Origin: an uncultured Chthonomonadaceae bacterium
GTDB lineage: Bacteria; Armatimonadota; Chthonomonadetes; Chthonomonadales; Chthonomonadaceae
Assembly (NCBI GenBank): GCA_963817895.1
Contig: CAWFQB010000006.1
Span: 144,708 to 208,707 of the forward strand
Direction: 5' to 3'
DNA: 64,000 bases
Part shown: positions 1 through 64,000 of the stretch, piece after piece
Layout: each line of letters opens with the position of its first letter
Numbering within the stretch: position 1 is the first letter of the stretch
Notes under the pieces: model-generated
Told to the model about the DNA's origin: nothing
Database searches by the model: none
The model's input: only the letters and a program-made list of their open reading frames with translations
Translations under genes and position numbers: made by a program

Positions 1-252
1 GCAGCACAAGAGCCGCTGTTCCGCCGATTACAGATGCGGAGTTGATCTGCGCCAGCCCCGGCTACATTCCGAAACGCACTGTCGGAACCGTTGATTTAAC
101 ATCCATCGGCAGCCTGCCTGATTTGAAACCGATCAGCGCGTTAGGTTTTGGGTTTGATGTCAACGTGAAAAGCGCATCGGGAGTACACAACTCTCCCAAC
201 GTAAGGGGCGCAAATGGGCGAAATCCATTTCAATTCAAAGGAGGACGCAACA

Positions 253-1287
253 ATGGACGTTAAAGTAGGTTGGCTTTGCGTTCCCCTGCTGGCGGCTTGT
301 CTGTGCGGGTGTGGCGGGAATGGATCGAATCAGAGCGTGGTCAACGCTATGGGCGGTAACACGTCTGCCCCTGCATCTAATACGGTGGCGAAGTCTACAG
401 GCCGACTGGCTTTTCGTATTCAGTGGCCTGCTCAGTCAAAAAAGGCGTCACGCTATCTGCCGATTTACGCGCAAAGCCTGTACATCGAAGTGTATCCAAA
501 AGGCAACGCCGCGCAGCGATATACGGCAGTCGCCAATCGTCCCACTGATGGCGAGACTTCCCAAACCATTACAATAGAAAGCCTGTTGCCCGTAGGAACT
601 TACGCGATAGCCTGCGCCGCGCGAGCAGATGTTGGCGGACAGGGCGCAACGGTCGCCATCGCCACAACCAAATCGCAGCTCAATGCAGGGCAAACCGCAA
701 CCGTTGACTTGACGCTCAATAGTACGCTGAAATCCCTGACCCTGCTGAATCAGCCGTTCATCGTGAAAATGGGAACCACGCTGCAATTGCAGGCGAACGC
801 TGTAGACCCGGATGGCGCGATTGTGCTGCTGCCCGCTTCGGCGCTACAGTTCAGCGTGGTGTCGGGACAAGCGGCGGGCGTGGTTTCGGATGCTGGACTG
901 TTCACCGGACAGCAAAACGGCGCGGCGCGTATTCGCGTCACCGAACCCAACGCCAACATTGCCGCCGAAGCGGACGCGTACGTTGCCGACCAGAACTTTT
1001 TTCAGGTGCTGAACCAGCCGCTTACCCTCAAAGCCGGACAGAGCCTCGCGCTTCAGGTCGCTATTGTTGATTTGACCGGCAAGCCCACAAATCAGCCGTT
1101 TGGGAAAGTCACCTGGAAACTGGTGAGCGGAAGCGATTTCGCGAACCTGACGCCGGATGGCACATTGACAGCCAATGGAGAGGGAACCGCGCGGGTACAG
1201 GCCACCGAGGATAAGCTGGGGCTGACAGCGCAGGCCGATATAACGATTGTGGCCTATGGAACGGGGGTGAACGTTGGAATCCAGTAA
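253..1287 (+). CDS. Secreted lipoprotein with tandem bacterial Ig-like (Big_2-type) domains
   Basis: ORF 214..1287. The ATG at 253 lies 7 nt after AAGGAGGA (238-245). MDVKVGWLCVPLLAACLCGCGG is a signal peptide plus lipobox Cys. Repeated ~90-aa modules (..LQ..AVD.DG......L.F/W.LVSG.....L..DG.LT....G.A.V.A.E) are typical of Big_2. Confidence 0.7.
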   Translation: MDVKVGWLCVPLLAACLCGCGGNGSNQSVVNAMGGNTSAPASNTVAKSTGRLAFRIQWPAQSKKASRYLPIYAQSLYIEVYPKGNAAQRYTAVANRPTDGETSQTITIESLLPVGTYAIACAARADVGGQGATVAIATTKSQLNAGQTATVDLTLNSTLKSLTLLNQPFIVKMGTTLQLQANAVDPDGAIVLLPASALQFSVVSGQAAGVVSDAGLFTGQQNGAARIRVTEPNANIAAEADAYVADQNFFQVLNQPLTLKAGQSLALQVAIVDLTGKPTNQPFGKVTWKLVSGSDFANLTPDGTLTANGEGTARVQATEDKLGLTAQADITIVAYGTGVNVGIQ

Positions 1288-3170
1288 CAAAAAACAGCAG
1301 AATTTGACCCGCCGCAACTTTGCCCTGCTGTTGGGTAGTTCGGGAATCGCTGTCTCGCTGACCGGCTGCGGCGGCGGTTCGGGGAAATCCAGCGTGGCTG
1401 CCAGCAAGGGTACGGGCAAAGTGCGCCTGCGTATCGTGTGGCCTCCAAAGAACAGGGCCACGCCTCCGCATCGTTACATTCCCTCCTACGCGCAAAGCAT
1501 GGTGCTGAACTTAATTCACAACGCTGCCGGGTGTCCGGTACGATCTGACGATAAACCGGCCTGCGGATGGCAGCGCAAACCAAACCGTTCTGTTCGATCA
1601 GGAAATTCGGGTTGGAACGTATGTTCTGAACGCTGCGGCGCAGCAGGATTTGGATGGCAAAGGCACAACCGTTGCCGCCGCTTCCAGCCAGGTTGTCGTG
1701 ACGTTCAATCAGACTGCCGACGCCAACCTCACCATGTCCAGCACGATCTCGACGGTGAAGGTTCTCGGGCAGCCGATCAAACTGCCGATGGGCCAGCATA
1801 TTACGCTGTCGGGGCAGGCGCTGGATCGGGATGGATATGTCCTCGTGCTTGTGGGCGGCGCATTGCAGTGGACGCTTGTTTCGGGAAACGCCTTTGCCGA
1901 TTTAACGCCCGATGGAGTTTTGACCGGCAAAACGCCGGGAACCGCCCGAGTGCGCCTATCGGAACCGGGAGCCGGTATTTCCGATGAGGCGGATGTGCAG
2001 ATTATCGCCACAACATTGTCCCTGGCAAATTCCGGGTGGGCTAAATACCGGGGCGGTATCGGGAACGGCGCGGTGGGCGCGGGAAGCGGCGCGACCAACA
2101 ACATCAAGTGGAACACGACACTCACAGCCTCATCCGCGGACGCAATTCACATGGTCATCGGCGCGGATGGAACGCTGTACGTTCCAGATAACACAACCGG
2201 CGCGCTGACGGCCTACGACAGCGCGGGCGCGCAAAAATGGACGGCGGCTGGCGTCAGCGCGAACGGCGGCGTCGTGATTGCCTCGGATGGAACCGCGATT
2301 GTCACGTCGCCCAACCGGAAACTGCAAACGCTTGACAGCGCGACGCAGGCCGTCAAATGGACTTTCAATGATACCGGAAGCAGCAACTATTCGGGGCCGA
2401 CGCTCGCGCCCAACGGCTTGATTTACATGGTTGCCGATAACACGCTGTACGCCATTTCCAGTGACAGCGGCGCGCTGGCGTGGAAGTATGTGGCGGATGC
2501 GCCCCTAATACCCTCCACGCCTTGTATCGGCCCGGATGGAACCGTATTCATCTCGACAAACGCTTCGGTTCAGGCCATCAGCGCGGGGCAGATGGTGTGG
2601 CGGGCTGCGCTTGAGAGTGGAGCAGCGGCTCCGATTGCTATGCCGGTTTTAAGCAGTGACGGCAGTACCCTGTTCATATCGGGGTTGTTCTACGGCTCGT
2701 ATTCGCTTTATGCTCTGAGCAGCAGTTCCGGGGCATTCCTGTGGAAGTATGCGGGAGCCAACTGGTTTGGTTCTTTGCCCGCTGTCTCCCCAACCGAAAA
2801 CGTTGTCTACTACATCAATGGTCACTTTTCCAGTGGCATCGTCGGATTCAATGGAGGATACAACCTCTTCGCTTTTGACGGAGCGACAGGAAACCAGAAA
2901 TGGTCGTATAGTTCAGGAGGTTTTGTTGGAACAAGCAACCCCATTGTTGCCGCTGATGGAATCGTCTACTACGGATACGACTACAATCCCGGCGGCACCT
3001 TCAATTATCCTTCTCCCGCCGCTCTGCTCGCGCTTAAGCCAACGGACGGCAGTGCGCAATGGGCGTACATCAGCCCCAATGGCGGAACCGCCTCCGTATA
3101 TCCTGCTGCTGTTGGATCAGACGGAACGTTGTACGCGGTGTCAAGCGGGAGCCTGATCGCGTTCAAGTAG
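1274..3170 (+). pseudogene. Paralogous lipoprotein (Big_2 domain + PQQ-like beta-propeller repeats) interrupted by one frameshift
   Basis: ORF 1274..1987 gives the lipobox LLLGSSGIAVSLTGCGGG and RLRIVWPPK..YIPSYAQSM, matching RLAFRIQWPAQ..YLPIYAQSL of the upstream gene. Similarity continues in another frame from ~1515 (TTLPGVRYDLTINRPADGSANQTVLFDQEIRVGTYVLNAAAQ vs RYTAVANRPTDGETSQTITIESLLPVGTYAIACAA) into ORF 1650..3170. The C-terminal half has repeated DG(T/I)(L/V/I)Y blades. The frame switch maps to TTAATT at 1511-1516. Confidence 0.7.
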
Positions 3171-3250
3171 CCAGAAATAAGACACCTTTCTCAGGAGTCT
3201 ACTTGCGAATACAGGCTTTCTGTTGTTCACGGCAACTTTGAAAACGTTTC

Positions 3251-3284
3251 AAAAATGCCGCGTCTGCACGGACGCGGCATTTTA
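3251..3284. terminator. Bidirectional intrinsic terminator
   Basis: AAAAA-ATGCCGCGTC-tgcacg-GACGCGGCAT-TTTT. A 10-bp GC-rich stem flanked by an A-run and a T-run, between convergent genes ending at 3170 (+) and 3312 (-). Confidence 0.7.
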
Positions 3285-3311
3285 TACTGTTTCGCTCTTT
3301 GCGCGAACATC

Positions 3312-4205
3312 TTATTCAGTCGCGCCATGCTGAAGAAGGAGGGGAATCAGGGCGTCGTTGTGCTGTTCGCGGGCAATGGTGAGGGCGGTTTTGTGGTACT
3401 TGTTGCGTTGGTTCACGTTGGCATGGCGCAGCAGCAGCAGGTTCTCAATAGCAATCACGTCTTTTTCGGGAACCACATTATGCGCAAACATCGCAATGTT
3501 CATCAGGGGCGTGTAGCCGAAGTTGTCCCAGACATTGGGATTCGCGCCGGATTGGAGGAGCAGACGCGCCGCTTCAAATTTGTAATCGTAAATGGTGTAG
3601 TGCAGGGGCGTCGCGCCCAGACTATCCCGAATATTGATGTGGGGATGGCGCTGAAGTAAATGCCGCATTGCGTCCGCATCTCCCCATTTCGCTGTCAGCA
3701 TGAGGAGCGTGACGTTCTTACGCTCCCAATTTTCATACGAGGCGTTGGAGTCGGCTCCATACCGCAGCAGAGTGTTGAAGAGCGCTTTGTCTCTATCCTC
3801 GACGGCTTTCCAGAGAAGTGACGGTCCGCTTTCTCGCGGATCGTGAGCAAGGGCCTCGTCCCGAAATTCGTAGCGCCAGTATGAGAAGGACAGCATCCCG
3901 CGCTGAAAACGATGGCTCATCTCCGCAGGGAAAGAGCCATAGGGATAGGCTTGCGTGTGAACATTCGGGTCCGCCCCCTGTTGAAGCAAATCTTCTATTT
4001 TATCCGTGTGTCCGGCATAGGACAAATCCTTTTGCTGTTTATGTCTCAGGTCTTCCTGCCGGTCTGCAACCGCTTCCAGAAGGCCAATATTGAGGGATTT
4101 CCGCCGCGCTCCCTGATACGTCCAGGCCGCAAACGCGGCGCAGGACAATACGCCAATCCCCCAATTACGCAGGGCGCGGCGAAAGCGGGCGGATCGGCTT
4201 TTCAT
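3312..4205 (-). CDS. Ankyrin-repeat protein with N-terminal membrane anchor
   Basis: 297-aa ORF. Repeat ends LLQQGADPNV, LLRYGADSNA, LLQSGANPNV and LLQHGA are typical ANK repeats. N-terminal hydrophobic helix WGIGVLSCAAFAAW. Confidence 0.8.
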   Translation of the reverse strand: MKSRSARFRRALRNWGIGVLSCAAFAAWTYQGARRKSLNIGLLEAVADRQEDLRHKQQKDLSYAGHTDKIEDLLQQGADPNVHTQAYPYGSFPAEMSHRFQRGMLSFSYWRYEFRDEALAHDPRESGPSLLWKAVEDRDKALFNTLLRYGADSNASYENWERKNVTLLMLTAKWGDADAMRHLLQRHPHINIRDSLGATPLHYTIYDYKFEAARLLLQSGANPNVWDNFGYTPLMNIAMFAHNVVPEKDVIAIENLLLLRHANVNQRNKYHKTALTIAREQHNDALIPLLLQHGATE

Positions 4206-4222
4206 CCCTCATCCCTCATCCC
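4202..4222. repeat. Heptamer tandem repeat (TCATCCC)3, i.e. (GGGATGA)3 on the minus strand
   Basis: Read directly. Unit 3 contains the TGA stop of the amidase (4216-4218) and unit 1 contains the ATG of the ankyrin gene (4203-4205). Confidence 0.9.
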
Positions 4223-6042
4223 TGCATATCGGGCCATTGCTTGTGCCAGTTGGTAGCGCGTTCATACGCCAACCCAAGTCGCAGAATGGCGGCTTCGTTG
4301 TACAGGTTGCCGACAAACTCGATGGATTGGGGAACGCCGTCCACCAGTCCGCAGCGCGTTACCAGCGTGGGATGGCCGGTCAGATTGGTGTATACCAGAG
4401 TGGGGCCGTGAAAGGGAACGGTCACGTAGCAGTCTATGTCCTTGAACGTGGCGGCCATCTCCTGCTGCAAGCGGGTTCGCAGGCGCATGGCCTGTAGATA
4501 GTCGGACGCGGGAATGGTGCTGCCGATGCGGAACGTGTTCGGCCAACTGCCATCTTCCTGCTGCGCCAGTTCATCCAGTTTGCCGCTTGCCGAAAGTTTG
4601 TCGAAAGCCGCCGCGCCCTCCGCGTCAATGGTCAGCCAGGCAATCGGCTGATACAATTCGCGCGTTTTTGGGCAGGTCGATGGGAACAGGCGTCACGCCC
4701 ATTTTATGCAGCGTGTCCAGCGCGTCCTTATACGTTTGCGCCCGTTTGCCCTCTTTGGCGGCGGCATCGAACGCGGTCTGGTCTATGCCCACGCGCAGGT
4801 TTCTCAGGGGCAGGTTCGGGTTCCAGCGGAACGGCACATCTGCCACTGTCGCGTCCCGTCCGTCCGGGCCGTAAATGGCGTTCAGGACGAGGGCGCAATC
4901 CTCCACGCCCCGGCACATCGGCCCGATTTTGTCCATTGTCCACGAGAGCGGCATGGCTCCATAGCGGGAAACGCGCCCGAACGTAGGCCGCAATCCCGTC
5001 ACGCCGTTGCGCACGGAGGGGCTGACGATACTGCCCAGTGTTTCCGTGCCGATGCTGAAGCCGACCAGTCCCGCCGCCGTCGCGCTGCCCGGCCCCGCCG
5101 AGGATGCCGCTGGAACCCTGCTTTGTGTTCCAGGGATTGCGCGTCATGCCGCCGAACCACACGTCGCCCATCGCCAGTTCGCCCATCGTGAGTTTGGCGA
5201 CCAGCACCGCGCCCGCCGCTTCCAACCGCTCCACAACCGTCGCGTCGTAATCGAAAATCTGATGCTCATAGGGTTTCGCGCCCCAGGTCGTGGGGATATT
5301 GCTTGGTTGCCAGCAGGTCTTTGCCGCCCCAGGGGATGCCGTGCAGCGGGCCGCGATATTGCCCTCCGCCATTTCCCTGTCGGCGCGTTCCGCCTGCCTC
5401 AGCGCCAGGTCTTCCGTCAGGTTGACTACGTTGAGCAGGCGCGGGCCGTAGCGTCTTCAGCCGGTCCAGATACATGCGCGTCAACTGCATAGAGGTGACT
5501 TTGCCCGCCTGGATCAGCGCGGACAATTCCACTGTGGAAGCAAAAGCAAGCGATTCCGGGTTGCCGTCGTAGTGGGGCAGGGGAACGCGGCTCATGCGGA
5601 ACGAACCTTTGCCGGTCGCGAACTTCATACCGGGCAGGCGCGGGTCGAAATGGACGGCGGGCGCGAGCAGCGGGTCGGTATCGCCCGTGCGTAATGTCTG
5701 TATGTTCTGGCGAATAGCGCCAAGTGAGCGCGTCATCTGTTCGCGCTGTTTGTCCGTATACGCGCGTCCGGCCAGTTTATCGGCTGCGGCAATATCCCCT
5801 GTGGTAATGGCGTCTTCGGGCGCAACTGCGGGCGCGTTGACTTCTTCCGCGACAGCGGCAGACGCGGTTCCCGCCAATCCCGCCGCCACAAGCCCTTTAA
5901 CGAACTCACGCCGGGGCAATTTCCTGTTCTTGTTGGCTTTGGAAGAGGGTTCCGTGTTCGCAACCGTAGCTTCGGGCGCGTCGGGTGTGGGATTCAGTGT
6001 ATCCGCAGCCTCAGTAGTGGTCGCATCGTGTCGTCGTGGCAA
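4216..6042 (-). pseudogene. Amidase-signature family amidase with Tat signal, split by at least five frame changes
   Basis: Four overlapping minus ORFs (5266..6042, 4728..5372, 4625..5014, 4216..4656) read as one amidase. The pieces are the Tat motif RREFVKGLVAAGLAG, GPLHGIPWGGKDLL, NIPTTWGAKPYE..VVERLEAAGAVLVAKL, GSSG/SSAGPGSATAAGLVGFSIGTETLGSI (GGSSGGS-type signature), VRNGVTGLRPTFGRVSRYG and C-terminal FVGNLYNEAAILRLGLAYE. The last frame switch is in a T5 run at 4664-4668. Confidence 0.75.
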
Positions 6043-6157
6043 TGATTTTCCTCGCTATATAAAAAGTTCAAAGTGAAAATTTAGAAACTGCTACTACGCG
6101 CAGAAGTCGGAAATGTTCCTGTTCCAACCACCAATCACCAGCCACCAACCACCAACC

Positions 6158-7072
6158 TCAACGATGTGTCGGCGGGGCCAATCCCTGATGCGCCTCCTGC
6201 GGGTCGAGCAAAAAACTGTCGGCAAGCAGCGTTTGGGTTTGGGCGGATGTGGCCGCGCCATGCGATTGCAGCAGATTGACCAGTGAACGCAATCGGTTCA
6301 ATTGCGCCTGATGCTGCCGCGTCACCATTTCCGGGGTCGGGTGGGACGGCAACACGACACCTCCGGGCGGCGACGTGACGGGCGCGGGATGCTTCTGCCC
6401 CGATTTAGCCAGCACGTCCATATACGTTGCCAGCCACTCTCGATGCACTTCAGCGGCAAGGACGGCAAGGTCGTCGAGGGGCGTTAGCCCTTCGGCGTTG
6501 GCAAGGTTCGGGTTTGCGCCGTGATCCAGCAGCAGGGCGCAGTTGACCGCGTTTTTTTGCGCGACGGCAAGGTGCAGGGCCGTGTTGCCGATCTTGTTCG
6601 CGTGGTTCACATCCGCCCGCGCTGTGAGCAGGTCCAGCAGAATGTCGCGGTCATTGTGGTCTACGGCGTACATCAGGGGCGTGCTGCCCATGCCGTCCGG
6701 CGCATCCACGTTCGCGTTGCGCGCAAGCAGTTCCGGCAACAGGATTTTGCGGCTGTAGGCGGCAGTCAGGGACAGCAGGGGAACGCTTTGCAACTCATCT
6801 CCCGACAATTTGCCGCGCAATCGCGCCTTCAGCCCTGACCAGAAGCCGGAAGGAAAAGGCTTGCGCGTTCGTGAATCGAAGCGCAGGTTCGCGTCCGCGC
6901 CCTGCTGCAAGCAGGCCACCCCTTGTTGTTCCTGCCCTGTGTACGCGGCCTGAATCAGCGTCGCATTGAGCCGCTCGGCGCGTGACCCGGCAACGACCAT
7001 ATACAGGAAAGCGCCCATTATAAGCGCGATTGCCGTTAGCAGTATCCATCGGGCGCGAAATTTCGGTTTCAT
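6158..7072 (-). CDS. Ankyrin-repeat protein with N-terminal membrane anchor
   Basis: ORF 6158..7213. The likely start is the ATG at 7072 (MKPKFRARWILLTAIALIMGAFLYMVVAG is a TM helix). ANK motifs G.TPLMYAV..N, LL...ADVN, GNTALHLAV, LLLDHGANPNL. Confidence 0.75.
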   Translation of the reverse strand: MKPKFRARWILLTAIALIMGAFLYMVVAGSRAERLNATLIQAAYTGQEQQGVACLQQGADANLRFDSRTRKPFPSGFWSGLKARLRGKLSGDELQSVPLLSLTAAYSRKILLPELLARNANVDAPDGMGSTPLMYAVDHNDRDILLDLLTARADVNHANKIGNTALHLAVAQKNAVNCALLLDHGANPNLANAEGLTPLDDLAVLAAEVHREWLATYMDVLAKSGQKHPAPVTSPPGGVVLPSHPTPEMVTRQHQAQLNRLRSLVNLLQSHGAATSAQTQTLLADSFLLDPQEAHQGLAPPTHR

Positions 7073-7149
7073 AATGGAAATTGTACACCATTTTGCGCCG
7101 AAAACGGGTGTTGAAAACGCTTGCTGTGAAATGAGCGCGGCGTGGTTGC

Positions 7150-7281
7150 CAGGGATTGAAAATCCCTGTCTACACAAAACAAGCGTCCTTCGGACGCGAT
7201 TGCATAGCATCAAGATTCCCGCGTCCGCAGGACGCTTGCACTTTCCTGCCGGGGAAAGAGATTTAATCTGAAATCCCCGGC
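7150..7281. repeat. Multi-hairpin element (twin GTCC-N4-GGAC hairpins flanked by TGAA-loop hairpins), locus 1
   Basis: CAGGGAT-tgaaa-ATCCCTG (7150-7168), GCGTCC-ttcg-GGACGC (7183-7197), GCGTCC-gcag-GGACGC (7221-7235), GCCGGGGA-N18-TCCCCGGC (7248-7281). In the divergent intergenic region 7073-7411. Confidence 0.8.
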
Positions 7282-7411
7282 CCCTGTTTCACAGCAAGCG
7301 TTGAAAATCCCCGGCAAACTCCAACAGGGATTGGGAGGCGGCATGGTGAATACTGTTTCCGCATAGCGCCAAGTACAGCAAGAAGCATAGCAGAACGCGA
7401 ACGAACAGGAC

Positions 7412-8497
7412 ATGAACAATATGAATATCAGTGTGGAGAGTTTCAGCGTTACCAAGCGGCATCCGCTCACGATCAGCCGGGGAACCAGCGCGGGTTCGGA
7501 AAACCTGCTGGTGACGGTGGAACATGAGAAGATTACGGGCATGGGAGAGATGGCTCCCACATCCGGCGGGGCGGTTGCGGAAACAGCGGACACCGCCGAA
7601 AACGCCCTTCTGCGCTGGATACCCCTGCTGGCCCATGTTGCGCCCTGGGACATGCAGCGCATCGAAACGTTGCTGAATGTGCAGGAGGGCGAGCGGGCGG
7701 CGTATTGCGCGCTGGATTGCGCCCTGCACGACTGGCAGGGCAAGCGGCTGAATATGCCCGTGTGGAAACTGCTTGGACTGGACATTGCCGTCATGCCGCC
7801 GACTTCGCTCACAATCGGCATCAATCCGCCCGATGTAATCCGCGTCCGCGTTCCCGAACTTCTGGCGCGAACAAACGCCAAATTCCTGAAAATCAAACTC
7901 GGCAACTCGCAGGGTCTGACGGCGGATAAAGCGGGTTTCATGGCTGCGCAGGAATCGGCGACGGAGTACGCGCAGACAACCGGAAGCGTCCCCGTCGGCT
8001 GGCGCGTGGACGCTAATGGCGGCTGGACGGTTCGGGAAGCGCAGCATACGCTCGACTGGCTGGCAGAGCGGAATGTGGCGTTTGTAGAACAGCCTTTACC
8101 GCGTGGGCGGGAAGCGGACTTAGCCGTTCTGCACAAACACGCGCCACTGCCGATTTATGTGGATGAGAGCGTCCGAACCGCCCGCGACATTCCCCCTCTG
8201 GCAAAGAATGTGGACGGCGTGAACCTCAAACTGATGAAATGCGGCGGACTGCGCGAAGCCCTGCGCATCATCCATACCGCTCGCGCGCACGGCCTGAAAC
8301 TGATGATCGGCTGCATGTCGGAAACCTCGCTGGCAATCACCGCAGCGGCGCAGTTAGGCTCCCTGGTAGACGAACTCGATCTGGACAGCCATCTCAACCT
8401 CAATCCCGACCCATTCGTTGGCGCGACGTATGCGAATGGAACCGTCAGCCCAACCGACGCGCCCGGACTTGGCGTTCATCCCGCACCAAGCGTGTAG
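7412..8497 (+). CDS. Dipeptide epimerase (enolase superfamily, L-Ala-D/L-Glu epimerase-like)
   Basis: 361-aa ORF with enolase-superfamily catalytic blocks FLKIKLG, RVDANGGW, FVEQPL, IYVDES, NLKLMKCGG, MIGCMSETSLAITAAAQL. Confidence 0.8.
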   Translation: MNNMNISVESFSVTKRHPLTISRGTSAGSENLLVTVEHEKITGMGEMAPTSGGAVAETADTAENALLRWIPLLAHVAPWDMQRIETLLNVQEGERAAYCALDCALHDWQGKRLNMPVWKLLGLDIAVMPPTSLTIGINPPDVIRVRVPELLARTNAKFLKIKLGNSQGLTADKAGFMAAQESATEYAQTTGSVPVGWRVDANGGWTVREAQHTLDWLAERNVAFVEQPLPRGREADLAVLHKHAPLPIYVDESVRTARDIPPLAKNVDGVNLKLMKCGGLREALRIIHTARAHGLKLMIGCMSETSLAITAAAQLGSLVDELDLDSHLNLNPDPFVGATYANGTVSPTDAPGLGVHPAPSV

Positions 8498-8523
8498 CCT
8501 GTTTTCGATATACATTGGAGGGG

Positions 8524-8641
8524 TAACTATTCACCACCAAGACGCCAGGAACACCAAGCAGAATGCGAAGAAAAACATTGCTTCGCCTGTTTTGCGCCTT
8601 TTATAGCTTGGTGTTCCTGGCGTCTTGGTGGTGAATAGTTA
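8524..8641. repeat. 36-bp perfect inverted repeat (long hairpin) between convergent genes
   Basis: TAACTATTCACCACCAAGACGCCAGGAACACCAAGC at 8524-8559 and its exact reverse complement at 8606-8641. The 46-nt loop contains an inner stem GCGAAG/CTTCGC. Confidence 0.9.
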
Positions 8642-8684
8642 TCACACTTGAAAAGACAGAGGCTTTCGTCTCTCCCGCCGTTTC

Positions 8685-8957
8685 TTAAATCTCGTCCTCG
8701 TCCTCATCCTCGCTGGGATCAATGTACACGGTGACGTTTTGCAGCGTTTTGTCGCCGCCCTCTTTGGGAAGCTCGTAGTACACGTCAATCACTTCCCACA
8801 CATTGGTAATCCCCTTCTTTTCCGCTTCGTCCACGTCCATCATAATGGACTCGCCGATGCGCGGCACATGGATACTCTGCACTTCGGCAATCACAACGGG
8901 TTCTTCATCGGTGTCCGGGTAGTACACGAAGGTCAGATTGAGCTGAGACGGGTTCAT
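8685..8957 (-). CDS. Small acidic hypothetical protein
   Basis: ORF 8685..9029. The ATG at 8957 is preceded by AAGGAGAA (7-nt spacer). 90 aa ending in an acidic tail SEDEDEDEI. No family recognised. Confidence 0.5.
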   Translation of the reverse strand: MNPSQLNLTFVYYPDTDEEPVVIAEVQSIHVPRIGESIMMDVDEAEKKGITNVWEVIDVYYELPKEGGDKTLQNVTVYIDPSEDEDEDEI

Positions 8958-9052
8958 GGCACATTCTCCTTGATGGTAGGGGTTCGCAAAATGATCTGGT
9001 TTCGGCACTGCCACTGCGACAGAACACAACGCTGTATACGGGTATCAGGGTT

Positions 9053-9171
9053 TTAGGGTTCTATGGTTCTATGGTTTTAGGGGAAATACATTGTTTTTGT
9101 GCTTTCCACCCCTTTGAACCGTGTGCCTGAACACCTCAGAACCCTAAAACCATAGAACCATAGAACCCTAA
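9053..9171. repeat. 30-bp perfect inverted repeat (long hairpin) abutting the sanA stop
   Basis: TTAGGGTTCTATGGTTCTATGGTTTTAGGG at 9053-9082 and its exact reverse complement at 9142-9171, with a 59-nt loop. The arm contains the tandem 8-mer CTATGGTT x2. Confidence 0.9.
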
Positions 9172-9885
9172 TCACCTAAAGATTGGTTCTCTCTTCCCAA
9201 GATGTGTGGGAACGGGGTGCGTGATATGCGCTTCCAGCCAGGCGTTTTCGATAGCCAGAAATTCGCGCGCCTTGTAGCGGGGCATCACCGCGCCGTAATC
9301 GCGCCGGTCTGCGGGGACGCCCACGACATCCATGCCCAGCGCGCGGGCGGTATACAGGGCGCGGGGCAGATGGTACGCCTGCGTGACCAGAATCGCTTGC
9401 TGTACGCCGAAAATATCGCGCGCCCGATACAGGCTGTCGTATGTGCGGAAACCGGCGTAATCCAGCACAATATCGCGTTTGGGAATGCCCATTTTCAGCG
9501 CGGCCTGCCGCATCGCTTCCGGCTCATTGTGCGTGACCGTGCTGTTGTCGCCGGTCATCAGCAGTTTACGCGCTTTGCCCGTTTTGTACAATTGCGCGGC
9601 GGTGTACACGCGGTCATAGAGAATGGGTGACAATCCGTTGCGCGTGTAACCGGCCCCGAACACAACCACCACCGGGCGGGTGGGAACCGTTTGCAGACTG
9701 TAAAGCAGCGGCCTACCGGTCAGGAAAATATCGGCGTAAATCAGCGCAAGTCCGAGCATAACCGACAGCAAAATGCCGCCTGTGTAGATAAGCCCGCGCC
9801 GGAACCGTCGGGCGCGGGATCGGGCGGCAGGCTGCGTAACAACCGCTTGCGACAATTCGGGCAAGGTGACAACAGCCACGAGCAA
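9172..9885 (-). CDS. sanA: SanA/YdcF-type DUF218 membrane protein
   Basis: 237-aa ORF with an N-terminal TM helix, then VVVFGAGY..G.SPIL.DR...A..LY..GKA.KLLMTGDN....NEP..M...A...GIP..DIVLDYAGFRTYDS, as in SanA. Confidence 0.7.
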   Translation of the reverse strand: MLVAVVTLPELSQAVVTQPAARSRARRFRRGLIYTGGILLSVMLGLALIYADIFLTGRPLLYSLQTVPTRPVVVVFGAGYTRNGLSPILYDRVYTAAQLYKTGKARKLLMTGDNSTVTHNEPEAMRQAALKMGIPKRDIVLDYAGFRTYDSLYRARDIFGVQQAILVTQAYHLPRALYTARALGMDVVGVPADRRDYGAVMPRYKAREFLAIENAWLEAHITHPVPTHLGKREPIFR

Positions 9886-9910
9886 TTCCTTTAGAGCCTA
9901 TTCCAACTGG

Positions 9911-9956
9911 CCCTCAACCCCTAACCCCTTCTCCCAAAGTTGGGAGAAGGGGAACC
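9911..9956. repeat. REP-like hairpin, family CCCTCAACCCC-N-CCTTCTCCC
   Basis: CCCTCAACCCCTAA-CCCCTTCTCCCA-aagt-TGGGAGAAGGGG-AACC. Near-identical copy at 60963-61011, related copies at 41897-41916/42067-42087, half copy at 16796-16814, relative at 19389-19446. Confidence 0.85.
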
Positions 9957-10026
9957 TATCTGGAGAGGCTCTCAGGATTCTATTAAAAGACAGAGGGGTT
10001 ATAGATTGACATAAACAGCGTTACAC

Positions 10027-10524
10027 TTACGATACCTTATCGGAAGCGTTGTCGCCATACAATTTGCCCCCGATGCGTATCACGACTTCGGGAATGTCGC
10101 GGCGTCCCAGAGAAACCGCGTCCCAATCCTGGGGGCCGTCCTGATTGGTGTAGCGTTGCCCGATGTGATCGCAAACGGCGTTCAGAATGTGGACAATATC
10201 ATCTATGCTCATGTCGGGACTCTGATGCGCCACCAGATACAGGTTCGCGCCCCGCGCGCCGATTACCTGCGGCGGCGACTGCGCTATAGTCAGGGCTTCG
10301 GCAAACTCATCGTAAATGCGCTCTTTTTCCGCGTCTGTCAGCGAAGTAAGCAGCGGCCAATCTTCCAGCGCATATTCAATGTAGCAGGCGTTGAAGACAA
10401 CATCTCCCATCGCAAAGAACTCTTCCTCTTCCTCCATCAATTCCCGGTAAAAAGCTTCGTCCGACGATCCATCATGCGGTTCCACAAGGCTTCTCCATTC
10501 GTAATTGGATACAGTTATCTGCAA
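10027..10524 (-). CDS. Acidic hypothetical protein, third gene of the Septu-like operon
   Basis: 165-aa ORF. A TTG start at 10524 lies one nt after the TAA of the upstream HNH gene (..TGG TAA T TTG CAG..). The composition is protein-like (EEEEEFF acidic patch). No family recognised. Confidence 0.45.
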   Translation of the reverse strand: MQITVSNYEWRSLVEPHDGSSDEAFYRELMEEEEEFFAMGDVVFNACYIEYALEDWPLLTSLTDAEKERIYDEFAEALTIAQSPPQVIGARGANLYLVAHQSPDMSIDDIVHILNAVCDHIGQRYTNQDGPQDWDAVSLGRRDIPEVVIRIGGKLYGDNASDKVS

Positions 10525-10525
10525 A

Positions 10526-11335
10526 TTACCAGTTCAAGGCTTCAGGTGCTTCCATAAACAACACCTGCAAGCCGGGGATAAGGGTATACTGCCGCTTCAT
10601 TTCCGCCCATACTGTCGCATGATTGGTTCGACTGACTGAGCGCTGAAAACGCGCCAATTCTTCCGTACTCTTGCCTGCCTGCTTGTTGTTGACATACAAC
10701 TCTAAAATCAGTATGTAGTGTTCGTAAGCGTGTTCGCGTGAGGTTTGCAAATTTTCACGACTGTTCAGGCCGAGAACATCAATCGTGTACTCCGCGCGTT
10801 CCTGCTGAATCGAAGTCAGGTTTGCTGCGGGGCGGAAATTAAAGGTGGCGCGTATATCAAGTTCCATAAAGTGAAGTGGGTCTTCTGTGCGTGGGTTGAT
10901 GAGCAAAGGTTCGCCTGCTTCGGGAGGAACAACAGGCGCTTTCGGTGAACGCGCCAGATTTATCTTTTGCCCAGTCTGCTGCGAGTACACATGAAACCTG
11001 TTCGATTTACCCAGATTACAGGGACTGCAAGCATACAGGTAGTTTTCCCAAACAAACACAAGGTCGGGGTAGAGCGACTTGGGCTTTATATGTTCTATTT
11101 GATTCGGCTGCGAATCCTCACAGTACATGCAGCGCAATGTTCCCGTACAGAGTGATGCAAGTACCCTCCGAACCTCTCTGAAAGCAGAGTTGTTCTCTCT
11201 GTTCTTAGCAGTGAATTCGTTTTTAGCGGCGTCAATTTTCTGAGTGTAGTCAGTAATGGCTTTGATGTTGCGTTGGTACTCGTCGAGACGGCGTTGCGTA
11301 TTTTTAGATAGGGAAGCGTCTCGTAAACGAAGCAT
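10526..11335 (-). CDS. ptuB: PtuB-like HNH endonuclease (TIGR02646-type)
   Basis: ORF 10526..11398. The ATG at 11335 overlaps the TAA of the upstream ATPase (TAATG). HNH core CMYCEDSQPNQIEHIKPKSLYPDLVFVWENYLYACSPCNLGKSN. Confidence 0.7.
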   Translation of the reverse strand: MLRLRDASLSKNTQRRLDEYQRNIKAITDYTQKIDAAKNEFTAKNRENNSAFREVRRVLASLCTGTLRCMYCEDSQPNQIEHIKPKSLYPDLVFVWENYLYACSPCNLGKSNRFHVYSQQTGQKINLARSPKAPVVPPEAGEPLLINPRTEDPLHFMELDIRATFNFRPAANLTSIQQERAEYTIDVLGLNSRENLQTSREHAYEHYILILELYVNNKQAGKSTEELARFQRSVSRTNHATVWAEMKRQYTLIPGLQVLFMEAPEALNW

Positions 11336-12734
11336 TATTTCGCTATGACCTCCCGATCCGTGATGTGCGATGCAGTCGGCATCATGGCGCGAAGCCAATC
11401 CTGTTCCTGTTCTTCGTTTTCATTCAAGCCTTCGTGCAACTCTTTGATGTTCAGCGCCGCCAACCGTTCCACCAAATGCAGTCCTTCTTCCGAGCGTCCA
11501 ACACTGTTTCCAAAAGCCCCTGTGCTGTAAGCATCTAATACGTTGCCGTACAGCAGACGATTTAGTTCCGTCCCGCAAATCATCTCTCCCTGTTCATTCG
11601 TTCCCGGCGTAGGCAGTTTGAACACAGTTGTTGCGGCCTGACAGACGAACGGACTGTGTGTTGTGACAATGAACTGAATGTTCGGAAAATGCTTGCGGAA
11701 CCAGATGCCAATGCGCCGTTGCCATGCCGGATGTAGATGCACGTCTACTTCATCTATAAGAACGACACCAGGTACGACAATTTTTGTGGGATCGGCAGAG
11801 CCAAAATTTCGCCAGCCCCGTAGCAAATAGCTAGTTGCCTGATTAAATCAAAGGTAAGACTTAGAATAGAGCGGTAGCCATCGCTAAGTTCTTCAACATT
11901 GACACGGTATCCATTGCCATCGACAAACTCTACCCCTTTGGTAGAAACCCTCTTGATAGCTACTCCATCTGGCAAAAAATTATCGTGGTTGACAAAATCT
12001 TGGATCGCTGTAAGCAACTGACCTTCTAAGGCATGCGAATTTTCAAGTTGGATAAATCGCAACTCTTTCAGCCACCTCAACGTTTCAGTCAAAGCAACAT
12101 TTTCACCGAAAGCAGTTAAGTGGCGGGCAAGTTTCGGATTGCTATGAAGAGTGTCTTCAAAGTCTTCATCCCCTCCAGAAAAACGTCTGAAGGGTCCATA
12201 GGAAGCGCTAAACCAACCTTTGTTGTTTCCCCACACATGTCTTTGCGAAGTTGATCTATCCTGCTTGCCTGTGCCCCACCCAAGCACAACATTGTTTGAA
12301 GCAATGTTATCATGGTCCTGCTGACGTATAAGCAACATGGTTGCAGAAGGCTTCTTCAAAGTGTTTGTTCGAGACTTAGTTTTGGACCCTTTGTGTACAA
12401 CAACAATAGTTGATGATAATAAAGGTTGCGTCAGAGGTAAATTCCCCTCTCGATTGACAGATGCAAAATAGTCGTAGTCAGGCGCAGCAAGAATATCAAC
12501 TCCAATTTGCCCTATTTGTTTTTCGTGTCTTAACCAGTTACTCCAGTTTTGGCGGAGAGCTAACGCATTAGTAGGGCCAATCAGAGCTAAAGCAAGAGAA
12601 CGAACAAAGGCCGTTTTGCCTGCGCCGTTGTCGCCGAGTATGACGTGCCAGCCTGCCGCCTGATCTTCTTGAATCTGCCATGTCAGGTTGGCGATGGAGC
12701 GCACATTGGTTATGGTTGCGGTTTTAATGTACAT
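11335..12734 (-). pseudogene. ptuA: PtuA-like ABC/AAA_15-AAA_21 ATPase, one frameshift
   Basis: ORF 11754..12734 has Walker A (ILGDNGAGKTAFV) and the signature-like LSDGYRSILSL. ORF 11335..11826 continues with Walker [14 protein letters not shown] and the H-loop TTHSP. The frame switch maps to AAAATTT at 11803-11809 (expected ..[14 protein letters not shown]..). Confidence 0.7.
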
Positions 12735-13059
12735 GTTCTTGCTTGTTTCGGGTTGATAGCGTAAGGCTTGCTGTCAGAATAGCGTGTCTATTGAAAATAC
12801 GTTTCTCACAGGCGTTAATTCGCCGCGCCGCGCCCTTCTCCCTGCCTGCGCAATGAGGAAGATTTACAAGTTTGGCAACCCGAATCGGGACTATTTCTGC
12901 CGTGACATCCGCGTGTTCGGAACCGTTAGAAATTTTGGGAACGCTGTTGACGCTGAGAACGTCAGTTGACATAGATTTGAAAGCGCATTCACTATCCAAA
13001 TGAGAGTGTTATCTTGAACCGTCCTTGAACAACATTTGCATGTTCTGGAGGAGAAACTC

Positions 13060-14235
13060 ATGACATACGAACCAACGACGCGGCGCGAACTGCTGCGAAA
13101 TGTGGGAATTGCCGCCGCAACGGTGACATTAGGCGGCTTGTGGATGGAAGCGGACGCGCAAAATAAGGCAGTCGCCGCGCCGTCTCTGCCCGTCGCTCTG
13201 GCGCGTTGCGAAACTTACGATTTAGGAGTGGTTACGGCGCGGGTGCAAACCCTGCTGGATCAGACGGGCGGCGCGAAAAGGCTGGCATCGGGCAAAACCG
13301 TTGCCATTAAAGTGAACCTGACTGGCAGCCCCATGAACCGCTTTGGCAACCTGCCCGCGTCCCGCTCGTTCCACATTCACCCGAATGTCGTGCTTGCCCT
13401 TGCCACCCTGTTGGACAAAGCGGGCGCGAAGCGTATCCGGTTTGTGGAGGGGACGTACAGCACGCAGCCTATGGAAAAGACGCTGCAAAACTTAGGTTGG
13501 GATTTGGCGGCGTTCAGCGCCCTTCACGCGCCCGTCGAGTATGAAGACACCCGTAATCGCGGCCCCAAACCCTATACGCTGGTGAAAGTGCCGGGTGGGG
13601 GCGATCTGTTCCCCGCGTACCAACTGAACCACTCGTATGCGGACTGCGATACTTACATTTCGCTCGCCAAACTGAAAAACCACGCCACTGCGGGCGTCAC
13701 GCTGTCCATGAAGAACAACTTCGGCATCACGCCCACCGCGCTCTACGGCCAGCACGACCCGAACGAAAACAGCACGTCGGCGCGTATAGACATCTTCCAT
13801 CAGGGCAAGGACAAGCCCGCCGCCGGTCTGCCGCAGGAAGTAGACCCGAACGGCCCGCGCGTTCCAAGCTACCGGGTTCCGCGCCATGTTATGGACGCCA
13901 TCCGCATCCGTCCCATTGATTTCGCGCTGATTGACGGCATTGAAACCGTATCCGGCGGCGAAGGTCCCTGGCTGCCAGAACTGGCCGCGCTACAGCCACA
14001 TCTGCTAATCGCGGGACGCAATCCCGTCTGCACGGACGCCATTGCCACTGTCTGCATGGGCTATGACCCACAGGCCGCGTCCGCAACCGGCCCCTTTCCC
14101 GGTGACAACCATCTCGTTATGGCGGCCAAACACGGATTGGGTACGAACGATCCCAAGCGCATCGAAGTAGTTGGCCTGACAATCGCGCAAGCGCGGCATC
14201 CGTTCAACTGGGAACCGAAGCAGCGCCATACGTAA
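13060..14235 (+). CDS. DUF362 domain protein with Tat signal
   Basis: ORF 13036..14235. The ATG at 13060 follows GGAGGAG. TRRELLRNVGIAAATVTLGG is a twin-arginine signal. VAIKVNLTG and the downstream blocks resemble DUF362. Confidence 0.6.
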   Translation: MTYEPTTRRELLRNVGIAAATVTLGGLWMEADAQNKAVAAPSLPVALARCETYDLGVVTARVQTLLDQTGGAKRLASGKTVAIKVNLTGSPMNRFGNLPASRSFHIHPNVVLALATLLDKAGAKRIRFVEGTYSTQPMEKTLQNLGWDLAAFSALHAPVEYEDTRNRGPKPYTLVKVPGGGDLFPAYQLNHSYADCDTYISLAKLKNHATAGVTLSMKNNFGITPTALYGQHDPNENSTSARIDIFHQGKDKPAAGLPQEVDPNGPRVPSYRVPRHVMDAIRIRPIDFALIDGIETVSGGEGPWLPELAALQPHLLIAGRNPVCTDAIATVCMGYDPQAASATGPFPGDNHLVMAAKHGLGTNDPKRIEVVGLTIAQARHPFNWEPKQRHT

Positions 14236-14543
14236 GGAAGATAGGGAGATAGGGAGATAGGGAGAGGGGGAGATTGGGAACCGCGAAATACGCTAAATAC
14301 ACGAAAAAAGGACAAAAAGAAGAACACAAGGGAAATAGACAGGATTAACAGGATTTTCAGGATTGAACAGGATTATTCGCAAAGGCGTAGGGGCTTAATT
14401 TATCACGCCCGCCTATTATGTTGTTCTTATCCGTGTATATCCGTTTTATCCGTTCCATCCGTGGTGTGCATTTTCATTTTGTCCTTTTTTCGTTTATTTC
14501 GTATGTTTCGCGGTTCCCACTCTCCTTTTCTCCTTTTCTTCCT
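14235..14543. repeat. ~309-bp imperfect palindrome built from tandem 8-9-mers
   Basis: Left arm AGGAAG(ATAGGGAG)x3..GGGAACCGCGAAATACGCTAAATACACGAAAAAAGGACAAAA. The right arm (reverse complement) is AGGAAGAAAAGGAGAAAAGGAGAGTGGGAACCGCGAAACATACGAAATAAACGAAAAAAGGACAAAA. Inner arms (A)ACAGGATT x4 face ATCCGT-type x4. It spans from the TAA at 14233-35 to the stop at 14543-45. Confidence 0.85.
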
Positions 14544-15643
14544 CAAAGCGGTGTACCGGGTTCGGGCCAGCCGTCTGGTGTCCAGATAAGCGGGCGGATT
14601 TGCAGGGTGGGGACGCCATTGGCGGCTTTGTCGTAGTAGTGGTAGGCGAGGTAGTCTGTTCCCGCGTCGCGCATAATGGCGCAATGGCCGGGGCCGATGA
14701 CGTTACCCTGTGAGGCGAGAACGAGGGTTCCGCCGCCGTCTAGCAATGCTTTGCCGTCGCGGTCTGCATACGGGCCTTCGACGTTGGTGGCGCGTCCGAC
14801 GCGGATATTGTACGTGCTGTTGACGCCCCGGCAGCAGAAGTCGAAGGACACGAACAGATAAAAGAATTTGCCGCGCTTGATGAGGAAGGGCGCTTCCATC
14901 GCATCGGGCGAGGGGCGGCGGGCAAGGGCGATCACGCTGTTTTGAGTATTGGCATTTTGGTCAGTGCTTCGATTGCCTGCGGCTGGTGGAAATGGTTTGC
15001 CGGTATGCGCGTCGAGATAGAGGAGTTTGATGCCCGACCAGAACGAGCCAAAGGTGAGCGCGAGTTTATCTTTCGACAGCGGCAGAATGTTGGGATCAAT
15101 GGCGTTGTAATCGTCGTGTTGCGTGGATTCGAAAACCTTGCCCTCATCCGTCCAATGGTATTCTTGACTTGCCGGATCGAGCGTTTTGTTGGAAGCGGTT
15201 CCGATCAGCGAATGGTTTTTGCCGAACGTAGATACGGTGTAGTACAGGTGAAAGCGTCCGTTGTAAAAACTGATGTCGGGCGCCCAGATTCCCCGGCTGT
15301 CCGGCAGTTCCGTTTTGGCCCACGCGGGAACGTTTTCCGCAAACACGCGCCCCATAACTTCCCACTGCTTCAGGTCTTTCGAGCGTCGAAACGGAATCCC
15401 CGGCCCGGTCGCAAACACATAGTAATACGCCCCGTCCCTGATGATGCACGGATCATGTACAAATCGGGCGGTGTTGTTCGGCGCAGATGAATTGCCCGCG
15501 CCGCTTTGCGGAAACGGCGCGGGAACAGGCGCTTGCAACAATGGGAACAGGCAAACCCCAAGCAGAACCGGAAAAGGTTTGTTCAAGGTTTCGGTTCTCC
15601 TACTTTCTTGCGTGGTATGTTTGTGCTTACCACGGCCTGGCAA
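14543..15643 (-). CDS. Glycoside hydrolase family 43 (endo-arabinanase-like)
   Basis: 366-aa ORF. HDPCIIRDG.YYYVF.TG, GIWAPDISFYNGRFHLYY, NAIDPNI, EAPFLIKRGKFFYLFVSFD and GPGHCAI are GH43 five-bladed propeller blocks. Signal peptide LLGVCLFPLLQAPVPA. Start uncertain. Confidence 0.8.
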   Translation of the reverse strand: MPGRGKHKHTTQESRRTETLNKPFPVLLGVCLFPLLQAPVPAPFPQSGAGNSSAPNNTARFVHDPCIIRDGAYYYVFATGPGIPFRRSKDLKQWEVMGRVFAENVPAWAKTELPDSRGIWAPDISFYNGRFHLYYTVSTFGKNHSLIGTASNKTLDPASQEYHWTDEGKVFESTQHDDYNAIDPNILPLSKDKLALTFGSFWSGIKLLYLDAHTGKPFPPAAGNRSTDQNANTQNSVIALARRPSPDAMEAPFLIKRGKFFYLFVSFDFCCRGVNSTYNIRVGRATNVEGPYADRDGKALLDGGGTLVLASQGNVIGPGHCAIMRDAGTDYLAYHYYDKAANGVPTLQIRPLIWTPDGWPEPGTPL

Positions 15644-15927
15644 GCAATCGTAAGCGTATTTAGAATGCGCGAAAAATTGGTATTTCTGTAACGTAGCGGA
15701 ATAACGGACAAGGGAAGGGCTTTGCCCGTGCGCTTCCCTTTAGCAGCGACAGGACGTAACAACGGGCGTGGACCTGGCCCAGTGGCAATCCAGTGGGTCA
15801 GCGAAGTCTCGATATTTCCGTGAGGATGTGCCAGAGTTATAATCACATCTTCTTCTTGAAGTTGGTACGCCATAGAATGTTCTACTATCCCGCGTCAACG
15901 TTATTCTAACACGGAGGGTACAATGAG

Positions 15928-16338
15928 TTACGCGGATGCAGGTGGCATTATAATAATTGTGGGCTTGTTCAGTTCCGAGTCGCTATCAAGCAAATCTATG
16001 ATGTGCTGATACTGGCGCGGTTCCTGGTTCCACGCATCTTCCAATTCCTCTACCTGTACAAAGGCTACCTTCGGATGGTTATTCAGAAGGTACTGCAAAT
16101 AGTTTCTGTCCGCTTCCTGCGCAGAACCGCGTTTCGCCGGACACAAGAAACCGGAACCTGACCCCGAATTGGCTCCGCCGCCGAACGTCAAGCCTCGTTC
16201 CTCGATAGCGTCAACCAGAGCAGACATAAACGCCTGCAACGCCCCACGGTTTTGATGTTCATGGAACTGCCACACAATCAGGAAGCCGAACTCTTGAAAC
16301 TCGTCCCGGTGCAGTTTTTTGCGCAGACGCTTGCGCAT
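15928..16338 (-). CDS. yggL: YggL (DUF469) family protein
   Basis: 136-aa ORF. N-terminus MRKRLRKKLHRDEFQEFGFLIVWQF matches the YggL pattern (RSRRLRKKMHIDEFQELGF..W.F). Confidence 0.75.
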   Translation of the reverse strand: MRKRLRKKLHRDEFQEFGFLIVWQFHEHQNRGALQAFMSALVDAIEERGLTFGGGANSGSGSGFLCPAKRGSAQEADRNYLQYLLNNHPKVAFVQVEELEDAWNQEPRQYQHIIDLLDSDSELNKPTIIIMPPASA

Positions 16339-16819
16339 AAGGGATACTCACCAAAAACTTGTCTCAGTCAGCGCGGACTCTGTTGCCACCCGTCATCTAT
16401 ATCTGCCGCATAAAAGCGATTAAATGTTATTCACAGCCTCGCGCGCGATTTTTCTTTGTTGCGCGCGATTTTTTTGCCTGCGACACTTCTAAAATCGCGC
16501 CTGAGTGTTAATAGAGGGCGCATGAAAAACAGAGTCAGGATATACGAGAGAACACCGAAGGAGGTGAAAGCAGCTGCCTGTCCACTCCCGTTCGCCTTAA
16601 CCACTCGGAGGTCACGACGCCTCTACTTGACAACCGCATATTAGTACAACGGGACATCGTAGCTGAAAGCGCTGCATTGCCACTATTTCGACGCTGTCTC
16701 CCTATATTGCTCCTCTTCCATAAACGCGCCTCCCTCCCCTGGCGCAAGGAAGCGCGTTTGCTTCGCTTTAACGCGCTAATATGAATGCGCGGCAAGGAGA
16801 GGGCCGGGGTGAGGTAAAA

Positions 16820-18919
16820 TTAACCCTCCTCACTCGCGTACTGGTCTTTGAGGCTGGCGAAACTGTTGGGATCGGCGAGCGTGGTGACGTCGCCCGGGAC
16901 GCGGCCTTCGACAACGTCGCGCAGCAATGTTCGCATGATTTTGCCGCTGCGGGTTTTGGGCAGTTCGGGAATTATAATTACGTCGTCGGGGCGGAAGATG
17001 GCGCCGAGTTTCATGGCGACAAACGCTTTCAGTTCGCTGCTCAGGGCTTTAAGAGCGGCTTTATCGTCTTTGTCGGGCGCGCGTCCTTCGCGGATGATGA
17101 CGAACGCGATTGGGACTTGTCCCTTGACCTCGTGCGTTTTGCCGACAAATCCTGATTCCGCCACAGCCGGATGCTCCACAAGCGCGCTTTCCAATTCCAT
17201 CGTGCTGATGTTGTGACCGGCGACGATGATAATGTCGTCTACCCGTCCCAACAGCCAGAAATTGCCGTCCACATCCCGCATCGCGCCGTCGCTTGGGAAA
17301 TACAGGCCGGGAAACGCGCTCCAGTACACCTGTTTGTACCGCTCATCGTTGCCCCACAGCGTTCGCAGCATGGAGGGCCAGGGCTTGCGAATGACCAGAA
17401 TCCCCTTTTTCCCATCGGGAACCGGATTGCCCTTCTCGTCCACCACATCCGCCACAATGCCGGGGAACGGGCGAGTCGCGCTGCCGGGCTGCGTTGTGGT
17501 CAGGCCAGGCAGGGGCGTTATCAGTATCGCGCCCGTTTCCGTCTGCCACCACGTATCCACAATCGGGCAGTTGCCATTCCCGATATGTTCGTGATACCAC
17601 AGCCACGCTTCCGGGTTGATGGGTTCGCCCACGCTGCCCAATAATCGTAAACTCGACAGGTCATGCGCGCGCGGAAACTCATCCCCCCACTGCATACACG
17701 ACCGTATCAGCGTCGGCGCGGTGTACAGAATGGTAATCTTATGCCGCTCAATCATATCCCATAAACGCCCGTTATCAGGCAGGGATGAGGGATGAGGGAT
17801 GAGGGATGAGGCAGGATTATTTTCATCCCTCATCCCTCCGCCCTCATCCCTGCCTTGATCCGGCGCCCCTTCGTACATGAAGACGGTGGCGGCGTTGGAA
17901 AGAGGGCCGTACACGACGTAGGAGTGGCCGGTGATCCAACCGATGTCAGCCGTACACCAGTACAGGTCAGTGTCTTTGATGTCGAAGACCCATTTGAAGG
18001 TGGTGTAGGCTCCGGTGAGATAGCCGCCCGTTGTGTGCAGGATGCCTTTGGGTTTGCCGGTGCTGCCGGATGTGTAGAGGATGAACAGCGGGTCTTCCCC
18101 ATTCATGGGTTCGGGCGGGCAGTCGGGGGAAGCGTTAGCCATCAGGTCATGCCACCACAGATCGCGTCCGGGCTGCATGGTAATATTAGCCTGTTCGCCG
18201 ATACGTTTTAAGACAATCACGTTTTCAACGGTGGGGCAACCCTCCGCCGCTTCATCTGTTGTCTGCTTGAGTGGCGCGATATTGCCATTGCCATCATCGT
18301 CATCGGCAGCGATATGCAGCGCTTTATCAATTGTCTGTTTGAGCGGCACGATCTTGCCCCTGCGCCAGAAACCGTCCGCCGTGATAATGAGTTTGGAACC
18401 GCACTCAACAGTACGGTCTCGCAGGGCTTCGGCGGAAAAGCCGCCGAACACGACGGAATGGGGCGCGCCGATACGGGTACAGGCCAGCATCGCAATCGCA
18501 GCTTCGGGAACCATCGGCATGTACAGCATCACGCGGTCGCCCTTTTGCACATTCAGGCTTTTCAGAACATTGGCGAATTTGTTCACCTCCCGCGACAGTT
18601 CGGCAAACGTGAGCGTTCGGATGTCGCCGGGTTCGCCCTCCCATACGATAGCGCGTTTGTCGCCCCGCGTTTGCAAATGCCGATCCACGCAGTTCGCGCT
18701 GACATTCAGTTGCCCGTCGGCAAACCAGCGGGCATGGGGCGGGTTCCATTCCAGAACGGTTTGAAACGGCGTTGTCCAGGTCAGTTCGCGGGCGCAGTCG
18801 GCCCAGAACGCCTCCGTATCCGCATTGGCTTTGGCGTAAATATCGGGATTGTTGGCGTTGGCCTGCCGCGCGAAATCAGCGGGCGGCGGAAAGGTTTGCG
18901 GCGTTGCATTGGTGGTCAC
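16820..18919 (-). CDS. acs: Acetyl-CoA synthetase (AMP-forming), carrying two in-frame insertions
   Basis: 699-aa intact ORF with [43 protein letters not shown] and [15 protein letters not shown]. It is about 50 aa longer than typical because of insertions at 17780-17857 and ~18259-18402. Confidence 0.95.
17778..17857. repeat. Imperfect hairpin repeat, (GGGATGA)4 arm, inside the acs coding sequence
   Basis: Plus strand: GGCA(GGGATGA)4GG (17778-17811), a 12-nt AT-rich loop, then TCATCCCTCATCCCTCCGCCCTCATCCCTGCC (17823-17854). On the minus strand it encodes [26 protein letters not shown]. Confidence 0.9.
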
Positions 18920-19188
18920 GGTTCGGTTACTCCTTGCGAAATACAGGGTTGTTGCGTGTGTTGTTCGACGAACACGCCCTTCATTCCTTCCACGCCTTCA
19001 CCGGCGCAGCGCAATAAAATGTTAAAAATATTCCTTGCGAATACAGGGATTCACGCGGCGCAGGGAGAATACGACGAGTGTGCTTTTTTCTCAACGCCGC
19101 TTCGGGCGGCATACCGTTTCTGGAAGGAGACCGATATGACTCGCATTCTTCGTTCTTCCGCGCCGAGTCCCGCAACCTGCGCGGCGCG

Positions 19189-19359
19189 ATGCTTCTTCTC
19201 ATGGGCTGCCTGCTGGCGGGATTGCTGGCCGGCTGCGGCGGCGGTTCAAGCGCCGTCAGCGCCAACAGCAAGGGCGTGATTTATGGCGACAACAGAGCCG
19301 CCAACACCGGCGCTGCTCCCGCGGATAAGACGACGCGCGGACTTGTCGTGGCCGAGTAG
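19189..19359 (+). CDS. Possible small lipoprotein
   Basis: Internal ATG of ORF 19078..19359. MLLLMGCLLAGLLAGCGGGSS has the same GCGGG lipobox style as the genes at 253 and 1274. Short (56 aa), with no other support. Confidence 0.3.
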   Translation: MLLLMGCLLAGLLAGCGGGSSAVSANSKGVIYGDNRAANTGAAPADKTTRGLVVAE

Positions 19360-19388
19360 CCCTCACCGGGCGTCCGCCTGTGAACACG

Positions 19389-19446
19389 CCCCTCTCCCAA
19401 AAGCGAATTTCAAAGCGATACAGAAGTCCACTTTTGAGGAGAGGGG
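19389..19446. repeat. REP-like hairpin (CCCCTCTCCCAAAAG ... CTTTTGAGGAGAGGGG)
   Basis: 15/16-nt arms with one bulge and a 27-nt loop. The arm resembles CCCCTTCTCCCAAA of the 9911 and 60963 elements. Confidence 0.75.
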
Positions 19447-19555
19447 ATGCCAATACTACGCAGGAATGGGCGGATACAATACGGGCTAACTTATTGCGCC
19501 GCACAACGCGGATTTGTATAGATTTACCTGGCAGAGCGGCGGGCAGGCGAAAATG

Positions 19556-19573
19556 CTGTGAAAATTTTCACAG
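19556..19573. promoter_or_regulatory. Perfect 18-bp palindrome with CRP/FNR-type half sites (TGTGA-N6-TCACA)
   Basis: CTGTGAAAATTTTCACAG, ending 5 nt upstream of the -35 element of the NlpC/P60 promoter. Confidence 0.5.
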
Positions 19574-19578
19574 GACGC

Positions 19579-19608
19579 TTGTTAAATTCGCCACATTAGG
19601 GTTATAAT
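19579..19608 (+). promoter_or_regulatory. Sigma70-type promoter
   Basis: TTGTTA (19579-84), an 18-nt spacer, then perfect TATAAT (19603-08). It lies ~175 nt upstream of the NlpC/P60 start. Confidence 0.55.
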
Positions 19609-19614
19609 AGAGTC

Positions 19615-19783
19615 CTGTAAGTATTCCGGCCTACGTTTGCCGGAAGAGTTGAGTCTGCTGTAACGGTTTTTGCCCCTGATGGTGGAAGCTAGTAGGCTAT
19701 AGCGCCGCACGGAGGGATCGAGGACGATCCCGCTTCAAGGTAGAAGCGAACACTCGCGGCGACCCGAAATGATCTACTAGAAA
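19615..19783 (+). promoter_or_regulatory. Structured 5' leader; candidate riboswitch (possibly ydaO/c-di-AMP class)
   Basis: Nested perfect helices: TTCCGGC/GCCGGAA (19624-30/19639-45), CTAGTAG/CTACTAG (19689-95/19774-80), CGCCGC/GCGGCG (19703-08/19756-61), GGGATCG/CGATCCC (19714-20/19725-31), GCTTC/GAAGC (19732-36/19743-47). ACGGAGGGAUC and GACCCGAA resemble conserved ydaO segments. The 3' strand of the outer helix ends 4 nt before the start codon. Confidence 0.35.
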
Positions 19784-20461
19784 GTGAGGCAAAAACGAAC
19801 ATTGCTTATTTCCAATACCCGGCGTAAAAACGCCTCTTTGCTTTGCGTCCTCAGCGCCCTTGTTTGCGCGTCCGCCACGCTTCCCCTGCTTGTACGCGCG
19901 GACCAGAAATCCAAAACACACTCCCACAAGTCCCAACCCACCCCCGCCGCGAAACCAAGCCCTGCTGCCACGCCTGTAGATCGCAGTGGAACGGTAGATC
20001 GCAGTGGCGGTATAGACCGCAGCGGCATGGTGGATCGGGGTACGGGCAGCGCCCTCGCGTCACGCGGCATGAACATCACCCGCACCGCGCAGCAGTTCAA
20101 AGGGCTTCCCTATGTATGGGGTGGCACATCGCCTAAACACGGTTTCGACTGTTCCGGCCTGGTGCAGTACGTTTACGCCAAATGGGGCATCTATCTGCCG
20201 CGCTGCGCCAGCGAACAGGTCAATAAAGGCGTTGCGGTCTCGAAAAGCGAACTTCAGGCGGGCGATCTGGTTTTCTTCAAGAACACCTACAAGCGCGGCC
20301 TGTCGCACGTCGGCATTTTCATTGGCGACGGCTGGTTTATCCATGCTGCCAGTGAGCGCACCGGAGTTATTTTGAGCCGTCTGGACGAAGGGTACCACAA
20401 AAACCACTGGTACGGCGCGGCGCCGCCTCGATCTATCCAAACTGCCGCCCGTTGCCGGTGA
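19784..20461 (+). CDS. NlpC/P60 peptidoglycan endopeptidase (C-terminus probably frameshifted; may extend to 20543)
   Basis: GTG start with signal peptide. The catalytic block is GLPYVWGGTSPKHGFDCSGLVQYVY..GDLVFF......HVGIFIG. After ..HWYGA a 1-nt shift near 20417-20421 opens 40 further codons beginning with RRL (so ..HWYGA+RRL, the common YGARRL-type ending) up to the TAA at 20541-43, just before the terminator. Confidence 0.85.
   Translation: MRQKRTLLISNTRRKNASLLCVLSALVCASATLPLLVRADQKSKTHSHKSQPTPAAKPSPAATPVDRSGTVDRSGGIDRSGMVDRGTGSALASRGMNITRTAQQFKGLPYVWGGTSPKHGFDCSGLVQYVYAKWGIYLPRCASEQVNKGVAVSKSELQAGDLVFFKNTYKRGLSHVGIFIGDGWFIHAASERTGVILSRLDEGYHKNHWYGAAPPRSIQTAARCR
19976..20047 (+). repeat. 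18-bp tandem repeat x4 inside NlpC/P60 (VDRSG(T/G/M) hexapeptide repeats)
   Basis: GTAGATCGCAGTGGAACG / GTAGATCGCAGTGGCGGT / ATAGACCGCAGCGGCATG / GTGGATCGGGGTACGGGC. Confidence 0.85.
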
Positions 20462-20578
20462 AGAGCAGCAGGTATCCCGCGTAATTCTGGAAGAACCCAC
20501 TATTGGCGACCCTCTGCCATCCCCGGAACCCTCGGCGCAATAAAAACCACCGGTATCTTATCGGTAAGAGTAGTGTTG

Positions 20579-20611
20579 AAGCGGCCTTTGTACATGTACA
20601 AAGGCCGCTTT
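20579..20611. terminator. Palindromic hairpin terminator downstream of NlpC/P60
   Basis: AAGCGGCCTTTGTACA|TGTACAAAGGCCGCTT is a perfect palindrome, followed by TAACTC. There is no strong U-tract. Confidence 0.55.
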
Positions 20612-21372
20612 AACTCTGCCAATGGTTATAAAAAGTAACACTTTACTTTGGATTTAAAATGTTGTATACTGCTGTAGAAGAATTACCGGGTAGACATGTG
20701 ATACCCCCTCCATTTCTGCGCGCATGTTGCCGATAATTCTTAAGGGACTCCGTTTGTACTCCACGCCCTGCCGCGCGTATATTCTCCCCTTTCTCTTTTC
20801 CGGTCCTGATCTCCGGTGAAATCGGTTTGCGCCTGTTCACGCCAACAGCGTTTACCGGTTTGCTTTGCCCTGCGTGTCGAGCCACTCCGATGTTGTGAGA
20901 TGGCGGCGCGGTTTGTGTTCGCTGACGCCTGTCCTGTCGCATCGTCCCCGTTTGGTGTTCCAATTGCAGCCCTGCCACGCCCGCGTTGTTCCTGTTGTTT
21001 CCGTCCGCAGACATGCCCTTGCTGTCGCGGCAAACCAGGCGGTGTGTGCTGACCCTCCTCATGCCATCTCTTCTTCTCTTCCCGGCATCCGCTGTAATTC
21101 CTTCGCGCGGCGCTTCAACCGCTGTTTCCTCATGGAAGCGCCCCGCGCCTTGCCAGAACCGGCAAGATTACATTCCCAATTGTTTCTCCAAATCTGGAAA
21201 GTAACTTATTGGGAAAAGCGCGTTTGCGGCGCAGGGTTTCTCCACATCGGGTTCCTCATCATCAAGAGTGGGAGGGGAACCAGAAGATGTGGCCTGTTTA
21301 CGGCAGACAACTGTCGGCAGCCCCTGTCGCCGCGTAGTAGCGCGCTCCCACTCGTGTAAGAAGGAGCAGGAT

Positions 21373-24300
21373 ATGCGACGTCGTTCGTCGTTTGTAACAT
21401 ACTTGAGCGCGGCACTTGGCCTTACCGCCCTGAACTGCGCGCCCACCGCGCGGGCGCAGGATACGCAGCAGGTCTATACCGATACGCTGGGAGCCGGCTG
21501 GCAAAGCTGGTCGTGGTGCGTGACCGACTTTGCTTCCCACGACTACGCCCACAGCGGAACCTCCAGCATCAAAGCCACCATCACCGCAGCCTATCAGGGG
21601 CTGTATCTGCATTGCGACAACCTTGCCGGTTCGCAGTATTCCACCATCACCTTCTGGATACACGGCGGAAACACTAACGGGCGCAGCCTGCAAATTTCAG
21701 GCATCATCAACAACAACTATGTCGGCAACATTTCGCTCAACCCGTTCATTGCGGGCGGCAGTGTGGCGGCGGGGCAGTGGCGGCTCGTGACCGTTCCGCT
21801 GTCCGCGCTCGGACTTGCCGGCACGTCCGCCATGAACGGCTTCTGGATTGCCGACACGGGAACCAACGGGCAGCCCGCCTTCTATGTGGACGATGTCGCG
21901 CTCAACGCCAGGCCCGTCAACAACGGGCCGGTCGCCATCAAGGTGGACGCCGCCGCCAATCGCCATGCCATCAATCCGCAGATTTACGGCAGCGCGTTTG
22001 CCGGACAGGATATGCTCACTGATCTCAACATCACACTCAACCGACAGGGCGGCAACACGGCTTCCACCTACAACTGGCAGCAGAACGCTTCCAACCATGC
22101 CAGCGACTGGTACTTTGAGAGCATGCTCGAAGGCAACGCCGTACCCGGCGATAGCGTGAACGGCTTGATTATTCCCACACTCGCCGCGCATGCGCAGGCC
22201 ATGATTACCATTCCCACCCTGGGCTGGGTCGCCAAACTGGGAGCCAACGGCAGCAAACTGTCGAGTTTTTCCGCGAAAAAGTACGGCGCGCAACAGTATT
22301 ATGATGGCTGGATGCCCGATGCGGGCAATGGCGTCAAGTCCAATGGACAGAACGTCGCGGGCAACGATCCCAACGACGCCAATGTCGCCGCCGACTCCAC
22401 CTTTCAGCAGAACTGGGTCAAGTACCTCACCGGGCGGTACGGCACGGCGGCTAAAGGCGGCGTGTCTTATTACCTGCTGGACAATGAGCCGAGCATCTGG
22501 CACTACACGCACCGCGATGTTCATCCCACCGGCGCCACTATGGACGAGATTAAGAACAAAATCGTAGATTACGCGGCCAAAATCAAAGCGGTGGATCCGG
22601 GCGCGCAGATCGTCGGCCCGGAAGAGTGGGGCTGGAGCGGTTATTTCTATAGCGGCTATGACCAGCAGTACGGCAACGCGCATGGCTGGGGCTATCTGCC
22701 CGACCGCGCCAATCATGGGGGCATGGACTACCTGCCCTGGCTGCTGTCTTCGCTGAAAAGCTACGATACGGCCAACAGAACGAAGTCGCTGGATGTGTTC
22801 AGCCTGCACTACTACCCGCAGGGCGGCGAGTTCAGCAGCGATGTCTCGACGGGAACGCAATTGCTGCGCAACCGCAGCACCCGCAGCCTGTGGGACCCGA
22901 ACTACGTGGATGAGACGTGGATCGGTACGCAGGTGCAGCTGATCCCGCGCATGAAGAGTTGGGTCAACTCCTACTATCCGGGCTTGAAGACGGCCATCAC
23001 GGAGTACAACTGGGGCGCGGAGGGCAGTATCAACGGCGCTACCGCGCAGGCCGACATTCTGGGCATCTTCGGGCGCGAAGGGCTGGACATGGCGGCGCGA
23101 TGGGCTACGCCCGACCCGTCTACGCCCACCTACAAGGCCATGAAGATGTTCACGCAACGTGGACGGCAGCAATACCGGCTTTGGCGATACCAGCGTCAGC
23201 GATACGGTTCCCGACCCGGACAATGTGAGCAGTTTCGCTTCGATTCGCAGCAGCGACGGCGCGCTCACCATCCTGCTCATCAACAAGGCTCTGAGCGGTA
23301 CGCCAACGGCCAATATCAGCCTTGCCAACTTCACGCCCGCCGCCACCGCGCAGGCCTGGCAGTTGACATCGGCCAACACCATCACGCCGCTCGGCAAGGT
23401 GAATGTCGCCAACAACGCCGTTACGCTGGCTCTGCCCGCGCAGAGCGTCACGCTGTTGACGATTCCGAATAAATCGCAGCCGGCACAAAGCGTGTCGGCG
23501 TATCGTATCAACTGCGGCGGTTCTGCCGCAGGCGTGTTTGCCTCCGACCAGTACTACACGACGACGGGACTGACGTACAGCACGACGACCACAATGGACA
23601 CGAGCAGGGTGAGCAACCCGGCTCCGCAAGTCTGCTACCAGAGCGAACGCTTTACCACGTCCGGTGGCCCACTCACCTACGCCGTGCCGAACTTGACCCC
23701 CGGCAGCAGCTACACGGTTCGCCTGCACTTTGCCGAAGTGTGGTGGACAGCGGCAAACCAGCGCGTGATGAACATCAGCATCAACGGCAACGCCGTCCAG
23801 AACAACTTCGACCTCGTGGCCGAAGCCGGAGGACGCTACAAAGCGCTCGTCAAGGAGTTTACCGCCGCTGCCGACAGTAGCGGAACCATGACCATCAGCC
23901 TGGGCAGAGTGCAGGGGAATCCCGCCCTCAACGCCCTGGAAATAGTTCGCAAGGTTTCTCAACCCGTCCGAACCAACTGTGGCGGGGCCGCTTCCGCCAC
24001 ATTCTCGGCGGATCAGTACTACACGACGACGGGACTGACGTACAGCACGACGACCACAATGGACACGAGCAGGGTGAGCAACCCGGCTCCGCAAGTCTGC
24101 TACCAGAGCGAACGCTTTACCACGTCCGGTGGCCCACTCACCTACGCCGTGCCGAACTTGACCCCCGGCAGCAGCTACACGGTTCGCCTGCACTTTGCCG
24201 AAGTGTGGTGGACAGCGGCAAACCAGCGCGTGATGAACATCAGCATCAACGGCAACGCCGTCCAGAACAACTTCGACCTCGTGGCCGAAGCCGGAGGACG

Positions 24301-24419
24301 CTACAAAGCGCTCGTCAAGGAGTTTACCGCTACTGCGGACAGCAGCGGCAAGATCACGGTATCGCTGGGCAGAGTGCAGGGAGAATCCCGCCCTCAACGC
24401 CCTGGAACTTGTGCCTTAA
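21373..24419 (+). pseudogene. Secreted GH44 endoglucanase/xyloglucanase with N-terminal CBM-like domain and two C-terminal malectin-like modules; two frameshifts
   Basis: The ATG at 21373 follows AAGGAG. Signal peptide ..LNCAPTARAQ. GH44-like blocks NRHAINPQIYG, QGGNTASTYNWQQNASNHASDWYFES, YYLLDNEPSIWHYTHRD, HYYPQGG, ITEYNWG. Frame change 1 is at 23150-23158 (..KMF / VDGSNTGFGDTSVS). Frame change 2 is an extra A at 24382 relative to the sister module (CAGGGGAATCCC vs CAGGGAGAATCCC). The corrected end is ..NALELVP-TAA at 24417-19. Confidence 0.7.
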
Positions 24420-24688
24420 CAGCAATCCCGTTCACAATAAGGCGTGAGGAATACTCTTCTCCTGACGCTGCATAACCGCTTTCCGCAAGCGTTTCCACCT
24501 GGAATAGCTTGTGGAAAGCGGTTGTTTCTATTTGTTTTCACGAGTGGAGCGCGAATATTTTGCAGACTCCGGTAGACATACGAGGAGAACAATCCGTGTC
24601 AACAGCGCAGGCCCTTGTAAACGTATGGTACACTTGTATTGGTTAATGCTTCCCTGCCTATTCTCCACATCTTTTCAGATGTTTTGCT

Positions 24689-27600
24689 ATGTCTGCTCTA
24701 ACCAGACCAAATCGGGAGTCGTTTATGTCAGCCAAAGTGCCATCTTGCAACAATCGTCTGCGGTTTCCCGTTCTCTGTTCTGTTCTGTATGGATGTCTCA
24801 CGCTTCTCCTGTCCGGCGCATCGCCTGTACATGCGCAGCGAGTACATCCCGCAAATCCCCCTCAACTGCAACAGCCGATTCCCATTCCGTCTCTGGAACA
24901 GCAGCTTTCCCGCCGCCTGCCTCCCCTCGTTCCGGGGCGCGTGACGCTGGAAGGGGATTTGCTGGTAGGATTGGAACCGGGCGCCAATGCGCAGGCATTT
25001 TCCAGGCGCATTCGCAGTCTGGGGCAGGTAGTTGGTTATTCGCCCGCGCTGCGCGTGCTGCGAATCAAACTCAATCCCACTGTGTCCGACAACCGGGCGC
25101 TGACATGGCTGAAGCAGCAGAGCGAAACCACTTACGCGGAAAACAATCACCGCATTCAGGTCACTTCCACTCCCAACGACGCCAGTTATTCTGCGCAATG
25201 GGCTTTGCCCAAAATACAGGCCGATCAAGCCTGGGACATCTGGAAGCCGCAGGGACAGGTGGTTCTTGCCATTGTGGATACCGGCGTAGATTATACGCAT
25301 CCTGACCTGACAAACGTAATCTTCCGAGACACTGCCGGCAATGCCGTCGGCTATGATGCCACCGGCTCCGGGAGTTTCCTGGATGGCTATGGACACGGCA
25401 CACACGTTTCCGGCAGCGCCGCCGCACAAATCAATAACGGGGTCACGTATCAGTACACGGACAGCAACAATGTCGTTCATAGTTTTGGAACGGCGGGAGC
25501 CGTCGGTTGGAACGGAAATCTGAACCAATCCGACACCTCTCACATCAAGATCATGCCGGTTCGCGTGCTGGATAGCAGCGGCTCGGGATCGGATGCCGAA
25601 GTGGCCGATGGTATCGCCTGGCGGCCGATCATGGCGCGCAGGTGATCAGCATGAGCCTGGGCGAACCGGAAGACCCTAATAATCCCGGCCCTCCCTCCAC
25701 GCTCAACGCCGCCGTCCAGTATGCCTGGCACAAGGGTGTTGTTATTGTCGCTGCGGCGGGAAATGACGGGAGTACCGAACACTTTTATCCGGCGGCTTGC
25801 CCCAACGTGATTTCTGTTGCCGCGACAAATTCCGGTGACGGGCTGGCGGACTTCTCTAATTTTGGCGATTGGGTGAACGTGGCCGCGCCTGGCACGGACA
25901 TATACTCGACCGTACCCTCCTATTCCATCAACGGCAACCCGGCCTATTATTACAGCTATTCTTCCGGCACATCCATGGCAACGCCGCATGTCGCGGCGGA
26001 GGCTGCCATGCTCCGGGCGCAAAATCTGACGCTGACCAATCAGCATATCCGTGATTTGATTATTGGCAATGTAGACCCGCTTAATGGCGGCAGAACAATC
26101 AATGGCGGCCTCGGCGGGCGCGTAAACTTCTTTTCCGCATTGAGTTCCCTTTCCAGTTCTTCTGTTCGCATCAACAGTGGCGGTTCGGGGGCGGGCGCAT
26201 TCTCGTCCGATCAGTACTACACGACACCGGGGCTGACGTACAGCACAGGCACGATCATGGACACGAGCGGTGTGATGAACCCGGCTCCGCAAGCCTGCTA
26301 CCAGAGCGAACGCTTCACGCAGTCTGGCCCACTGACGTATGCGGTTCCCAACCTCACGTCCGGCAGCAGTTACACGGTGCGTCTGCACTTTGCCGAGGTA
26401 TACTGGACAGCGGCAGGGCAGCGGGTGATGAACATCAGCCTCAACGGCAACGCTGTTCAGAACAACTTCGACCTTGTGGCCGAAGCGGGCGGCAGGTACA
26501 AAGCGCTCGTCAAGGAGTTCACCGCCGCTGCCGACAATAACGGAACCATGACTATCAGCCTGGGCAGAGTGCAGGGCGATCCCGCTCTCAACGCGCTGGA
26601 AGTGGTTGCCGGAAGCGCGCCTGTCGTAACCGCCAACTACCATATCAACAGCGGTGGTTCCGGGGTGGGAATATTTTCTGCTGACCAGTACTACACGACA
26701 CCGGGGCTGACGTACAGCACAGGCACGATCATGGACACGAGCGGTGTGATGAACCCGGCTCCGCAAGCCTGTTACCAGAGCGAACGCTTCACGCAGTCTG
26801 GCCCACTCACCTACGCTATTCCGAACTTGACCCCCGGCAGCAGTTACACGGTGCGTCTGCACTTTGCCGAGGTATACTGGACAGCGGCAGGGCAGCGGGT
26901 GATGAACATCAGCCTCAACGGCAACGCTGTTCAGAACAACTTCGACCTCGTAGCGGAAGCGGGCGGCAGGTACAAAGCGCTCGTCAAGGAGTTCACCGCT
27001 ACCGCTGACAGCAGCGGAACCATGACCATCAGCCTCGGAAGAGTGCAGGGGGATCCCGCCCTCAACGCCCTGGAGGTTGTGCAGGCCAGCTCAGGTGGGC
27101 CAACTCCTCCCCCCACGATTCCGGCAGCTCCCACAAACTTGACGGCGACAGGAGGAAGCAACTCCATTACTCTCGCGTGGACCGCATCTACGGGAGCAAC
27201 TTCCTATAACATCAAGCGCAGCGCCATTAGTGGCGGCCCTTACACCACCGTTGCCACGCTGGTGAATACCACTTCCTATGTGGATGGCGGCCAGAACTAC
27301 AGCGCATCCAACAATCTGGCAACCGGAGTTCGGTACTACTATGTCGTGACGGCGATGAACGCGGCGGGGGAAAGCCCCAACTCCAATCAGGCATCGGCAG
27401 TGACGACGGGCGCATCTAGCGGATTAAGTTATCACATCAACAGCGGCGGTTCTGCCGTAGGCTCCTTCACCTCAGACGCATACTACACCACGCCGGGGCT
27501 GACGTACAGCACAGGCACGATCATGGACACGAGCGGTGTGATGAACCCGGCTCCGCAAGCCTGCTACCAGAGCGAACGCTTCACGCAGTCCGGCCCACTC

Positions 27601-28356
27601 ACCTACGCTATTCCGAACTTGACCCCCGGCAGCAGTTACACGGTGCGTCTGCACTTTGCCGAGGTGTACTGGACAGCGGCAGGGCAGCGGGTGATGAACA
27701 TCAGCCTCAACGGCAACGCTGTTCAGAACAACTTCGACCTTGTGGCCGAAGCGGGCGGCAGGTACAAAGCGCTCGTCAAGGAGTTCACCGCCGCTGCCGA
27801 CAATAACGGAACCATGACTATCAGCCTGGGCAGAGTGCAGGGCGATCCCGCTCTCAACGCGCTGGAAGTGGTTGCCGGAAGCGCGCCTGTCGTAACCGCC
27901 AACTACCATATCAACAGCGGTGGTTCCGGGGTGGGAATATTTTCTGCTGACCAGTACTACACGACACCGGGGCTGACGTACAGCACAGGCACGATCATGG
28001 ACACGAGCGGTGTGATGAACCCGGCTCCGCAAGCCTGTTACCAGAGCGAACGCTTCACGCGGTCCGGCCCACTCACCTACGCTATTCCGAACTTGACCCC
28101 CGGCAGCAGCTATACAGTCCGGCTGCACTTTGCCGAGGTGTACTGGACAGCGGCAGGGCAGCGGGTGATGAACATCAGCCTCAACGGCAACGCTGTTCAG
28201 AACAACTTCGACCTCGTGGCCGAAGCCGGAGGACGCTACAAAGCGCTCGTCAAGGAGTTCACCGTTACCGCGGACAGCAACGGAACCATGACTATCAGCT
28301 TGAGCGGTGTACAAGGCGATCCTGCACTCAACGCCCTGGAGGTTGTGAAGCAATAG
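24689..28356 (+). pseudogene. Subtilisin-like S8 serine protease with I9-like propeptide, four malectin-like modules and one FN3 domain; one frameshift
   Basis: Catalytic triad contexts AIVDTGVD, HGTHVSG and SGTSMATPH. Frame change at 25619-25622: ..ADGIAW then, in the next frame, ADHGAQVISMSLG, consistent with one G lost from a G-run. FN3: PTNLTATGGSNSITLAWTA..YNIKRS (27.12-27.40 kb). Confidence 0.8.
26164..28353 (+). repeat. Four malectin-like coding modules (about 474-bp spacing between adjacent modules) arranged as a 1266-bp two-module duplication
   Basis: Modules start at INSGGS motifs (~26170, 26644, 27436, 27910). Long stretches are identical at an offset of 1266 bp (e.g. 26215.. vs 27481.., 26521.. 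vs 27787..). Two further copies lie at 23513-24419 (465-bp spacing) in the GH44 gene. Confidence 0.9.
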
Positions 28357-28440
28357 ACCGTGTTTCACGGAGAAACGTAGCGTTTGCCTCAATCTCGCAC
28401 AAACAAACGTAAGAGATCGGCTCAATCTAATAAACCAAAC

Positions 28441-28472
28441 AGAACCCCACTCGAACGTTCGAGTGGGGTTCT
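28441..28472. terminator. Bidirectional intrinsic terminator
   Basis: AGAACCCCACTCGAAC-GTTCGAGTGGGGTTCT followed by GTTTGT, between the convergent S8 gene (+, ends 28356) and msrA (-, ends 28496). Confidence 0.65.
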
Positions 28473-28495
28473 GTTTGTATCTAACCGAAACAACT

Positions 28496-29254
28496 TTAAC
28501 GCTTCAGCAGGTTCTGATAATGCTGTCGGAACTTGGTCACTTTGGGCGCGATTACGACGCGGCAGTAGCCCTGATTGGCGTTTTGCGCGTAGTAGTCCTG
28601 ATGGTAGGATTCCGCCGGATAGAAGTTGGTAAAGGCCGTCACTTCCGTAACAATGGGGTTATCCCATATATGCTGCGCGTTGACTTCCTTAATCACTTCC
28701 TGCGCGGCTGTTTTTTGTTCCTCACTACTGGTAAAAATGGCGGAGCGGTATTGCGTACCCGCATCCGCGCCCTGACGGTTCAGCGTTGTGGGATCGTGAG
28801 TGGAGAAGAAAATGCGCAGCAGGTCGCTGTAGGTAATCACTTTCGGATCAAACGTGATTTGAATGGCTTCGGCATGGCCCGTATTGCCGCCGCATACCTG
28901 ATCATAAGTGGGTTTCTCAATGCGGCCCCCGGCGTACCCGGATACGACTTTGTCCACGCCCTTAAGTTCGGTAAAAATGGCTTCGGTACACCAGAAGCAC
29001 CCCCCGGCAAGCGTGGCGATCTCCCGGCCTTGCGGCGCGTTCAGTTCGGTTGTTGGCAATGGCGTCATGGCGGTATTCGTTTCTGTAGATAGCGGCGTCT
29101 GATGGGCGCAGCCGCTGAATAAAGTGAAAAACGCGCCCGCAATCCCGGCGAGAAACCCTCTCCGGTCTGCAACAGCGCGTTCTTGATGTGTGCGGTTCGT
29201 TTCCGTTTGCATACTCTCTTCTACTAAAAACCGGGTGGCAGAGTTAGCCGACAC
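28496..29254 (-). CDS. msrA: Peptide-methionine (S)-S-oxide reductase MsrA with Tat/lipoprotein-type signal
   Basis: GGCFWCTEAIF, GYAGG, TGHAEAIQITFDP and YHQDYY are MsrA hallmarks. N-terminal RRGFLAGIAGAFFTLFSGC. Alternative start at 29212. Confidence 0.9.
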   Translation of the reverse strand: MSANSATRFLVEESMQTETNRTHQERAVADRRGFLAGIAGAFFTLFSGCAHQTPLSTETNTAMTPLPTTELNAPQGREIATLAGGCFWCTEAIFTELKGVDKVVSGYAGGRIEKPTYDQVCGGNTGHAEAIQITFDPKVITYSDLLRIFFSTHDPTTLNRQGADAGTQYRSAIFTSSEEQKTAAQEVIKEVNAQHIWDNPIVTEVTAFTNFYPAESYHQDYYAQNANQGYCRVVIAPKVTKFRQHYQNLLKR

Positions 29255-29279
29255 GTACCCTAATCGGCGTCTTTTATTA

Positions 29280-29383
29280 AGAGCCTATCCCATCAGGCCG
29301 GGTACAAAGAACGTACCCGTCTGAGTGGCCTGCGGCCAAGCGTCCTTCGGACGCAAATGCAATCGCCTGTTGGGATAGGCTCT
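29280..29383. repeat. Multi-hairpin element, locus 2 (13-bp outer stem enclosing hairpins)
   Basis: Outer stem AGAGCCTATCCCA (29280-92) / TGGGATAGGCTCT (29371-83). Inside are CGGGTAC-N7-GTACCCG, GGCC-tgc-GGCC and GCGTCC-ttcg-GGACGC (29340-54). Confidence 0.8.
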
Positions 29384-29486
29384 AAATCAATCCCCAGGCT
29401 CGAATTACCGAAGAGACTATGGGCAAGGGAGTTTGCCAGAACCAGTTGACGTTCTCCACAAACCCGGCATGACGGAACTGTGCAGA

Positions 29487-29696
29487 TCAAGCGGCGCGAC
29501 GTGGCAAGGATTCCGTGCTATGCCGCATCAGATACTCCAGCGTTTCCGCCTGCATTTTCTCGATCTCCGCTTTATATCCACTCGCCACATAGGGAAATTC
29601 TTCCGGTGTCGCCGTGACGCGCAATTGCGCTAAAATCTTTTGAAAAGTCACAATCCGCTGTTGCATACCTTCCAATTCCTGATCACTGCATATCAT
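29487..29696 (-). CDS. Small helical protein overlapping the 3' end of the nucleotidyltransferase gene
   Basis: ORF 29487..29777. The ATG at 29696 (MICSDQELEGMQQRIVTFQKIL..) overlaps the upstream stop by 14 nt. 69 aa. No Rx4-6H HEPN motif seen. Confidence 0.45.
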   Translation of the reverse strand: MICSDQELEGMQQRIVTFQKILAQLRVTATPEEFPYVASGYKAEIEKMQAETLEYLMRHSTESLPRRAA

Positions 29697-30144
29697 CGTT
29701 TCTCTCCCCAATGATTTCAACAATACCGCGCCGCGTCTGATCGCGCTTGATTTGCCAGTACGCGAGAAATTCCTCAACGGTTTCCAATATCAGCAGCGAC
29801 GGGCGCGTATAAAAAATGCTCGCGCCCAACGCAACATCCGCCTGTTCATCGTCGAACAACAGTTTCGCTTCTCCTTCACAGGCTGTAACGTTGAAATCAT
29901 CTCGCATCACCAGAATTACATCAACGTCATTCGGCGCATCCTTTGCGGTGATGTAGCTGCCAAACAATACGAATCGCTGTACTTTGCCCGTCGCATGCGC
30001 CAGATGATAGATACGCAACAGACGCGATGTAACCGCCTGCCGCTGAACACCGCCCTCGCCAAAACGCTCAACCACTTCCTGTAAGTTTGCCGGATGAACG
30101 CCAGGCGGTAGGTCGCCAACCGCATTGAAAACAGGCAGAGGCAA
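29683..30144 (-). CDS. Polymerase-beta-fold nucleotidyltransferase (DUF6932-like)
   Basis: 153 aa. N-terminal F..VGDLPPGVH.A.L.EV.ERFG, then VLFGSYITAKDAPNDVDVILV (GS...D.D NTase motif). Confidence 0.6.
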   Translation of the reverse strand: MPLPVFNAVGDLPPGVHPANLQEVVERFGEGGVQRQAVTSRLLRIYHLAHATGKVQRFVLFGSYITAKDAPNDVDVILVMRDDFNVTACEGEAKLLFDDEQADVALGASIFYTRPSLLILETVEEFLAYWQIKRDQTRRGIVEIIGERNDDMQ

Positions 30145-30488
30145 GTGACTTCTCCTTATTCATAGACTGCTTCTATTTGTTGAGGCAGGAATGGTCACGG
30201 TGATTGTACGCTCGTTCCAAAACGCCCCGCCCTGTGCTTGAACGGACACACCTTTAATCTGTAATGCCTGCTGATAAAACGTGTGATTTGCCAGTTCGGT
30301 TTGCGTAAAATCAGTAGTTTCGCTGATGCCACGAATTGTGTTGTCCCTTCGTGTGTAACTAACTCTGCGTCAAGGCAGCCAAAAGCGGAAACAGTCGTTG
30401 ATGCTTCCTCAGAAACTTTCGGTTATAGGTCTAAGACAGACACGGTTCATTCCTCAGAAGTGTACATAGCGTAACAAGGATAACTGAA

Positions 30489-30926
30489 CTAGCCCCACAG
30501 ACTACTGTGAAGCCAAAGAGGGAGGAACATGAACAGGGGAACAGCAAAGATCAGTGCGCAGCTCGTGCCTGGATTTGCTCCAGAGTTCGACTTCGTGGGT
30601 TTGCGCTGATAGCAAGCACTGTGATAGTAGCGAGTGACAGTAGTCGTGTAGGATTCACCATCACCATAAGTCGATCCTACCTGCGCCTCTTCTGTAACAG
30701 CCTTATCCTCAATCAAATAAAAGCCACAACTTCTGTCACAACTTCGACATATCAGTGGATGTCCACAAGTTGGACAAGAAAAGTGAAAGTAGTCTTCGTG
30801 CTGTCTTTTATGTTGAACTATATCCTTAACTGTAAACCTGTATTTACAGGTAGGGCAGGTCTGCTCCGGCGACATTTTGTTGTAGCAAGTATAGTGACCC
30901 CCTTTGTCAAGACAAATTTTCGTCAT
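30489..30926 (-). CDS. Cys-rich (multiple CxxC) protein with C-terminal membrane helix
   Basis: 145 aa. CPTC, CPTC and CRSC pairs suggest zinc ribbons. C-terminal ALIFAVPLFMFLPLWL. AT-richer codon usage than the flanks. Confidence 0.5.
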   Translation of the reverse strand: MTKICLDKGGHYTCYNKMSPEQTCPTCKYRFTVKDIVQHKRQHEDYFHFSCPTCGHPLICRSCDRSCGFYLIEDKAVTEEAQVGSTYGDGESYTTTVTRYYHSACYQRKPTKSNSGANPGTSCALIFAVPLFMFLPLWLHSSLWG

Positions 30927-30959
30927 GTTTAAGGTGGTCGCCGCATCGGTTGTTTTGCT

Positions 30960-31913
30960 CTAGCAACCGAGCGCTTGTTGATACACTTGGGCTGGTGTTT
31001 TGTAGGCCAGCGCTTGGTGCGGACGCGCTTCATTATAGAACTGGAAGTAGCTGTGCAATCCGTTGTACACGGCTTTTGGCGTTTCGTAGCCTTTGAGATA
31101 CACGTCTTCGTATTTGACCGTTCGCCACAAGCGTTCCACGAAGATGTTGTCCAGCGCCCGGCCTCGTCCATCCATGCTGATGGTAATGTCGGCGGATAGC
31201 AAGCGACCCGTGAACTCCTTGCTGGTAAATTGGACGCCCTGATCCGAATTGAAGATCATGGGCTTACCGCTTCCCAGAGCCTGATCCAGTCCTTCGCAGC
31301 AAAAAGCCGTGTCGAGCGTGTTGGACAATTGCCACGTCAGAACGAAGCGACTGTACCAATCGATAATGGCAAACAGGTAGACAAATCCTTTCTCTAAGGG
31401 AATATAGGTGATGTCGCAACTCCACACCTGATTGACTGCGTTTATCTTGACGCCGCGCAAAAGGTACGGGTAGATGGGATTTTCAGGATGCGGGCGGCTC
31501 GTATTCGGGCCGGGAACCATGGCCTGCAATCCCATAACCTGCATCAAGCGGGCAATCCGCTTCTTGTTGACAAGATGCCCGTCTTCGCGCAAGACATGAA
31601 CCATCTTCCGGTAGCCGAAGAATGGATGCTTGGTATACTCCTTATCTATGAGCTGCATGAGAAGCAGATTGAACGCGTTTTCACCTGTTGGCTGGTAGTA
31701 GTAGCCGGAACGCGACAGACCGAGCAGTTCACATTGACGCCCAATGCTCAGATGCGGATGCCCGACTTCCACGCGCTGCCGCAGCGTCTCAACCGAGGCG
31801 ACCTGATTTTTTTTTGAGCCAGTCCAGTTCAACCTTGAGTTGGCCGATCTGCTGGTAAAGTTGGGCTTCTTTCTCTTCCTGGTCTTTGGTGTCTTTGACG
31901 CGCTTATCGGCAA
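30960..31913 (-). CDS. IS3-family transposase OrfB (rve/DDE integrase core)
   Basis: 317-aa ORF with WSCDITYIPL, NSDQGVQFTS and YNEARPHQALAYKTP blocks. It overlaps orfA across an A9 run. Confidence 0.85.
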   Translation of the reverse strand: MPISASKTPKTRKRKKPNFTSRSANSRLNWTGSKKNQVASVETLRQRVEVGHPHLSIGRQCELLGLSRSGYYYQPTGENAFNLLLMQLIDKEYTKHPFFGYRKMVHVLREDGHLVNKKRIARLMQVMGLQAMVPGPNTSRPHPENPIYPYLLRGVKINAVNQVWSCDITYIPLEKGFVYLFAIIDWYSRFVLTWQLSNTLDTAFCCEGLDQALGSGKPMIFNSDQGVQFTSKEFTGRLLSADITISMDGRGRALDNIFVERLWRTVKYEDVYLKGYETPKAVYNGLHSYFQFYNEARPHQALAYKTPAQVYQQALGC

Positions 31914-32079
31914 AGACCGTAGGCAAACTGTCGAGCAGTTGCTTTTTCCACTGCATCAGCAGATTGGGATGCACTTGCGCGTCACTGGCAATCTCGGCAA
32001 GAGTGTGGTTGCCTTTGACCACTTCCAAAGCCAGTTTTGCTTTGAACTCGGCAGAATAGCGTTTACGGATGGTAGACAT
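31789..32079 (-). CDS. IS3-family transposase OrfA (HTH)
   Basis: 96 aa. RYSAEFKAKLALEVVKG..TLAEIA....HPNLLMQWKKQ plus a leucine-zipper-like end LKVELDWLKKK. Confidence 0.85.
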   Translation of the reverse strand: MSTIRKRYSAEFKAKLALEVVKGNHTLAEIASDAQVHPNLLMQWKKQLLDSLPTVFADKRVKDTKDQEEKEAQLYQQIGQLKVELDWLKKKSGRLG

Positions 32080-32147
32080 AGTGGGTTCTCCTGTGTTTAT
32101 TGTGACACAGCCACCACCTTAAACCACTGTCCGAATTCTTGGGGTCA

Positions 32148-32378
32148 TTATAAAGTTTCACATACGTAGTGAAAGGCATGATTAATGTCGGAAGTTTGTT
32201 CAGGATTTGGAGGACAGATTTCAGTTTCGTAAATAGTGTAAGCTTTTAGATTTGTAACATTGCTGCTACACACATAACAACTTACGGTTCGCGATATAAC
32301 TCGGTGGCAATGCGGACAGTTTTCCAGCACTGAACTCATGGGCTTGTTACAAAACTGACACTGCTTCAACTCCGCCAT
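32148..32378 (-). CDS. Small zinc-ribbon protein
   Basis: 76 aa. CQFC..N15..CPHC and further Cys. AT-richer region. Confidence 0.45.
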   Translation of the reverse strand: MAELKQCQFCNKPMSSVLENCPHCHRVISRTVSCYVCSSNVTNLKAYTIYETEICPPNPEQTSDINHAFHYVCETL

Positions 32379-32411
32379 TGCCTGCTCCTATGTTGATTGG
32401 CACTTGTGTGT

Positions 32412-33035
32412 TTACATCAAGCCCCACTGCTGCCAGATGCTTTCCTGCGTGGGTAAGGGATTTTGCCAGAGCCAGTTTACGTTGATCCACAATCCCGGCA
32501 CGACGGAACTGTGGTAAATTCCATTGGCGTCCGCAGGCACGAGTTTATATGCGCCATTTGCCTGCAACTGGTAGAACAACGCTTCCGTTTTGGCCTGATC
32601 CAGAACCCAGTATTCCGGTACGCCGCGCCGCTCGTATTCATCCCGCTTTGTGACGCGATCCTGCCTGCCGCTGCCGGGGCTGACGATTTCAATGGCAAGG
32701 TCCGCAGGGCCATCGAGATAGGCGTTGCGCAAGCGATGCAGATTTGCGGTGGCAAGAAACAAAATGTCTGGTTCGCGTCCGGTGCTTGCGCCGACTTTCA
32801 TAAGCAATCTTTCGTAGAACACTTCGCCCAACTGATGCTTTTCCACGAGAAACGACAGCACATTCAGCAGCAAGCGTCCCAACCGTTGATGCGCCACAGT
32901 CACCGGACTCATGTATTCTACTTTCCCTTCGACAAGTTCAACGCGCGTATCCTCTTCCAGCATCAACGCCCATTCGAGAAACTCCTCGAACGTCATGCTG
33001 TGCGGAACCAAATCGCGTGGCATTGCAACGGTCAT
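32412..33035 (-). CDS. Uma2 (DUF820) family putative endonuclease
   Basis: 207 aa. MTFEEFLEW......ELVEGKVEYMSP....H and PDILF.....E.VSP motifs are typical of Uma2. Confidence 0.75.
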   Translation of the reverse strand: MTVAMPRDLVPHSMTFEEFLEWALMLEEDTRVELVEGKVEYMSPVTVAHQRLGRLLLNVLSFLVEKHQLGEVFYERLLMKVGASTGREPDILFLATANLHRLRNAYLDGPADLAIEIVSPGSGRQDRVTKRDEYERRGVPEYWVLDQAKTEALFYQLQANGAYKLVPADANGIYHSSVVPGLWINVNWLWQNPLPTQESIWQQWGLM

Positions 33036-33081
33036 GCTATTTCCTTTCTATCTCAGGCACAAGGCACTGGCAAATGAAGGT

Positions 33082-35562
33082 TTAGCGGTTGAACAGGAAG
33101 GCGGGGCTGTTGATGAGCGCCCACATCAAGTCCTGCGCGCCTTCCATGCGAGTTGCCGATTTTTTGAGATGGTTCTGCGCGTTCGCCATTTCCTTTGCGT
33201 TTGGCAGCCGGGACACGACAGACAGGAAAATCTCTTCAATCAGCTTCTGGTCGGAGGGATTGGGCTTCATCAACTGCGCCAGTCGGCCAGTCGGCGCGGC
33301 AATGGCATCGGAAATGGTTGGGCCGTTAATGAGGTTCAGCGCCTGCCCCAAACTGACCGTGCTGGAACGCTCGCACTCGCAGGGCGTTTCCCGCGCGGGC
33401 TTGCCGAACAGGTCCAGAAAGCCGTCGTTTGCCCCTGATTTGGCATCGGGCAGGGCTTGCGCAAAGGTTCCCGTCGGCAAGCCTGCAAAAACCGCGTCCG
33501 TTCCCGTCGCGAGATGAATGGCGTCGTACAACTGCTCGGCTTCCAATCGGCGGGGAATGGCGTGAGAGAAGTTGGTTTTGTCGTCCACGTTCCACTTGCT
33601 GCTCTGGATGGACGCCTGATACGTCCGCGAAAGGACAATTTGGCGCATGACGTGTTTCAGGTCGAAGCCGCTGTTCACGAAATCTTTGTTCAAGGCTTCC
33701 AGCAGTTCCGGGTTGCTCGGCGGATTGGAGGCGCGAATGTCGTCAACCGGGTCAATAATTCCCTTGCCGAGGAAGTAACTCCATACGCGGTTTACCATGG
33801 CCCGCGAAAAGAACGGATTATCCTTTGAGGTCAGCCAATCGGCGAAAGCGTCCCGGCGTTCGGTTCCGGTTTTGAAATCTGCCGTTGTGGTCAAATGCCC
33901 GACGGGAACGAGGGGCGCGACTGCCATCGCCGTTTTCGGGTGCATCACTTCGCCGCCCGCTTTGTCGTACACCACTTCGTCACCCGGCTGCGTTCCCGGC
34001 TTGAAACTGACCTGCGAGAAGAACGCGCCGAACTGGTAATACTGGTTCTGCGTCCATTTCTCGAACGGGTGGTCGTGGCACTTGTTGCACGAAAAGCGGA
34101 CGCCCAAAAATAGCTGCGTGACGTTCTCGGTTGCGGTTGAGGTGTCGCGGACAACGCGCAAATAGTTGGCGGGCGCGTTCTCATAAGCGTCGCCCGTCGC
34201 GGTAATCATGGAACGGACAAACTTGTCGTAGGGCATGTTTTCGGCAACGGCGGAGTGTATCCAGTTGCGGAACTTACGGACACCCTTGTCGCCTAAATAC
34301 TTGCTGTTGCAGTCCAGCAGGTCGGCCCATTTGTTGGTCCAGCGGTCGGCAAACGCGGGCGAAGCCAGCAGCGCGTCAATCATCTTTTCGCGTTTGGCCG
34401 AAGAGGGAGTTTTGTCTTCGATGAAGGCGCGGGCGGCCTCGGATGTGGGCGGCAGGCCGGTCAGGTCAATGGACACGCGGCGCAGGAACGTGGCGTCATC
34501 GCACAAACCGGACGGCAGCGCCTTGACCTTTTGCAGTTTCTTATCCACGAGCGTATCAATGTAGTTGTTGTCCGCCGCCTGCGCCCATTTGTAGCCCGTC
34601 CGGTCGCCAAGAACTGTAAGCGGCGTCGTGGCATATGTGCCTTCGTAGCGCACGAGCAGGGCCGCTTCCCCGCGCCGTACTGCGGTAATTTCGCCGCTCG
34701 GTTTCACGGTTGCGGTTTCCGGCATACTGCTGGTCAGCACCGCCTCGCGGGTTACGTCCCGCGTCATGCCATTGGGATAATGCGCAAGCACGAGCGTTTT
34801 CTGCGTCAGGCCGGGAAGGGTCAGGTTCGGCACACTCGGCAATACTTCCAGACTTGCCACGCGCTTTGTTTTCCCCGTATCCGAAACAACGCCCTCGGTA
34901 ATCCACTGCTTTAACACGTTGTAGTAGCGCGAACCGGGAAGAATCACCTGCCCGCCCTTGTGCGCCACTTCGCCCGTCGGCTTGAGCAGCATCAGGGATT
35001 GCGCCGGGTCAGTGCGATTGAACCGCCGCGCTTCGATGTCATCTATCAGGGCATGGTGGTCAAAGACGGGATCGTAGCCGCGCAGACTGAGTTTGAACCC
35101 GTTCTTGCCTTTTGCCGAGCCGTGACACGTTCCCGCGTTACACCCGGCCTTGCTCAAAATCGGCATGATGTCGCGCGTGAAACTGACGGGCGGCGAAGTC
35201 ATGCTTTTCACCAGCACCGGCACAACCGCCGTTTGCCCCGCAGCGGAAACCACAAGCCTGGTCGCGCCCACCTTTACCGGCTGCACATACCCGTCCCTAT
35301 CCATCTGCACAATCGGCGCGGCAGGCTTCACAACCGCCAGCGAGGATAAATCCACCGCGTACCCCGACGCGGTTTTTCCGGTCACGACAAATGAACGCGC
35401 GTCCCGGCTATCCAGCAGCGTCAGCGACGACGGCTGCACGGACAGCGAAACGATCTTCGGCAGCGCGGGCTTTTTCGGGGCCGCGTCTTCCGCAAAGCCC
35501 GCAGAACTCAACGCGCAGCAGGCCGCCACAAACGGCAGTAGTGAAATTCGGAATGTAGGCAT
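33082..35562 (-). CDS. DUF1549/DUF1553 (PSCyt2/PSD1) protein with Big_2 domains
   Basis: 826-aa intact ORF with a signal peptide. FLRRVSIDLTGLPPTSEAARAFIED is the DUF1549 block. FLGVRFSCNKCHDHPFEKWTQNQYY is the DUF1553 block. Confidence 0.85.
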   Translation of the reverse strand: MPTFRISLLPFVAACCALSSAGFAEDAAPKKPALPKIVSLSVQPSSLTLLDSRDARSFVVTGKTASGYAVDLSSLAVVKPAAPIVQMDRDGYVQPVKVGATRLVVSAAGQTAVVPVLVKSMTSPPVSFTRDIMPILSKAGCNAGTCHGSAKGKNGFKLSLRGYDPVFDHHALIDDIEARRFNRTDPAQSLMLLKPTGEVAHKGGQVILPGSRYYNVLKQWITEGVVSDTGKTKRVASLEVLPSVPNLTLPGLTQKTLVLAHYPNGMTRDVTREAVLTSSMPETATVKPSGEITAVRRGEAALLVRYEGTYATTPLTVLGDRTGYKWAQAADNNYIDTLVDKKLQKVKALPSGLCDDATFLRRVSIDLTGLPPTSEAARAFIEDKTPSSAKREKMIDALLASPAFADRWTNKWADLLDCNSKYLGDKGVRKFRNWIHSAVAENMPYDKFVRSMITATGDAYENAPANYLRVVRDTSTATENVTQLFLGVRFSCNKCHDHPFEKWTQNQYYQFGAFFSQVSFKPGTQPGDEVVYDKAGGEVMHPKTAMAVAPLVPVGHLTTTADFKTGTERRDAFADWLTSKDNPFFSRAMVNRVWSYFLGKGIIDPVDDIRASNPPSNPELLEALNKDFVNSGFDLKHVMRQIVLSRTYQASIQSSKWNVDDKTNFSHAIPRRLEAEQLYDAIHLATGTDAVFAGLPTGTFAQALPDAKSGANDGFLDLFGKPARETPCECERSSTVSLGQALNLINGPTISDAIAAPTGRLAQLMKPNPSDQKLIEEIFLSVVSRLPNAKEMANAQNHLKKSATRMEGAQDLMWALINSPAFLFNR

Positions 35563-35601
35563 AAGAGCATCCTTGATAAGCGCTAAAAAGTAAAGAAGAA
35601 A

Positions 35602-37056
35602 TTACTTTGCCGCGCGTTTGATGGCGAGCGGGACGGGCGTGAAGGCTTTGGCGAGTTCGCCTGTGGGCAGGTTGTACAGGCGTACCTGTCCGTCGAAGCC
35701 GCCCGTTGCCAGTTGTTTGCTGTCGGGGCTGAAGGTCAGGGCGTACAACACGCCGGAGTGGCCTTTCAGCGTGGCGACTTTCGCGCCGTCTGCGGCTTTG
35801 TACACGTTGACCACATCCGCTTCGCCGCCAACCGCGATCATGCTGGCGTCCGGGCTGAACGCGATACAGGTGGCGACTCCGGGCTGCCGCTCGAACGCGC
35901 GCAGCAGATTATGGTCTTCCTGATTCATCGTGCGAACTGCGGTGCGGAACACTTTGTACAGGCGGGGTATGCCGTCGTCCCCCGCGCAAACCACCTGATC
36001 GAACTTGGGATTGCGGGCCATGCAGCGGTACGGGCTTGTGTGGGTATTGATGTCGTCAATGAACGACGCGCCCTGTACCTGCGTGAGCTTTATGGCGGAA
36101 TCGCGCCCCGTGCTGAGAACGTGCAGGTTGTGCTTGTCGTCCTCCATAAAGGCGGTCGCGAATATCCAGTCGCTGTGGTTGTCGAGCCGCATGAGGGGGC
36201 GTCCGTCGGGAACGGTTACGACGCGCAGGCTGTTGTCGGCGCAGCCAAAAGCGAGGTCTTTGCTGTCGGGCGAAAACGACGCGCCGAACAGGGTATCCGC
36301 TGTCATTTGCACGGTATTGGCCTGCTTGTTGGTGACCGTGTCCCAAAACTGGATTTCCCCGGAACGCGCCGGGGAACCGCCCACTGCCGCCAGCAATTTG
36401 CCGTCCGGCGAATAGGCGAGAGACAAAATCTTTTCTGACTGTCCGACAAGCCGCGCCACAAGCCCGGAACCATCCGCTTTGTGCAGCAGAATTTCGCGGT
36501 ACCCCGATACCGCCAGCGTATTGCCGTCATTGGCATACGCAAGCGCGGTAATCACGGGCGGCTTCAAATAGACGGGCGGATGCGCGGCGTCAATGCTGTC
36601 TTTCACGACGGGCGAGTCGTCCGTCGCGCCCTGCGCGATCCACGAGCGGAACAGGCCGAGTTCCTCGTTGGAAAGCGGCGGGCCACCCTTGGGCATCAGG
36701 TCGCGCTTGCCGGTCAGATACTCCATGAGGGTACTGGCTTCGGGCTTTTTGCGTATGATACACGCGCCGCTTCCGCCACCCCGCATTACATCCGCGTAGG
36801 AGGTCATGACGTACTTGCCGCTGGCAATATTTCCCTGATGGCAGCCCTGACATTTGCCCTGAATGATGGGCCGAACCTGCTTGTAGTAACTGATTGGCGT
36901 GGTTTTCAGAGTTGTTTTCGCATCGTCAGCGTGGGCGGAAGCGGGTAGAAGCGGTAGTAATACTGCCGTGACCATGCCGGTCAACCGCAGAGCGCGAATG
37001 GTGAAAGTCGAGGCAGTAAAAAGGGCGTGTGACAAACGCATATATTTCCTCGGCAA
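35602..37056 (-). CDS. Planctomycete-type cytochrome c domain (PSCyt1) + WD40 repeat protein
   Basis: 484 aa. QVRPIIQGKCQGCHQ (CxxCH) followed by repeated WD40-like blades (..SPDGK.LA.GG.D..V..Y). Confidence 0.8.
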   Translation of the reverse strand: MPRKYMRLSHALFTASTFTIRALRLTGMVTAVLLPLLPASAHADDAKTTLKTTPISYYKQVRPIIQGKCQGCHQGNIASGKYVMTSYADVMRGGGSGACIIRKKPEASTLMEYLTGKRDLMPKGGPPLSNEELGLFRSWIAQGATDDSPVVKDSIDAAHPPVYLKPPVITALAYANDGNTLAVSGYREILLHKADGSGLVARLVGQSEKILSLAYSPDGKLLAAVGGSPARSGEIQFWDTVTNKQANTVQMTADTLFGASFSPDSKDLAFGCADNSLRVVTVPDGRPLMRLDNHSDWIFATAFMEDDKHNLHVLSTGRDSAIKLTQVQGASFIDDINTHTSPYRCMARNPKFDQVVCAGDDGIPRLYKVFRTAVRTMNQEDHNLLRAFERQPGVATCIAFSPDASMIAVGGEADVVNVYKAADGAKVATLKGHSGVLYALTFSPDSKQLATGGFDGQVRLYNLPTGELAKAFTPVPLAIKRAAK

Positions 37057-37396
37057 TGAGTAACGAAGCAGAGAGTGACAAACACTGCCAATCCAAAATG
37101 ACCGGGCGGCGTTTGCTTCACGATTGGTTTATGAGACAATCAAACGCGCGTGTAGTTTCATTATAACGGCATAAAGTTCGTATAGCAACTCTTTTCATCT
37201 GGCAGTCTGCGAGAAGTTGGGCGAAACAGCCGGAGGGAGGAACAAAATCAGTTGAAAATACAGACAAAGATGTTGCGATTCTCCTTTCCTGCTGCTATAC
37301 TGAACAGGTAGTATACATTTGACGGCGTGTAATGCCGGGACATTGCCGCCGTCATCCACTTTGCCTGTGTTTGTTTACCATTGGGAGGATTGCATT

Positions 37397-37747
37397 ATGC
37401 TGCGTTTGCAGGAGGGGGAAGCGGTTAAGATTGTGGAGCGGCCAGCCGTTGCCGCCGATACGAAGAGCGGGTTGTACTTTGCGCATTACAAGAATTTGTC
37501 CGGCACGATTTTCAAACTTTACGGGAGTGGCGAAACACAACAGGCCGCGATTGACGTGGAACTGGAAACGCTGCCGGAAGACGTGTCGCGCCGCCATCTG
37601 GAAACCCGCGACGCGATGTACCAGAGTTTGACCGGAGACGCCAAAAAGCAGAGCGCGCCCGGTATGCCCGGCGAGTTCCGCCTGCGCTATATTGTCCTCG
37701 TCAGCGTGGCCGACCTGAAACGCCGCGCCATCACCTCGAAGAACTGA
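37397..37747 (+). CDS. Hypothetical protein
   Basis: ORF 37319..37747. The ATG at 37397 follows GGGAGGA. 116 aa, no family recognised. Its TGA stop overlaps the first base of the IS630 terminal repeat. Confidence 0.5.
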   Translation: MLRLQEGEAVKIVERPAVAADTKSGLYFAHYKNLSGTIFKLYGSGETQQAAIDVELETLPEDVSRRHLETRDAMYQSLTGDAKKQSAPGMPGEFRLRYIVLVSVADLKRRAITSKN

Positions 37748-37855
37748 AATTCACCACCTGTTGCGCTAGAGACACAGAGAGGGAACACAGAGAAAGGAAG
37801 AGAATAGATTGCGGTTTATCTCTCCTTCTATCTCATTGGCTTCTTCTCTGTGTCT

Positions 37856-38512
37856 CTAAGTAGGCCGTTGTTGTAAGTTCGTAGTTTTCTCTTGTGCCTG
37901 GCGCAGATGCTCGGCCTTTTCTTGTAGCGCCTTGTCTACAGCGGCTTTGAGGTCGGCCACTTCTTTATAACTGCGTGTGGGCATCTGGTGATGCTTGATC
38001 GCGTTCCAGATCGGCTCGATCTCGGAGAGTTCCGGCGAGTAGGACGGCAGCGACACCACGAAAACGTCGGCGGCTTCGAGTTGCGGCAGGGCGTCTTGAA
38101 CCGTCTGGCTCTTGTGAACCGAGTAGTTGTCCACGATCACCATCAGCGGACGCTCCCGTTTCCAGTCGTCTTCGGACTTGGCCGGGCGTCCGGCTAAACG
38201 CCAGAGGAAGGCCACATAGCGTTCGGCATCAATGGCTCCAATCTCGTCTACGGTCAAGCCATAGCTTGCCGCCACTTGTTCGGGCGTCTTGCGCTTGGCT
38301 TTACGGGCATGGGGCGGCAGTTGCGCCCAACTCTGATATACGAAGCGACCGGCCAACGGCCCATGCGAAAAGTAGCCGCCGATAGCGTTGACGCGCCTTC
38401 CCTGCGGCGCTTCATAAGGAATGTTCAAACGTTCCCCGATGGGAAACCAACTATAACACACGGGCAAGGTGGGCGCAAATCCGGCTTCATCGACATCGAC
38501 CACGTCAATCAA
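37856..38512 (-). CDS. IS630-family transposase, DDE domain part
   Basis: 218 aa. DEAGF.., VIVDNYSVHKS and LPSYSPELSEIEPIWNAIKH are typical of IS630/Tc1-like DDE_3. Confidence 0.8.
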   Translation of the reverse strand: MIDVVDVDEAGFAPTLPVCYSWFPIGERLNIPYEAPQGRRVNAIGGYFSHGPLAGRFVYQSWAQLPPHARKAKRKTPEQVAASYGLTVDEIGAIDAERYVAFLWRLAGRPAKSEDDWKRERPLMVIVDNYSVHKSQTVQDALPQLEAADVFVVSLPSYSPELSEIEPIWNAIKHHQMPTRSYKEVADLKAAVDKALQEKAEHLRQAQEKTTNLQQRPT

Positions 38513-39018
38513 CCCGGCATCGCCCCTTTTTTCAAGGTCTCGATGGTGGCTTGCTTCTGAGCAACCTCCTCGGCCTTTTGCTTATGTTTGAGACTGCGGC
38601 TGGTACGCTTGTAGCGCAAATCCGCCCGTTTAAGATGGACGCGCACCCAGTCGGCGCTTAAATGCACCTGATGTTCTTGCGCCAGCCAGTCGGCCAATTG
38701 TCCCGCAGTCCAGGTGCGCTCCCCTTTGCCGACTTCGGCAACCAGAGCGTCACGCAACTCAGGCGTCAACACCGAGGTTTTGCCGCCGCGCGGTTTGTTG
38801 CGCAGGGCCTCAAAGCCGCCGTCGAGGTAGGCTTTGATCCAAAAGCGTACCGTTTGTTCATGCTGGCGCAGGTGACGCGCAATCTTAGGGATGCTCCAAC
38901 CGGCATCCGACAGGCGGATCATCTCTAAACGGTCGCGCGTACTGGCCTCCACATGGGCTTGGTGGGCGCGGCGGTCAAGTTCAACATGTTGTTCAGCGGT
39001 CAGAGTAACACGGTACAT
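38509..39018 (-). CDS. IS630-family transposase, N-terminal HTH part
   Basis: 169 aa with winged-helix/HTH blocks (IPKIARHL..HEQTVRFWIKAY..GG.EAL). It ends ..TLKKGAMPG at the A6 run; the -1 frame continues into the DDE ORF. Confidence 0.8.
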   Translation of the reverse strand: MYRVTLTAEQHVELDRRAHQAHVEASTRDRLEMIRLSDAGWSIPKIARHLRQHEQTVRFWIKAYLDGGFEALRNKPRGGKTSVLTPELRDALVAEVGKGERTWTAGQLADWLAQEHQVHLSADWVRVHLKRADLRYKRTSRSLKHKQKAEEVAQKQATIETLKKGAMPG

Positions 39019-39090
39019 AGGTGGCTTCTATCCTCCACCTCTTTCTACGAACTTTGACCCACGATTTACTTAGCGCAACAGGTGGTGAAT

Positions 39091-41658
39091 TTACTCCCAA
39101 GTGATGAGCGGCAGTTCGATGGGCATCAGGGCGTCGGGGTGGGTGGGCAGGACGCGCACCGAAAAGCCCTGCATCCCGCTGTTGGTGGTCGGCAGGTCGC
39201 CCTCATACACGTTGCGCCCGTCCTGAACGCCCGTGCGCTCTAAGGGTACGGCAGTTCCTGTCGTAATCTGGTGGTTGAAGTCGAGCGGGCCGTAGTACGC
39301 CTGCACGAGAATGTCCTGCGGCAGCAGTTCGCCCAACTGCACGGACGCTTTGACATGCACGGACTGACCGGCGGCGATGGTATCCTCCGCCGATTTCTGC
39401 GATTCCACGTTGTCAATGTGGAGTTGGCTCCATTTGTCGCGAATCCGGTTTTTCCAGTCTACCAGTTCCTTCGCCGAACCCAAACTGTCGGTTGTCAGGC
39501 GCTCGAAACGTTCGGTAGCCGGGAAGTAGTATTTAGTGGCGTATTCGGCGATCATGCGGTGCGTGTTGAAGACGGGACACAGCAGGCGCATGGAGTTTTT
39601 CACCCGCGACATCCAGCCGCGCGGCAGGCTTTCGCCTGCGCGGTCGTAGAACAGGGGGACAACCTCTTTTTCCAGAATGTCGTACAGTACATGGGCTTCC
39701 ACGCGATCCTGCTCATCCGGGTCGGCGTAGGCCTCGCCCTTGCCGATGTGCCAGCCCACGCCCTTTTCGTCCACTTCCGCCCACCAGCCATCGGGAATAG
39801 ACAGGTTCAGGCCGCCGTTGGCAAGCACTTTCATGCCGCTTGTGCCGCTGGCCTCCATCGGGCGGCGCGGCGTGTTGAGCCACACGTCCACGCCCTGCAC
39901 CATCTGGCGGGCAAGCGCAAGATCGTAATCTTCCAGAAACACGATGCGGTTACGCGCGTCGGCATTGCGGGCAAACTGTACGATTTCCTGAATCAAGTGC
40001 TTGCCGCCGTCGTCTTTGGGGTGCGCCTTGCCCGCCATAATAAGCTGTACGGGGCGATTGGCGTCGTTCAGGATGCGTATCAGCCGTTCCGGGTCGGACA
40101 GCAGCAGGGTCGCGCGTTTGTAGGTGGCGAAGCGGCGGGCAAAGCCGATGGTGAGCGCGTCGGGGTGGAGAACCTCGCGTACCCGGCGAATCTCGTACTC
40201 GCTCATGCCCCGCTGCTCGTACTGCTGTTTCAGACGTTCGCGCGCGAACTGCACCAGTTTCTCGCGCCGCCGCTGCTTCACGCGCCACAAATCCTCGTCG
40301 GGGATACTGCTGATTTTGTCCCACACGCCGCCGCCGCTCACGTCCTGCGACCAGCGCCCTCCTAAATACTGATCCAGCACATTCGCCATTTCGCGGGAGG
40401 TAAACGAGCGGGCATGGATACCATTGGTGACGCTGCCGACCGGAACCTCCTCTTCGGGGAACTGCGGAAAGCCGACCTGCACCATGTGTCGGGTTACTTT
40501 GCCGTGCAACTTGCTGACGCCGTTGACCTGATGCGAATGACTGAGCGCCATAATCGCCATGTTGAACTTTTCGCCGGGATTGTACTGGTGGTAGCGACCC
40601 AGGTTCAAGAACTCATCAAAAGAGATACCCAGTTGCCCGATATACGCGCCGAAATAGCGGCCCAGCAGTTCCGGTGGGAACATGTCAATGCCGGCGGGTA
40701 CGGGCGTGTGCGTGGTAAACAGATTGCCGGCAGCCGTCGCTTCGCGGGCATGCCAGTAGTCACAGCCGTTCTCCTGCATCAACATGCGCGTCCGCTCGAA
40801 GGCCATAAACGCGGAATGGCCCTCGTTCATGTGGCAGATGGTGGGCTTGATGCCTAGGGCGACAAGGGCGCGCATCCCGCCGATTCCCAGAATCATCTCC
40901 TGCTTCACGCGCATTTCGGTATCGCCGCCGTAAAGCTGATCGGTGATGTTCTGGTCTTCGAAGTTGTTGTCGGCGATGTTGGTGTCGAGCAGGTACAGCG
41001 GGATGCGCCCGACCTGCACCTTCCAAATCTGCGCGTACACGTTGCGCCCCGGAAATTCCACGCAGATGCGCAGGGGCTTGCCGTTCGCGTCCAGTTCCGG
41101 CAGCATCGGCATGTTGTAAAAGTCGTTGGTGGGGTAGCGTTCCTGCTGCCAGCCTTCGGCGTTGAGAAACTGCCGGAAATAGCCCTGCTGATACAGCAAT
41201 CCGATACCCACAAGCGGCAATCCCAAATCACTGGAAGATTTCAGATGATCCCCGGAAAGCACGCCAAGTCCGCCCGAATACACCGGCAAACACTCGGTCA
41301 GCCCAAATTCCATAGAAAAGTACGCGATTTTCGTTTCGGGCGGAACCTTGTCTTTCCAGTTGCGCTGAAACCACGTATTCTGCGCTTTCAGATAGTTTTC
41401 AAGGCCATAGCGGACACGGTCCAGTTCCGCAAGAAAACCGTCGTCCTGCGCGATTTCTTTGAGGCGATCCTGCGAGATCGTTCCCAACATGCGGACAGGA
41501 TTATGCCCGCTGGTTTCCCAAAGATCGCGGTCCAGTCGCCGGAACAGTTCGATGGCCTCATGGTTCCAGGCCCATTGGATATTGAACGCGAGTTCGCGCA
41601 GGCGGTCGAGCGAGTCGGGCAGGGCAGGCACGACGTGAAAAGCATGAACGGTAGGCAT
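39091..41658 (-). CDS. glgP: Alpha-glucan phosphorylase (GT35, GlgP family with DUF3417 N-terminus)
   Basis: 855-aa intact ORF. LAFNIQWAWNHEAIELF, YFSMEFG, GGLGVLSGDHLKS and EASGTSGMK (pyridoxal-phosphate Lys context). Confidence 0.9.
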   Translation of the reverse strand: MPTVHAFHVVPALPDSLDRLRELAFNIQWAWNHEAIELFRRLDRDLWETSGHNPVRMLGTISQDRLKEIAQDDGFLAELDRVRYGLENYLKAQNTWFQRNWKDKVPPETKIAYFSMEFGLTECLPVYSGGLGVLSGDHLKSSSDLGLPLVGIGLLYQQGYFRQFLNAEGWQQERYPTNDFYNMPMLPELDANGKPLRICVEFPGRNVYAQIWKVQVGRIPLYLLDTNIADNNFEDQNITDQLYGGDTEMRVKQEMILGIGGMRALVALGIKPTICHMNEGHSAFMAFERTRMLMQENGCDYWHAREATAAGNLFTTHTPVPAGIDMFPPELLGRYFGAYIGQLGISFDEFLNLGRYHQYNPGEKFNMAIMALSHSHQVNGVSKLHGKVTRHMVQVGFPQFPEEEVPVGSVTNGIHARSFTSREMANVLDQYLGGRWSQDVSGGGVWDKISSIPDEDLWRVKQRRREKLVQFARERLKQQYEQRGMSEYEIRRVREVLHPDALTIGFARRFATYKRATLLLSDPERLIRILNDANRPVQLIMAGKAHPKDDGGKHLIQEIVQFARNADARNRIVFLEDYDLALARQMVQGVDVWLNTPRRPMEASGTSGMKVLANGGLNLSIPDGWWAEVDEKGVGWHIGKGEAYADPDEQDRVEAHVLYDILEKEVVPLFYDRAGESLPRGWMSRVKNSMRLLCPVFNTHRMIAEYATKYYFPATERFERLTTDSLGSAKELVDWKNRIRDKWSQLHIDNVESQKSAEDTIAAGQSVHVKASVQLGELLPQDILVQAYYGPLDFNHQITTGTAVPLERTGVQDGRNVYEGDLPTTNSGMQGFSVRVLPTHPDALMPIELPLITWE

Positions 41659-41672
41659 GTAAATTCCTCAAA

Positions 41673-41700
41673 GGATGAAGGATGAAGGATGAAGGATGAA
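41673..41700. repeat. Heptamer tandem repeat (GGATGAA)4
   Basis: Read directly, 15 nt upstream of the glgP ATG (on the opposite strand). It differs by one nt per unit from the (GGGATGA)n repeats at 4202 and 17782. Confidence 0.9.
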
Positions 41701-41882
41701 GACAAGGCCCATCCTGTTTCCTCTCTTCCCTGTATTATTGGCAGCAAGCGGGTAAATCTTGTTACAGGCGGCAGTGGATTGCGTCGTATCTGCCACGCTG
41801 TTGTTATACGAACGAGGGGACTCAAGGTTCGCGCCTGCAAGTAACAAGGTTGGTGGCGGCTCTCGCAAGGAGTGTGCAAAAT

Positions 41883-42100
41883 GGGGGCTTGTACCCTCAA
41901 CCCCGGCCCTTCTCCCTGATTCCCTCTCTTCGTTCGGAGGGAGAAGGGAGCCAAGTCGCAAGCTGAGTGCGTTGATTACAAAGTTTTTATTCCCGTTCAT
42001 ACCGTGTTCAATAGATAAACCCACCACATTCGCTCCCTTCTCCCTGTCCGCGCAGCGGACAAATCAGGGAGAAGGGCCGGGGTTGAGGGTACAAGCCCCC
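41883..42100. repeat. Nested palindrome: 38-bp perfect inverted repeat with 142-nt loop containing a second inverted repeat
   Basis: GGGGGCTTGTACCCTCAACCCCGGCCCTTCTCCCTGAT (41883-41920) and its exact reverse complement (42063-42100). Inner pair GGAGGGAGAAGGGAGC / GCTCCCTTCTCCCTGTCC. The arms contain the CCCTCAACCCC..CCTTCTCCC REP motif. Confidence 0.9.
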
Positions 42101-42411
42101 GGCGTGGCGCAATGCTATCGAATTGGCTCCTCTTCCTCCATGCTCTACAATCGCTAACCGACAGAAAAAGAACGAACTCAACTTTAGACTAAACAATTGC
42201 ACGGCTCAATAAGGCATACAGCGAAACGGCGGCTGAACTTTCGTCCGTCGCCGTGCTGTGTTCCTATGCAAAAACTTCGTCAATAGATGATCCGACAAAT
42301 AATTTGTCTACGCGATTTACAGTGGCGAGGGAACATTTCGAACCACTATGGGTAGCGTTTTTTGACATATCCCCGTTATTTGTCGGATTATCTAATATGT
42401 AAAACGAAGAC

Positions 42412-42639
42412 TCAACCGGCCTGTTTGTGGACGTTCTGTTGGGCGATCTGCACCAGCAGACGTAAGGCTTGGTTGACCGCTTCCGTCGTGAGAAACGCCT
42501 GCGCGACATCCTCATCCAAAACAACAATGTTGCTGCTTGCTTTATATCGCGCCACATACTTGCCGTGCGCCCCGTTGGAAAAGTCGTACTCCGGCAACAT
42601 TTCTGCTTCCTCTATTTCTAATTCAGGTTCCTTGTTCAT
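42412..42639 (-). CDS. Small antitoxin-like protein (EYDFS..G.YA.RY...N.V.LD.DVA..F family)
   Basis: ORF 42412..42741, ATG at 42639. MLPEYDFSNGAHGKYVARYKASSNIVVLDEDVAQAFLTTEAVNQALRLLV resembles small type II antitoxin-like proteins. No partner toxin ORF is evident. Confidence 0.5.
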   Translation of the reverse strand: MNKEPELEIEEAEMLPEYDFSNGAHGKYVARYKASSNIVVLDEDVAQAFLTTEAVNQALRLLVQIAQQNVHKQAG

Positions 42640-42767
42640 ATTATCAACGCCACCAGCATCTTGAGCGTTTCGGTTCGTAAGTGCGCCATGTCCTGCTGAA
42701 CGCAAGCCAGCAGTTATCAACAGGAACTCGCCGGTTGCCATTGAATGCGCTATGCCATGAGCACACT

Positions 42768-42874
42768 GGGTTGAAACCCTATGCTAGAAAGTACGATTGT
42801 CCTACGGACACAATTTTCCTTTCAAGAATATCGTGTCCGTAGGACACTCGTTTTGTAGCGCAGGGTTTCAACCC
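42768..42874. repeat. Multi-hairpin element, locus 3
   Basis: Outer GGGTTGAAACCCT (42768-80) / AGGGTTTCAACCC (42862-74). Inside are TGTCC-tacg-GGACA (42798-810) and GTGTCC-gtag-GGACAC (42833-47). Confidence 0.85.
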
Positions 42875-42962
42875 GGCGTATTCATGCAAGCAACTGCTCG
42901 TCTGCTGGGCTAGTTAGCATGCCGTCTTGTGTGGATAACCAGAAAGTTTTCCATTATGCTCA

Positions 42963-43613
42963 TCAAACCTGACTAACGCAACCAGCCCCTAATGCGCTTG
43001 CGGCGACTACCGATGTAGTTTGAATCAGAATTGAACGATTTTGCAATATGCAGGCATCTAATGCCATGCACAATTGCGGCGACACGGCAGTATTGATAAT
43101 GTTGTGAAAGCCAGCCTCATCAATGTTTATGAGCAGAAAGGCTAAAAGCGATACAACGCCAGAACGCTTCCCGGGCGTCAACTCATAAGGCATATTCCGA
43201 AATGTTGTACGCCAAATATTGTCAAGTGCGTTTGTATCACACCAACTTTGTGTCCCAAGATAACCTATGATGCCGTCTAACCCTTCATTGACCTGCTTCT
43301 CGCTGAGATGCTGCTCCATTCCTTTAATCATAAGACAGGCAATATAACTGGCATAAGCCATACGGACGATAGACTGCTCTTTTGCCTTATACTGACAGCA
43401 GTATTCTTCAAAGACGGGTGCTTCAATAACCCATCGCAGACTAGCAATGAGGTGAGCATGAAATTGAGTGCCATGCTTCAATTTTACATATTCCTCGGCC
43501 TCTTGCAAATACTGTGCAACTTGCTCCTTATTTGTCTGCTTAGACGGCTCTTGTTTTTTCTTACGCCCAAAGATTTTTGTAAACACGGCATCATCACCTT
43601 TTTCCATATACAC
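42963..43613 (-). CDS. Hypothetical protein (AT-richer region)
   Basis: 216-aa ORF with protein-like composition. No family recognised. Confidence 0.5.
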   Translation of the reverse strand: MYMEKGDDAVFTKIFGRKKKQEPSKQTNKEQVAQYLQEAEEYVKLKHGTQFHAHLIASLRWVIEAPVFEEYCCQYKAKEQSIVRMAYASYIACLMIKGMEQHLSEKQVNEGLDGIIGYLGTQSWCDTNALDNIWRTTFRNMPYELTPGKRSGVVSLLAFLLINIDEAGFHNIINTAVSPQLCMALDACILQNRSILIQTTSVVAASALGAGCVSQV

Positions 43614-43776
43614 TTTTAGATAGAGTTAAGGAACTATACTAGTATATCGAATGGGCATAGGTGTGTCAATACCTTTTCAAACATCTACGTACAGGCAGGA
43701 ATAAACCAATATTGGATAGGTGAGTGGGCATAATTGCAGGTTTGCTTATGGGTATTGAGGGCTATCTACCAAGCCC

Positions 43777-44001
43777 TCATTTGTCAAAGTGCTTGCGGAA
43801 CAAGCGCTCACACTCTTGCTCGCCTGCTTCCGTCAGTAGAACCTATTTGTTTTTGTTGTGCGGGTCGGCAATAAGGTTCTTCTCATGCAGGCGGTCGAGC
43901 GCGTCCCAATCGTGGCTTTTCCATGCGCGGCCATTGGCATCAAGCGTCAGGTACAGCAGAGCCAGAACCATTTCGTCTACTTTGTCTTTGTCGTATTCCA
44001 T
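43777..44001 (-). pseudogene. Small conserved protein (DUF6429-like) with an in-frame TAG
   Basis: Not on the ORF track (below 60 aa). ATG at 44001: MEYDKDKVDEMVLALLYLTLDANGRAWKSHDWDALDRLHEKNLIADPHNKNK, TAG (43843-45), then VLLTEAGEQECERLFRKHFDK, TGA (43777-79). The pattern WK..DWD.L.RLHEK..I..P..K.K(S)V.LTE.G matches a family I recall as DUF6429. Confidence 0.5.
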
Positions 44002-44029
44002 GCGCTTTCTCCTGTTGGAGAGTGTGAGG

Positions 44030-45028
44030 TTATCGTCCGGCTCCGGCGATGGTGGGGGCAGTAGGACTGAACAGGGTGTGCAGGAGGGGCATGTCTACGA
44101 ACAGGCAGACGACGGCTACGACGCAGCAGGTCAGGACGGCGAACATCAGGCCGCGTTCGCGGTACAGGCTTTCGGGGTTTTGCGCCGCGCTGTTGGGCTT
44201 GAAGGCGAGGGACAGGTAGACCGACATCACGAGCGCGATAAAGGGGAAGGCGGCGATCAGTTCCAGACGGTAGCGCATGATGAACGCGCCTAAAAACAGC
44301 ATGGCGGACGAGCCGTAGAACACGATGCTGACCAACAATCTATCCAGCGTATAATACCGGAACGAGCGGCGATACGAGGCGGCGAGTTCGGGGGAACCGA
44401 GTTCGCGAAATTCGGCGTACCGCTTGATTGCCATAAAATAGCAGCCGATCATCCAGTAACTGAGCAGCAGGGACGCGGGCGCGACGGACGCGGTTCCCGC
44501 TATGAACCAGCCCGCCAGCATCCGTATCGGGTTGTTCACGGCCTCGGAAAGCACGTCCACATACGGCAAATCCTTGCTGCGAACGGGCGGTATGTTGTAC
44601 ACGCAGCCCATCACCCACAGCGCCAGCAGCGTCAGGGCAAACGGTAGGGAGATAAGCCGGCCCAATCCCACGCCCACCCCCATGAGCAGCAGCCATTGCG
44701 CATACGCCCAACCCACGCTCACTTCGCCGCTCGGAACGGGGCGGGCGCATTTGATGGGATGCAGGCGGTCGAACGGCGCGTCCAGAACCTCGTTCAGCGT
44801 GTAATTGCTGGACGCGACAAGCCCGATTGCCAGCAGGCCAAGCACAACACGTCCGCCTAAATTCGGGGCAACATGCGCCCGGTCAATGCCGATGGCGGCA
44901 ATCACGCCCGGAAACACGAACACGTTTTTGACCCAGTGATCCAGACGGGCGATACGAATATGCCCGCGCAAAGAGGGGTTTGCTTTGGGTTTTATCGAAG
45001 TATTAGCGCCAGCGTCTAGTTCGTTCAT
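44030..45028 (-). CDS. UbiA-family prenyltransferase (decaprenyl-phosphate phosphoribosyltransferase-like)
   Basis: ORF 44030..45067. ATG at 45028 is preferred because the upstream codons lie in a hairpin arm. RLDHWVKNVFVF and SSNYTLNEVLDAPFDRLHP.K..RP..SG blocks, multi-TM. Confidence 0.75.
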   Translation of the reverse strand: MNELDAGANTSIKPKANPSLRGHIRIARLDHWVKNVFVFPGVIAAIGIDRAHVAPNLGGRVVLGLLAIGLVASSNYTLNEVLDAPFDRLHPIKCARPVPSGEVSVGWAYAQWLLLMGVGVGLGRLISLPFALTLLALWVMGCVYNIPPVRSKDLPYVDVLSEAVNNPIRMLAGWFIAGTASVAPASLLLSYWMIGCYFMAIKRYAEFRELGSPELAASYRRSFRYYTLDRLLVSIVFYGSSAMLFLGAFIMRYRLELIAAFPFIALVMSVYLSLAFKPNSAAQNPESLYRERGLMFAVLTCCVVAVVCLFVDMPLLHTLFSPTAPTIAGAGR

Positions 45029-45050
45029 AGCATATGTCTCTTTTTGTCTT

Positions 45051-45200
45051 GAACCATGATCAGGCATGATTTAGATGATTACCATGATGAGGCTTTCCAA
45101 AGTCGTGGTCTTTATTCAAGCGCCTCAATGCTAGATCAATGCAGTAGAAACGCGCCTACTCAATCATGTTAATCATCTAAATCATGCCTGATCATGGTTC
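45051..45200. repeat. 31-bp perfect inverted repeat (long hairpin) between two co-directional genes
   Basis: GAACCATGATCAGGCATGATTTAGATGATTA (45051-81) and its exact reverse complement (45170-45200), with an 88-nt loop. The right arm contains the last 6 codons and the TGA (45182-84) of the glycosyltransferase gene. Confidence 0.9.
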
Positions 45201-46513
45201 AAGACGGGGTGTAGCAGTCCATCCAATCCGAAAGCCGCCAGAACAACTAAACAGGGCAGAATGGGAACGGAGTAGCGTCCCAGAGCGAGCAGGGCGGCGA
45301 GCAAAACGTTGAGATACGCTATCGGCAATACGAGCGGCCAAACAATCTTCTGTTCGCGCTGCGCCCGTTTCCAGCCCACAAATGCCAATATGCCGTAACC
45401 TAATGCCAGCAGACCGGTCACGAGCGAATTAGCGCGGCTTGTCATCTGATACCAGAAGGTGAACAGGCCGACAACGAATTTACGCGCCAGCCCTGCCGGG
45501 TTGGTGAGCAGGCTTGTTTTCGCGGCCTGCGTCAGAATGTGATCGGATTCGATGTCGTTGCGTTCCCATACGGTATTTTGCGCGAGGCACAGGGAACGGA
45601 AATAGGCGTTGCACTCGTTTTCCGCGTCCGTGTAGGGCGGCAGGCGCAGGGTGGCGTAGGGGAGTTTGGAAAAAATCAGGCCGCGCAAATAGGCGTCGCC
45701 CAACCCCGTTGTTACCAGCACCCAATGCCTGGATACACGGTGATTGCGAACCGTCCAGGGCAATACAACCGCGCCCATTCCTACAAACAGGCAGGCGAGA
45801 ACTTGCCAGCGGGAGGAAGCGTTCTTCGATCCCGCAGGGGAAGCGGACGGGGATTTGACGGGGTTGTCAGGGGTGGATGTATTCATTGCCGCAGATTTGC
45901 GCCCGATGGTCAGCCACGCGATGGCAAACACAAGCGGATACAGCACGAACACGGCTTTGGCAAGGGCGGCAAGCCCGCAGGCAAGCCCGATGGCGGCGGC
46001 GCGTCCCATTGTCGGACGCTGCAAAAATCGGACGGTACACCAGACCGTCAGCGTCCACAGAAACGTGAGCAGTATTTCGACGTGGAAATCGGGGACGTAG
46101 CGCAGCAGGGCGGGGTGAAGAGAGCAGCAGATTCCCGCAATCATTCCGGCGCGGGGATTGAACAGGCGTCGTCCCATATCAACCGCCAGCAGGCTGATTC
46201 CGGCGAATAGGACGCATTGCGCCAACTGTAGCGCAAAGGCGCGTTCCCCGAAAACCGAGTAGACCAGCGCAATGAACAGGGGATACAGCGGCCCACGCCG
46301 ATTGAGAACAGAACCATACGCCTGAAAGCCCTCACCATGCAGCACACTGCGCCCCATCGCTTCATAAGCATACGGGTCGGGGCGCGTATCTACAAAATGC
46401 TGCGCCCGCCAGCCAATTAGGGTCCATACCAGGCCGATAAAGAGGCTCAAAGCGGCAATGCCGAGCGGTGTCAAGTTGCGGGGTATGGAATTGAAAAATG
46501 ATTTCTTCGTCAT
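45182..46513 (-). CDS. Polytopic membrane glycosyltransferase (ArnT/PMT-like, GT39/GT83)
   Basis: 443-aa ORF with about 10 hydrophobic helices. N-terminal loop D.RPDPYAYE..G.S...G.GF and general ArnT-like topology. Adjacent to the UbiA-type lipid-carrier gene. Confidence 0.65.
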   Translation of the reverse strand: MTKKSFFNSIPRNLTPLGIAALSLFIGLVWTLIGWRAQHFVDTRPDPYAYEAMGRSVLHGEGFQAYGSVLNRRGPLYPLFIALVYSVFGERAFALQLAQCVLFAGISLLAVDMGRRLFNPRAGMIAGICCSLHPALLRYVPDFHVEILLTFLWTLTVWCTVRFLQRPTMGRAAAIGLACGLAALAKAVFVLYPLVFAIAWLTIGRKSAAMNTSTPDNPVKSPSASPAGSKNASSRWQVLACLFVGMGAVVLPWTVRNHRVSRHWVLVTTGLGDAYLRGLIFSKLPYATLRLPPYTDAENECNAYFRSLCLAQNTVWERNDIESDHILTQAAKTSLLTNPAGLARKFVVGLFTFWYQMTSRANSLVTGLLALGYGILAFVGWKRAQREQKIVWPLVLPIAYLNVLLAALLALGRYSVPILPCLVVLAAFGLDGLLHPVLNHDQA

Positions 46514-46634
46514 TTCAGGCTGAATTTAGAAGCGCGAACTTACGCGAGAGGTGTCCGCGCAGGCGGACGTTGGGCGAAACGCCCTCCAGCAAAGAAATTC
46601 ATTTCGTTGCCGCTCGTTGCCACAATGTTACGCG

Positions 46635-48699
46635 CTAATGTATTGGGGCAAGCACCTGTGCGCTGCGAATGGGCAGGTACAGTTGAAGGCTTTGCCCGCG
46701 CCCGTACATGGGAACTGTTTGTATAGGATACACCATATTGGGCTGAACATAATCATTTCCGCCGAATTTTGCATCATCCGTATTGAGTATCACCTTGTAA
46801 TCGGCGCGTTCCGGCATGGGGACGCGCAGGCCGAAGAAGGACTCGGTCGGATTAAGACTGAATACGAAGACCAGAGGGCCGCGCCGATACGCGAGTTGCC
46901 GCGTGTCCTCGTGCAGCATCAGTTGCTCGATATAAGTATCGTTGAGCAGGTTGTAGTCTTTGTCCAGTTGTTGCAGGGCGTGGTCAAAAGCGTTCAGATC
47001 ACTGATAGCGCAGATGGTCGGTTTCCACAAGTGACCACTGGCGGCGGGCGTGTTGGTAGGAGTTGTTGTTTTCCAGCGTGGGGAAATCAATCCATTCGGG
47101 ATGCCCGAACTCGTTGCCCATGAAGTTCAAATAGCCCTCGCCGCCAAGCGAAAAGGTGAGCAGGCGTATCAGTTTGTGCAGGGCGATGCCGCGCTCGACA
47201 ACCGGACTATGCGCGAAACGGCTCATGCCCCCGTACATTGCTTTGTCCATCAGGCGAAACGCGACGGTCTTATCCCCTACAAGCGCCTGATCGTGCGACT
47301 CGACGTAACCGATATGCTTTTCCCCGCGCCGCCGATCCAGCAGCCGGGCGTATATTTCGCCTAACTGCCACTGTTCTTCCGGTTTGTCCTCAATCAGTTC
47401 GATCCAGTAATCGGGAATACCCATTGCCAGCCGATAGTCGAAGCCGATGCCGCCTTCAGCAACGGGGCGGGCCAGTCCGGGCATTCCCGAAACGTCTTCC
47501 GCAACGGAAACCGAATTCGGGTCAAGCGTATGAATCAGTTCATTGGCGAGCATCAGGTAGGTGAGCGCGTCCTTATCTACGTTGTCGCTGTAATAGTCGT
47601 CGTAGCTACGGAACACGCGGGCGATGCCGTGATCTTTGTACAGCATACTGGTCACGCCATCGAAGCGGAAGCCATCGAAACGGTACTCCTCTATCCAAAA
47701 GCGCAGATTGGACATCAAAAATCGCTGCACTTCCCATTTGCCGTAATCGAAGAGGAGCGAGTCCCACAGCGGATGCAGGCCCCGTTCGCCGGGATAAAAA
47801 TACTGATTGTCCGTGCCGTCGAAGCGGTTCAGTCCCTCGTCTATGTTCTGCACAGCATGGGAATGAACCATGTCCATGATGATGCGCAGCCCCAAACTAT
47901 GCGCCGTATCCACCAGTTCTTTGAGTTCTTCGGGCGTTCCGAACCGCGACGACACTGCGAAAAAGTTGCTGACGTGGTAGCCGAACGAGCCATAATAGGG
48001 ATGTTCCATGACCGCCATGAGTTGTACGGCGTTGTATCCGAGGGCGGCGATGCGCGGCAGAATGTTTCGGGTGAATTCCGCGAACGTGCCGACTCGCTCG
48101 GCCTCCTGCGCCATGCCGACATGCGCCTCATAAATGCGCAGGCCGCCGGATTGTTCCGAAAGGGCCGGGGGCGTTGTGTGTTTCCACACATACGGAACGG
48201 GCGGCTGCCAGTATTGCGCGAGGAAGTGGGGCGAATCGGGTTCCTGAACCACGCGCCGAATGTACGCGGGCAGGCGATCCCTCGCGCCGAATTCCGGGTT
48301 GTAAACGTGGACTTTCAGCAAACTCTCATGCGTTAGGCGATTGGCATAAACGGCGTCGGGCAGAAAACACGACCACACGCCCCACTCATCCCGCGCCAAC
48401 GGATTCGCGCCCCGGTCCCAATTGTTAAAGTCGCCGATCAGCGCGATATACTGCGCCCCCGGCGCCCATTCCCGATACCATACGCCCGCTTCGCCGCTCT
48501 GCTGTCCCCGGTTCAGGCCAAAATAGTGGTGCGATTGGCTGATGTCGCCCATCAACCCGCCTGCCTGTTCAATCAGAGCCTTGCGTCCCTGATAATGGGC
48601 GAACCGCTCCCGCAGAATTCCGGCGTAGGGCGCAAGCCACGGGTCGAGCGCAATCAGTTGCGTACCATCGGCAGGCATAAAGGTCACTTCCTTGTTCAA
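46635..48699 (-). pseudogene. glgB: 1,4-alpha-glucan branching enzyme (GH13), one frameshift
   Basis: ORF 46999..48699 has GH13 blocks YNAVQLMAVMEHPYYGSFGYH, DMVHSHA, GFRFDGVTSMLY, VAEDVSG, YVESHDQ, FMGNEFGHPEW. It ends ..DHLRYQ-TGA. ORF 46635..47090 continues with SDLNAFDHALQQL... Removing one nt at ~46999-47003 restores HLRYQDLNAFD. Confidence 0.85.
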
Positions 48700-48793
48700 A
48701 ACATTTATTTCCGCGTAAGCGGGCGTTGCCGTATAGATTCGCCAAAAAAAGACAGCCTCCTGCGCGATTACACAAGGTTTTTAAAGGAAGCAG

Positions 48794-49552
48794 TTATTTC
48801 AGGCCGCCGTTGGCGATGAGGGTTTGGCCGGTAATCCAGCGGGCTTCTTCGGAACACAGAAAGGCGACCACGTCGGCAATATCATCGGGCTTGCCCAATC
48901 TGCGCAGGGCGGTGGCGTTCGCCATCTGTTGCTGTACGTCGGGGGAAATCACCTGTTGAAGCATTTCGGTTTCCGTCACGCCCGGCGCGACGGCGTTGAC
49001 CGTGATACCGCGCGGGCCGAGTTCCATAGCGACGCAGGCCGTCATCATTTCCAATGCGGCTTTGCTGGCGGCATACACGGCCCATTGCGCGGTGGGGGAA
49101 CGGGTGATGCTGGACGAGATGTTGACGATGCGCCCACCCTCCGCGCCAAAATGCCGCGCCGCAAGCCGCATGGCAAGCAATGGCCCGCGCACATTGACGC
49201 CGAACATCTCCTCGTAAAAAGCGGCATCCGTCGCTTCCAGTTCCCGGAGGCCGGAAATGCCCGCGTTGTTGACCAGAATATCCAGACGGCCATACGTTTC
49301 CAGCGTCCGGGCAAACAGGCGTTCCAGTTGCGTTTCGTCGCTCACATCCGCCTGCACCGCAATCGCCTGCCCGCCCGCCTGCGTCAGTTCCGCTATGTGC
49401 CGCTGCGCCTGTTCCTCATTGCGGCTGTAACCGATGACAAGTTTTGCCCCGTCACGGCTTAACCTGCGCGTAATCGCCGCCCCGATACCCCGCGCCCCGC
49501 CCGTGACAATCGCCACCCGTCCCGCCAATCCCGTCATACTCGTCACCTTCAC
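48794..49552 (-). CDS. SDR-family oxidoreductase (FabG-like)
   Basis: 252 aa. VAIVTGGARGIG, NNAGI and YAASKAAL motifs. Confidence 0.85.
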   Translation of the reverse strand: MKVTSMTGLAGRVAIVTGGARGIGAAITRRLSRDGAKLVIGYSRNEEQAQRHIAELTQAGGQAIAVQADVSDETQLERLFARTLETYGRLDILVNNAGISGLRELEATDAAFYEEMFGVNVRGPLLAMRLAARHFGAEGGRIVNISSSITRSPTAQWAVYAASKAALEMMTACVAMELGPRGITVNAVAPGVTETEMLQQVISPDVQQQMANATALRRLGKPDDIADVVAFLCSEEARWITGQTLIANGGLK

Positions 49553-49741
49553 GCTTATAATCTATTCCCTTGAGGTGAGTGCCAGTTCCTCAACAGTCTG
49601 CAAATCTCCTGCCGGAAAATGTACGCGGTTAGGAATACGCGCCATTGAGGTACAATAAAGGTGTAACGCCGTGTTGATGAAGTGGGAGTCCTGTCGCTCC
49701 GCAAGGCATCTGTTGGCTTGCCGGAGGATTGATAGGAACCC

Positions 49742-51301
49742 ATGTCTGACGCTAATGTGACCCTTTCCACGTTTGATGAATTGGCGCAAACAGCCTTGCC
49801 CGCCCTGCGCGCCGAAGAGCGGTTGGCGCGGCTGCAAAATCTCGCGCTCGCGCTGACGAGCGTGGACACCATCGAGCAGGCCGCTGATGTGGTTCGCGGG
49901 GAGGGATTTACAGCGCATTATGCCCCAACGGGTGAGGTTGAACTGCGCCGTCCGCAGGAACCCGACGTGGATGCCGAGGCTCGCGCATTTATGGGGATTG
50001 TGGCGCAAATGTGCGCCCATGCTCTTGAACGCGCCCGTTTGTATGAGGCGGAACGAGCGGCGCGGCGGCTGGCGGAACAGGCGACGGAGCGGACAACACG
50101 GCTGCAAACCGTGACCGCGCGGCTGGCGCAGGCCGTTACTCTCGCGCAGGTCGGCGAGATTATCATCAGCGAGGGAACCTCCGCTCTCGACGCGCACCGG
50201 GGCGTTCTGGCCTTGCTCAATGCCGAAGCCGATCATCTTGAAGTGGCGCAGGCGTGGGGCTATTCGCCCGACAATGCCCGCGTGTGGCAGCGTTTCCCGT
50301 TGGATGCGCCCATTCCCCTTTCGGACGTGGTTCGCAGCCGGGAACCCGTGTGGCTGCACGACCTGAACGAACGCGATTCCCGCTACCCTCAACTCGCGCA
50401 GATACAAACCACGTCGCAGGCGTATGCGGTTCTGCCGCTTGCTCGTGGAAGATCGCGTTTTGGGCGGCATCAATTTCGGCTTCGACCATCCCCGCCGTTT
50501 CGATCCCGCCGAACGCGCGTTTATTACCGCTCTCGCGCAGCAATGCGCGCAGGCGTTGGAACGCGCCCGCCTGACCGATGTGGCCGCGTCCCGGCTGTCG
50601 GAAATCGAACAACTCAACGCGCGCTTGAAGCAGGCATTAGCGGAAACCCACCACCGCGTCAAGAACAATCTGCAGGTGATTTCCGCGCTCGTGGAACTGC
50701 AAACCGATGTTGCCGAGGCGATGGTTCCCGCCGAGGCGTTGCGGCGGGTGGGGGGCCACGCCCGCGCCCTTGCCACGCTGCACGACCTGCTGACCGATCA
50801 GGCCAAATCCTCCTATGATATGTCCACGGTTTCCACCCGCGCCCTGTTCGGCAAAATGCTGCCCCTGCTGCAATCTACAATGGGAGAACGCGCCCTCCAT
50901 TCCGAGATTGAGGAGGTTCGCTTCCGGTTCGTATCGGCGCGTCCCTGTGCCTGCTCGCCAACGAACTGGTCAGCAATGCCGTCAAGCATGGCGGGAAGAA
51001 CATCGTTTTTTCACTCCAATCGGAACCGAATCGGCGCGACAACCAGCAAGAAATCAGCCGACAAAATGGACGCGAACGCCGCCAAAACGCCGAGGGCGAA
51101 CCTGTTGCCGCCATTCTGCATCTGATTGTGGCAGATGACGGGCCGGGATTCCCGCCCGATTTCAACCCGCAAACCGCTGCGCATACCGGGCTTGATCTGG
51201 TTTCCAATCTCAGCCGTCTGGATTTGGGCGGCAGTGTCACGTATGCCAACAACCCGCAGGGCGGCGCGCGTGTCACCATTACCTTTCCCCTGCCGGAGTA
51301 A
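49742..51301 (+). pseudogene. GAF-domain sensor histidine kinase (HisKA_2 type), two compensating frameshifts
   Basis: The first frame (49742-~50440) ends ..AYAVLPL. The second frame (~50440-50920) runs LVEDRVLGGINFGF .. HHRVKNNLQVISALVELQ (H-box). It then returns to the first frame (50921-51301) with LPVRIGASLCLLANELVSNAVKHG .. ADDGPGFP .. TAA. Switch sites are ~50439-50442 and 50919-50921. Confidence 0.75.
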
Positions 51302-51438
51302 GAAGATGAGTGTTCTGTATGGGAATTTGTATCAAGAACTGAGGAACATACAGGAAACAGGCCGACTTGTGGCGAAATGAACCACAAATACATACGATAG
51401 GCCGGATTGCCAATGTCAATGCGGCGGGGAACAGGCGA

Positions 51439-52248
51439 ATGGGCAAATTGACGGGCAAGGTGGCTCTGGTAACGGGAGCAGGGCGGGGATTAGGACGGGC
51501 GTACGCGCTGCATCTGGCCGCTTTGGGCGCGGATGTGGTCATCAACGACCTGACGCTGGATTCGGCGCGGGAGTTTGACGAGGAGCTTACGGCGGATACG
51601 GTAATGGCGGAGTGTGAGAGGTTGGGCGTCCGTTCCCTCGGTATCGCCGCCGACGTGACCAAACGCGACAAAGTGGACGGCATGATCGAGCAAACCCTGT
51701 CCACATTCGGGCGGCTGGATATTCTGGTCAACAACGCGGGCGGGATGCTGCGCGACGCCACCAAAAGCTACGCCGCAACCGTGTCGGAAGAGGACTGGCG
51801 CTTTATTCTGGATGTGAACTTGACGCAGACCGTGTTTTGCTGTCAGGCCGCCGCTGTCCCGATGAAGGCGCAAAAGGGCGGCAAGATCATCAACGTCAGT
51901 TCGCAGGCGGGCAGTCAGGGCAATCTGGAAGGCTATTTCGCGCACTACGGCGTCGCCAAAGCGGGTATCGCGCACTACACGCGCCTGCTTGCCGGGGAAC
52001 TCGGTCCCTTTAACATCAACGTAAACTGTATTGCGCCCGGCATCATCCTCACATCGCGCGCCAACAAGCAGTTCAACCGCAATTCTCCGGAAAACATCGC
52101 CAAATTTGAACCCAAAATCGCCCTGCGTCGGGTTGGCGAACCGGAAGACTGCGCCAAAGTCGTGGAATTCCTCGCCACCGACCTTTCCGATTACGTGACC
52201 GGGCAGGTGATCGCCATTGACGGCGGCATCGTGCTATCCCCGAACTAA
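51439..52248 (+). CDS. SDR-family oxidoreductase
   Basis: ORF 51367..52248. ATG at 51439 (MGKLTGKVALVTGAGRGLG). NNAGG and YGVAKAG motifs. Confidence 0.85.
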   Translation: MGKLTGKVALVTGAGRGLGRAYALHLAALGADVVINDLTLDSAREFDEELTADTVMAECERLGVRSLGIAADVTKRDKVDGMIEQTLSTFGRLDILVNNAGGMLRDATKSYAATVSEEDWRFILDVNLTQTVFCCQAAAVPMKAQKGGKIINVSSQAGSQGNLEGYFAHYGVAKAGIAHYTRLLAGELGPFNINVNCIAPGIILTSRANKQFNRNSPENIAKFEPKIALRRVGEPEDCAKVVEFLATDLSDYVTGQVIAIDGGIVLSPN

Positions 52249-52254
52249 GAAGAT

Positions 52255-52376
52255 TTAGCCGCAAATACACGCGAATACACGCAAATGCAATGCTGCGATG
52301 AAACAGTCAGGCGGAACGCGATTACATAGCAATTAAGTGTCTTTATTTGCGTCCATTCGCGTGTATTTGCGGCTAA
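52255..52376. repeat. 32-nt near-perfect inverted repeat (long hairpin) after the SDR stop
   Basis: TTAGCCGCAAATACACGCGAATACACGCAAAT (52255-86) vs the reverse complement of 52345-76 (TTAGCCGCAAATACACGCGAATGGACGCAAAT), 3 mismatches. The arm is built from AAATACACG-type units also present in the 14235 palindrome. Confidence 0.9.
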
Positions 52377-52387
52377 CTGAGGTTTTT

Positions 52388-53422
52388 ATGACTACTGACA
52401 CTGTTTTGCCTTTGTGCCTGACCGCCTATGGCCTGCCGCATACGATGGGCTATGTGAAAACGCGCGACGATGCGCCCAACGCGACGCCCCTGACGCCGCT
52501 CGGCCTTGCGGATTTGGCGCGGGAATTGGGACTGGCGGGCGTGGAATTGCCCCTGACCGCCCGTATTCCCTCGTTCAACGGCCAGATTGTGGAAGCGGCG
52601 GGCGTGCCGGAGAATTTCCCTGCCGAACTCGCCAGCCGGAATTTGAAACTGGTGGCCGACTATGGCGCGCTGCTGGATTACGACGCGCAGCATACCCGCG
52701 CGTATCTGGACAAGGCCGCGCAGACGGGTACGAAAGTGGTTCGCGCGATTTTGAGTCATCTGCTGTGCGGCGACCGGCGCAAAATGGCGGGGGGCTGGAA
52801 CCTGCACCGGGACGCGATTGCCGCCCGCCTGCGCGAACTGCTGCCCTACGCGGAAGATAAGGGCATTACGCTTGCCCTCGAAAACCATCAGGACGCCACA
52901 ACGGAAGATTTCTGGTGGCTGTACGAGCAGACGGGGCAAAGCGCGGCATTCGGGGTTACGCTGGATACGGGCAACCCGCTTTCCGTCGGGCAAGACCCCG
53001 TGGAAGCCGCGCGACAGTTGACCCCGCTGATACGACACGTCCATCTGAAAGACTACACCATGCACTTTGCGCCGGAAGGGTTTCGACTTGTTCGTTGCGC
53101 GGCGGGGGATGGCGTAATTGACTTTCCGGCGATACTGCAAGCCGTGAAAAGCAATGGACACGACATACTGCCCGGAATCGAAATCGCCGCGCAGCAAACG
53201 CGAACCGTCCCATTGCTCGAACCGGACTGGTGGGAACACTATCCCTCGCGCCCCGCGCAATCCCTGCTTCCCGTCCTGCAAACCCTGTGGACAAAAGGAC
53301 GGGCGCAGAATGAGTTGTATTCCAGCGCGTGGGAGCGGGGCGAAGGTTCTGAAACCGTGAAGCAGGAAGAGTTGGCAGTTGTCCGGCGCAGCGTGGACTA
53401 TTTCCGTTCGCTGGCAACATAA
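52388..53422 (+). CDS. Sugar phosphate isomerase/epimerase (xylose isomerase-like TIM barrel)
   Basis: ORF 52337..53422, ATG at 52388. LALENH, HVHLKDY and GDG.IDF blocks are typical of the AP_endonuc_2 fold. Confidence 0.7.
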   Translation: MTTDTVLPLCLTAYGLPHTMGYVKTRDDAPNATPLTPLGLADLARELGLAGVELPLTARIPSFNGQIVEAAGVPENFPAELASRNLKLVADYGALLDYDAQHTRAYLDKAAQTGTKVVRAILSHLLCGDRRKMAGGWNLHRDAIAARLRELLPYAEDKGITLALENHQDATTEDFWWLYEQTGQSAAFGVTLDTGNPLSVGQDPVEAARQLTPLIRHVHLKDYTMHFAPEGFRLVRCAAGDGVIDFPAILQAVKSNGHDILPGIEIAAQQTRTVPLLEPDWWEHYPSRPAQSLLPVLQTLWTKGRAQNELYSSAWERGEGSETVKQEELAVVRRSVDYFRSLAT

Positions 53423-53470
53423 GGAGTTAGATTTGTAGTAAAGATTGCCGAGAACGGTTAGTGTATAATC

Positions 53471-53510
53471 AAAGGAAGCGCGAACAATATGCGCTTCCTT
53501 TGTTTTTGTT
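53471..53510 (+). terminator. Intrinsic terminator
   Basis: AAAGGAAGCGC-gaacaatat-GCGCTTCCTTT followed by GTTTTTGTT. Confidence 0.75.
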
Positions 53511-53535
53511 GAAGAGAATTCTGAGGAGTATGCAC

Positions 53536-53760
53536 ATGGATGAAACCGTTGGCACAAAACGCAAACCCAAAATCGCCGACTACAAAGCCGCGCTTGAACA
53601 GATATTTCAGGCAATAGACCGTTCCAACCAGAACATGGAAGAGAATCGTGTCGTCATTGATCGTTTGAAGGTGGAAACGCAAATTCTCAAAGCCGAAAGC
53701 GACATTATCAAAGCGCAGACACAAGAGCGTCTTGATGCGCTAAGGGCGGCGGTGAAATAG
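53536..53760 (+). CDS. Small coiled-coil protein
   Basis: ORF 53461..53760. ATGs at 53530/53536 follow GAGGAG. Heptad-rich sequence ..IDRLKVETQILKAESDIIKAQTQERLDALRAAVK. Confidence 0.5.
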   Translation: MDETVGTKRKPKIADYKAALEQIFQAIDRSNQNMEENRVVIDRLKVETQILKAESDIIKAQTQERLDALRAAVK

Positions 53761-53764
53761 ACCA

Positions 53765-54069
53765 ATGTGGAAACAACTCGTCGAACTTGGCAACAAAGTC
53801 TTCGCGCTGATACGGAAAACGGAGCAGCATGATGCGGATGTTAAAGAACTGCGCGAGGATGTGAAGGCAATCCAACAGGACATCAAGGAGATAAGGCAGG
53901 AATTGCGCATGATTGCTCAAACCCTGCAAGAAGTCCGCTTCGAGCAGCAACGCGAGAAAGAAAACGCGAAACTCAGCGTGAGATGCAGCGTCTGCGCCTC
54001 GAAAATATCTTGTATCGCTTCGAGCGCAGACTGCCTCCCGGCAATTCACAAGAGGATACGCAAGAATAA
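53765..54069 (+). pseudogene. Small coiled-coil protein, probable 1-nt frameshift
   Basis: MWKQLVELGNKVFALIRKTEQHDADVKELREDVKAIQQDIKEIRQELRMIAQTLQEVRFEQQREKENAKL. The plausible continuation QREMQRLRLENILYRFERRLPPGNSQEDTQE-TAA (54067-69) lies in the neighbouring frame from 53974. The track ORF instead runs on through a Cys/Ser-rich stretch into the duplicated isomerase 3' end. Confidence 0.45.
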
Positions 54070-54091
54070 AATCAAGGACGCGCAGCAAGGC

Positions 54092-54178
54092 GGCGAAGGT
54101 TCCGAAACCGTGAAGCCGGAAGAATTGGCGGTAGTCCGGCGTAACGTGGACTATTTCCGTTTACTGACGACAACATAA
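54092..54178 (+). repeat. Second copy of the last ~84 nt of the isomerase gene (copy 1 at 53339-53422)
   Basis: GGCGAAGGTTC(T/C)GAAACCGTGAAGC(A/C)GGAAGA(G/A)TTGGC..GTCCGGCG..CGTGGACTATTTCCGT..CAACATAA. Roughly 85-90 percent identical, and both end in TAA. Confidence 0.85.
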
Positions 54179-54187
54179 ACTGTTCCT

Positions 54188-55364
54188 TTAAGACAGTGGG
54201 CAGGTAAACGGCAACGCCTGACGGTCACGTTCCGCTTGTATTAACGCCGTTGTCCTGTCAGTTGGTTGGATGTGAAGGGGAGCCTCGCGTTCGCGCAATG
54301 CGCCGCCCATGCGCCCACTTGCAACGGCTTGCAGTTCGGCAAGAATGGAAAGCGCGATTTCGTCCGGGTTGTCGGCCCCGATGTCCAGACCAACCGGGCC
54401 ATGCAGCCGAGCTAATTGCGCTTCCGAGGCCGCGATTCCCTCTTCTTCAACATGTTCCAGCAGGCGATGCAGGCGTTTTTTAGGTCCCAACACGCCGATG
54501 TAACGGGCGGGGGAAACCATCAATTGCGCCAGCAAATCCGCGTCATGCAGAAAGTTGTGGGTCATCAGCAGGGTGAAGGTGTCGGGCGTGATTTCCAGTT
54601 TGTGGCGCAGGGTATCCGGGGTGCAGCCAAGAACCGCGTCCGCTTCAGCGAACCGCTCTGCGGAACTGCGGGTACAGCGCGGATCAACAACCGTGACATG
54701 CCAGCCCATCTGTTTCGCCAGCCGAACAACGGGCAGCGCATCCTGACCCGCCCCAAAAATCACAAGTGGGCGCGGCGGCAATATCGTTTCAAGACTAATT
54801 TCGAGTCGTCCGCCATTTTGCTCGTATTGCCGGACTTCCGTTTTGCCTGATTGAAAAACCCCGTTCATATCGGCAAGTAAATCCTGCCCCACTCCGCTGT
54901 TCCGCAGACTGCCCTCACAACTTCCATCCTCATGCAGCAACAGGCGATTTCCAGCTTTAACCGTCTCGGCTTCCCCGTTCCCATTTTCCACGCGCAACAC
55001 GGTGGCGATCACGCCCGGTTTGCGCCGCTCTAAACACGTTTGCAGAAATGCCAGTACCGCATTACCCTCATTCTGCGCGTCTGCCAGAGACAAACGTTCC
55101 AGCAGCACATGAACAACGCCATTACAGCCCAACCCGAACCCCCATACAATATCCTCATTGGCGGTCGAGTCGTAAGTGACGAGAACCGGGCCGTGTTCGG
55201 TTCTGGTCCCACGCGGTTTGCAGCATATCCGCTTCCAGACACCCGCCGCTGATAGACCCCGCCACCCACCCGTTACGAGTGAACAGCATCCGCGCGCCCG
55301 GACGCCGATACGTGGAGCCTTCCGTTTGCACAACGGTTGCCAGAAACGCGGTTTCTCCCGTCAT
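54188..55364 (-). pseudogene. XdhC/PaoD-like molybdenum cofactor insertion chaperone, one frameshift
   Basis: ORF 55155..55391 (ATG at 55364) reads MTGETAFLATVVQTEGSTYRRPGARML..GSISGGCLE. ORF 54188..55333 continues with HGPVLVTYDST..GLGCNGVVHVLLE .. LVIFGAGQDALPVVRLAKQMGWHVTVVDPR. The switch is near 55195-55205. Confidence 0.75.
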
Positions 55365-55420
55365 CTTGTATTCGCCGCCACGCTTCCACAATGGCCTGTG
55401 TTTCGTTCATGGTCACTCCG

Positions 55421-55540
55421 AGGAAGATAGGAAGATAGGAGATACGAGATACGCGTTGGCAGACAGTTTACAGCAATTTCCGTCTTGAAAACGAATTTGA
55501 GTTCAAGTTACCACTCGTATCTCGTATCTCCTATCTTCCT
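55421..55540. repeat. 25-bp perfect inverted repeat (long hairpin) inside the oxidoreductase operon
   Basis: AGGAAGATAGGAGATACGAGATACG (55429-53, preceded by an extra AGGAAGAT unit at 55421-28) and its exact reverse complement (55516-40), with a 62-nt loop. The right arm abuts the TAG (55539-41) of the PaoC-like gene. Confidence 0.9.
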
Positions 55541-57839
55541 AAAGCAGCTTATCCGGCGTAATCGGCAGGTCGCGGATGCGCTTGCCGGTCGCGTGGAAAA
55601 TGGCGTTGGCAATGGCGGCGGGCGCCGCCTGTAATGCCGATTTCGCCGATGCCTTTCACGCCGATAGGGTTGACATGCGGATCGTTTTCCTGCCACGAAA
55701 AAGGCGTCTATTTGCGGCACGTCGGCGTTGACGGGAACATGGTACTCGGCGAGATCGCGGTTCATCACGCGGCCCATACGCGGGTCCATAACGGCTGCCT
55801 CCTGCAGCGCCATGCCGATAGCCCATACCATGCCGCCCATGATTTGCGAATGCGCGGTTTTGGCGTTTAAGAATGCGTCCGGCGGCAAACGCGCCCACCA
55901 TGCGGGCAATACGCGCTTCCCCGGAACTGGGATTTACATGCACTTCCGCAAACTGCGCCCCGAACGCATGGGAAGAATACTCTTTCTTCTCTTCGCCGGG
56001 TTTCGCGCTGCTTTCCGCCGTCAGCATCTCTCTGTTATTACGTTTCAGCAGGTCGGCGTAGGTTTCGCCCTGCGCAGGCGCGTTTTTGCGGAACAAGCGT
56101 CCGTTTTCGCTGCCAATCTGATCTTCGGTCAGGCCGTGCAGGGGCGAGGCCGCGTCCGCCAGTCGCCAGTTGAATGGCCTGTTTGCGGGCTTCCATCGCC
56201 GCCGCTTTCACTGCCGAACCGACGCTTGCCGCCGTTTGCGAACCGCCCGAAACCGGAGCCTGCGGCAACCGCGTGTCGCCCAATTCAAAGTGGACTTTCT
56301 CCACAGGGATACCTAATACCTCTGCGGCCACCTGCGTCATGACCGTGTACGTGCCCGTTCCCAAATCCTGCGTGCCGCTGAAGGCCCGCGCCCGTCCGTC
56401 CGCCATAATTTCTATGCGAACATGCGCTTCGCCCCGGTTGGCGGGATACGTGGCGGTCGCCATGCCGTAGCCGATAAGCCAGCCGTCCTCGGTTTTCATG
56501 GAGCCGATTTTCGGATCGCGCTTGCTCCAGCCGAAACGCTCCGCGCCCTGCCGGTAACACTCGCGCAGTTCCTTGCTCGACCAGGGCAGATTTGGTGCGG
56601 GTCCGTTTCGGCATAGTTGCGCAGGCGCAGTTCCAGCGGGTCCATATTGAGCGCGTACGCCAGTTCGTCCATCGCGGATTCCAGCGCGAAGCATCCGGGC
56701 GCTTCTCCCGGGGCGCGCGGTACTCGTCGGCGTCCCTTTGTTGATGCGAACCAGTTTGTGCGTTGCCTGCACATTGGGGCAGGCGTACAGATATGGGCGC
56801 GACAACGCCGCATTTTTCCGTGAACTCATCATACGGCGACGTGTTGTTGGTGGTGGTATGAATGATGCTTTGCAGCCTGCCATCTCGATCGGCGCCAATC
56901 GCCACGCGCTGCAAGGTCTGCGCCCGATACCCCACCGATGGTAAACATCTGCTGCCGCGTCAGTTCCAGCTTGACCGGGCGGCCCACTTTGCGCGCGGCA
57001 ATCGCGGACAAAATAACGTGCGGCCATGTAAACCCCTTGCAGCCAAACCCGCCGCCCACGAAATAGCAGACGGTTCGCACATTCTCTTTCGGGATGCCCA
57101 GAATCTTCGCCGTCACGTTCGCCGCGCCCGACACCCACTGCGTGGCGTCGTAAAGGGTCAGTTTGTCGCCCTCCCATACCGCGATGGTAGCCGAGGGTTC
57201 TATGGGGTTGTGGTTTTCAACTGGCGTTCGGTACAGTTTGTCCACCTTCACCGGGGACAGCGCGAGTGCCACTTCCGCGTCGCCGCGCTTGCTGTCGTTG
57301 GGTTCGCGGCCCGCATCCTGGGGCGCTTTAATGGCCTCGTGCAGATGCCGCTCCATCTCCGTCTTTGGCGGCTCCTGCTGATATTGCACCTTCACCCGAC
57401 TGGCCGCGTACCGGGCCTGCTCGTACGTTTCCGCCACCACAACGCCGATATGCTGGCCGCTGTAGTAGATGGTGGCGTCCTGCAAGGGCAGCAGTTTTTG
57501 ACCGGGCTTGCCGGGGTTTTCCTGCCCCTGCTGCTGCTGCGCGTCTTCAGGCTTGCTTTTCGGGTCGGGAGAGGGGAACTGATTCAGTTTGGGCGCGTTC
57601 AAATGCGTAATAATGCTCAGGACGCCGGGCAGCCGTTCCGCCTCACCGGTATCAATGCTGACGATACTGCCCCGCGCAATCGTACTCTCAATGATAACCG
57701 CGCGCGCCAGATTGGGCAGGTCGAATTCCGCCGCATAGGGCGCGGTTCCCGTGACTTTCTGCCGCCCGTCAATGCGGTTGAGCGGCTTGCCCACGATTTG
57801 CTCACCCAGGCTGTTGTTTTCTATTGTATCAAGTTTCAT
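55539..57839 (-). pseudogene. Xanthine dehydrogenase-family molybdopterin subunit (PaoC/YagR-like), about eight frame changes
   Basis: The N-terminus is intact (ORF 56829..57839: GKPLNRIDGRQKVTGTAPYAAEF). The rest is recovered only by hopping frames: GYRAQTLQRVAIGADRDGRLQSIIH, RPYLYACPNVQATHKLVRIN, RAPGEAPGCFALESAMDELAYALNMDPLELRLRNY, ..GYGMATATYPA..GTQDLGTGTYT..GDTRLPQAPVSGGSQT.., AFGAQFAEVHVNPSSGE.RI.RMVGAFAAGRILN, AHSQIMGGMVWAIGMAL, NPIGVKGIGEIGITGG, AIANAIFHATGKRIRDLPITPDKLL. Confidence 0.8.
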
Positions 57840-57919
57840 AGATCGAAACTCCTGTGTTCAATTCGGAATGTTGCCGCCGCAACGTAAAGTTAGCAGCGAT
57901 GTTTCGCGGCGAATCGTTT

Positions 57920-58906
57920 CTATACCATGTCGGCGACTGCCGTAATGGTTCGCGTGATGGTACGGCGGGCGAGTTCCACTTTGAAACCGTTGTACTTGTA
58001 TTTTTTCGCGCCATGCAGGGCCATATCCGCCGCCATCTTATATGAGGCTTCGTTCGCGGGCTTGCCAATCAGAGCCTTTTCCGCGTCTACTGCCCGCCAG
58101 GGCTTGTGCGCCACGCCGCCCATAACAAGGCGGCAATGCTGAATTTTGCCGTTTTGGACATCGAGAGCCGCCGCGACGGATACGAGCGCGAACGCGTAAC
58201 TGGCTCGGTCACGAACCTTGATATAGCGTGAATGGGCAGCCCAGGGCATAACCGGAAGTTCGACATGCGTAATCAGTTCGCCGTGTTCCAGCAAAGTTTC
58301 AATGTGGGGCGTGTCACCCGGCAGCAGATGAAACTCGCTGACGGGGATACGCCGAACCCCCTTTGGCCCCTGCGTCACGACTACGGCATCCAGCGCGTAC
58401 ATGGCAACCGCCATATCGGAGGGGTGGGTTGCGATACACTTGTTGCTCGTTCCCAAAATGGCGTGAATACGGTTATAACCTTCGAGGGCGGAGCAGCCGG
58501 AGCCGGGTTCGCGCTTGTTGCAGGGCGTGGCGGTATCGCGGAAATAGTAGCAGCGCGTTCGCTGCAACAGATTGCCGCCCGTTGTCGCCATGTTGCGCAA
58601 TTGCGCCGACGCGCCCGCGAGGATGGCTTCCGAAAGCACGGGATAGTTTTTAAGAATGATTGGGTCATGCGCGAGGTCGGAGTTTCGAACCAGGGTTCCG
58701 ATGCGGACGCCCCCATCCGGCAATGTTTCAATCCGGTTGAGCGCAAGCCCGTTGACATCCACCATTCGCAGGGGAGTCTGCACGTTCAGTTTATAGTTGT
58801 CAAGCAGGTTGGTTCCGCCCGCCAGAAACTCTGCCTGAGGGTTGCCGGAAACTTCCGCTACCGCGCCCTCAGCGTCCGTCGGACGGATGTAGGAAAATGG
58901 CTGCAT
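57920..58906 (-). CDS. Xanthine dehydrogenase-family FAD-binding subunit (PaoB/YagS-like)
   Basis: 328-aa intact ORF. MQPFSY.RP......V.......A.FLAGGTNLLD and ATTGGNLLQRTRC blocks. Confidence 0.85.
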   Translation of the reverse strand: MQPFSYIRPTDAEGAVAEVSGNPQAEFLAGGTNLLDNYKLNVQTPLRMVDVNGLALNRIETLPDGGVRIGTLVRNSDLAHDPIILKNYPVLSEAILAGASAQLRNMATTGGNLLQRTRCYYFRDTATPCNKREPGSGCSALEGYNRIHAILGTSNKCIATHPSDMAVAMYALDAVVVTQGPKGVRRIPVSEFHLLPGDTPHIETLLEHGELITHVELPVMPWAAHSRYIKVRDRASYAFALVSVAAALDVQNGKIQHCRLVMGGVAHKPWRAVDAEKALIGKPANEASYKMAADMALHGAKKYKYNGFKVELARRTITRTITAVADMV

Positions 58907-58908
58907 GG

Positions 58909-59757
58909 CTAAAGTTTTCCTTCCTGAGCAGCGTGCTGAATGTAATTCTGAGCGGAAGCGGCGACGCTCTGCGCCGTTTCGACCCCGGCAGGACGAGCGC
59001 GGTTGGCCTGTTTGTTCTTCTCGTCCATCACGCTTTTAATGGCGGCCACGATGTTGATATACGCGCCGCAGCGACAGATATTGCCGCTCATCTGTTCCCG
59101 AATGTCGGCATCCGTTTTGGCGCGTCCCTCGTTGACAACCGCAACGGCGGACATAATCTGGCCGGGAGTACAATAGCCGCACTGAAAACCGTCATGGGCG
59201 ATAAACGCGGACTGCATGGGGTGCAGGTTCTCGCCCTCCGCCAACCCCTCAATCGTGGTAATCTTCTGGTTTTGGTGCATGATGGCGAGCGTCAGGCAAC
59301 TGTTGACGCGCCTGCCGTCAATGTGAACGGTACACGCGCCGCACTGTCCGTGATCGCATCCTTTTTTCGTGCCGGTCATGCGCAGGCGTTCGCGCAGGGC
59401 GTCCAGCAGGGTGACGCGCGGCTCGACGGATAGCATCTGTTCCTTTCCATTGATGTTGAGCGTGATATTGACCGGGGGTACGGCAGGGGCGAGTTCGCGA
59501 ACGGGCGCGGTTGTGATAGCGGCCCCGGCTTCGGTTTCCAGCAGCAGAGGCGCGACTGCCAGCGCTGCGCTGACACCCGCCGTGCCTGCGATAAATTCGC
59601 GGCGCGAGGGCGCAGAGGCAGAAGTTGTATTCGCGTCCGGCTTCAAATCCAGAATGTGGGGGCGCGCGTTCGCGTATTCCGCTGCCGTCGTATCTAACGG
59701 CAATTCTGTCGTGTTTTCTTTGGGTTCTTTCAAGAGAAACCTCCGCGTTGGCTGCAA
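58909..59757 (-). CDS. Xanthine dehydrogenase-family 2Fe-2S subunit with Tat signal (PaoA/YagT-like)
   Basis: 282 aa. SRREFIAGTAGVSAALAVAP is a Tat signal. GCDHGQCGACTV and GFQCGYCTPGQIMS..NICRCGAY are the two [2Fe-2S] motifs. Confidence 0.9.
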   Translation of the reverse strand: MQPTRRFLLKEPKENTTELPLDTTAAEYANARPHILDLKPDANTTSASAPSRREFIAGTAGVSAALAVAPLLLETEAGAAITTAPVRELAPAVPPVNITLNINGKEQMLSVEPRVTLLDALRERLRMTGTKKGCDHGQCGACTVHIDGRRVNSCLTLAIMHQNQKITTIEGLAEGENLHPMQSAFIAHDGFQCGYCTPGQIMSAVAVVNEGRAKTDADIREQMSGNICRCGAYINIVAAIKSVMDEKNKQANRARPAGVETAQSVAASAQNYIQHAAQEGKL

Positions 59758-59963
59758 AAAGCCGTAATGCTAAAATCGTTGAAATTTAGTGCGCAGTGGG
59801 TTCAGAGGAGTAGGTTCTGCGTCAGGATAATGCCTGTTTTCAGACTTACGCATGGTAAAAGAGTTTGGTTCATCAGCGGCGACGCATATATGCGGAAATA
59901 CGCCGCAAGGCAGAGGCGCGATTTCTGCTCACACTGTCAGGCGCAAAAATGATATAATAGACT

Positions 59964-60959
59964 ATGAGGCGATTATTTTTTATCTGGCGTTGCGTACTGG
60001 CGATTCCCGGCATAGCCCTGTTGCTGACAAGCGCGTTCCTGCTGGGAACCGGCGTTTTCGGAACGTGGCGGTTTATTCTGGGGTTGGTGTTTCATCTTGT
60101 CGGGCAGGCTTGCTGTATCGGGTCATTGTGCCTGCCCGTCTGGTGGCAGGCCAGGCGTATTCGGCAGGAATCGTGGGCTTCGGGGCTATCGGCTTTTCAG
60201 TCCAACGCCATCCGGTCGGCGCGTTTTCGTCCCGAAGCGCAGATCGTTCGCCTGCTGTGCGGGGCGGCATTTTGCATCCTGATGGCGATCTGGCTGGCAG
60301 CCGGGGCATGGGGCCTGCGGAACCTGTTGCGCCTGCGAACCGGGGGCGTTATCACCAACGCGGCGATTACCGGCACGTCGTTCCGCGAGGCGGGCGCGAT
60401 GCTGACCGTGACGTATGCGTTTCCGGTTCCCGGCAGTCTGCCCGTGACGGACACGTTTCGCGCGCCCCGCAATCTGTTGCCGACTTTGCGCACAGGCAAT
60501 CTGCTGCCCGTCACGTATCTGCCTGCCGACCCGTCCGTACACGCCTGGCAGCGCGTGGACAATGCGTTTGTCGCGCGACATTGTCTATCGGGCATGGCGG
60601 TCTTTGCCGCGCTTGTGGCGTATGCGGGTGTGCCACTGTTATGGGCTGAAAGGCGTATGCGCCGCCAACTCCGTTTGGCGCGGGTGGGCGTGGGCGTCAC
60701 GGGAGCGATTGTGGTTTGCAGGCCGCTGTTGTGGCGCAAAATTCGGCGCGGTTATCTGCTGACCTACTCCTTTGCCACTCCCGACCGCCGCGTGTTTTTC
60801 GGACGGGCTTTAGTTCCGTACCTTGCCGACGAGCCGACTCTGCCCGGTTTTCCCCTGACCGTGCTTTACGACCCTGTTTATCCCGGCATCAGCCTGCCTC
60901 TGGCCGCGTTTCATGTGGTGGAGATAGCAAACGCGCGCAAAATGGTTTTAGCGGCGTAA
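59964..60959 (+). CDS. Membrane protein with two DUF3592-like modules
   Basis: 331-aa ORF with 4-5 hydrophobic helices. Repeated ..V(T/L)Y.F..P.......F........G..L.V.Y.P..P pattern. The overlapping ORF 59852..60649 has poor composition. Confidence 0.55.
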   Translation: MRRLFFIWRCVLAIPGIALLLTSAFLLGTGVFGTWRFILGLVFHLVGQACCIGSLCLPVWWQARRIRQESWASGLSAFQSNAIRSARFRPEAQIVRLLCGAAFCILMAIWLAAGAWGLRNLLRLRTGGVITNAAITGTSFREAGAMLTVTYAFPVPGSLPVTDTFRAPRNLLPTLRTGNLLPVTYLPADPSVHAWQRVDNAFVARHCLSGMAVFAALVAYAGVPLLWAERRMRRQLRLARVGVGVTGAIVVCRPLLWRKIRRGYLLTYSFATPDRRVFFGRALVPYLADEPTLPGFPLTVLYDPVYPGISLPLAAFHVVEIANARKMVLAA

Positions 60960-60962
60960 TAG

Positions 60963-61011
60963 CCCTCAACCCCTGCGCCTTCTCCCAAAAAAGCCTGGGA
61001 GAAGGGGAACC
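60963..61011. repeat. REP-like hairpin, family CCCTCAACCCC-N-CCTTCTCCC
   Basis: CCCTCAACCCCTGCG-CCTTCTCCCA-aaaaagcc-TGGGAGAAGG-GGAACC. Sister of 9911-9956. Confidence 0.85.
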
Positions 61012-61123
61012 TGTTAAGCAGGAACAACGGCCTCAACGATAGAAACAAAGGGCAACACTCTTATAGAAGATTGCCCTTTGTTTTCGTTTGGCTGGTTATC
61101 TTGCTATTCAGGAGGAGTTTACA

Positions 61124-61678
61124 ATGTTGAAGGGCGAACGTTTGATTTTGCGGGCGTGGGAACGGGACGATTTGCCGCGCATGCATGAGTTTTCCAACGA
61201 TCTGGAAGTGGAATTGTTGGGCGGAGGCGATGCGCCGAAACCCCGTTCTCGCGAACAGATAACCGCCCGGTTTGAAGAGATGATGAAAGGGGATAAATCC
61301 CATCATCGCGAACTTGGGGATTTCATTATTGAGGCGGATGGCAAAGTGATCGGCCATTGCGGATTGTGGCGTTTTGACGCGACGGCTGCCACCTGCGCGC
61401 TGGGCATCGGTATCGGCGACCGGGAATATTGGAGCAAACACTACGGGCGCGAAGCCATCGGCCTGCTGCTGGATTACGCTTTCCGGGTTCACAATCTGCG
61501 CCGCGTCTGGCTGGACACGTCGAGCGCGAACGAACGCGCCCTGAAATGCTATCTCGCCTGTGGCTTCGTGGAGGAGGGGCGTTTGCGCCGGCACGACTGG
61601 AACAACGGGCAGTACGTAGACCGGGTGTACATGGGCATTATGCGCGAGGAGTACCTCAACCCCGACCCGTCGTTGTAA
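61124..61678 (+). CDS. GNAT-family N-acetyltransferase (RimJ/RimL-like)
   Basis: ORF 61088..61678. The ATG at 61124 follows AGGAGGAG. LILRAWERDDL, IG.CGL, GIGIGDREYWSKHYGREAI.LLLDYAF and N.RALK.Y...GF.EEGRLR blocks. Confidence 0.8.
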   Translation: MLKGERLILRAWERDDLPRMHEFSNDLEVELLGGGDAPKPRSREQITARFEEMMKGDKSHHRELGDFIIEADGKVIGHCGLWRFDATAATCALGIGIGDREYWSKHYGREAIGLLLDYAFRVHNLRRVWLDTSSANERALKCYLACGFVEEGRLRRHDWNNGQYVDRVYMGIMREEYLNPDPSL

Positions 61679-62441
61679 TACTACTGATAGCCGTGACCGC
61701 TTTGCCGATGAACATATCTACATCATGCAGAAGACCGTTGGTTTGCTTCAGAGACACCGGCCCGTATAGCTGTCCACTCACAACAGTATCTACAGGAATA
61801 GAGTAGAAACACGCGACAAATTCTGTATAATCTATGGCATTGGTTTGAACATATTTTGGATTTGCCTTTGCCGTATCGAATTCATGTACGATGAAGACGG
61901 CAAGGGGCGCGTTGTCTTCGGCTGCCTGTAATGTCGTTCCCGCCATTCCGGTCAGCAGTTGATACCGCAGACTGCTCCAGGGTAATTGATCCGGCTTCGC
62001 GCTTGCGCCGAACACGATTTTCAGCAAAGCATCAATTCTTTCGGGAACTTTGCTATTGGGTGAACTCGCTATACCTTTCTTCAAACGAGCTTCAATTGTG
62101 TCGCCGAACGGCTCGTCTACTTTGGCTTCCACGCACACAACGGTTGCCTCATTGCTGACCTGCCCTTTGAGCATTAAGTCGTGGTTGCGGCCCTCCCCGC
62201 GTTGTGGCAACTTTGTTACGCGCTCAGGATAGCCTTCGCTGAACGCCATGCCTGATGTTCGCGCATGTGTCGCCAGCAGTGCCTCCACTTCTTTGGGGAT
62301 ATTGGGCGTGGAGGAAGTAAACCACGCCCGCGCCAGTTCCATCGCGCTACGTCCCGCTTTCCAGTGTTCCGGCTTTTTGGGCCGCGTCCAGTCATCCATA
62401 CTGTTGATAACTTGCTTCGTATTGAAGTTTTTCAGCATCAT
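61656..62441 (-). CDS. DUF6946-like protein with PD-(D/E)xK-type nuclease motif
   Basis: 261 aa. PEHWKAGRSAMELARAW.., GEGRNHDLMLKG and VVCVEAKVDEPFG give a D...E.K arrangement. The 3' end overlaps the convergent GNAT gene by 23 nt. Confidence 0.55.
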   Translation of the reverse strand: MMLKNFNTKQVINSMDDWTRPKKPEHWKAGRSAMELARAWFTSSTPNIPKEVEALLATHARTSGMAFSEGYPERVTKLPQRGEGRNHDLMLKGQVSNEATVVCVEAKVDEPFGDTIEARLKKGIASSPNSKVPERIDALLKIVFGASAKPDQLPWSSLRYQLLTGMAGTTLQAAEDNAPLAVFIVHEFDTAKANPKYVQTNAIDYTEFVACFYSIPVDTVVSGQLYGPVSLKQTNGLLHDVDMFIGKAVTAISSITTTGRG

Positions 62442-62471
62442 TGGCGTTCTCCTGAACTTGTGGTGGGGATT

Positions 62472-62930
62472 TCAAAAGCTGCTATGGGGATGCGTCAACA
62501 ACTGGATTTCTGCGCCGGTCACGCCCTGAGTCTGTACATGCGTTTCAATCAGGTTCCAGATGTCGCCGGGAAGGGAACTGCTGCTGATCGCCTCGGAAAG
62601 CGGCCACAACAGCATGAACAGCGCCCAGGGCGTGACCAGCAGGCTGATCAAACCCCAAAAGGCGGCATGTTTGGCCTCATCCGAACTGATCCACTGGCGC
62701 TGTCCCATTGTGACCACAACTCCCGGCTCTCCCTCTTTGGTTCGGGCGATGCCGACTGTGACCGCGTGACGAATTTTGGCGGGCGTGTTGCCCTCTCCGA
62801 TCTGCACCAGAACCGTATCGCCCTGCCCAATCTGTTGTGCCTGCAAATCCGGTTGCGGGTCGTAGGTGGCGATTAGAGTGGCGGCCAGTTCTTCGGGAGA
62901 AACGGAGCCGCGATAGATGCGCTGTTCCAT
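62472..62930 (-). CDS. Hypothetical protein with one C-terminal-half membrane helix
   Basis: 152-aa ORF, 30 nt upstream of the DUF6946-like gene. AAFWGLISLLVTPWALFMLLWPL. Confidence 0.5.
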   Translation of the reverse strand: MEQRIYRGSVSPEELAATLIATYDPQPDLQAQQIGQGDTVLVQIGEGNTPAKIRHAVTVGIARTKEGEPGVVVTMGQRQWISSDEAKHAAFWGLISLLVTPWALFMLLWPLSEAISSSSLPGDIWNLIETHVQTQGVTGAEIQLLTHPHSSF

Positions 62931-63342
62931 AATATCCTTTCAGGAGAGGAAAACAGAATTTGAGACACTGCAAGGGATATTCGCTATTCCGTCTCTATCT
63001 TCCTGCCAACACCAGACGCGCATTTCGATTAGCTACTTGCAGCGCATGGTGACGGCCTGATCCGCGTTCATGGCATAGCCCTGCGCCCACGCCTGCTCGT
63101 ACTCCTGATCGCCTGATTCCGCCGCGCAGTTCGGCCAGTTGCTACCCATGCGTTTCCCGTATGGGTGTCGCTGATCCGCAGATACGAGATGCCTTTTTAC
63201 CTGTTGAGGAACTGAAAAAGAAGTAGCCTGCCCGATGTGTTCAACTACTTCTGCGCCGCCTGTTCGTCACGCGCAGCGCGTTCGCATATAATATCAGCCA
63301 CAATCCTGCCCATACGGATTGTGGCTGTTTGCTGCGTTAGAC

Positions 63343-63472
63343 AACGGAATGAATTCCTTTGCTACGGGCGTTCCGCCAATTGTCCTTCGGACAAAACTCT
63401 CTTGTGGTAGACTCTCGTGTCCGCAGGACACTTAGCCGCAGGCTCATAGCAACGGAATGAATTCCGTTGCTA
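63343..63472. repeat. Multi-hairpin element, locus 4
   Basis: Flanking direct copies AACGGAATGAATTCC(T/G)TTGCTA (63343-64, 63451-72), each quasi-palindromic. Inside are TTGTCC-ttcg-GGACAA (63380-94), GTGTCC-gcag-GGACAC (63417-31) and GCC-gcag-GGC. Confidence 0.85.
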
Positions 63473-63521
63473 TCCAAAGGGACAACACGATTACTCTGTT
63501 AAATCTGCCAGGGCAGTAGGC

Positions 63522-63860
63522 TCAGGCGACGGCGTATCCGGTATGCGGACGCACATCTACGGGGTGAAAGGCCGGTACAATGTCCGATTTCGGGACGCCC
63601 GCCGCTTCAATCGTATAGCCCACGCCGTCTTCGGTATTGTCGCGTTGAATCCAAATCTTTTCGTTGAGGATATCTATGTGCGCGAGGCAAAAGTGGACGC
63701 GGCGAACCTGCGTTTCCCATCCAACCGTCATTACGAGGTAGCGGTCATTCGTCTCATCGAAGACAGCCTCATGCTTCATTTCCGGGTTGGAATATTTGAA
63801 GTCGGCAATTTCCGTCAGGACTTCACGGACAATGCGACGATAGCGTTCTAATTTCTCCAT
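63522..63860 (-). CDS. xisI: XisI family protein
   Basis: 112 aa. Y..IV.EVL.E.A........E.....D..NDRYL.M.VGW....R.H.C..HIDI...KIWIQ.DNTE.G is the XisI pattern. Confidence 0.85.
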   Translation of the reverse strand: MEKLERYRRIVREVLTEIADFKYSNPEMKHEAVFDETNDRYLVMTVGWETQVRRVHFCLAHIDILNEKIWIQRDNTEDGVGYTIEAAGVPKSDIVPAFHPVDVRPHTGYAVA

Positions 63861-63877
63861 TGGATAGTTTTCTCTTC

Positions 63878-64000
63878 TCAGCGCAGCATAGAGCAGATGA
63901 TGCCGACGATCTTTTCCGGGTACGCCAGATAGTACAGGTCGCCGTCAATCGTTGCTTCAGTTCCCTGAAGGCGCAGGAATTTCCAGTCCGTGCCGGTTGT
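63878..64000 (-). CDS. Partial ORF (3' end) upstream of xisI; possibly xisH-like
   Basis: Open to the window edge: ..TGTDWKFLRLQGTEATIDGDLYYLAYPEKIVGIICSMLR-TGA. LYYLAYP loosely recalls the LYLAVP block of XisH, which normally precedes xisI. Identity not established. Confidence 0.3.
   Translation of the reverse strand, partial: TTGTDWKFLRLQGTEATIDGDLYYLAYPEKIVGIICSMLR

Follow-up and report, generated by a model that had tools for sequence, protein, structure and literature searches.

Several kinds of repeated and palindromic DNA are known to enter or border bacterial genes. The Rickettsia palindromic elements (RPEs), in work credited to Ogata and colleagues (2000), are reportedly inserted in frame in the open reading frames (ORFs) of housekeeping genes without destroying them. 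They form families of ∼100–150 bp with a conserved consensus, many copies and a family-conserved peptide. The short tandemly repeated repetitive (STRR) heptamers of cyanobacteria, attributed to Mazel and colleagues (1990), are said to be tandem, lineage-specific and dispersed; STRRs have been described as non-coding. In Escherichia coli, quasipalindrome template-switch mutagenesis (associated with Ripley and the Lovett laboratory) reportedly perfects imperfect inverted repeats, with changes copied from arm to arm. Such template switching is familiar from the mutations that it leaves at short quasipalindromes, and we know of no description in which it keeps up a 33-bp coding hairpin over the long term. 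The PARCELs encode a defined 25-residue amphipathic motif, are arrayed in ORFs of unknown function, many of which carry membrane-targeting sequences, and spread by horizontal transfer. G-rich heptameric repeats are found in Xanthomonas (GGGAATC) and Nostoc (GGGGAYT), convergent inverted pairs included (Rehm et al. 2015, PMC4692102). As described in the passages of that paper that concern us here, about four units are preferred, a lineage-typical unit occurs at many loci, and 89–93% of the repeats are intergenic, with under-representation on the coding strand of ORFs (PMC4692102).

The acs gene of an uncultured Chthonomonadaceae bacterium was examined within the window, the whole 64-kb stretch of DNA analysed here, with the features collected in Table 1. 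The initial annotation had described an uninterrupted acs with 26 extra codons, formed by a heptamer-repeat hairpin sitting in frame within a conserved housekeeping gene, and all of this holds. The ORF listing gives 699 aa with no interruption; the protein reaches 916.9 bits with the TIGR02188 model for acetate--CoA ligase, whose curated equivalog cut-off is 724.95, and 962 bits with NF001208 (cut-off 657), and it matches Salmonella Acs (PDB 2p20) with an E-value of 4e-201. An exact-protein look-up found no record of it. The TIGR02188 match falls into three stretches with two inserts in between. ORF translation and alignment place the 26 extra codons between YEGAPD and the next conserved block, and in the 2p20 alignment between N335 and P337, within EGVPN-W-PTPARM; the hairpin as a whole takes up codons 355–382. 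In the AF2 model, the hairpin-encoded residues 359–377 form a coil with pLDDT below 50, between a strand (345–349) and a helix (385–393); the segment is predicted to be a disordered loop, putatively at the surface. The other insert is missing in all 39 relatives of alignment A1, is not a hairpin (fold z +0.85) and is modelled with pLDDT below 50 at residues 188–213.

Table 1. Repeat and gene features located in the window
Feature	Position	Strand	Description and basis
acs, acetate--CoA ligase	16820..18919	minus	hosts the hairpin; ORF listing and TIGR02188
Whole palindrome	17770..17862	minus	includes the window-specific outward extension into flanking codons; RNA and DNA fold structures
mRNA 5′ arm	17823..17855	minus	G-rich, AGGCA-GGGATGA-GGGCGGA-GGGATGA-GGGATGA, encodes 11 residues; sequence
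Variant unit	17837..17843	minus	GGGCGGA; read directly from the sequence
Loop	17810..17822	minus	13 nt, AAATAATCCTGCC, encodes NNPA; fold
mRNA 3′ arm	17777..17809	minus	C-rich, perfect (TCATCCC)x4 + TGCCT, encodes 11 residues; Tandem Repeats Finder
Second lineage-specific in-frame acs insert	18275..18346	minus	24 aa; 27-nt direct duplication + 45-nt spacer
Solo (GGGATGA)x3 array	4202..4223	minus	GCA...AAA borders as in the acs 5′ arm
(AAGGATG)x4.4 array	41671..41701	plus	unit variant of the L081 acs hairpin

The arms of the acs hairpin (33 nt each, 94% complementary, 13 nt apart) fold as RNA at −67.6 kcal/mol, against −30.9 ± 3.6 kcal/mol in 200 shuffles (z −10.3; none of the 200 as good), and with DNA parameters at −38.8 kcal/mol (z −11.1). 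The variant unit accounts for both stem mismatches. The hairpin of the initial annotation is therefore real, but the perfect 4.4-copy array (17781–17811, period 7, 100% matches in Tandem Repeats Finder) is the TCATCCC arm on the 3′ side of the mRNA and not the GGGATGA arm, the AT-rich loop counts 13 nt and not 12, and with its flanks the palindrome reaches from about 17770 to 17862. Of the DNA in the window, 38.7 kb is predicted to be coding; in it this is the only hairpin whose stem reaches 14 bp, where codon shuffles average 0.65, and a flood of intragenic hairpins across the proteome was rejected on this count. The 5′ arm carries a G3N4 ×4 motif, for which a G-quadruplex (G4) in the isolated arm is predicted at −10 kcal/mol as compared with −67.6 for the hairpin. 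The corresponding arm of the relative L081 has GG tracts only, and the motif is absent there; the G-quadruplex was rejected as a conserved feature. No Rfam family matched anywhere in the window at the gathering threshold, and no terminator-like site was found in a scan of 16700–19100.

The reading frame has left its mark on the repeat. The GGGCGGA unit stands at the very place where an unbroken (GGGATGA)n array would put a TGA into the reading frame, from which it appears that the hairpin segment is translated, its stop-creating unit having been mutated. Three acs lineages avoid the stop at this one unit, and a polB hairpin of another clade genome, L166, does so independently with the analogous unit GGGCCGA. 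An untranslated intervening sequence is free in frame and stops, which the acs insert is not. Ribosomal bypass, frameshifting and splicing were rejected as ways around the segment; the segment has neither a slippery site nor a stop codon, and the insert keeps to the reading frame without interrupting it.

The acs site itself is variable across the whole family. Between YEGxPD and DRGRFW, the Acs loop is +4 to +55 residues in length in 85 of 85 Chthonomonadaceae and in 0 of 35 outgroups, always by multiples of three and without stops in the relatives. This does not support an entry of the hairpin into a previously clean site. Most family members have merely 5–6 extra residues and no hairpin, and scans of genome and metagenome contigs recovered seven and nine family acs loci, respectively, all with short inserts and no hairpins. 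The family's short insert, too, qualifies as a G4 motif (predicted −25.5 kcal/mol). A homologous, non-palindromic 26-aa segment was sought in unrelated lineages and was not found there: one unrelated Acs lineage has 12 extra residues in this loop, which are conserved but not homologous to the insert in the window. Other lineages carry hairpins of different units at the acs site, where hairpins unrelated to each other in sequence number at least three. In L165, the stem is 34 bp with 100% identity and its unit, GGGGGAGA, matches letter for letter the conserved TGG-GGG-AGA codons beside it, while L164 has a tandem array with the inverted arm absent.

Recent entry of the hairpin is not supported by the relatives. 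The same hairpin is found in register in L081 and L082 (81% and 77% identity), which neighbour-joining trees without bootstrap support place on opposite sides of the clade's basal split; the homologous hairpin copies available for comparison number three. All three share the GGCGGA interruption (the unit in L081 and L082 is AGGCGGA), and the 13-nt loop is partly conserved in L082 (AAACAATCCTGAT). The hairpin has also been lost. Each of the sister pairs L081/L083 (91.7% aa identity) and L082/L164 (91.8%) has one carrier; in the sisters L083 and L164 it is truncated or replaced (fold z +2.2 and +0.6), and in L082 the arms have diverged from each other (fold z −2.4). Recombinational import into L082 was rejected, since the flanks there stay closest to L164, and no recombination tract brought the hairpin in. 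As read from these alignments, the age and the turnover of the hairpin at the acs site are established.

The comparison with L081 shows how the two arms have changed together. Window and L081 Acs are 85% identical in amino acids, and their divergence at four-fold sites is 0.33, from which ∼19 scattered differences are expected in the 56 paired bases. Only nine differences are counted, and eight are compensatory. In all four units, one arm has changed from G to A and the opposite arm from C to T: changes lie on both sides in 5 of 28 pairs, with G-C replaced by A-U at the same position in all four units. At the level of aligned sequence, this shows arms that evolve in concert and stay matched. 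In the window, the palindrome has moreover grown beyond the relatives' limits. Read on the opposite strand, the right flank CCCTGCCTGAT gives the left flank ATCA(A)GGCAGGG, and when the left flank ATCAAGGCAGGG is set against the reverse-complemented right flank ATCAGGCAGGG the palindrome continues outward, which it does not in the relatives. The flanks are thus an outward extension of the palindrome and not a direct repeat. The near-identical CCGGAT and CCTGAT, proposed earlier as a target duplication, fail on the same ground and on another, as the alignment with relatives sets their conserved 'QD' of QDRGRFW (CAAGAY) against the second 'PD'. The target-site duplication of a miniature mobile element (MITE) is not found at the acs hairpin.

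The heptamer is not confined to acs. As noted from the outset, it recurs elsewhere in the window, in the two solo arrays of Table 1, and double heptamers with at most two mismatches number 12 in the window against 0.31 expected. The array at 4202 sits where an amidase-like ORF and an ankyrin-repeat ORF (3312..4205) meet, providing their TGA stop and ATG start, and does not fold as a hairpin (z +1.0). That at 41671 lies just upstream of the start of an alpha-glucan phosphorylase at 41658 and is likewise no significant hairpin (z +0.3). Units of the GGGATGA type thus occupy three loci in the window; they also occur in L164, L166 and L081 and in none of 0.9 Mb of controls. The unit also builds a hairpin in frame in polB of L166 (RNA −46.2 kcal/mol, z −4.5), which has the 7-nt unit in common with the acs hairpin but not its loop or ends, and an insert in MtaB of L164 is a TTCATCC array that is not significant as a hairpin. 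Other unit types likewise recur between clade genomes. Heptamer arrays of the clade mostly have three to five units, typically about four. Per 10 kb, long-stem hairpins number 1.33 in the clade and 0.28 in controls; for hairpins whose arms are tandem repeats, the figures are 0.26 and 0.02. Most hairpin arms match nothing but their own partner, and no second full-length copy of the 78-nt hairpin was found in 0.35 Mb of Chthonomonadaceae sequence. A search with the idealised hairpin peptide matched tiny ORFs of 32–80 aa in several phyla and no other long host proteins; the tiny ORFs with this signature are spurious. Literature searches brought up no specific account of Armatimonadetes palindromes or of these heptamer strings.

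On balance, we lean towards the explanation that the acs hairpin is a clade-typical G-rich heptamer repeat in inverted-pair form, probably made by slippage and strand switching and tolerated in a loop predicted to be disordered. The unit, RGGATGA at about four per arm, would be typical of the Chthonomonadaceae clade. A G-rich array may have grown by replication slippage from the Gly-rich coding sequence WG(R/T)EGxG, which would be the family's basal +5/6-aa acs insert, and intrastrand template switching (snap-back synthesis) would then have provided the inverted copy. Slippage within arms and strand switching between them would homogenise the units and keep the arms complementary, and in the window lineage the same process would have driven the palindrome outward into the flanking codons. 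The acs mRNA would be read straight through, with selection removing only variants that break the ORF, on which account unit 2 stays GGGCGGA, and with the peptide itself unconserved. Both slippage with template switching as the mechanism and the near-neutrality of the repeat are what we infer from these patterns. Between the 'mobile' and the 'expanding' repeat of the initial annotation, expansion in place is favoured. An origin in place is suggested by the L165 unit that equals its flanking codons, by the L164 tandem array without inverted arm and by the different units per lineage; the family-wide variable site and the +12 aa tolerated by an unrelated Acs lineage also favour the explanation as a whole, as do the homologous hairpins of three lineages, the concerted arm changes, the avoided stops, the outward extension in place of a target duplication, the low pLDDT of the loop and the enrichment of such hairpins in the clade. 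Against purely local growth, the unit recurs at non-orthologous places (4202 and 41671 in the window, MtaB of L164 and polB of L166), which calls for some dispersal or ectopic templating. The GCA...AAA borders that the 4202 array shares with the acs arm also speak against the preferred explanation, and selection for structure would equally give hairpins of different sequence at one site.

Dispersal is the starting point of an alternative that we hold to be unlikely, though still worth weighing, in which the hairpin is a small non-autonomous mobile palindrome (MITE-, REP- or RPE-like) that survives where it is in frame and tolerated and has hit the acs loop repeatedly. Several clade genomes do have RGGATGA arrays and hairpins scattered over unrelated genes and spacers, with none in the 0.9 Mb of controls, the L166 polB gene has its own in-frame hairpin of the unit, the tiny spurious ORFs of several phyla have the same peptide signature, and MITE-like palindromes and DDE transposases occur in these genomes. 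The acs copy, however, is old and vertically inherited at its site, lacks a target duplication, differs from the polB copy in loop and ends and is the sole intragenic hairpin in 38.7 kb of coding DNA, while most hairpin arms match only their own partner and the L165 unit equals its flanking codons. Another improbable reading, of about the same weight, is that a process in Chthonomonadaceae actively writes G-rich arrays with inverted copies and keeps their arms matched, coding DNA included, and that the intragenic hairpin may also be selected, tuning Acs expression. Hairpin-primed or template-switch repair would be a candidate for such a process. If true, it would set up, within a core enzyme, a hypervariable hot spot of hairpins that renews itself, and the acs locus, selected or not, would be a natural system for measuring the arm-to-arm concerted evolution of a translated palindrome.

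Selection for structure alone, with a hairpin or G-quadruplex in the acs mRNA or DNA acting through ribosome pausing between folding units, mRNA stability or expression control, is in our view more doubtful still. Compensatory changes that keep the pairing while the peptide changes (17 residues in the window against GGRMKDE/SSFILHPSSF), the different hairpins at one site and the G4 motif of even the short family insert are what such selection would leave, yet concerted evolution alone can explain the covariation. Moreover, the structure has been lost in L083 and L164, the arms have drifted apart in L082, most family members make do without a hairpin, the G4 is not conserved in L081, and there is neither an Rfam match nor a terminator-like tail. 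Removal of the segment before or during translation, by bypass, splicing or other excision as in gene-60-type hopping or the yeast mitochondrial 'byp' inserts, is very hard to credit: the two Asp codons (GAT ... GAT) that frame the stable hairpin look, at first sight, like a take-off and a landing codon, but the putative take-off codon is not followed by a stop codon, intron and intein features are absent along with any Rfam match, every relative's insert is a stop-free multiple of three and the TGA-creating unit is mutated in three lineages. Least probable of all is a fold-back chimera or collapsed repeat in the contig. Palindromes are known assembly trouble spots, but the reading frame is preserved, and two assemblies made independently from other samples (L081, ERZ25039475; L082, ERZ26273034) have homologous hairpins at the corresponding codon, with lineage-specific compensatory differences, which argues against an artefact. 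Most likely, the acs hairpin is a near-neutral structural repeat that maintains itself. As it has been shortened or replaced in close relatives, it is most likely neither mobilised by a transposase nor an essential regulatory device.

Among the known systems, the acs hairpin appears by analogy to resemble most the Xanthomonas and Nostoc heptamers together with the RPEs. With the heptamers, as the passages of PMC4692102 considered here describe them, it shares a 7-nt unit that opens with a run of at least three G (GGGATGA), a preferred number of about four units (4 + 4 in acs), the pairing, frequent there, with an inverted copy able to form a stem-loop (convergent and 13 nt apart in acs) and variation in length and sequence at the same locus between relatives; its unit may likewise be lineage-typical and dispersed, and the solo arrays at 4202 and 41671 lie within ∼50 bp of ORF ends, as there. 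It departs from the heptamers of these passages in its position, in frame and well inside a core enzyme instead of between genes, in its unit and phylum (Armatimonadota) and in a hairpin that far outcompetes an unconserved G4, and the passages make no mention of concerted compensatory evolution or of stop avoidance (PMC4692102). The RPE precedent invoked by the initial annotation is a fair analogy: in both cases a palindromic insert leaves the host ORF open, and the peptide added to Acs may, as predicted for the RPEs, lie in a surface segment. The acs hairpin, however, is 78 nt of 7-nt units, has only the unit, and no family consensus, in common between loci, and changes its peptide while its pairing is kept. 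Tandem heptanucleotide arrays, apparently lineage-specific and dispersed, link it to the STRRs, from which its units, its phylum and the coding nature of the acs copy set it apart. MITEs and REP-BIME, which are enriched at gene 3′ ends, are similarly short palindromic DNA and fit the intergenic hairpins of the window, which together with a 218-bp palindrome at 41883–42100 look MITE/REP-BIME-like; the acs hairpin has no target duplication or conserved termini, and no family of full-length copies in the 0.35 Mb of Chthonomonadaceae sequence searched. Like the PARCELs, it is dyad-symmetric coding DNA that adds variable repeat segments to proteins, but it is single, belongs to a cytoplasmic enzyme and encodes no conserved protein motif. 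Its compensatory unit changes and flank extension have the same look as quasipalindrome template switching.

The comparison gives the acs locus some general interest. Its evidence is unusually clean on three counts: one loop of a conserved enzyme is a hot spot for the birth, replacement and loss of repeats, translation constrains the repeat through its mutated stop-creating unit, and the arms evolve in concert, with four parallel compensatory unit changes. With population metagenomes or a cultured relative, the mechanism (slippage and switching as against mobility), the cost of intragenic structure and the making of protein segments from repeats become testable. On the practical side, such hairpins give spurious small ORFs in metagenome annotation and can mislead the alignment of Acs as a marker gene. 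Palindromic inserts that lie in frame in housekeeping genes are familiar chiefly from Rickettsia and are here extended to free-living Armatimonadota, and the acs locus ties them to the poorly understood G-rich heptamers of Xanthomonas and cyanobacteria (PMC4692102).

The ORF encoding the acetate--CoA ligase is 699 aa long and uninterrupted, its product scoring 916.9 bits against TIGR02188 (cut-off 724.95) and matching Salmonella Acs (2p20) with an E-value of 4e-201; the gene is intact. Directly after YEGAPD this product carries extra in-frame residues, where Salmonella Acs has just N335-W336-P337 in the 2p20 alignment. The hairpin that the initial annotation placed within an uninterrupted acs is real: its RNA fold reaches -67.6 kcal/mol against -30.9 +/- 3.6 for shuffled sequences (z -10.3; 0/200 shuffles as good), and DNA parameters give roughly -38.5 to -38.8 kcal/mol for either strand. 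Read along the mRNA, the units GGGATGA, GGGCGGA, GGGATGA and GGGATGA make up the 5' arm, and four flawless TCATCCC units the 3' arm. No other hairpin with a stem of 14 bp or longer lies in the predicted coding DNA of the window (38.7 kb), for which codon shuffles average 0.65. The G-quadruplex (G4) predicted on the 5' arm by itself (-10 kcal/mol) is no match for the hairpin in stability, and its motif is not conserved in L081, a locus from a Chthonomonadaceae relative.

Repeat features of the window and of related loci (window coordinates unless a locus is named)
Feature	Position	Strand	Description
acs ORF	16820..18919	minus	acetate--CoA ligase
Hairpin arms in acs	17777-17809 and 17823-17855	minus	33 nt each, 94% complementary, 13 nt between
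Second in-frame insert in acs	18275-18346	minus	24 aa; 27-nt direct duplication + 45-nt spacer
GCA(GGGATGA)3AAA	4196-4226 (array 4202-4223)	minus	junction of amidase-like ORF and ankyrin-repeat ORF 3312..4205
(AAGGATG)x4.4	41671-41701		just upstream of alpha-glucan phosphorylase start (41658)
474-bp (158-aa) tandem repeat	26170-28340		two blocks, about 1.8-1.9 copies, about 90% identity; inside 904-aa ORF 25642..28356
Intergenic hairpins	8524-8641, 9044-9172, 14235-14543, 29276-29387, 45046-45205, 52255-52376, 55428-55541, 63342-63469		stems 23-43 bp, often perfect; loops 46-150 nt
MITE-like palindrome	41883-42100		218 bp; terminal inverted repeats ACCCTCAACCCCGGCCCTTCTCCCTG
In-frame (GGGATGA)/(TCATCCC) hairpin	L166 13451-13530	minus	family-B DNA polymerase gene (polB); fold -46.2 kcal/mol, z -4.5
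GGGAAAR and TTCATCC arrays	L164 17164-17290		TRAM region of MtaB
GGGAAAA array	L164 3947-3980		FAD-binding flavoprotein gene (Pfam FAD_binding_2 / Succ_DH_flav_C)

The segment appears, from its reading frame, to be translated. A perfect (GGGATGA) array of at least three units contains TGA in all reading frames, and in the acs frame this codon would land in unit 2. That unit is GGGCGGA in the window, a change that produces both mismatches of the stem, and AGGCGGA in the relatives' loci L081 and L082. The polB hairpin of a further relative, L166, is independent and has a stop-avoiding GGGCCGA at the corresponding unit. Together with the acs inserts of all relatives, which keep the frame and contain no stop codon, the mutation of the TGA-creating unit argues against bypass, splicing or pseudogenisation.

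The closest Acs relatives of the window, among the matches listed, are Chthonomonadaceae (Armatimonadota) at 81-82% identity and below. The loop after YEG(S/A)PD exceeds the bacterial baseline by 4-55 residues in all 85 Chthonomonadaceae Acs listed, most commonly as a Gly-rich +5/6 form, WG(T/R)EG(K/Q)G, and by none in 35 of the 35 next-best outgroup Acs among the matches listed. In other phyla (150-odd loci) the 19-residue baseline is the most frequent spacing (97 loci). A conserved, non-palindromic +12/13-aa segment (DTPRPEHRTGDRADWPKDRLWD) occupies exactly this loop in Acs of an unrelated lineage (metagenome loci L107-L163), so the site is generally permissive. In an AlphaFold2 model of the window Acs, built on a 40-sequence alignment, residues 359-377, between strand 345-349 and helix 385-393, score below 50 in pLDDT and form no secondary structure. 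The hairpin thus sits in a generally permissive, predicted-disordered loop that is hypervariable across the family. At L002 10970-10993 and in other short-insert Chthonomonadaceae loci, the basal insert of 8 codons, TGGGGCCGGGAAGGGCAGGGC, is itself a canonical G4 motif, for which a fold prediction permitting G4 gives -25.5 kcal/mol; the motif may be a by-product of the Gly codons. The second acs insert is specific to the window lineage, being missing from all 39 aligned relatives; its 27-nt duplication (18320-18346 vs 18248-18274) is identical at 22 of 27 positions, encoding PLKQTIDKA and PLKQTTDEA, and it has no hairpin (fold z +0.85) and an AlphaFold2 pLDDT below 50.

Within its clade the hairpin is old. 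When DNA of the window's closest relatives was fetched and compared at the insert, L081 (protein P0001) and L082 (P0003) had the same hairpin, in register with that of the window down to the GGCGGA that interrupts unit 2. The neighbour-joining tree groups the window with P0001 and P0002, and P0003 with P0004. Protein identity is about 92% both between L081 and L083 and between L082 and L164, with the hairpin in one member of each pair. The flanks of the L082 insert are, up to its very borders, most similar to L164, so no imported recombination tract was seen. The simplest history has a single origin that predates the separation of the window, L081 and L082 lineages; the hairpin was later truncated in L083 and replaced in L164.

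Since then the arms have evolved in concert. Compared with the window, L081 has A instead of G as the first base of all four 5'-arm units and T instead of C as the last base of all four 3'-arm units, with two-sided changes in 5/28 stem pairs. Divergence at four-fold degenerate sites of acs (p = 0.33) predicts about 19 scattered differences in the 56 paired bases; the alignment has 9, of which 8 are compensatory unit-wide changes. The encoded peptide differs (GGGMRDE... in the window, GGRMKDE...SSFILHPSSF in L081), so that maintenance acts on the nucleic acid, whatever its agent. A selected structural role is possible but rather unlikely; the 3' arm of L082 has been homogenised independently to TCCTCCT, with a weaker fold (z -2.4), so matching of the arms is not absolute. 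The hairpin would itself be nearly neutral.

The proposal that a mobile element entered acs with a target duplication is only partly supported: the hairpin in an intact gene stands, and the duplication does not. The second PD of the CCGGAT/CCTGAT pair is aligned to a conserved QD, the start of QDRGRFW, and the flanks form an inverted extension of the palindrome, the right flank CCCTGCCTGAT being the reverse complement of the left flank ATCA(A)GGCAGGG. This outward extension is confined to the window lineage, where residues conserved elsewhere are changed by it (Q to P and R to N). In favour of some form of dispersal, RGGATGA arrays recur at 4202-4223 and 41671-41701 and in the L164 MtaB and L166 polB genes, with none in 0.9 Mb of control loci; the 4202 array shares its GCA...AAA borders with the acs arm, and a few further unit types recur between genomes. 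Against insertion of a mobile element, the polB copy shares neither loop nor ends with the acs hairpin, and nearly all long hairpin arms in 0.35 Mb of Chthonomonadaceae DNA match their own partner alone. Several features of the acs site count for origin in place: (i) in L165 a 60-aa insert contains a 34-bp perfect stem of GGGGGAGA/TCTCCCCC, a unit identical to the neighbouring conserved W-G-R codons TGG-GGG-AGA, (ii) L164 has a tandem GAGACARG array without an inverted partner, (iii) L166 has another, different G-rich/C-rich pair, and (iv) in 4/4 clear in-frame hairpins seen, the sense strand has the G-rich arm before the C-rich one, prolonging the G-rich stretch of Gly codons in the basal insert. 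We infer that local slippage with intrastrand template switching best explains the acs copy, to which occasional ectopic templating may have added.

The acs hairpin is one of a family of short-unit repeats typical of the clade. The density of long-stem hairpins (at least 20 bp, at least 85% identity) is 1.33 per 10 kb in the near clade, 0.85 in other Chthonomonadaceae and 0.28 in 52 control loci from other phyla; for those with tandem-repeat arms it is 0.26, 0.13 and 0.02, respectively. The long-stem hairpins of the window lie in spacers, mostly at gene 3' ends, the acs copy being the exception, and intergenic density is about 5x that of the control loci from other phyla. Several have arms of degenerate 7-10-nt tandem units, every hairpin with its own sequence, and at 14235-14543 nested arrays take up all of the spacer from one stop codon to the other of a convergent gene pair. 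The terminal repeats of the MITE-like palindrome resemble those of a 200-bp palindrome immediately upstream of L081 acs (9696-9896); the L081 repeat contains CCCTCATCC/GGATGAGGG, more than one acs heptamer unit, and no further copies were found among the fetched loci. The 4196-4226 array supplies the TGA stop of the upstream amidase-like ORF and the ATG of the downstream ankyrin-repeat ORF, with the GAGG of the preceding unit at Shine-Dalgarno distance, so the heptamer equals a translational-coupling junction motif. AAGGATG, the unit at 41671-41701, is the variant that the acs hairpin of L081 uses. Conserved genes other than acs also hold in-frame repeat inserts in relatives (table). Public metagenome annotations of several phyla list dozens of 'hypothetical proteins' of 32-80 aa (P0121-P0184) that, judged by peptide pattern only (MRDEGG...), appear to be spurious ORFs across similar heptamer hairpins.

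Rickettsia palindromic elements, like the acs hairpin, are in frame and spare the host ORF, but they form longer families with a conserved consensus, which the acs hairpin lacks. As a MITE it fails on target duplication, and no second full-length copy was found in 0.35 Mb of Chthonomonadaceae sequence. Coding dyad symmetry is the sole feature in common with PARCELs (PMC2996958). The closest described class comprises G-rich heptamer SSRs from Xanthomonas (GGGAATC) and Nostoc (GGGGAYT), which are dispersed, prefer four units, vary between relatives and form convergent inverted pairs in 70-75 cases per genome (PMC4692102). These SSRs have no known function, and 89-93% of them are intergenic (PMC4692102), whereas the acs copy lies in coding sequence.
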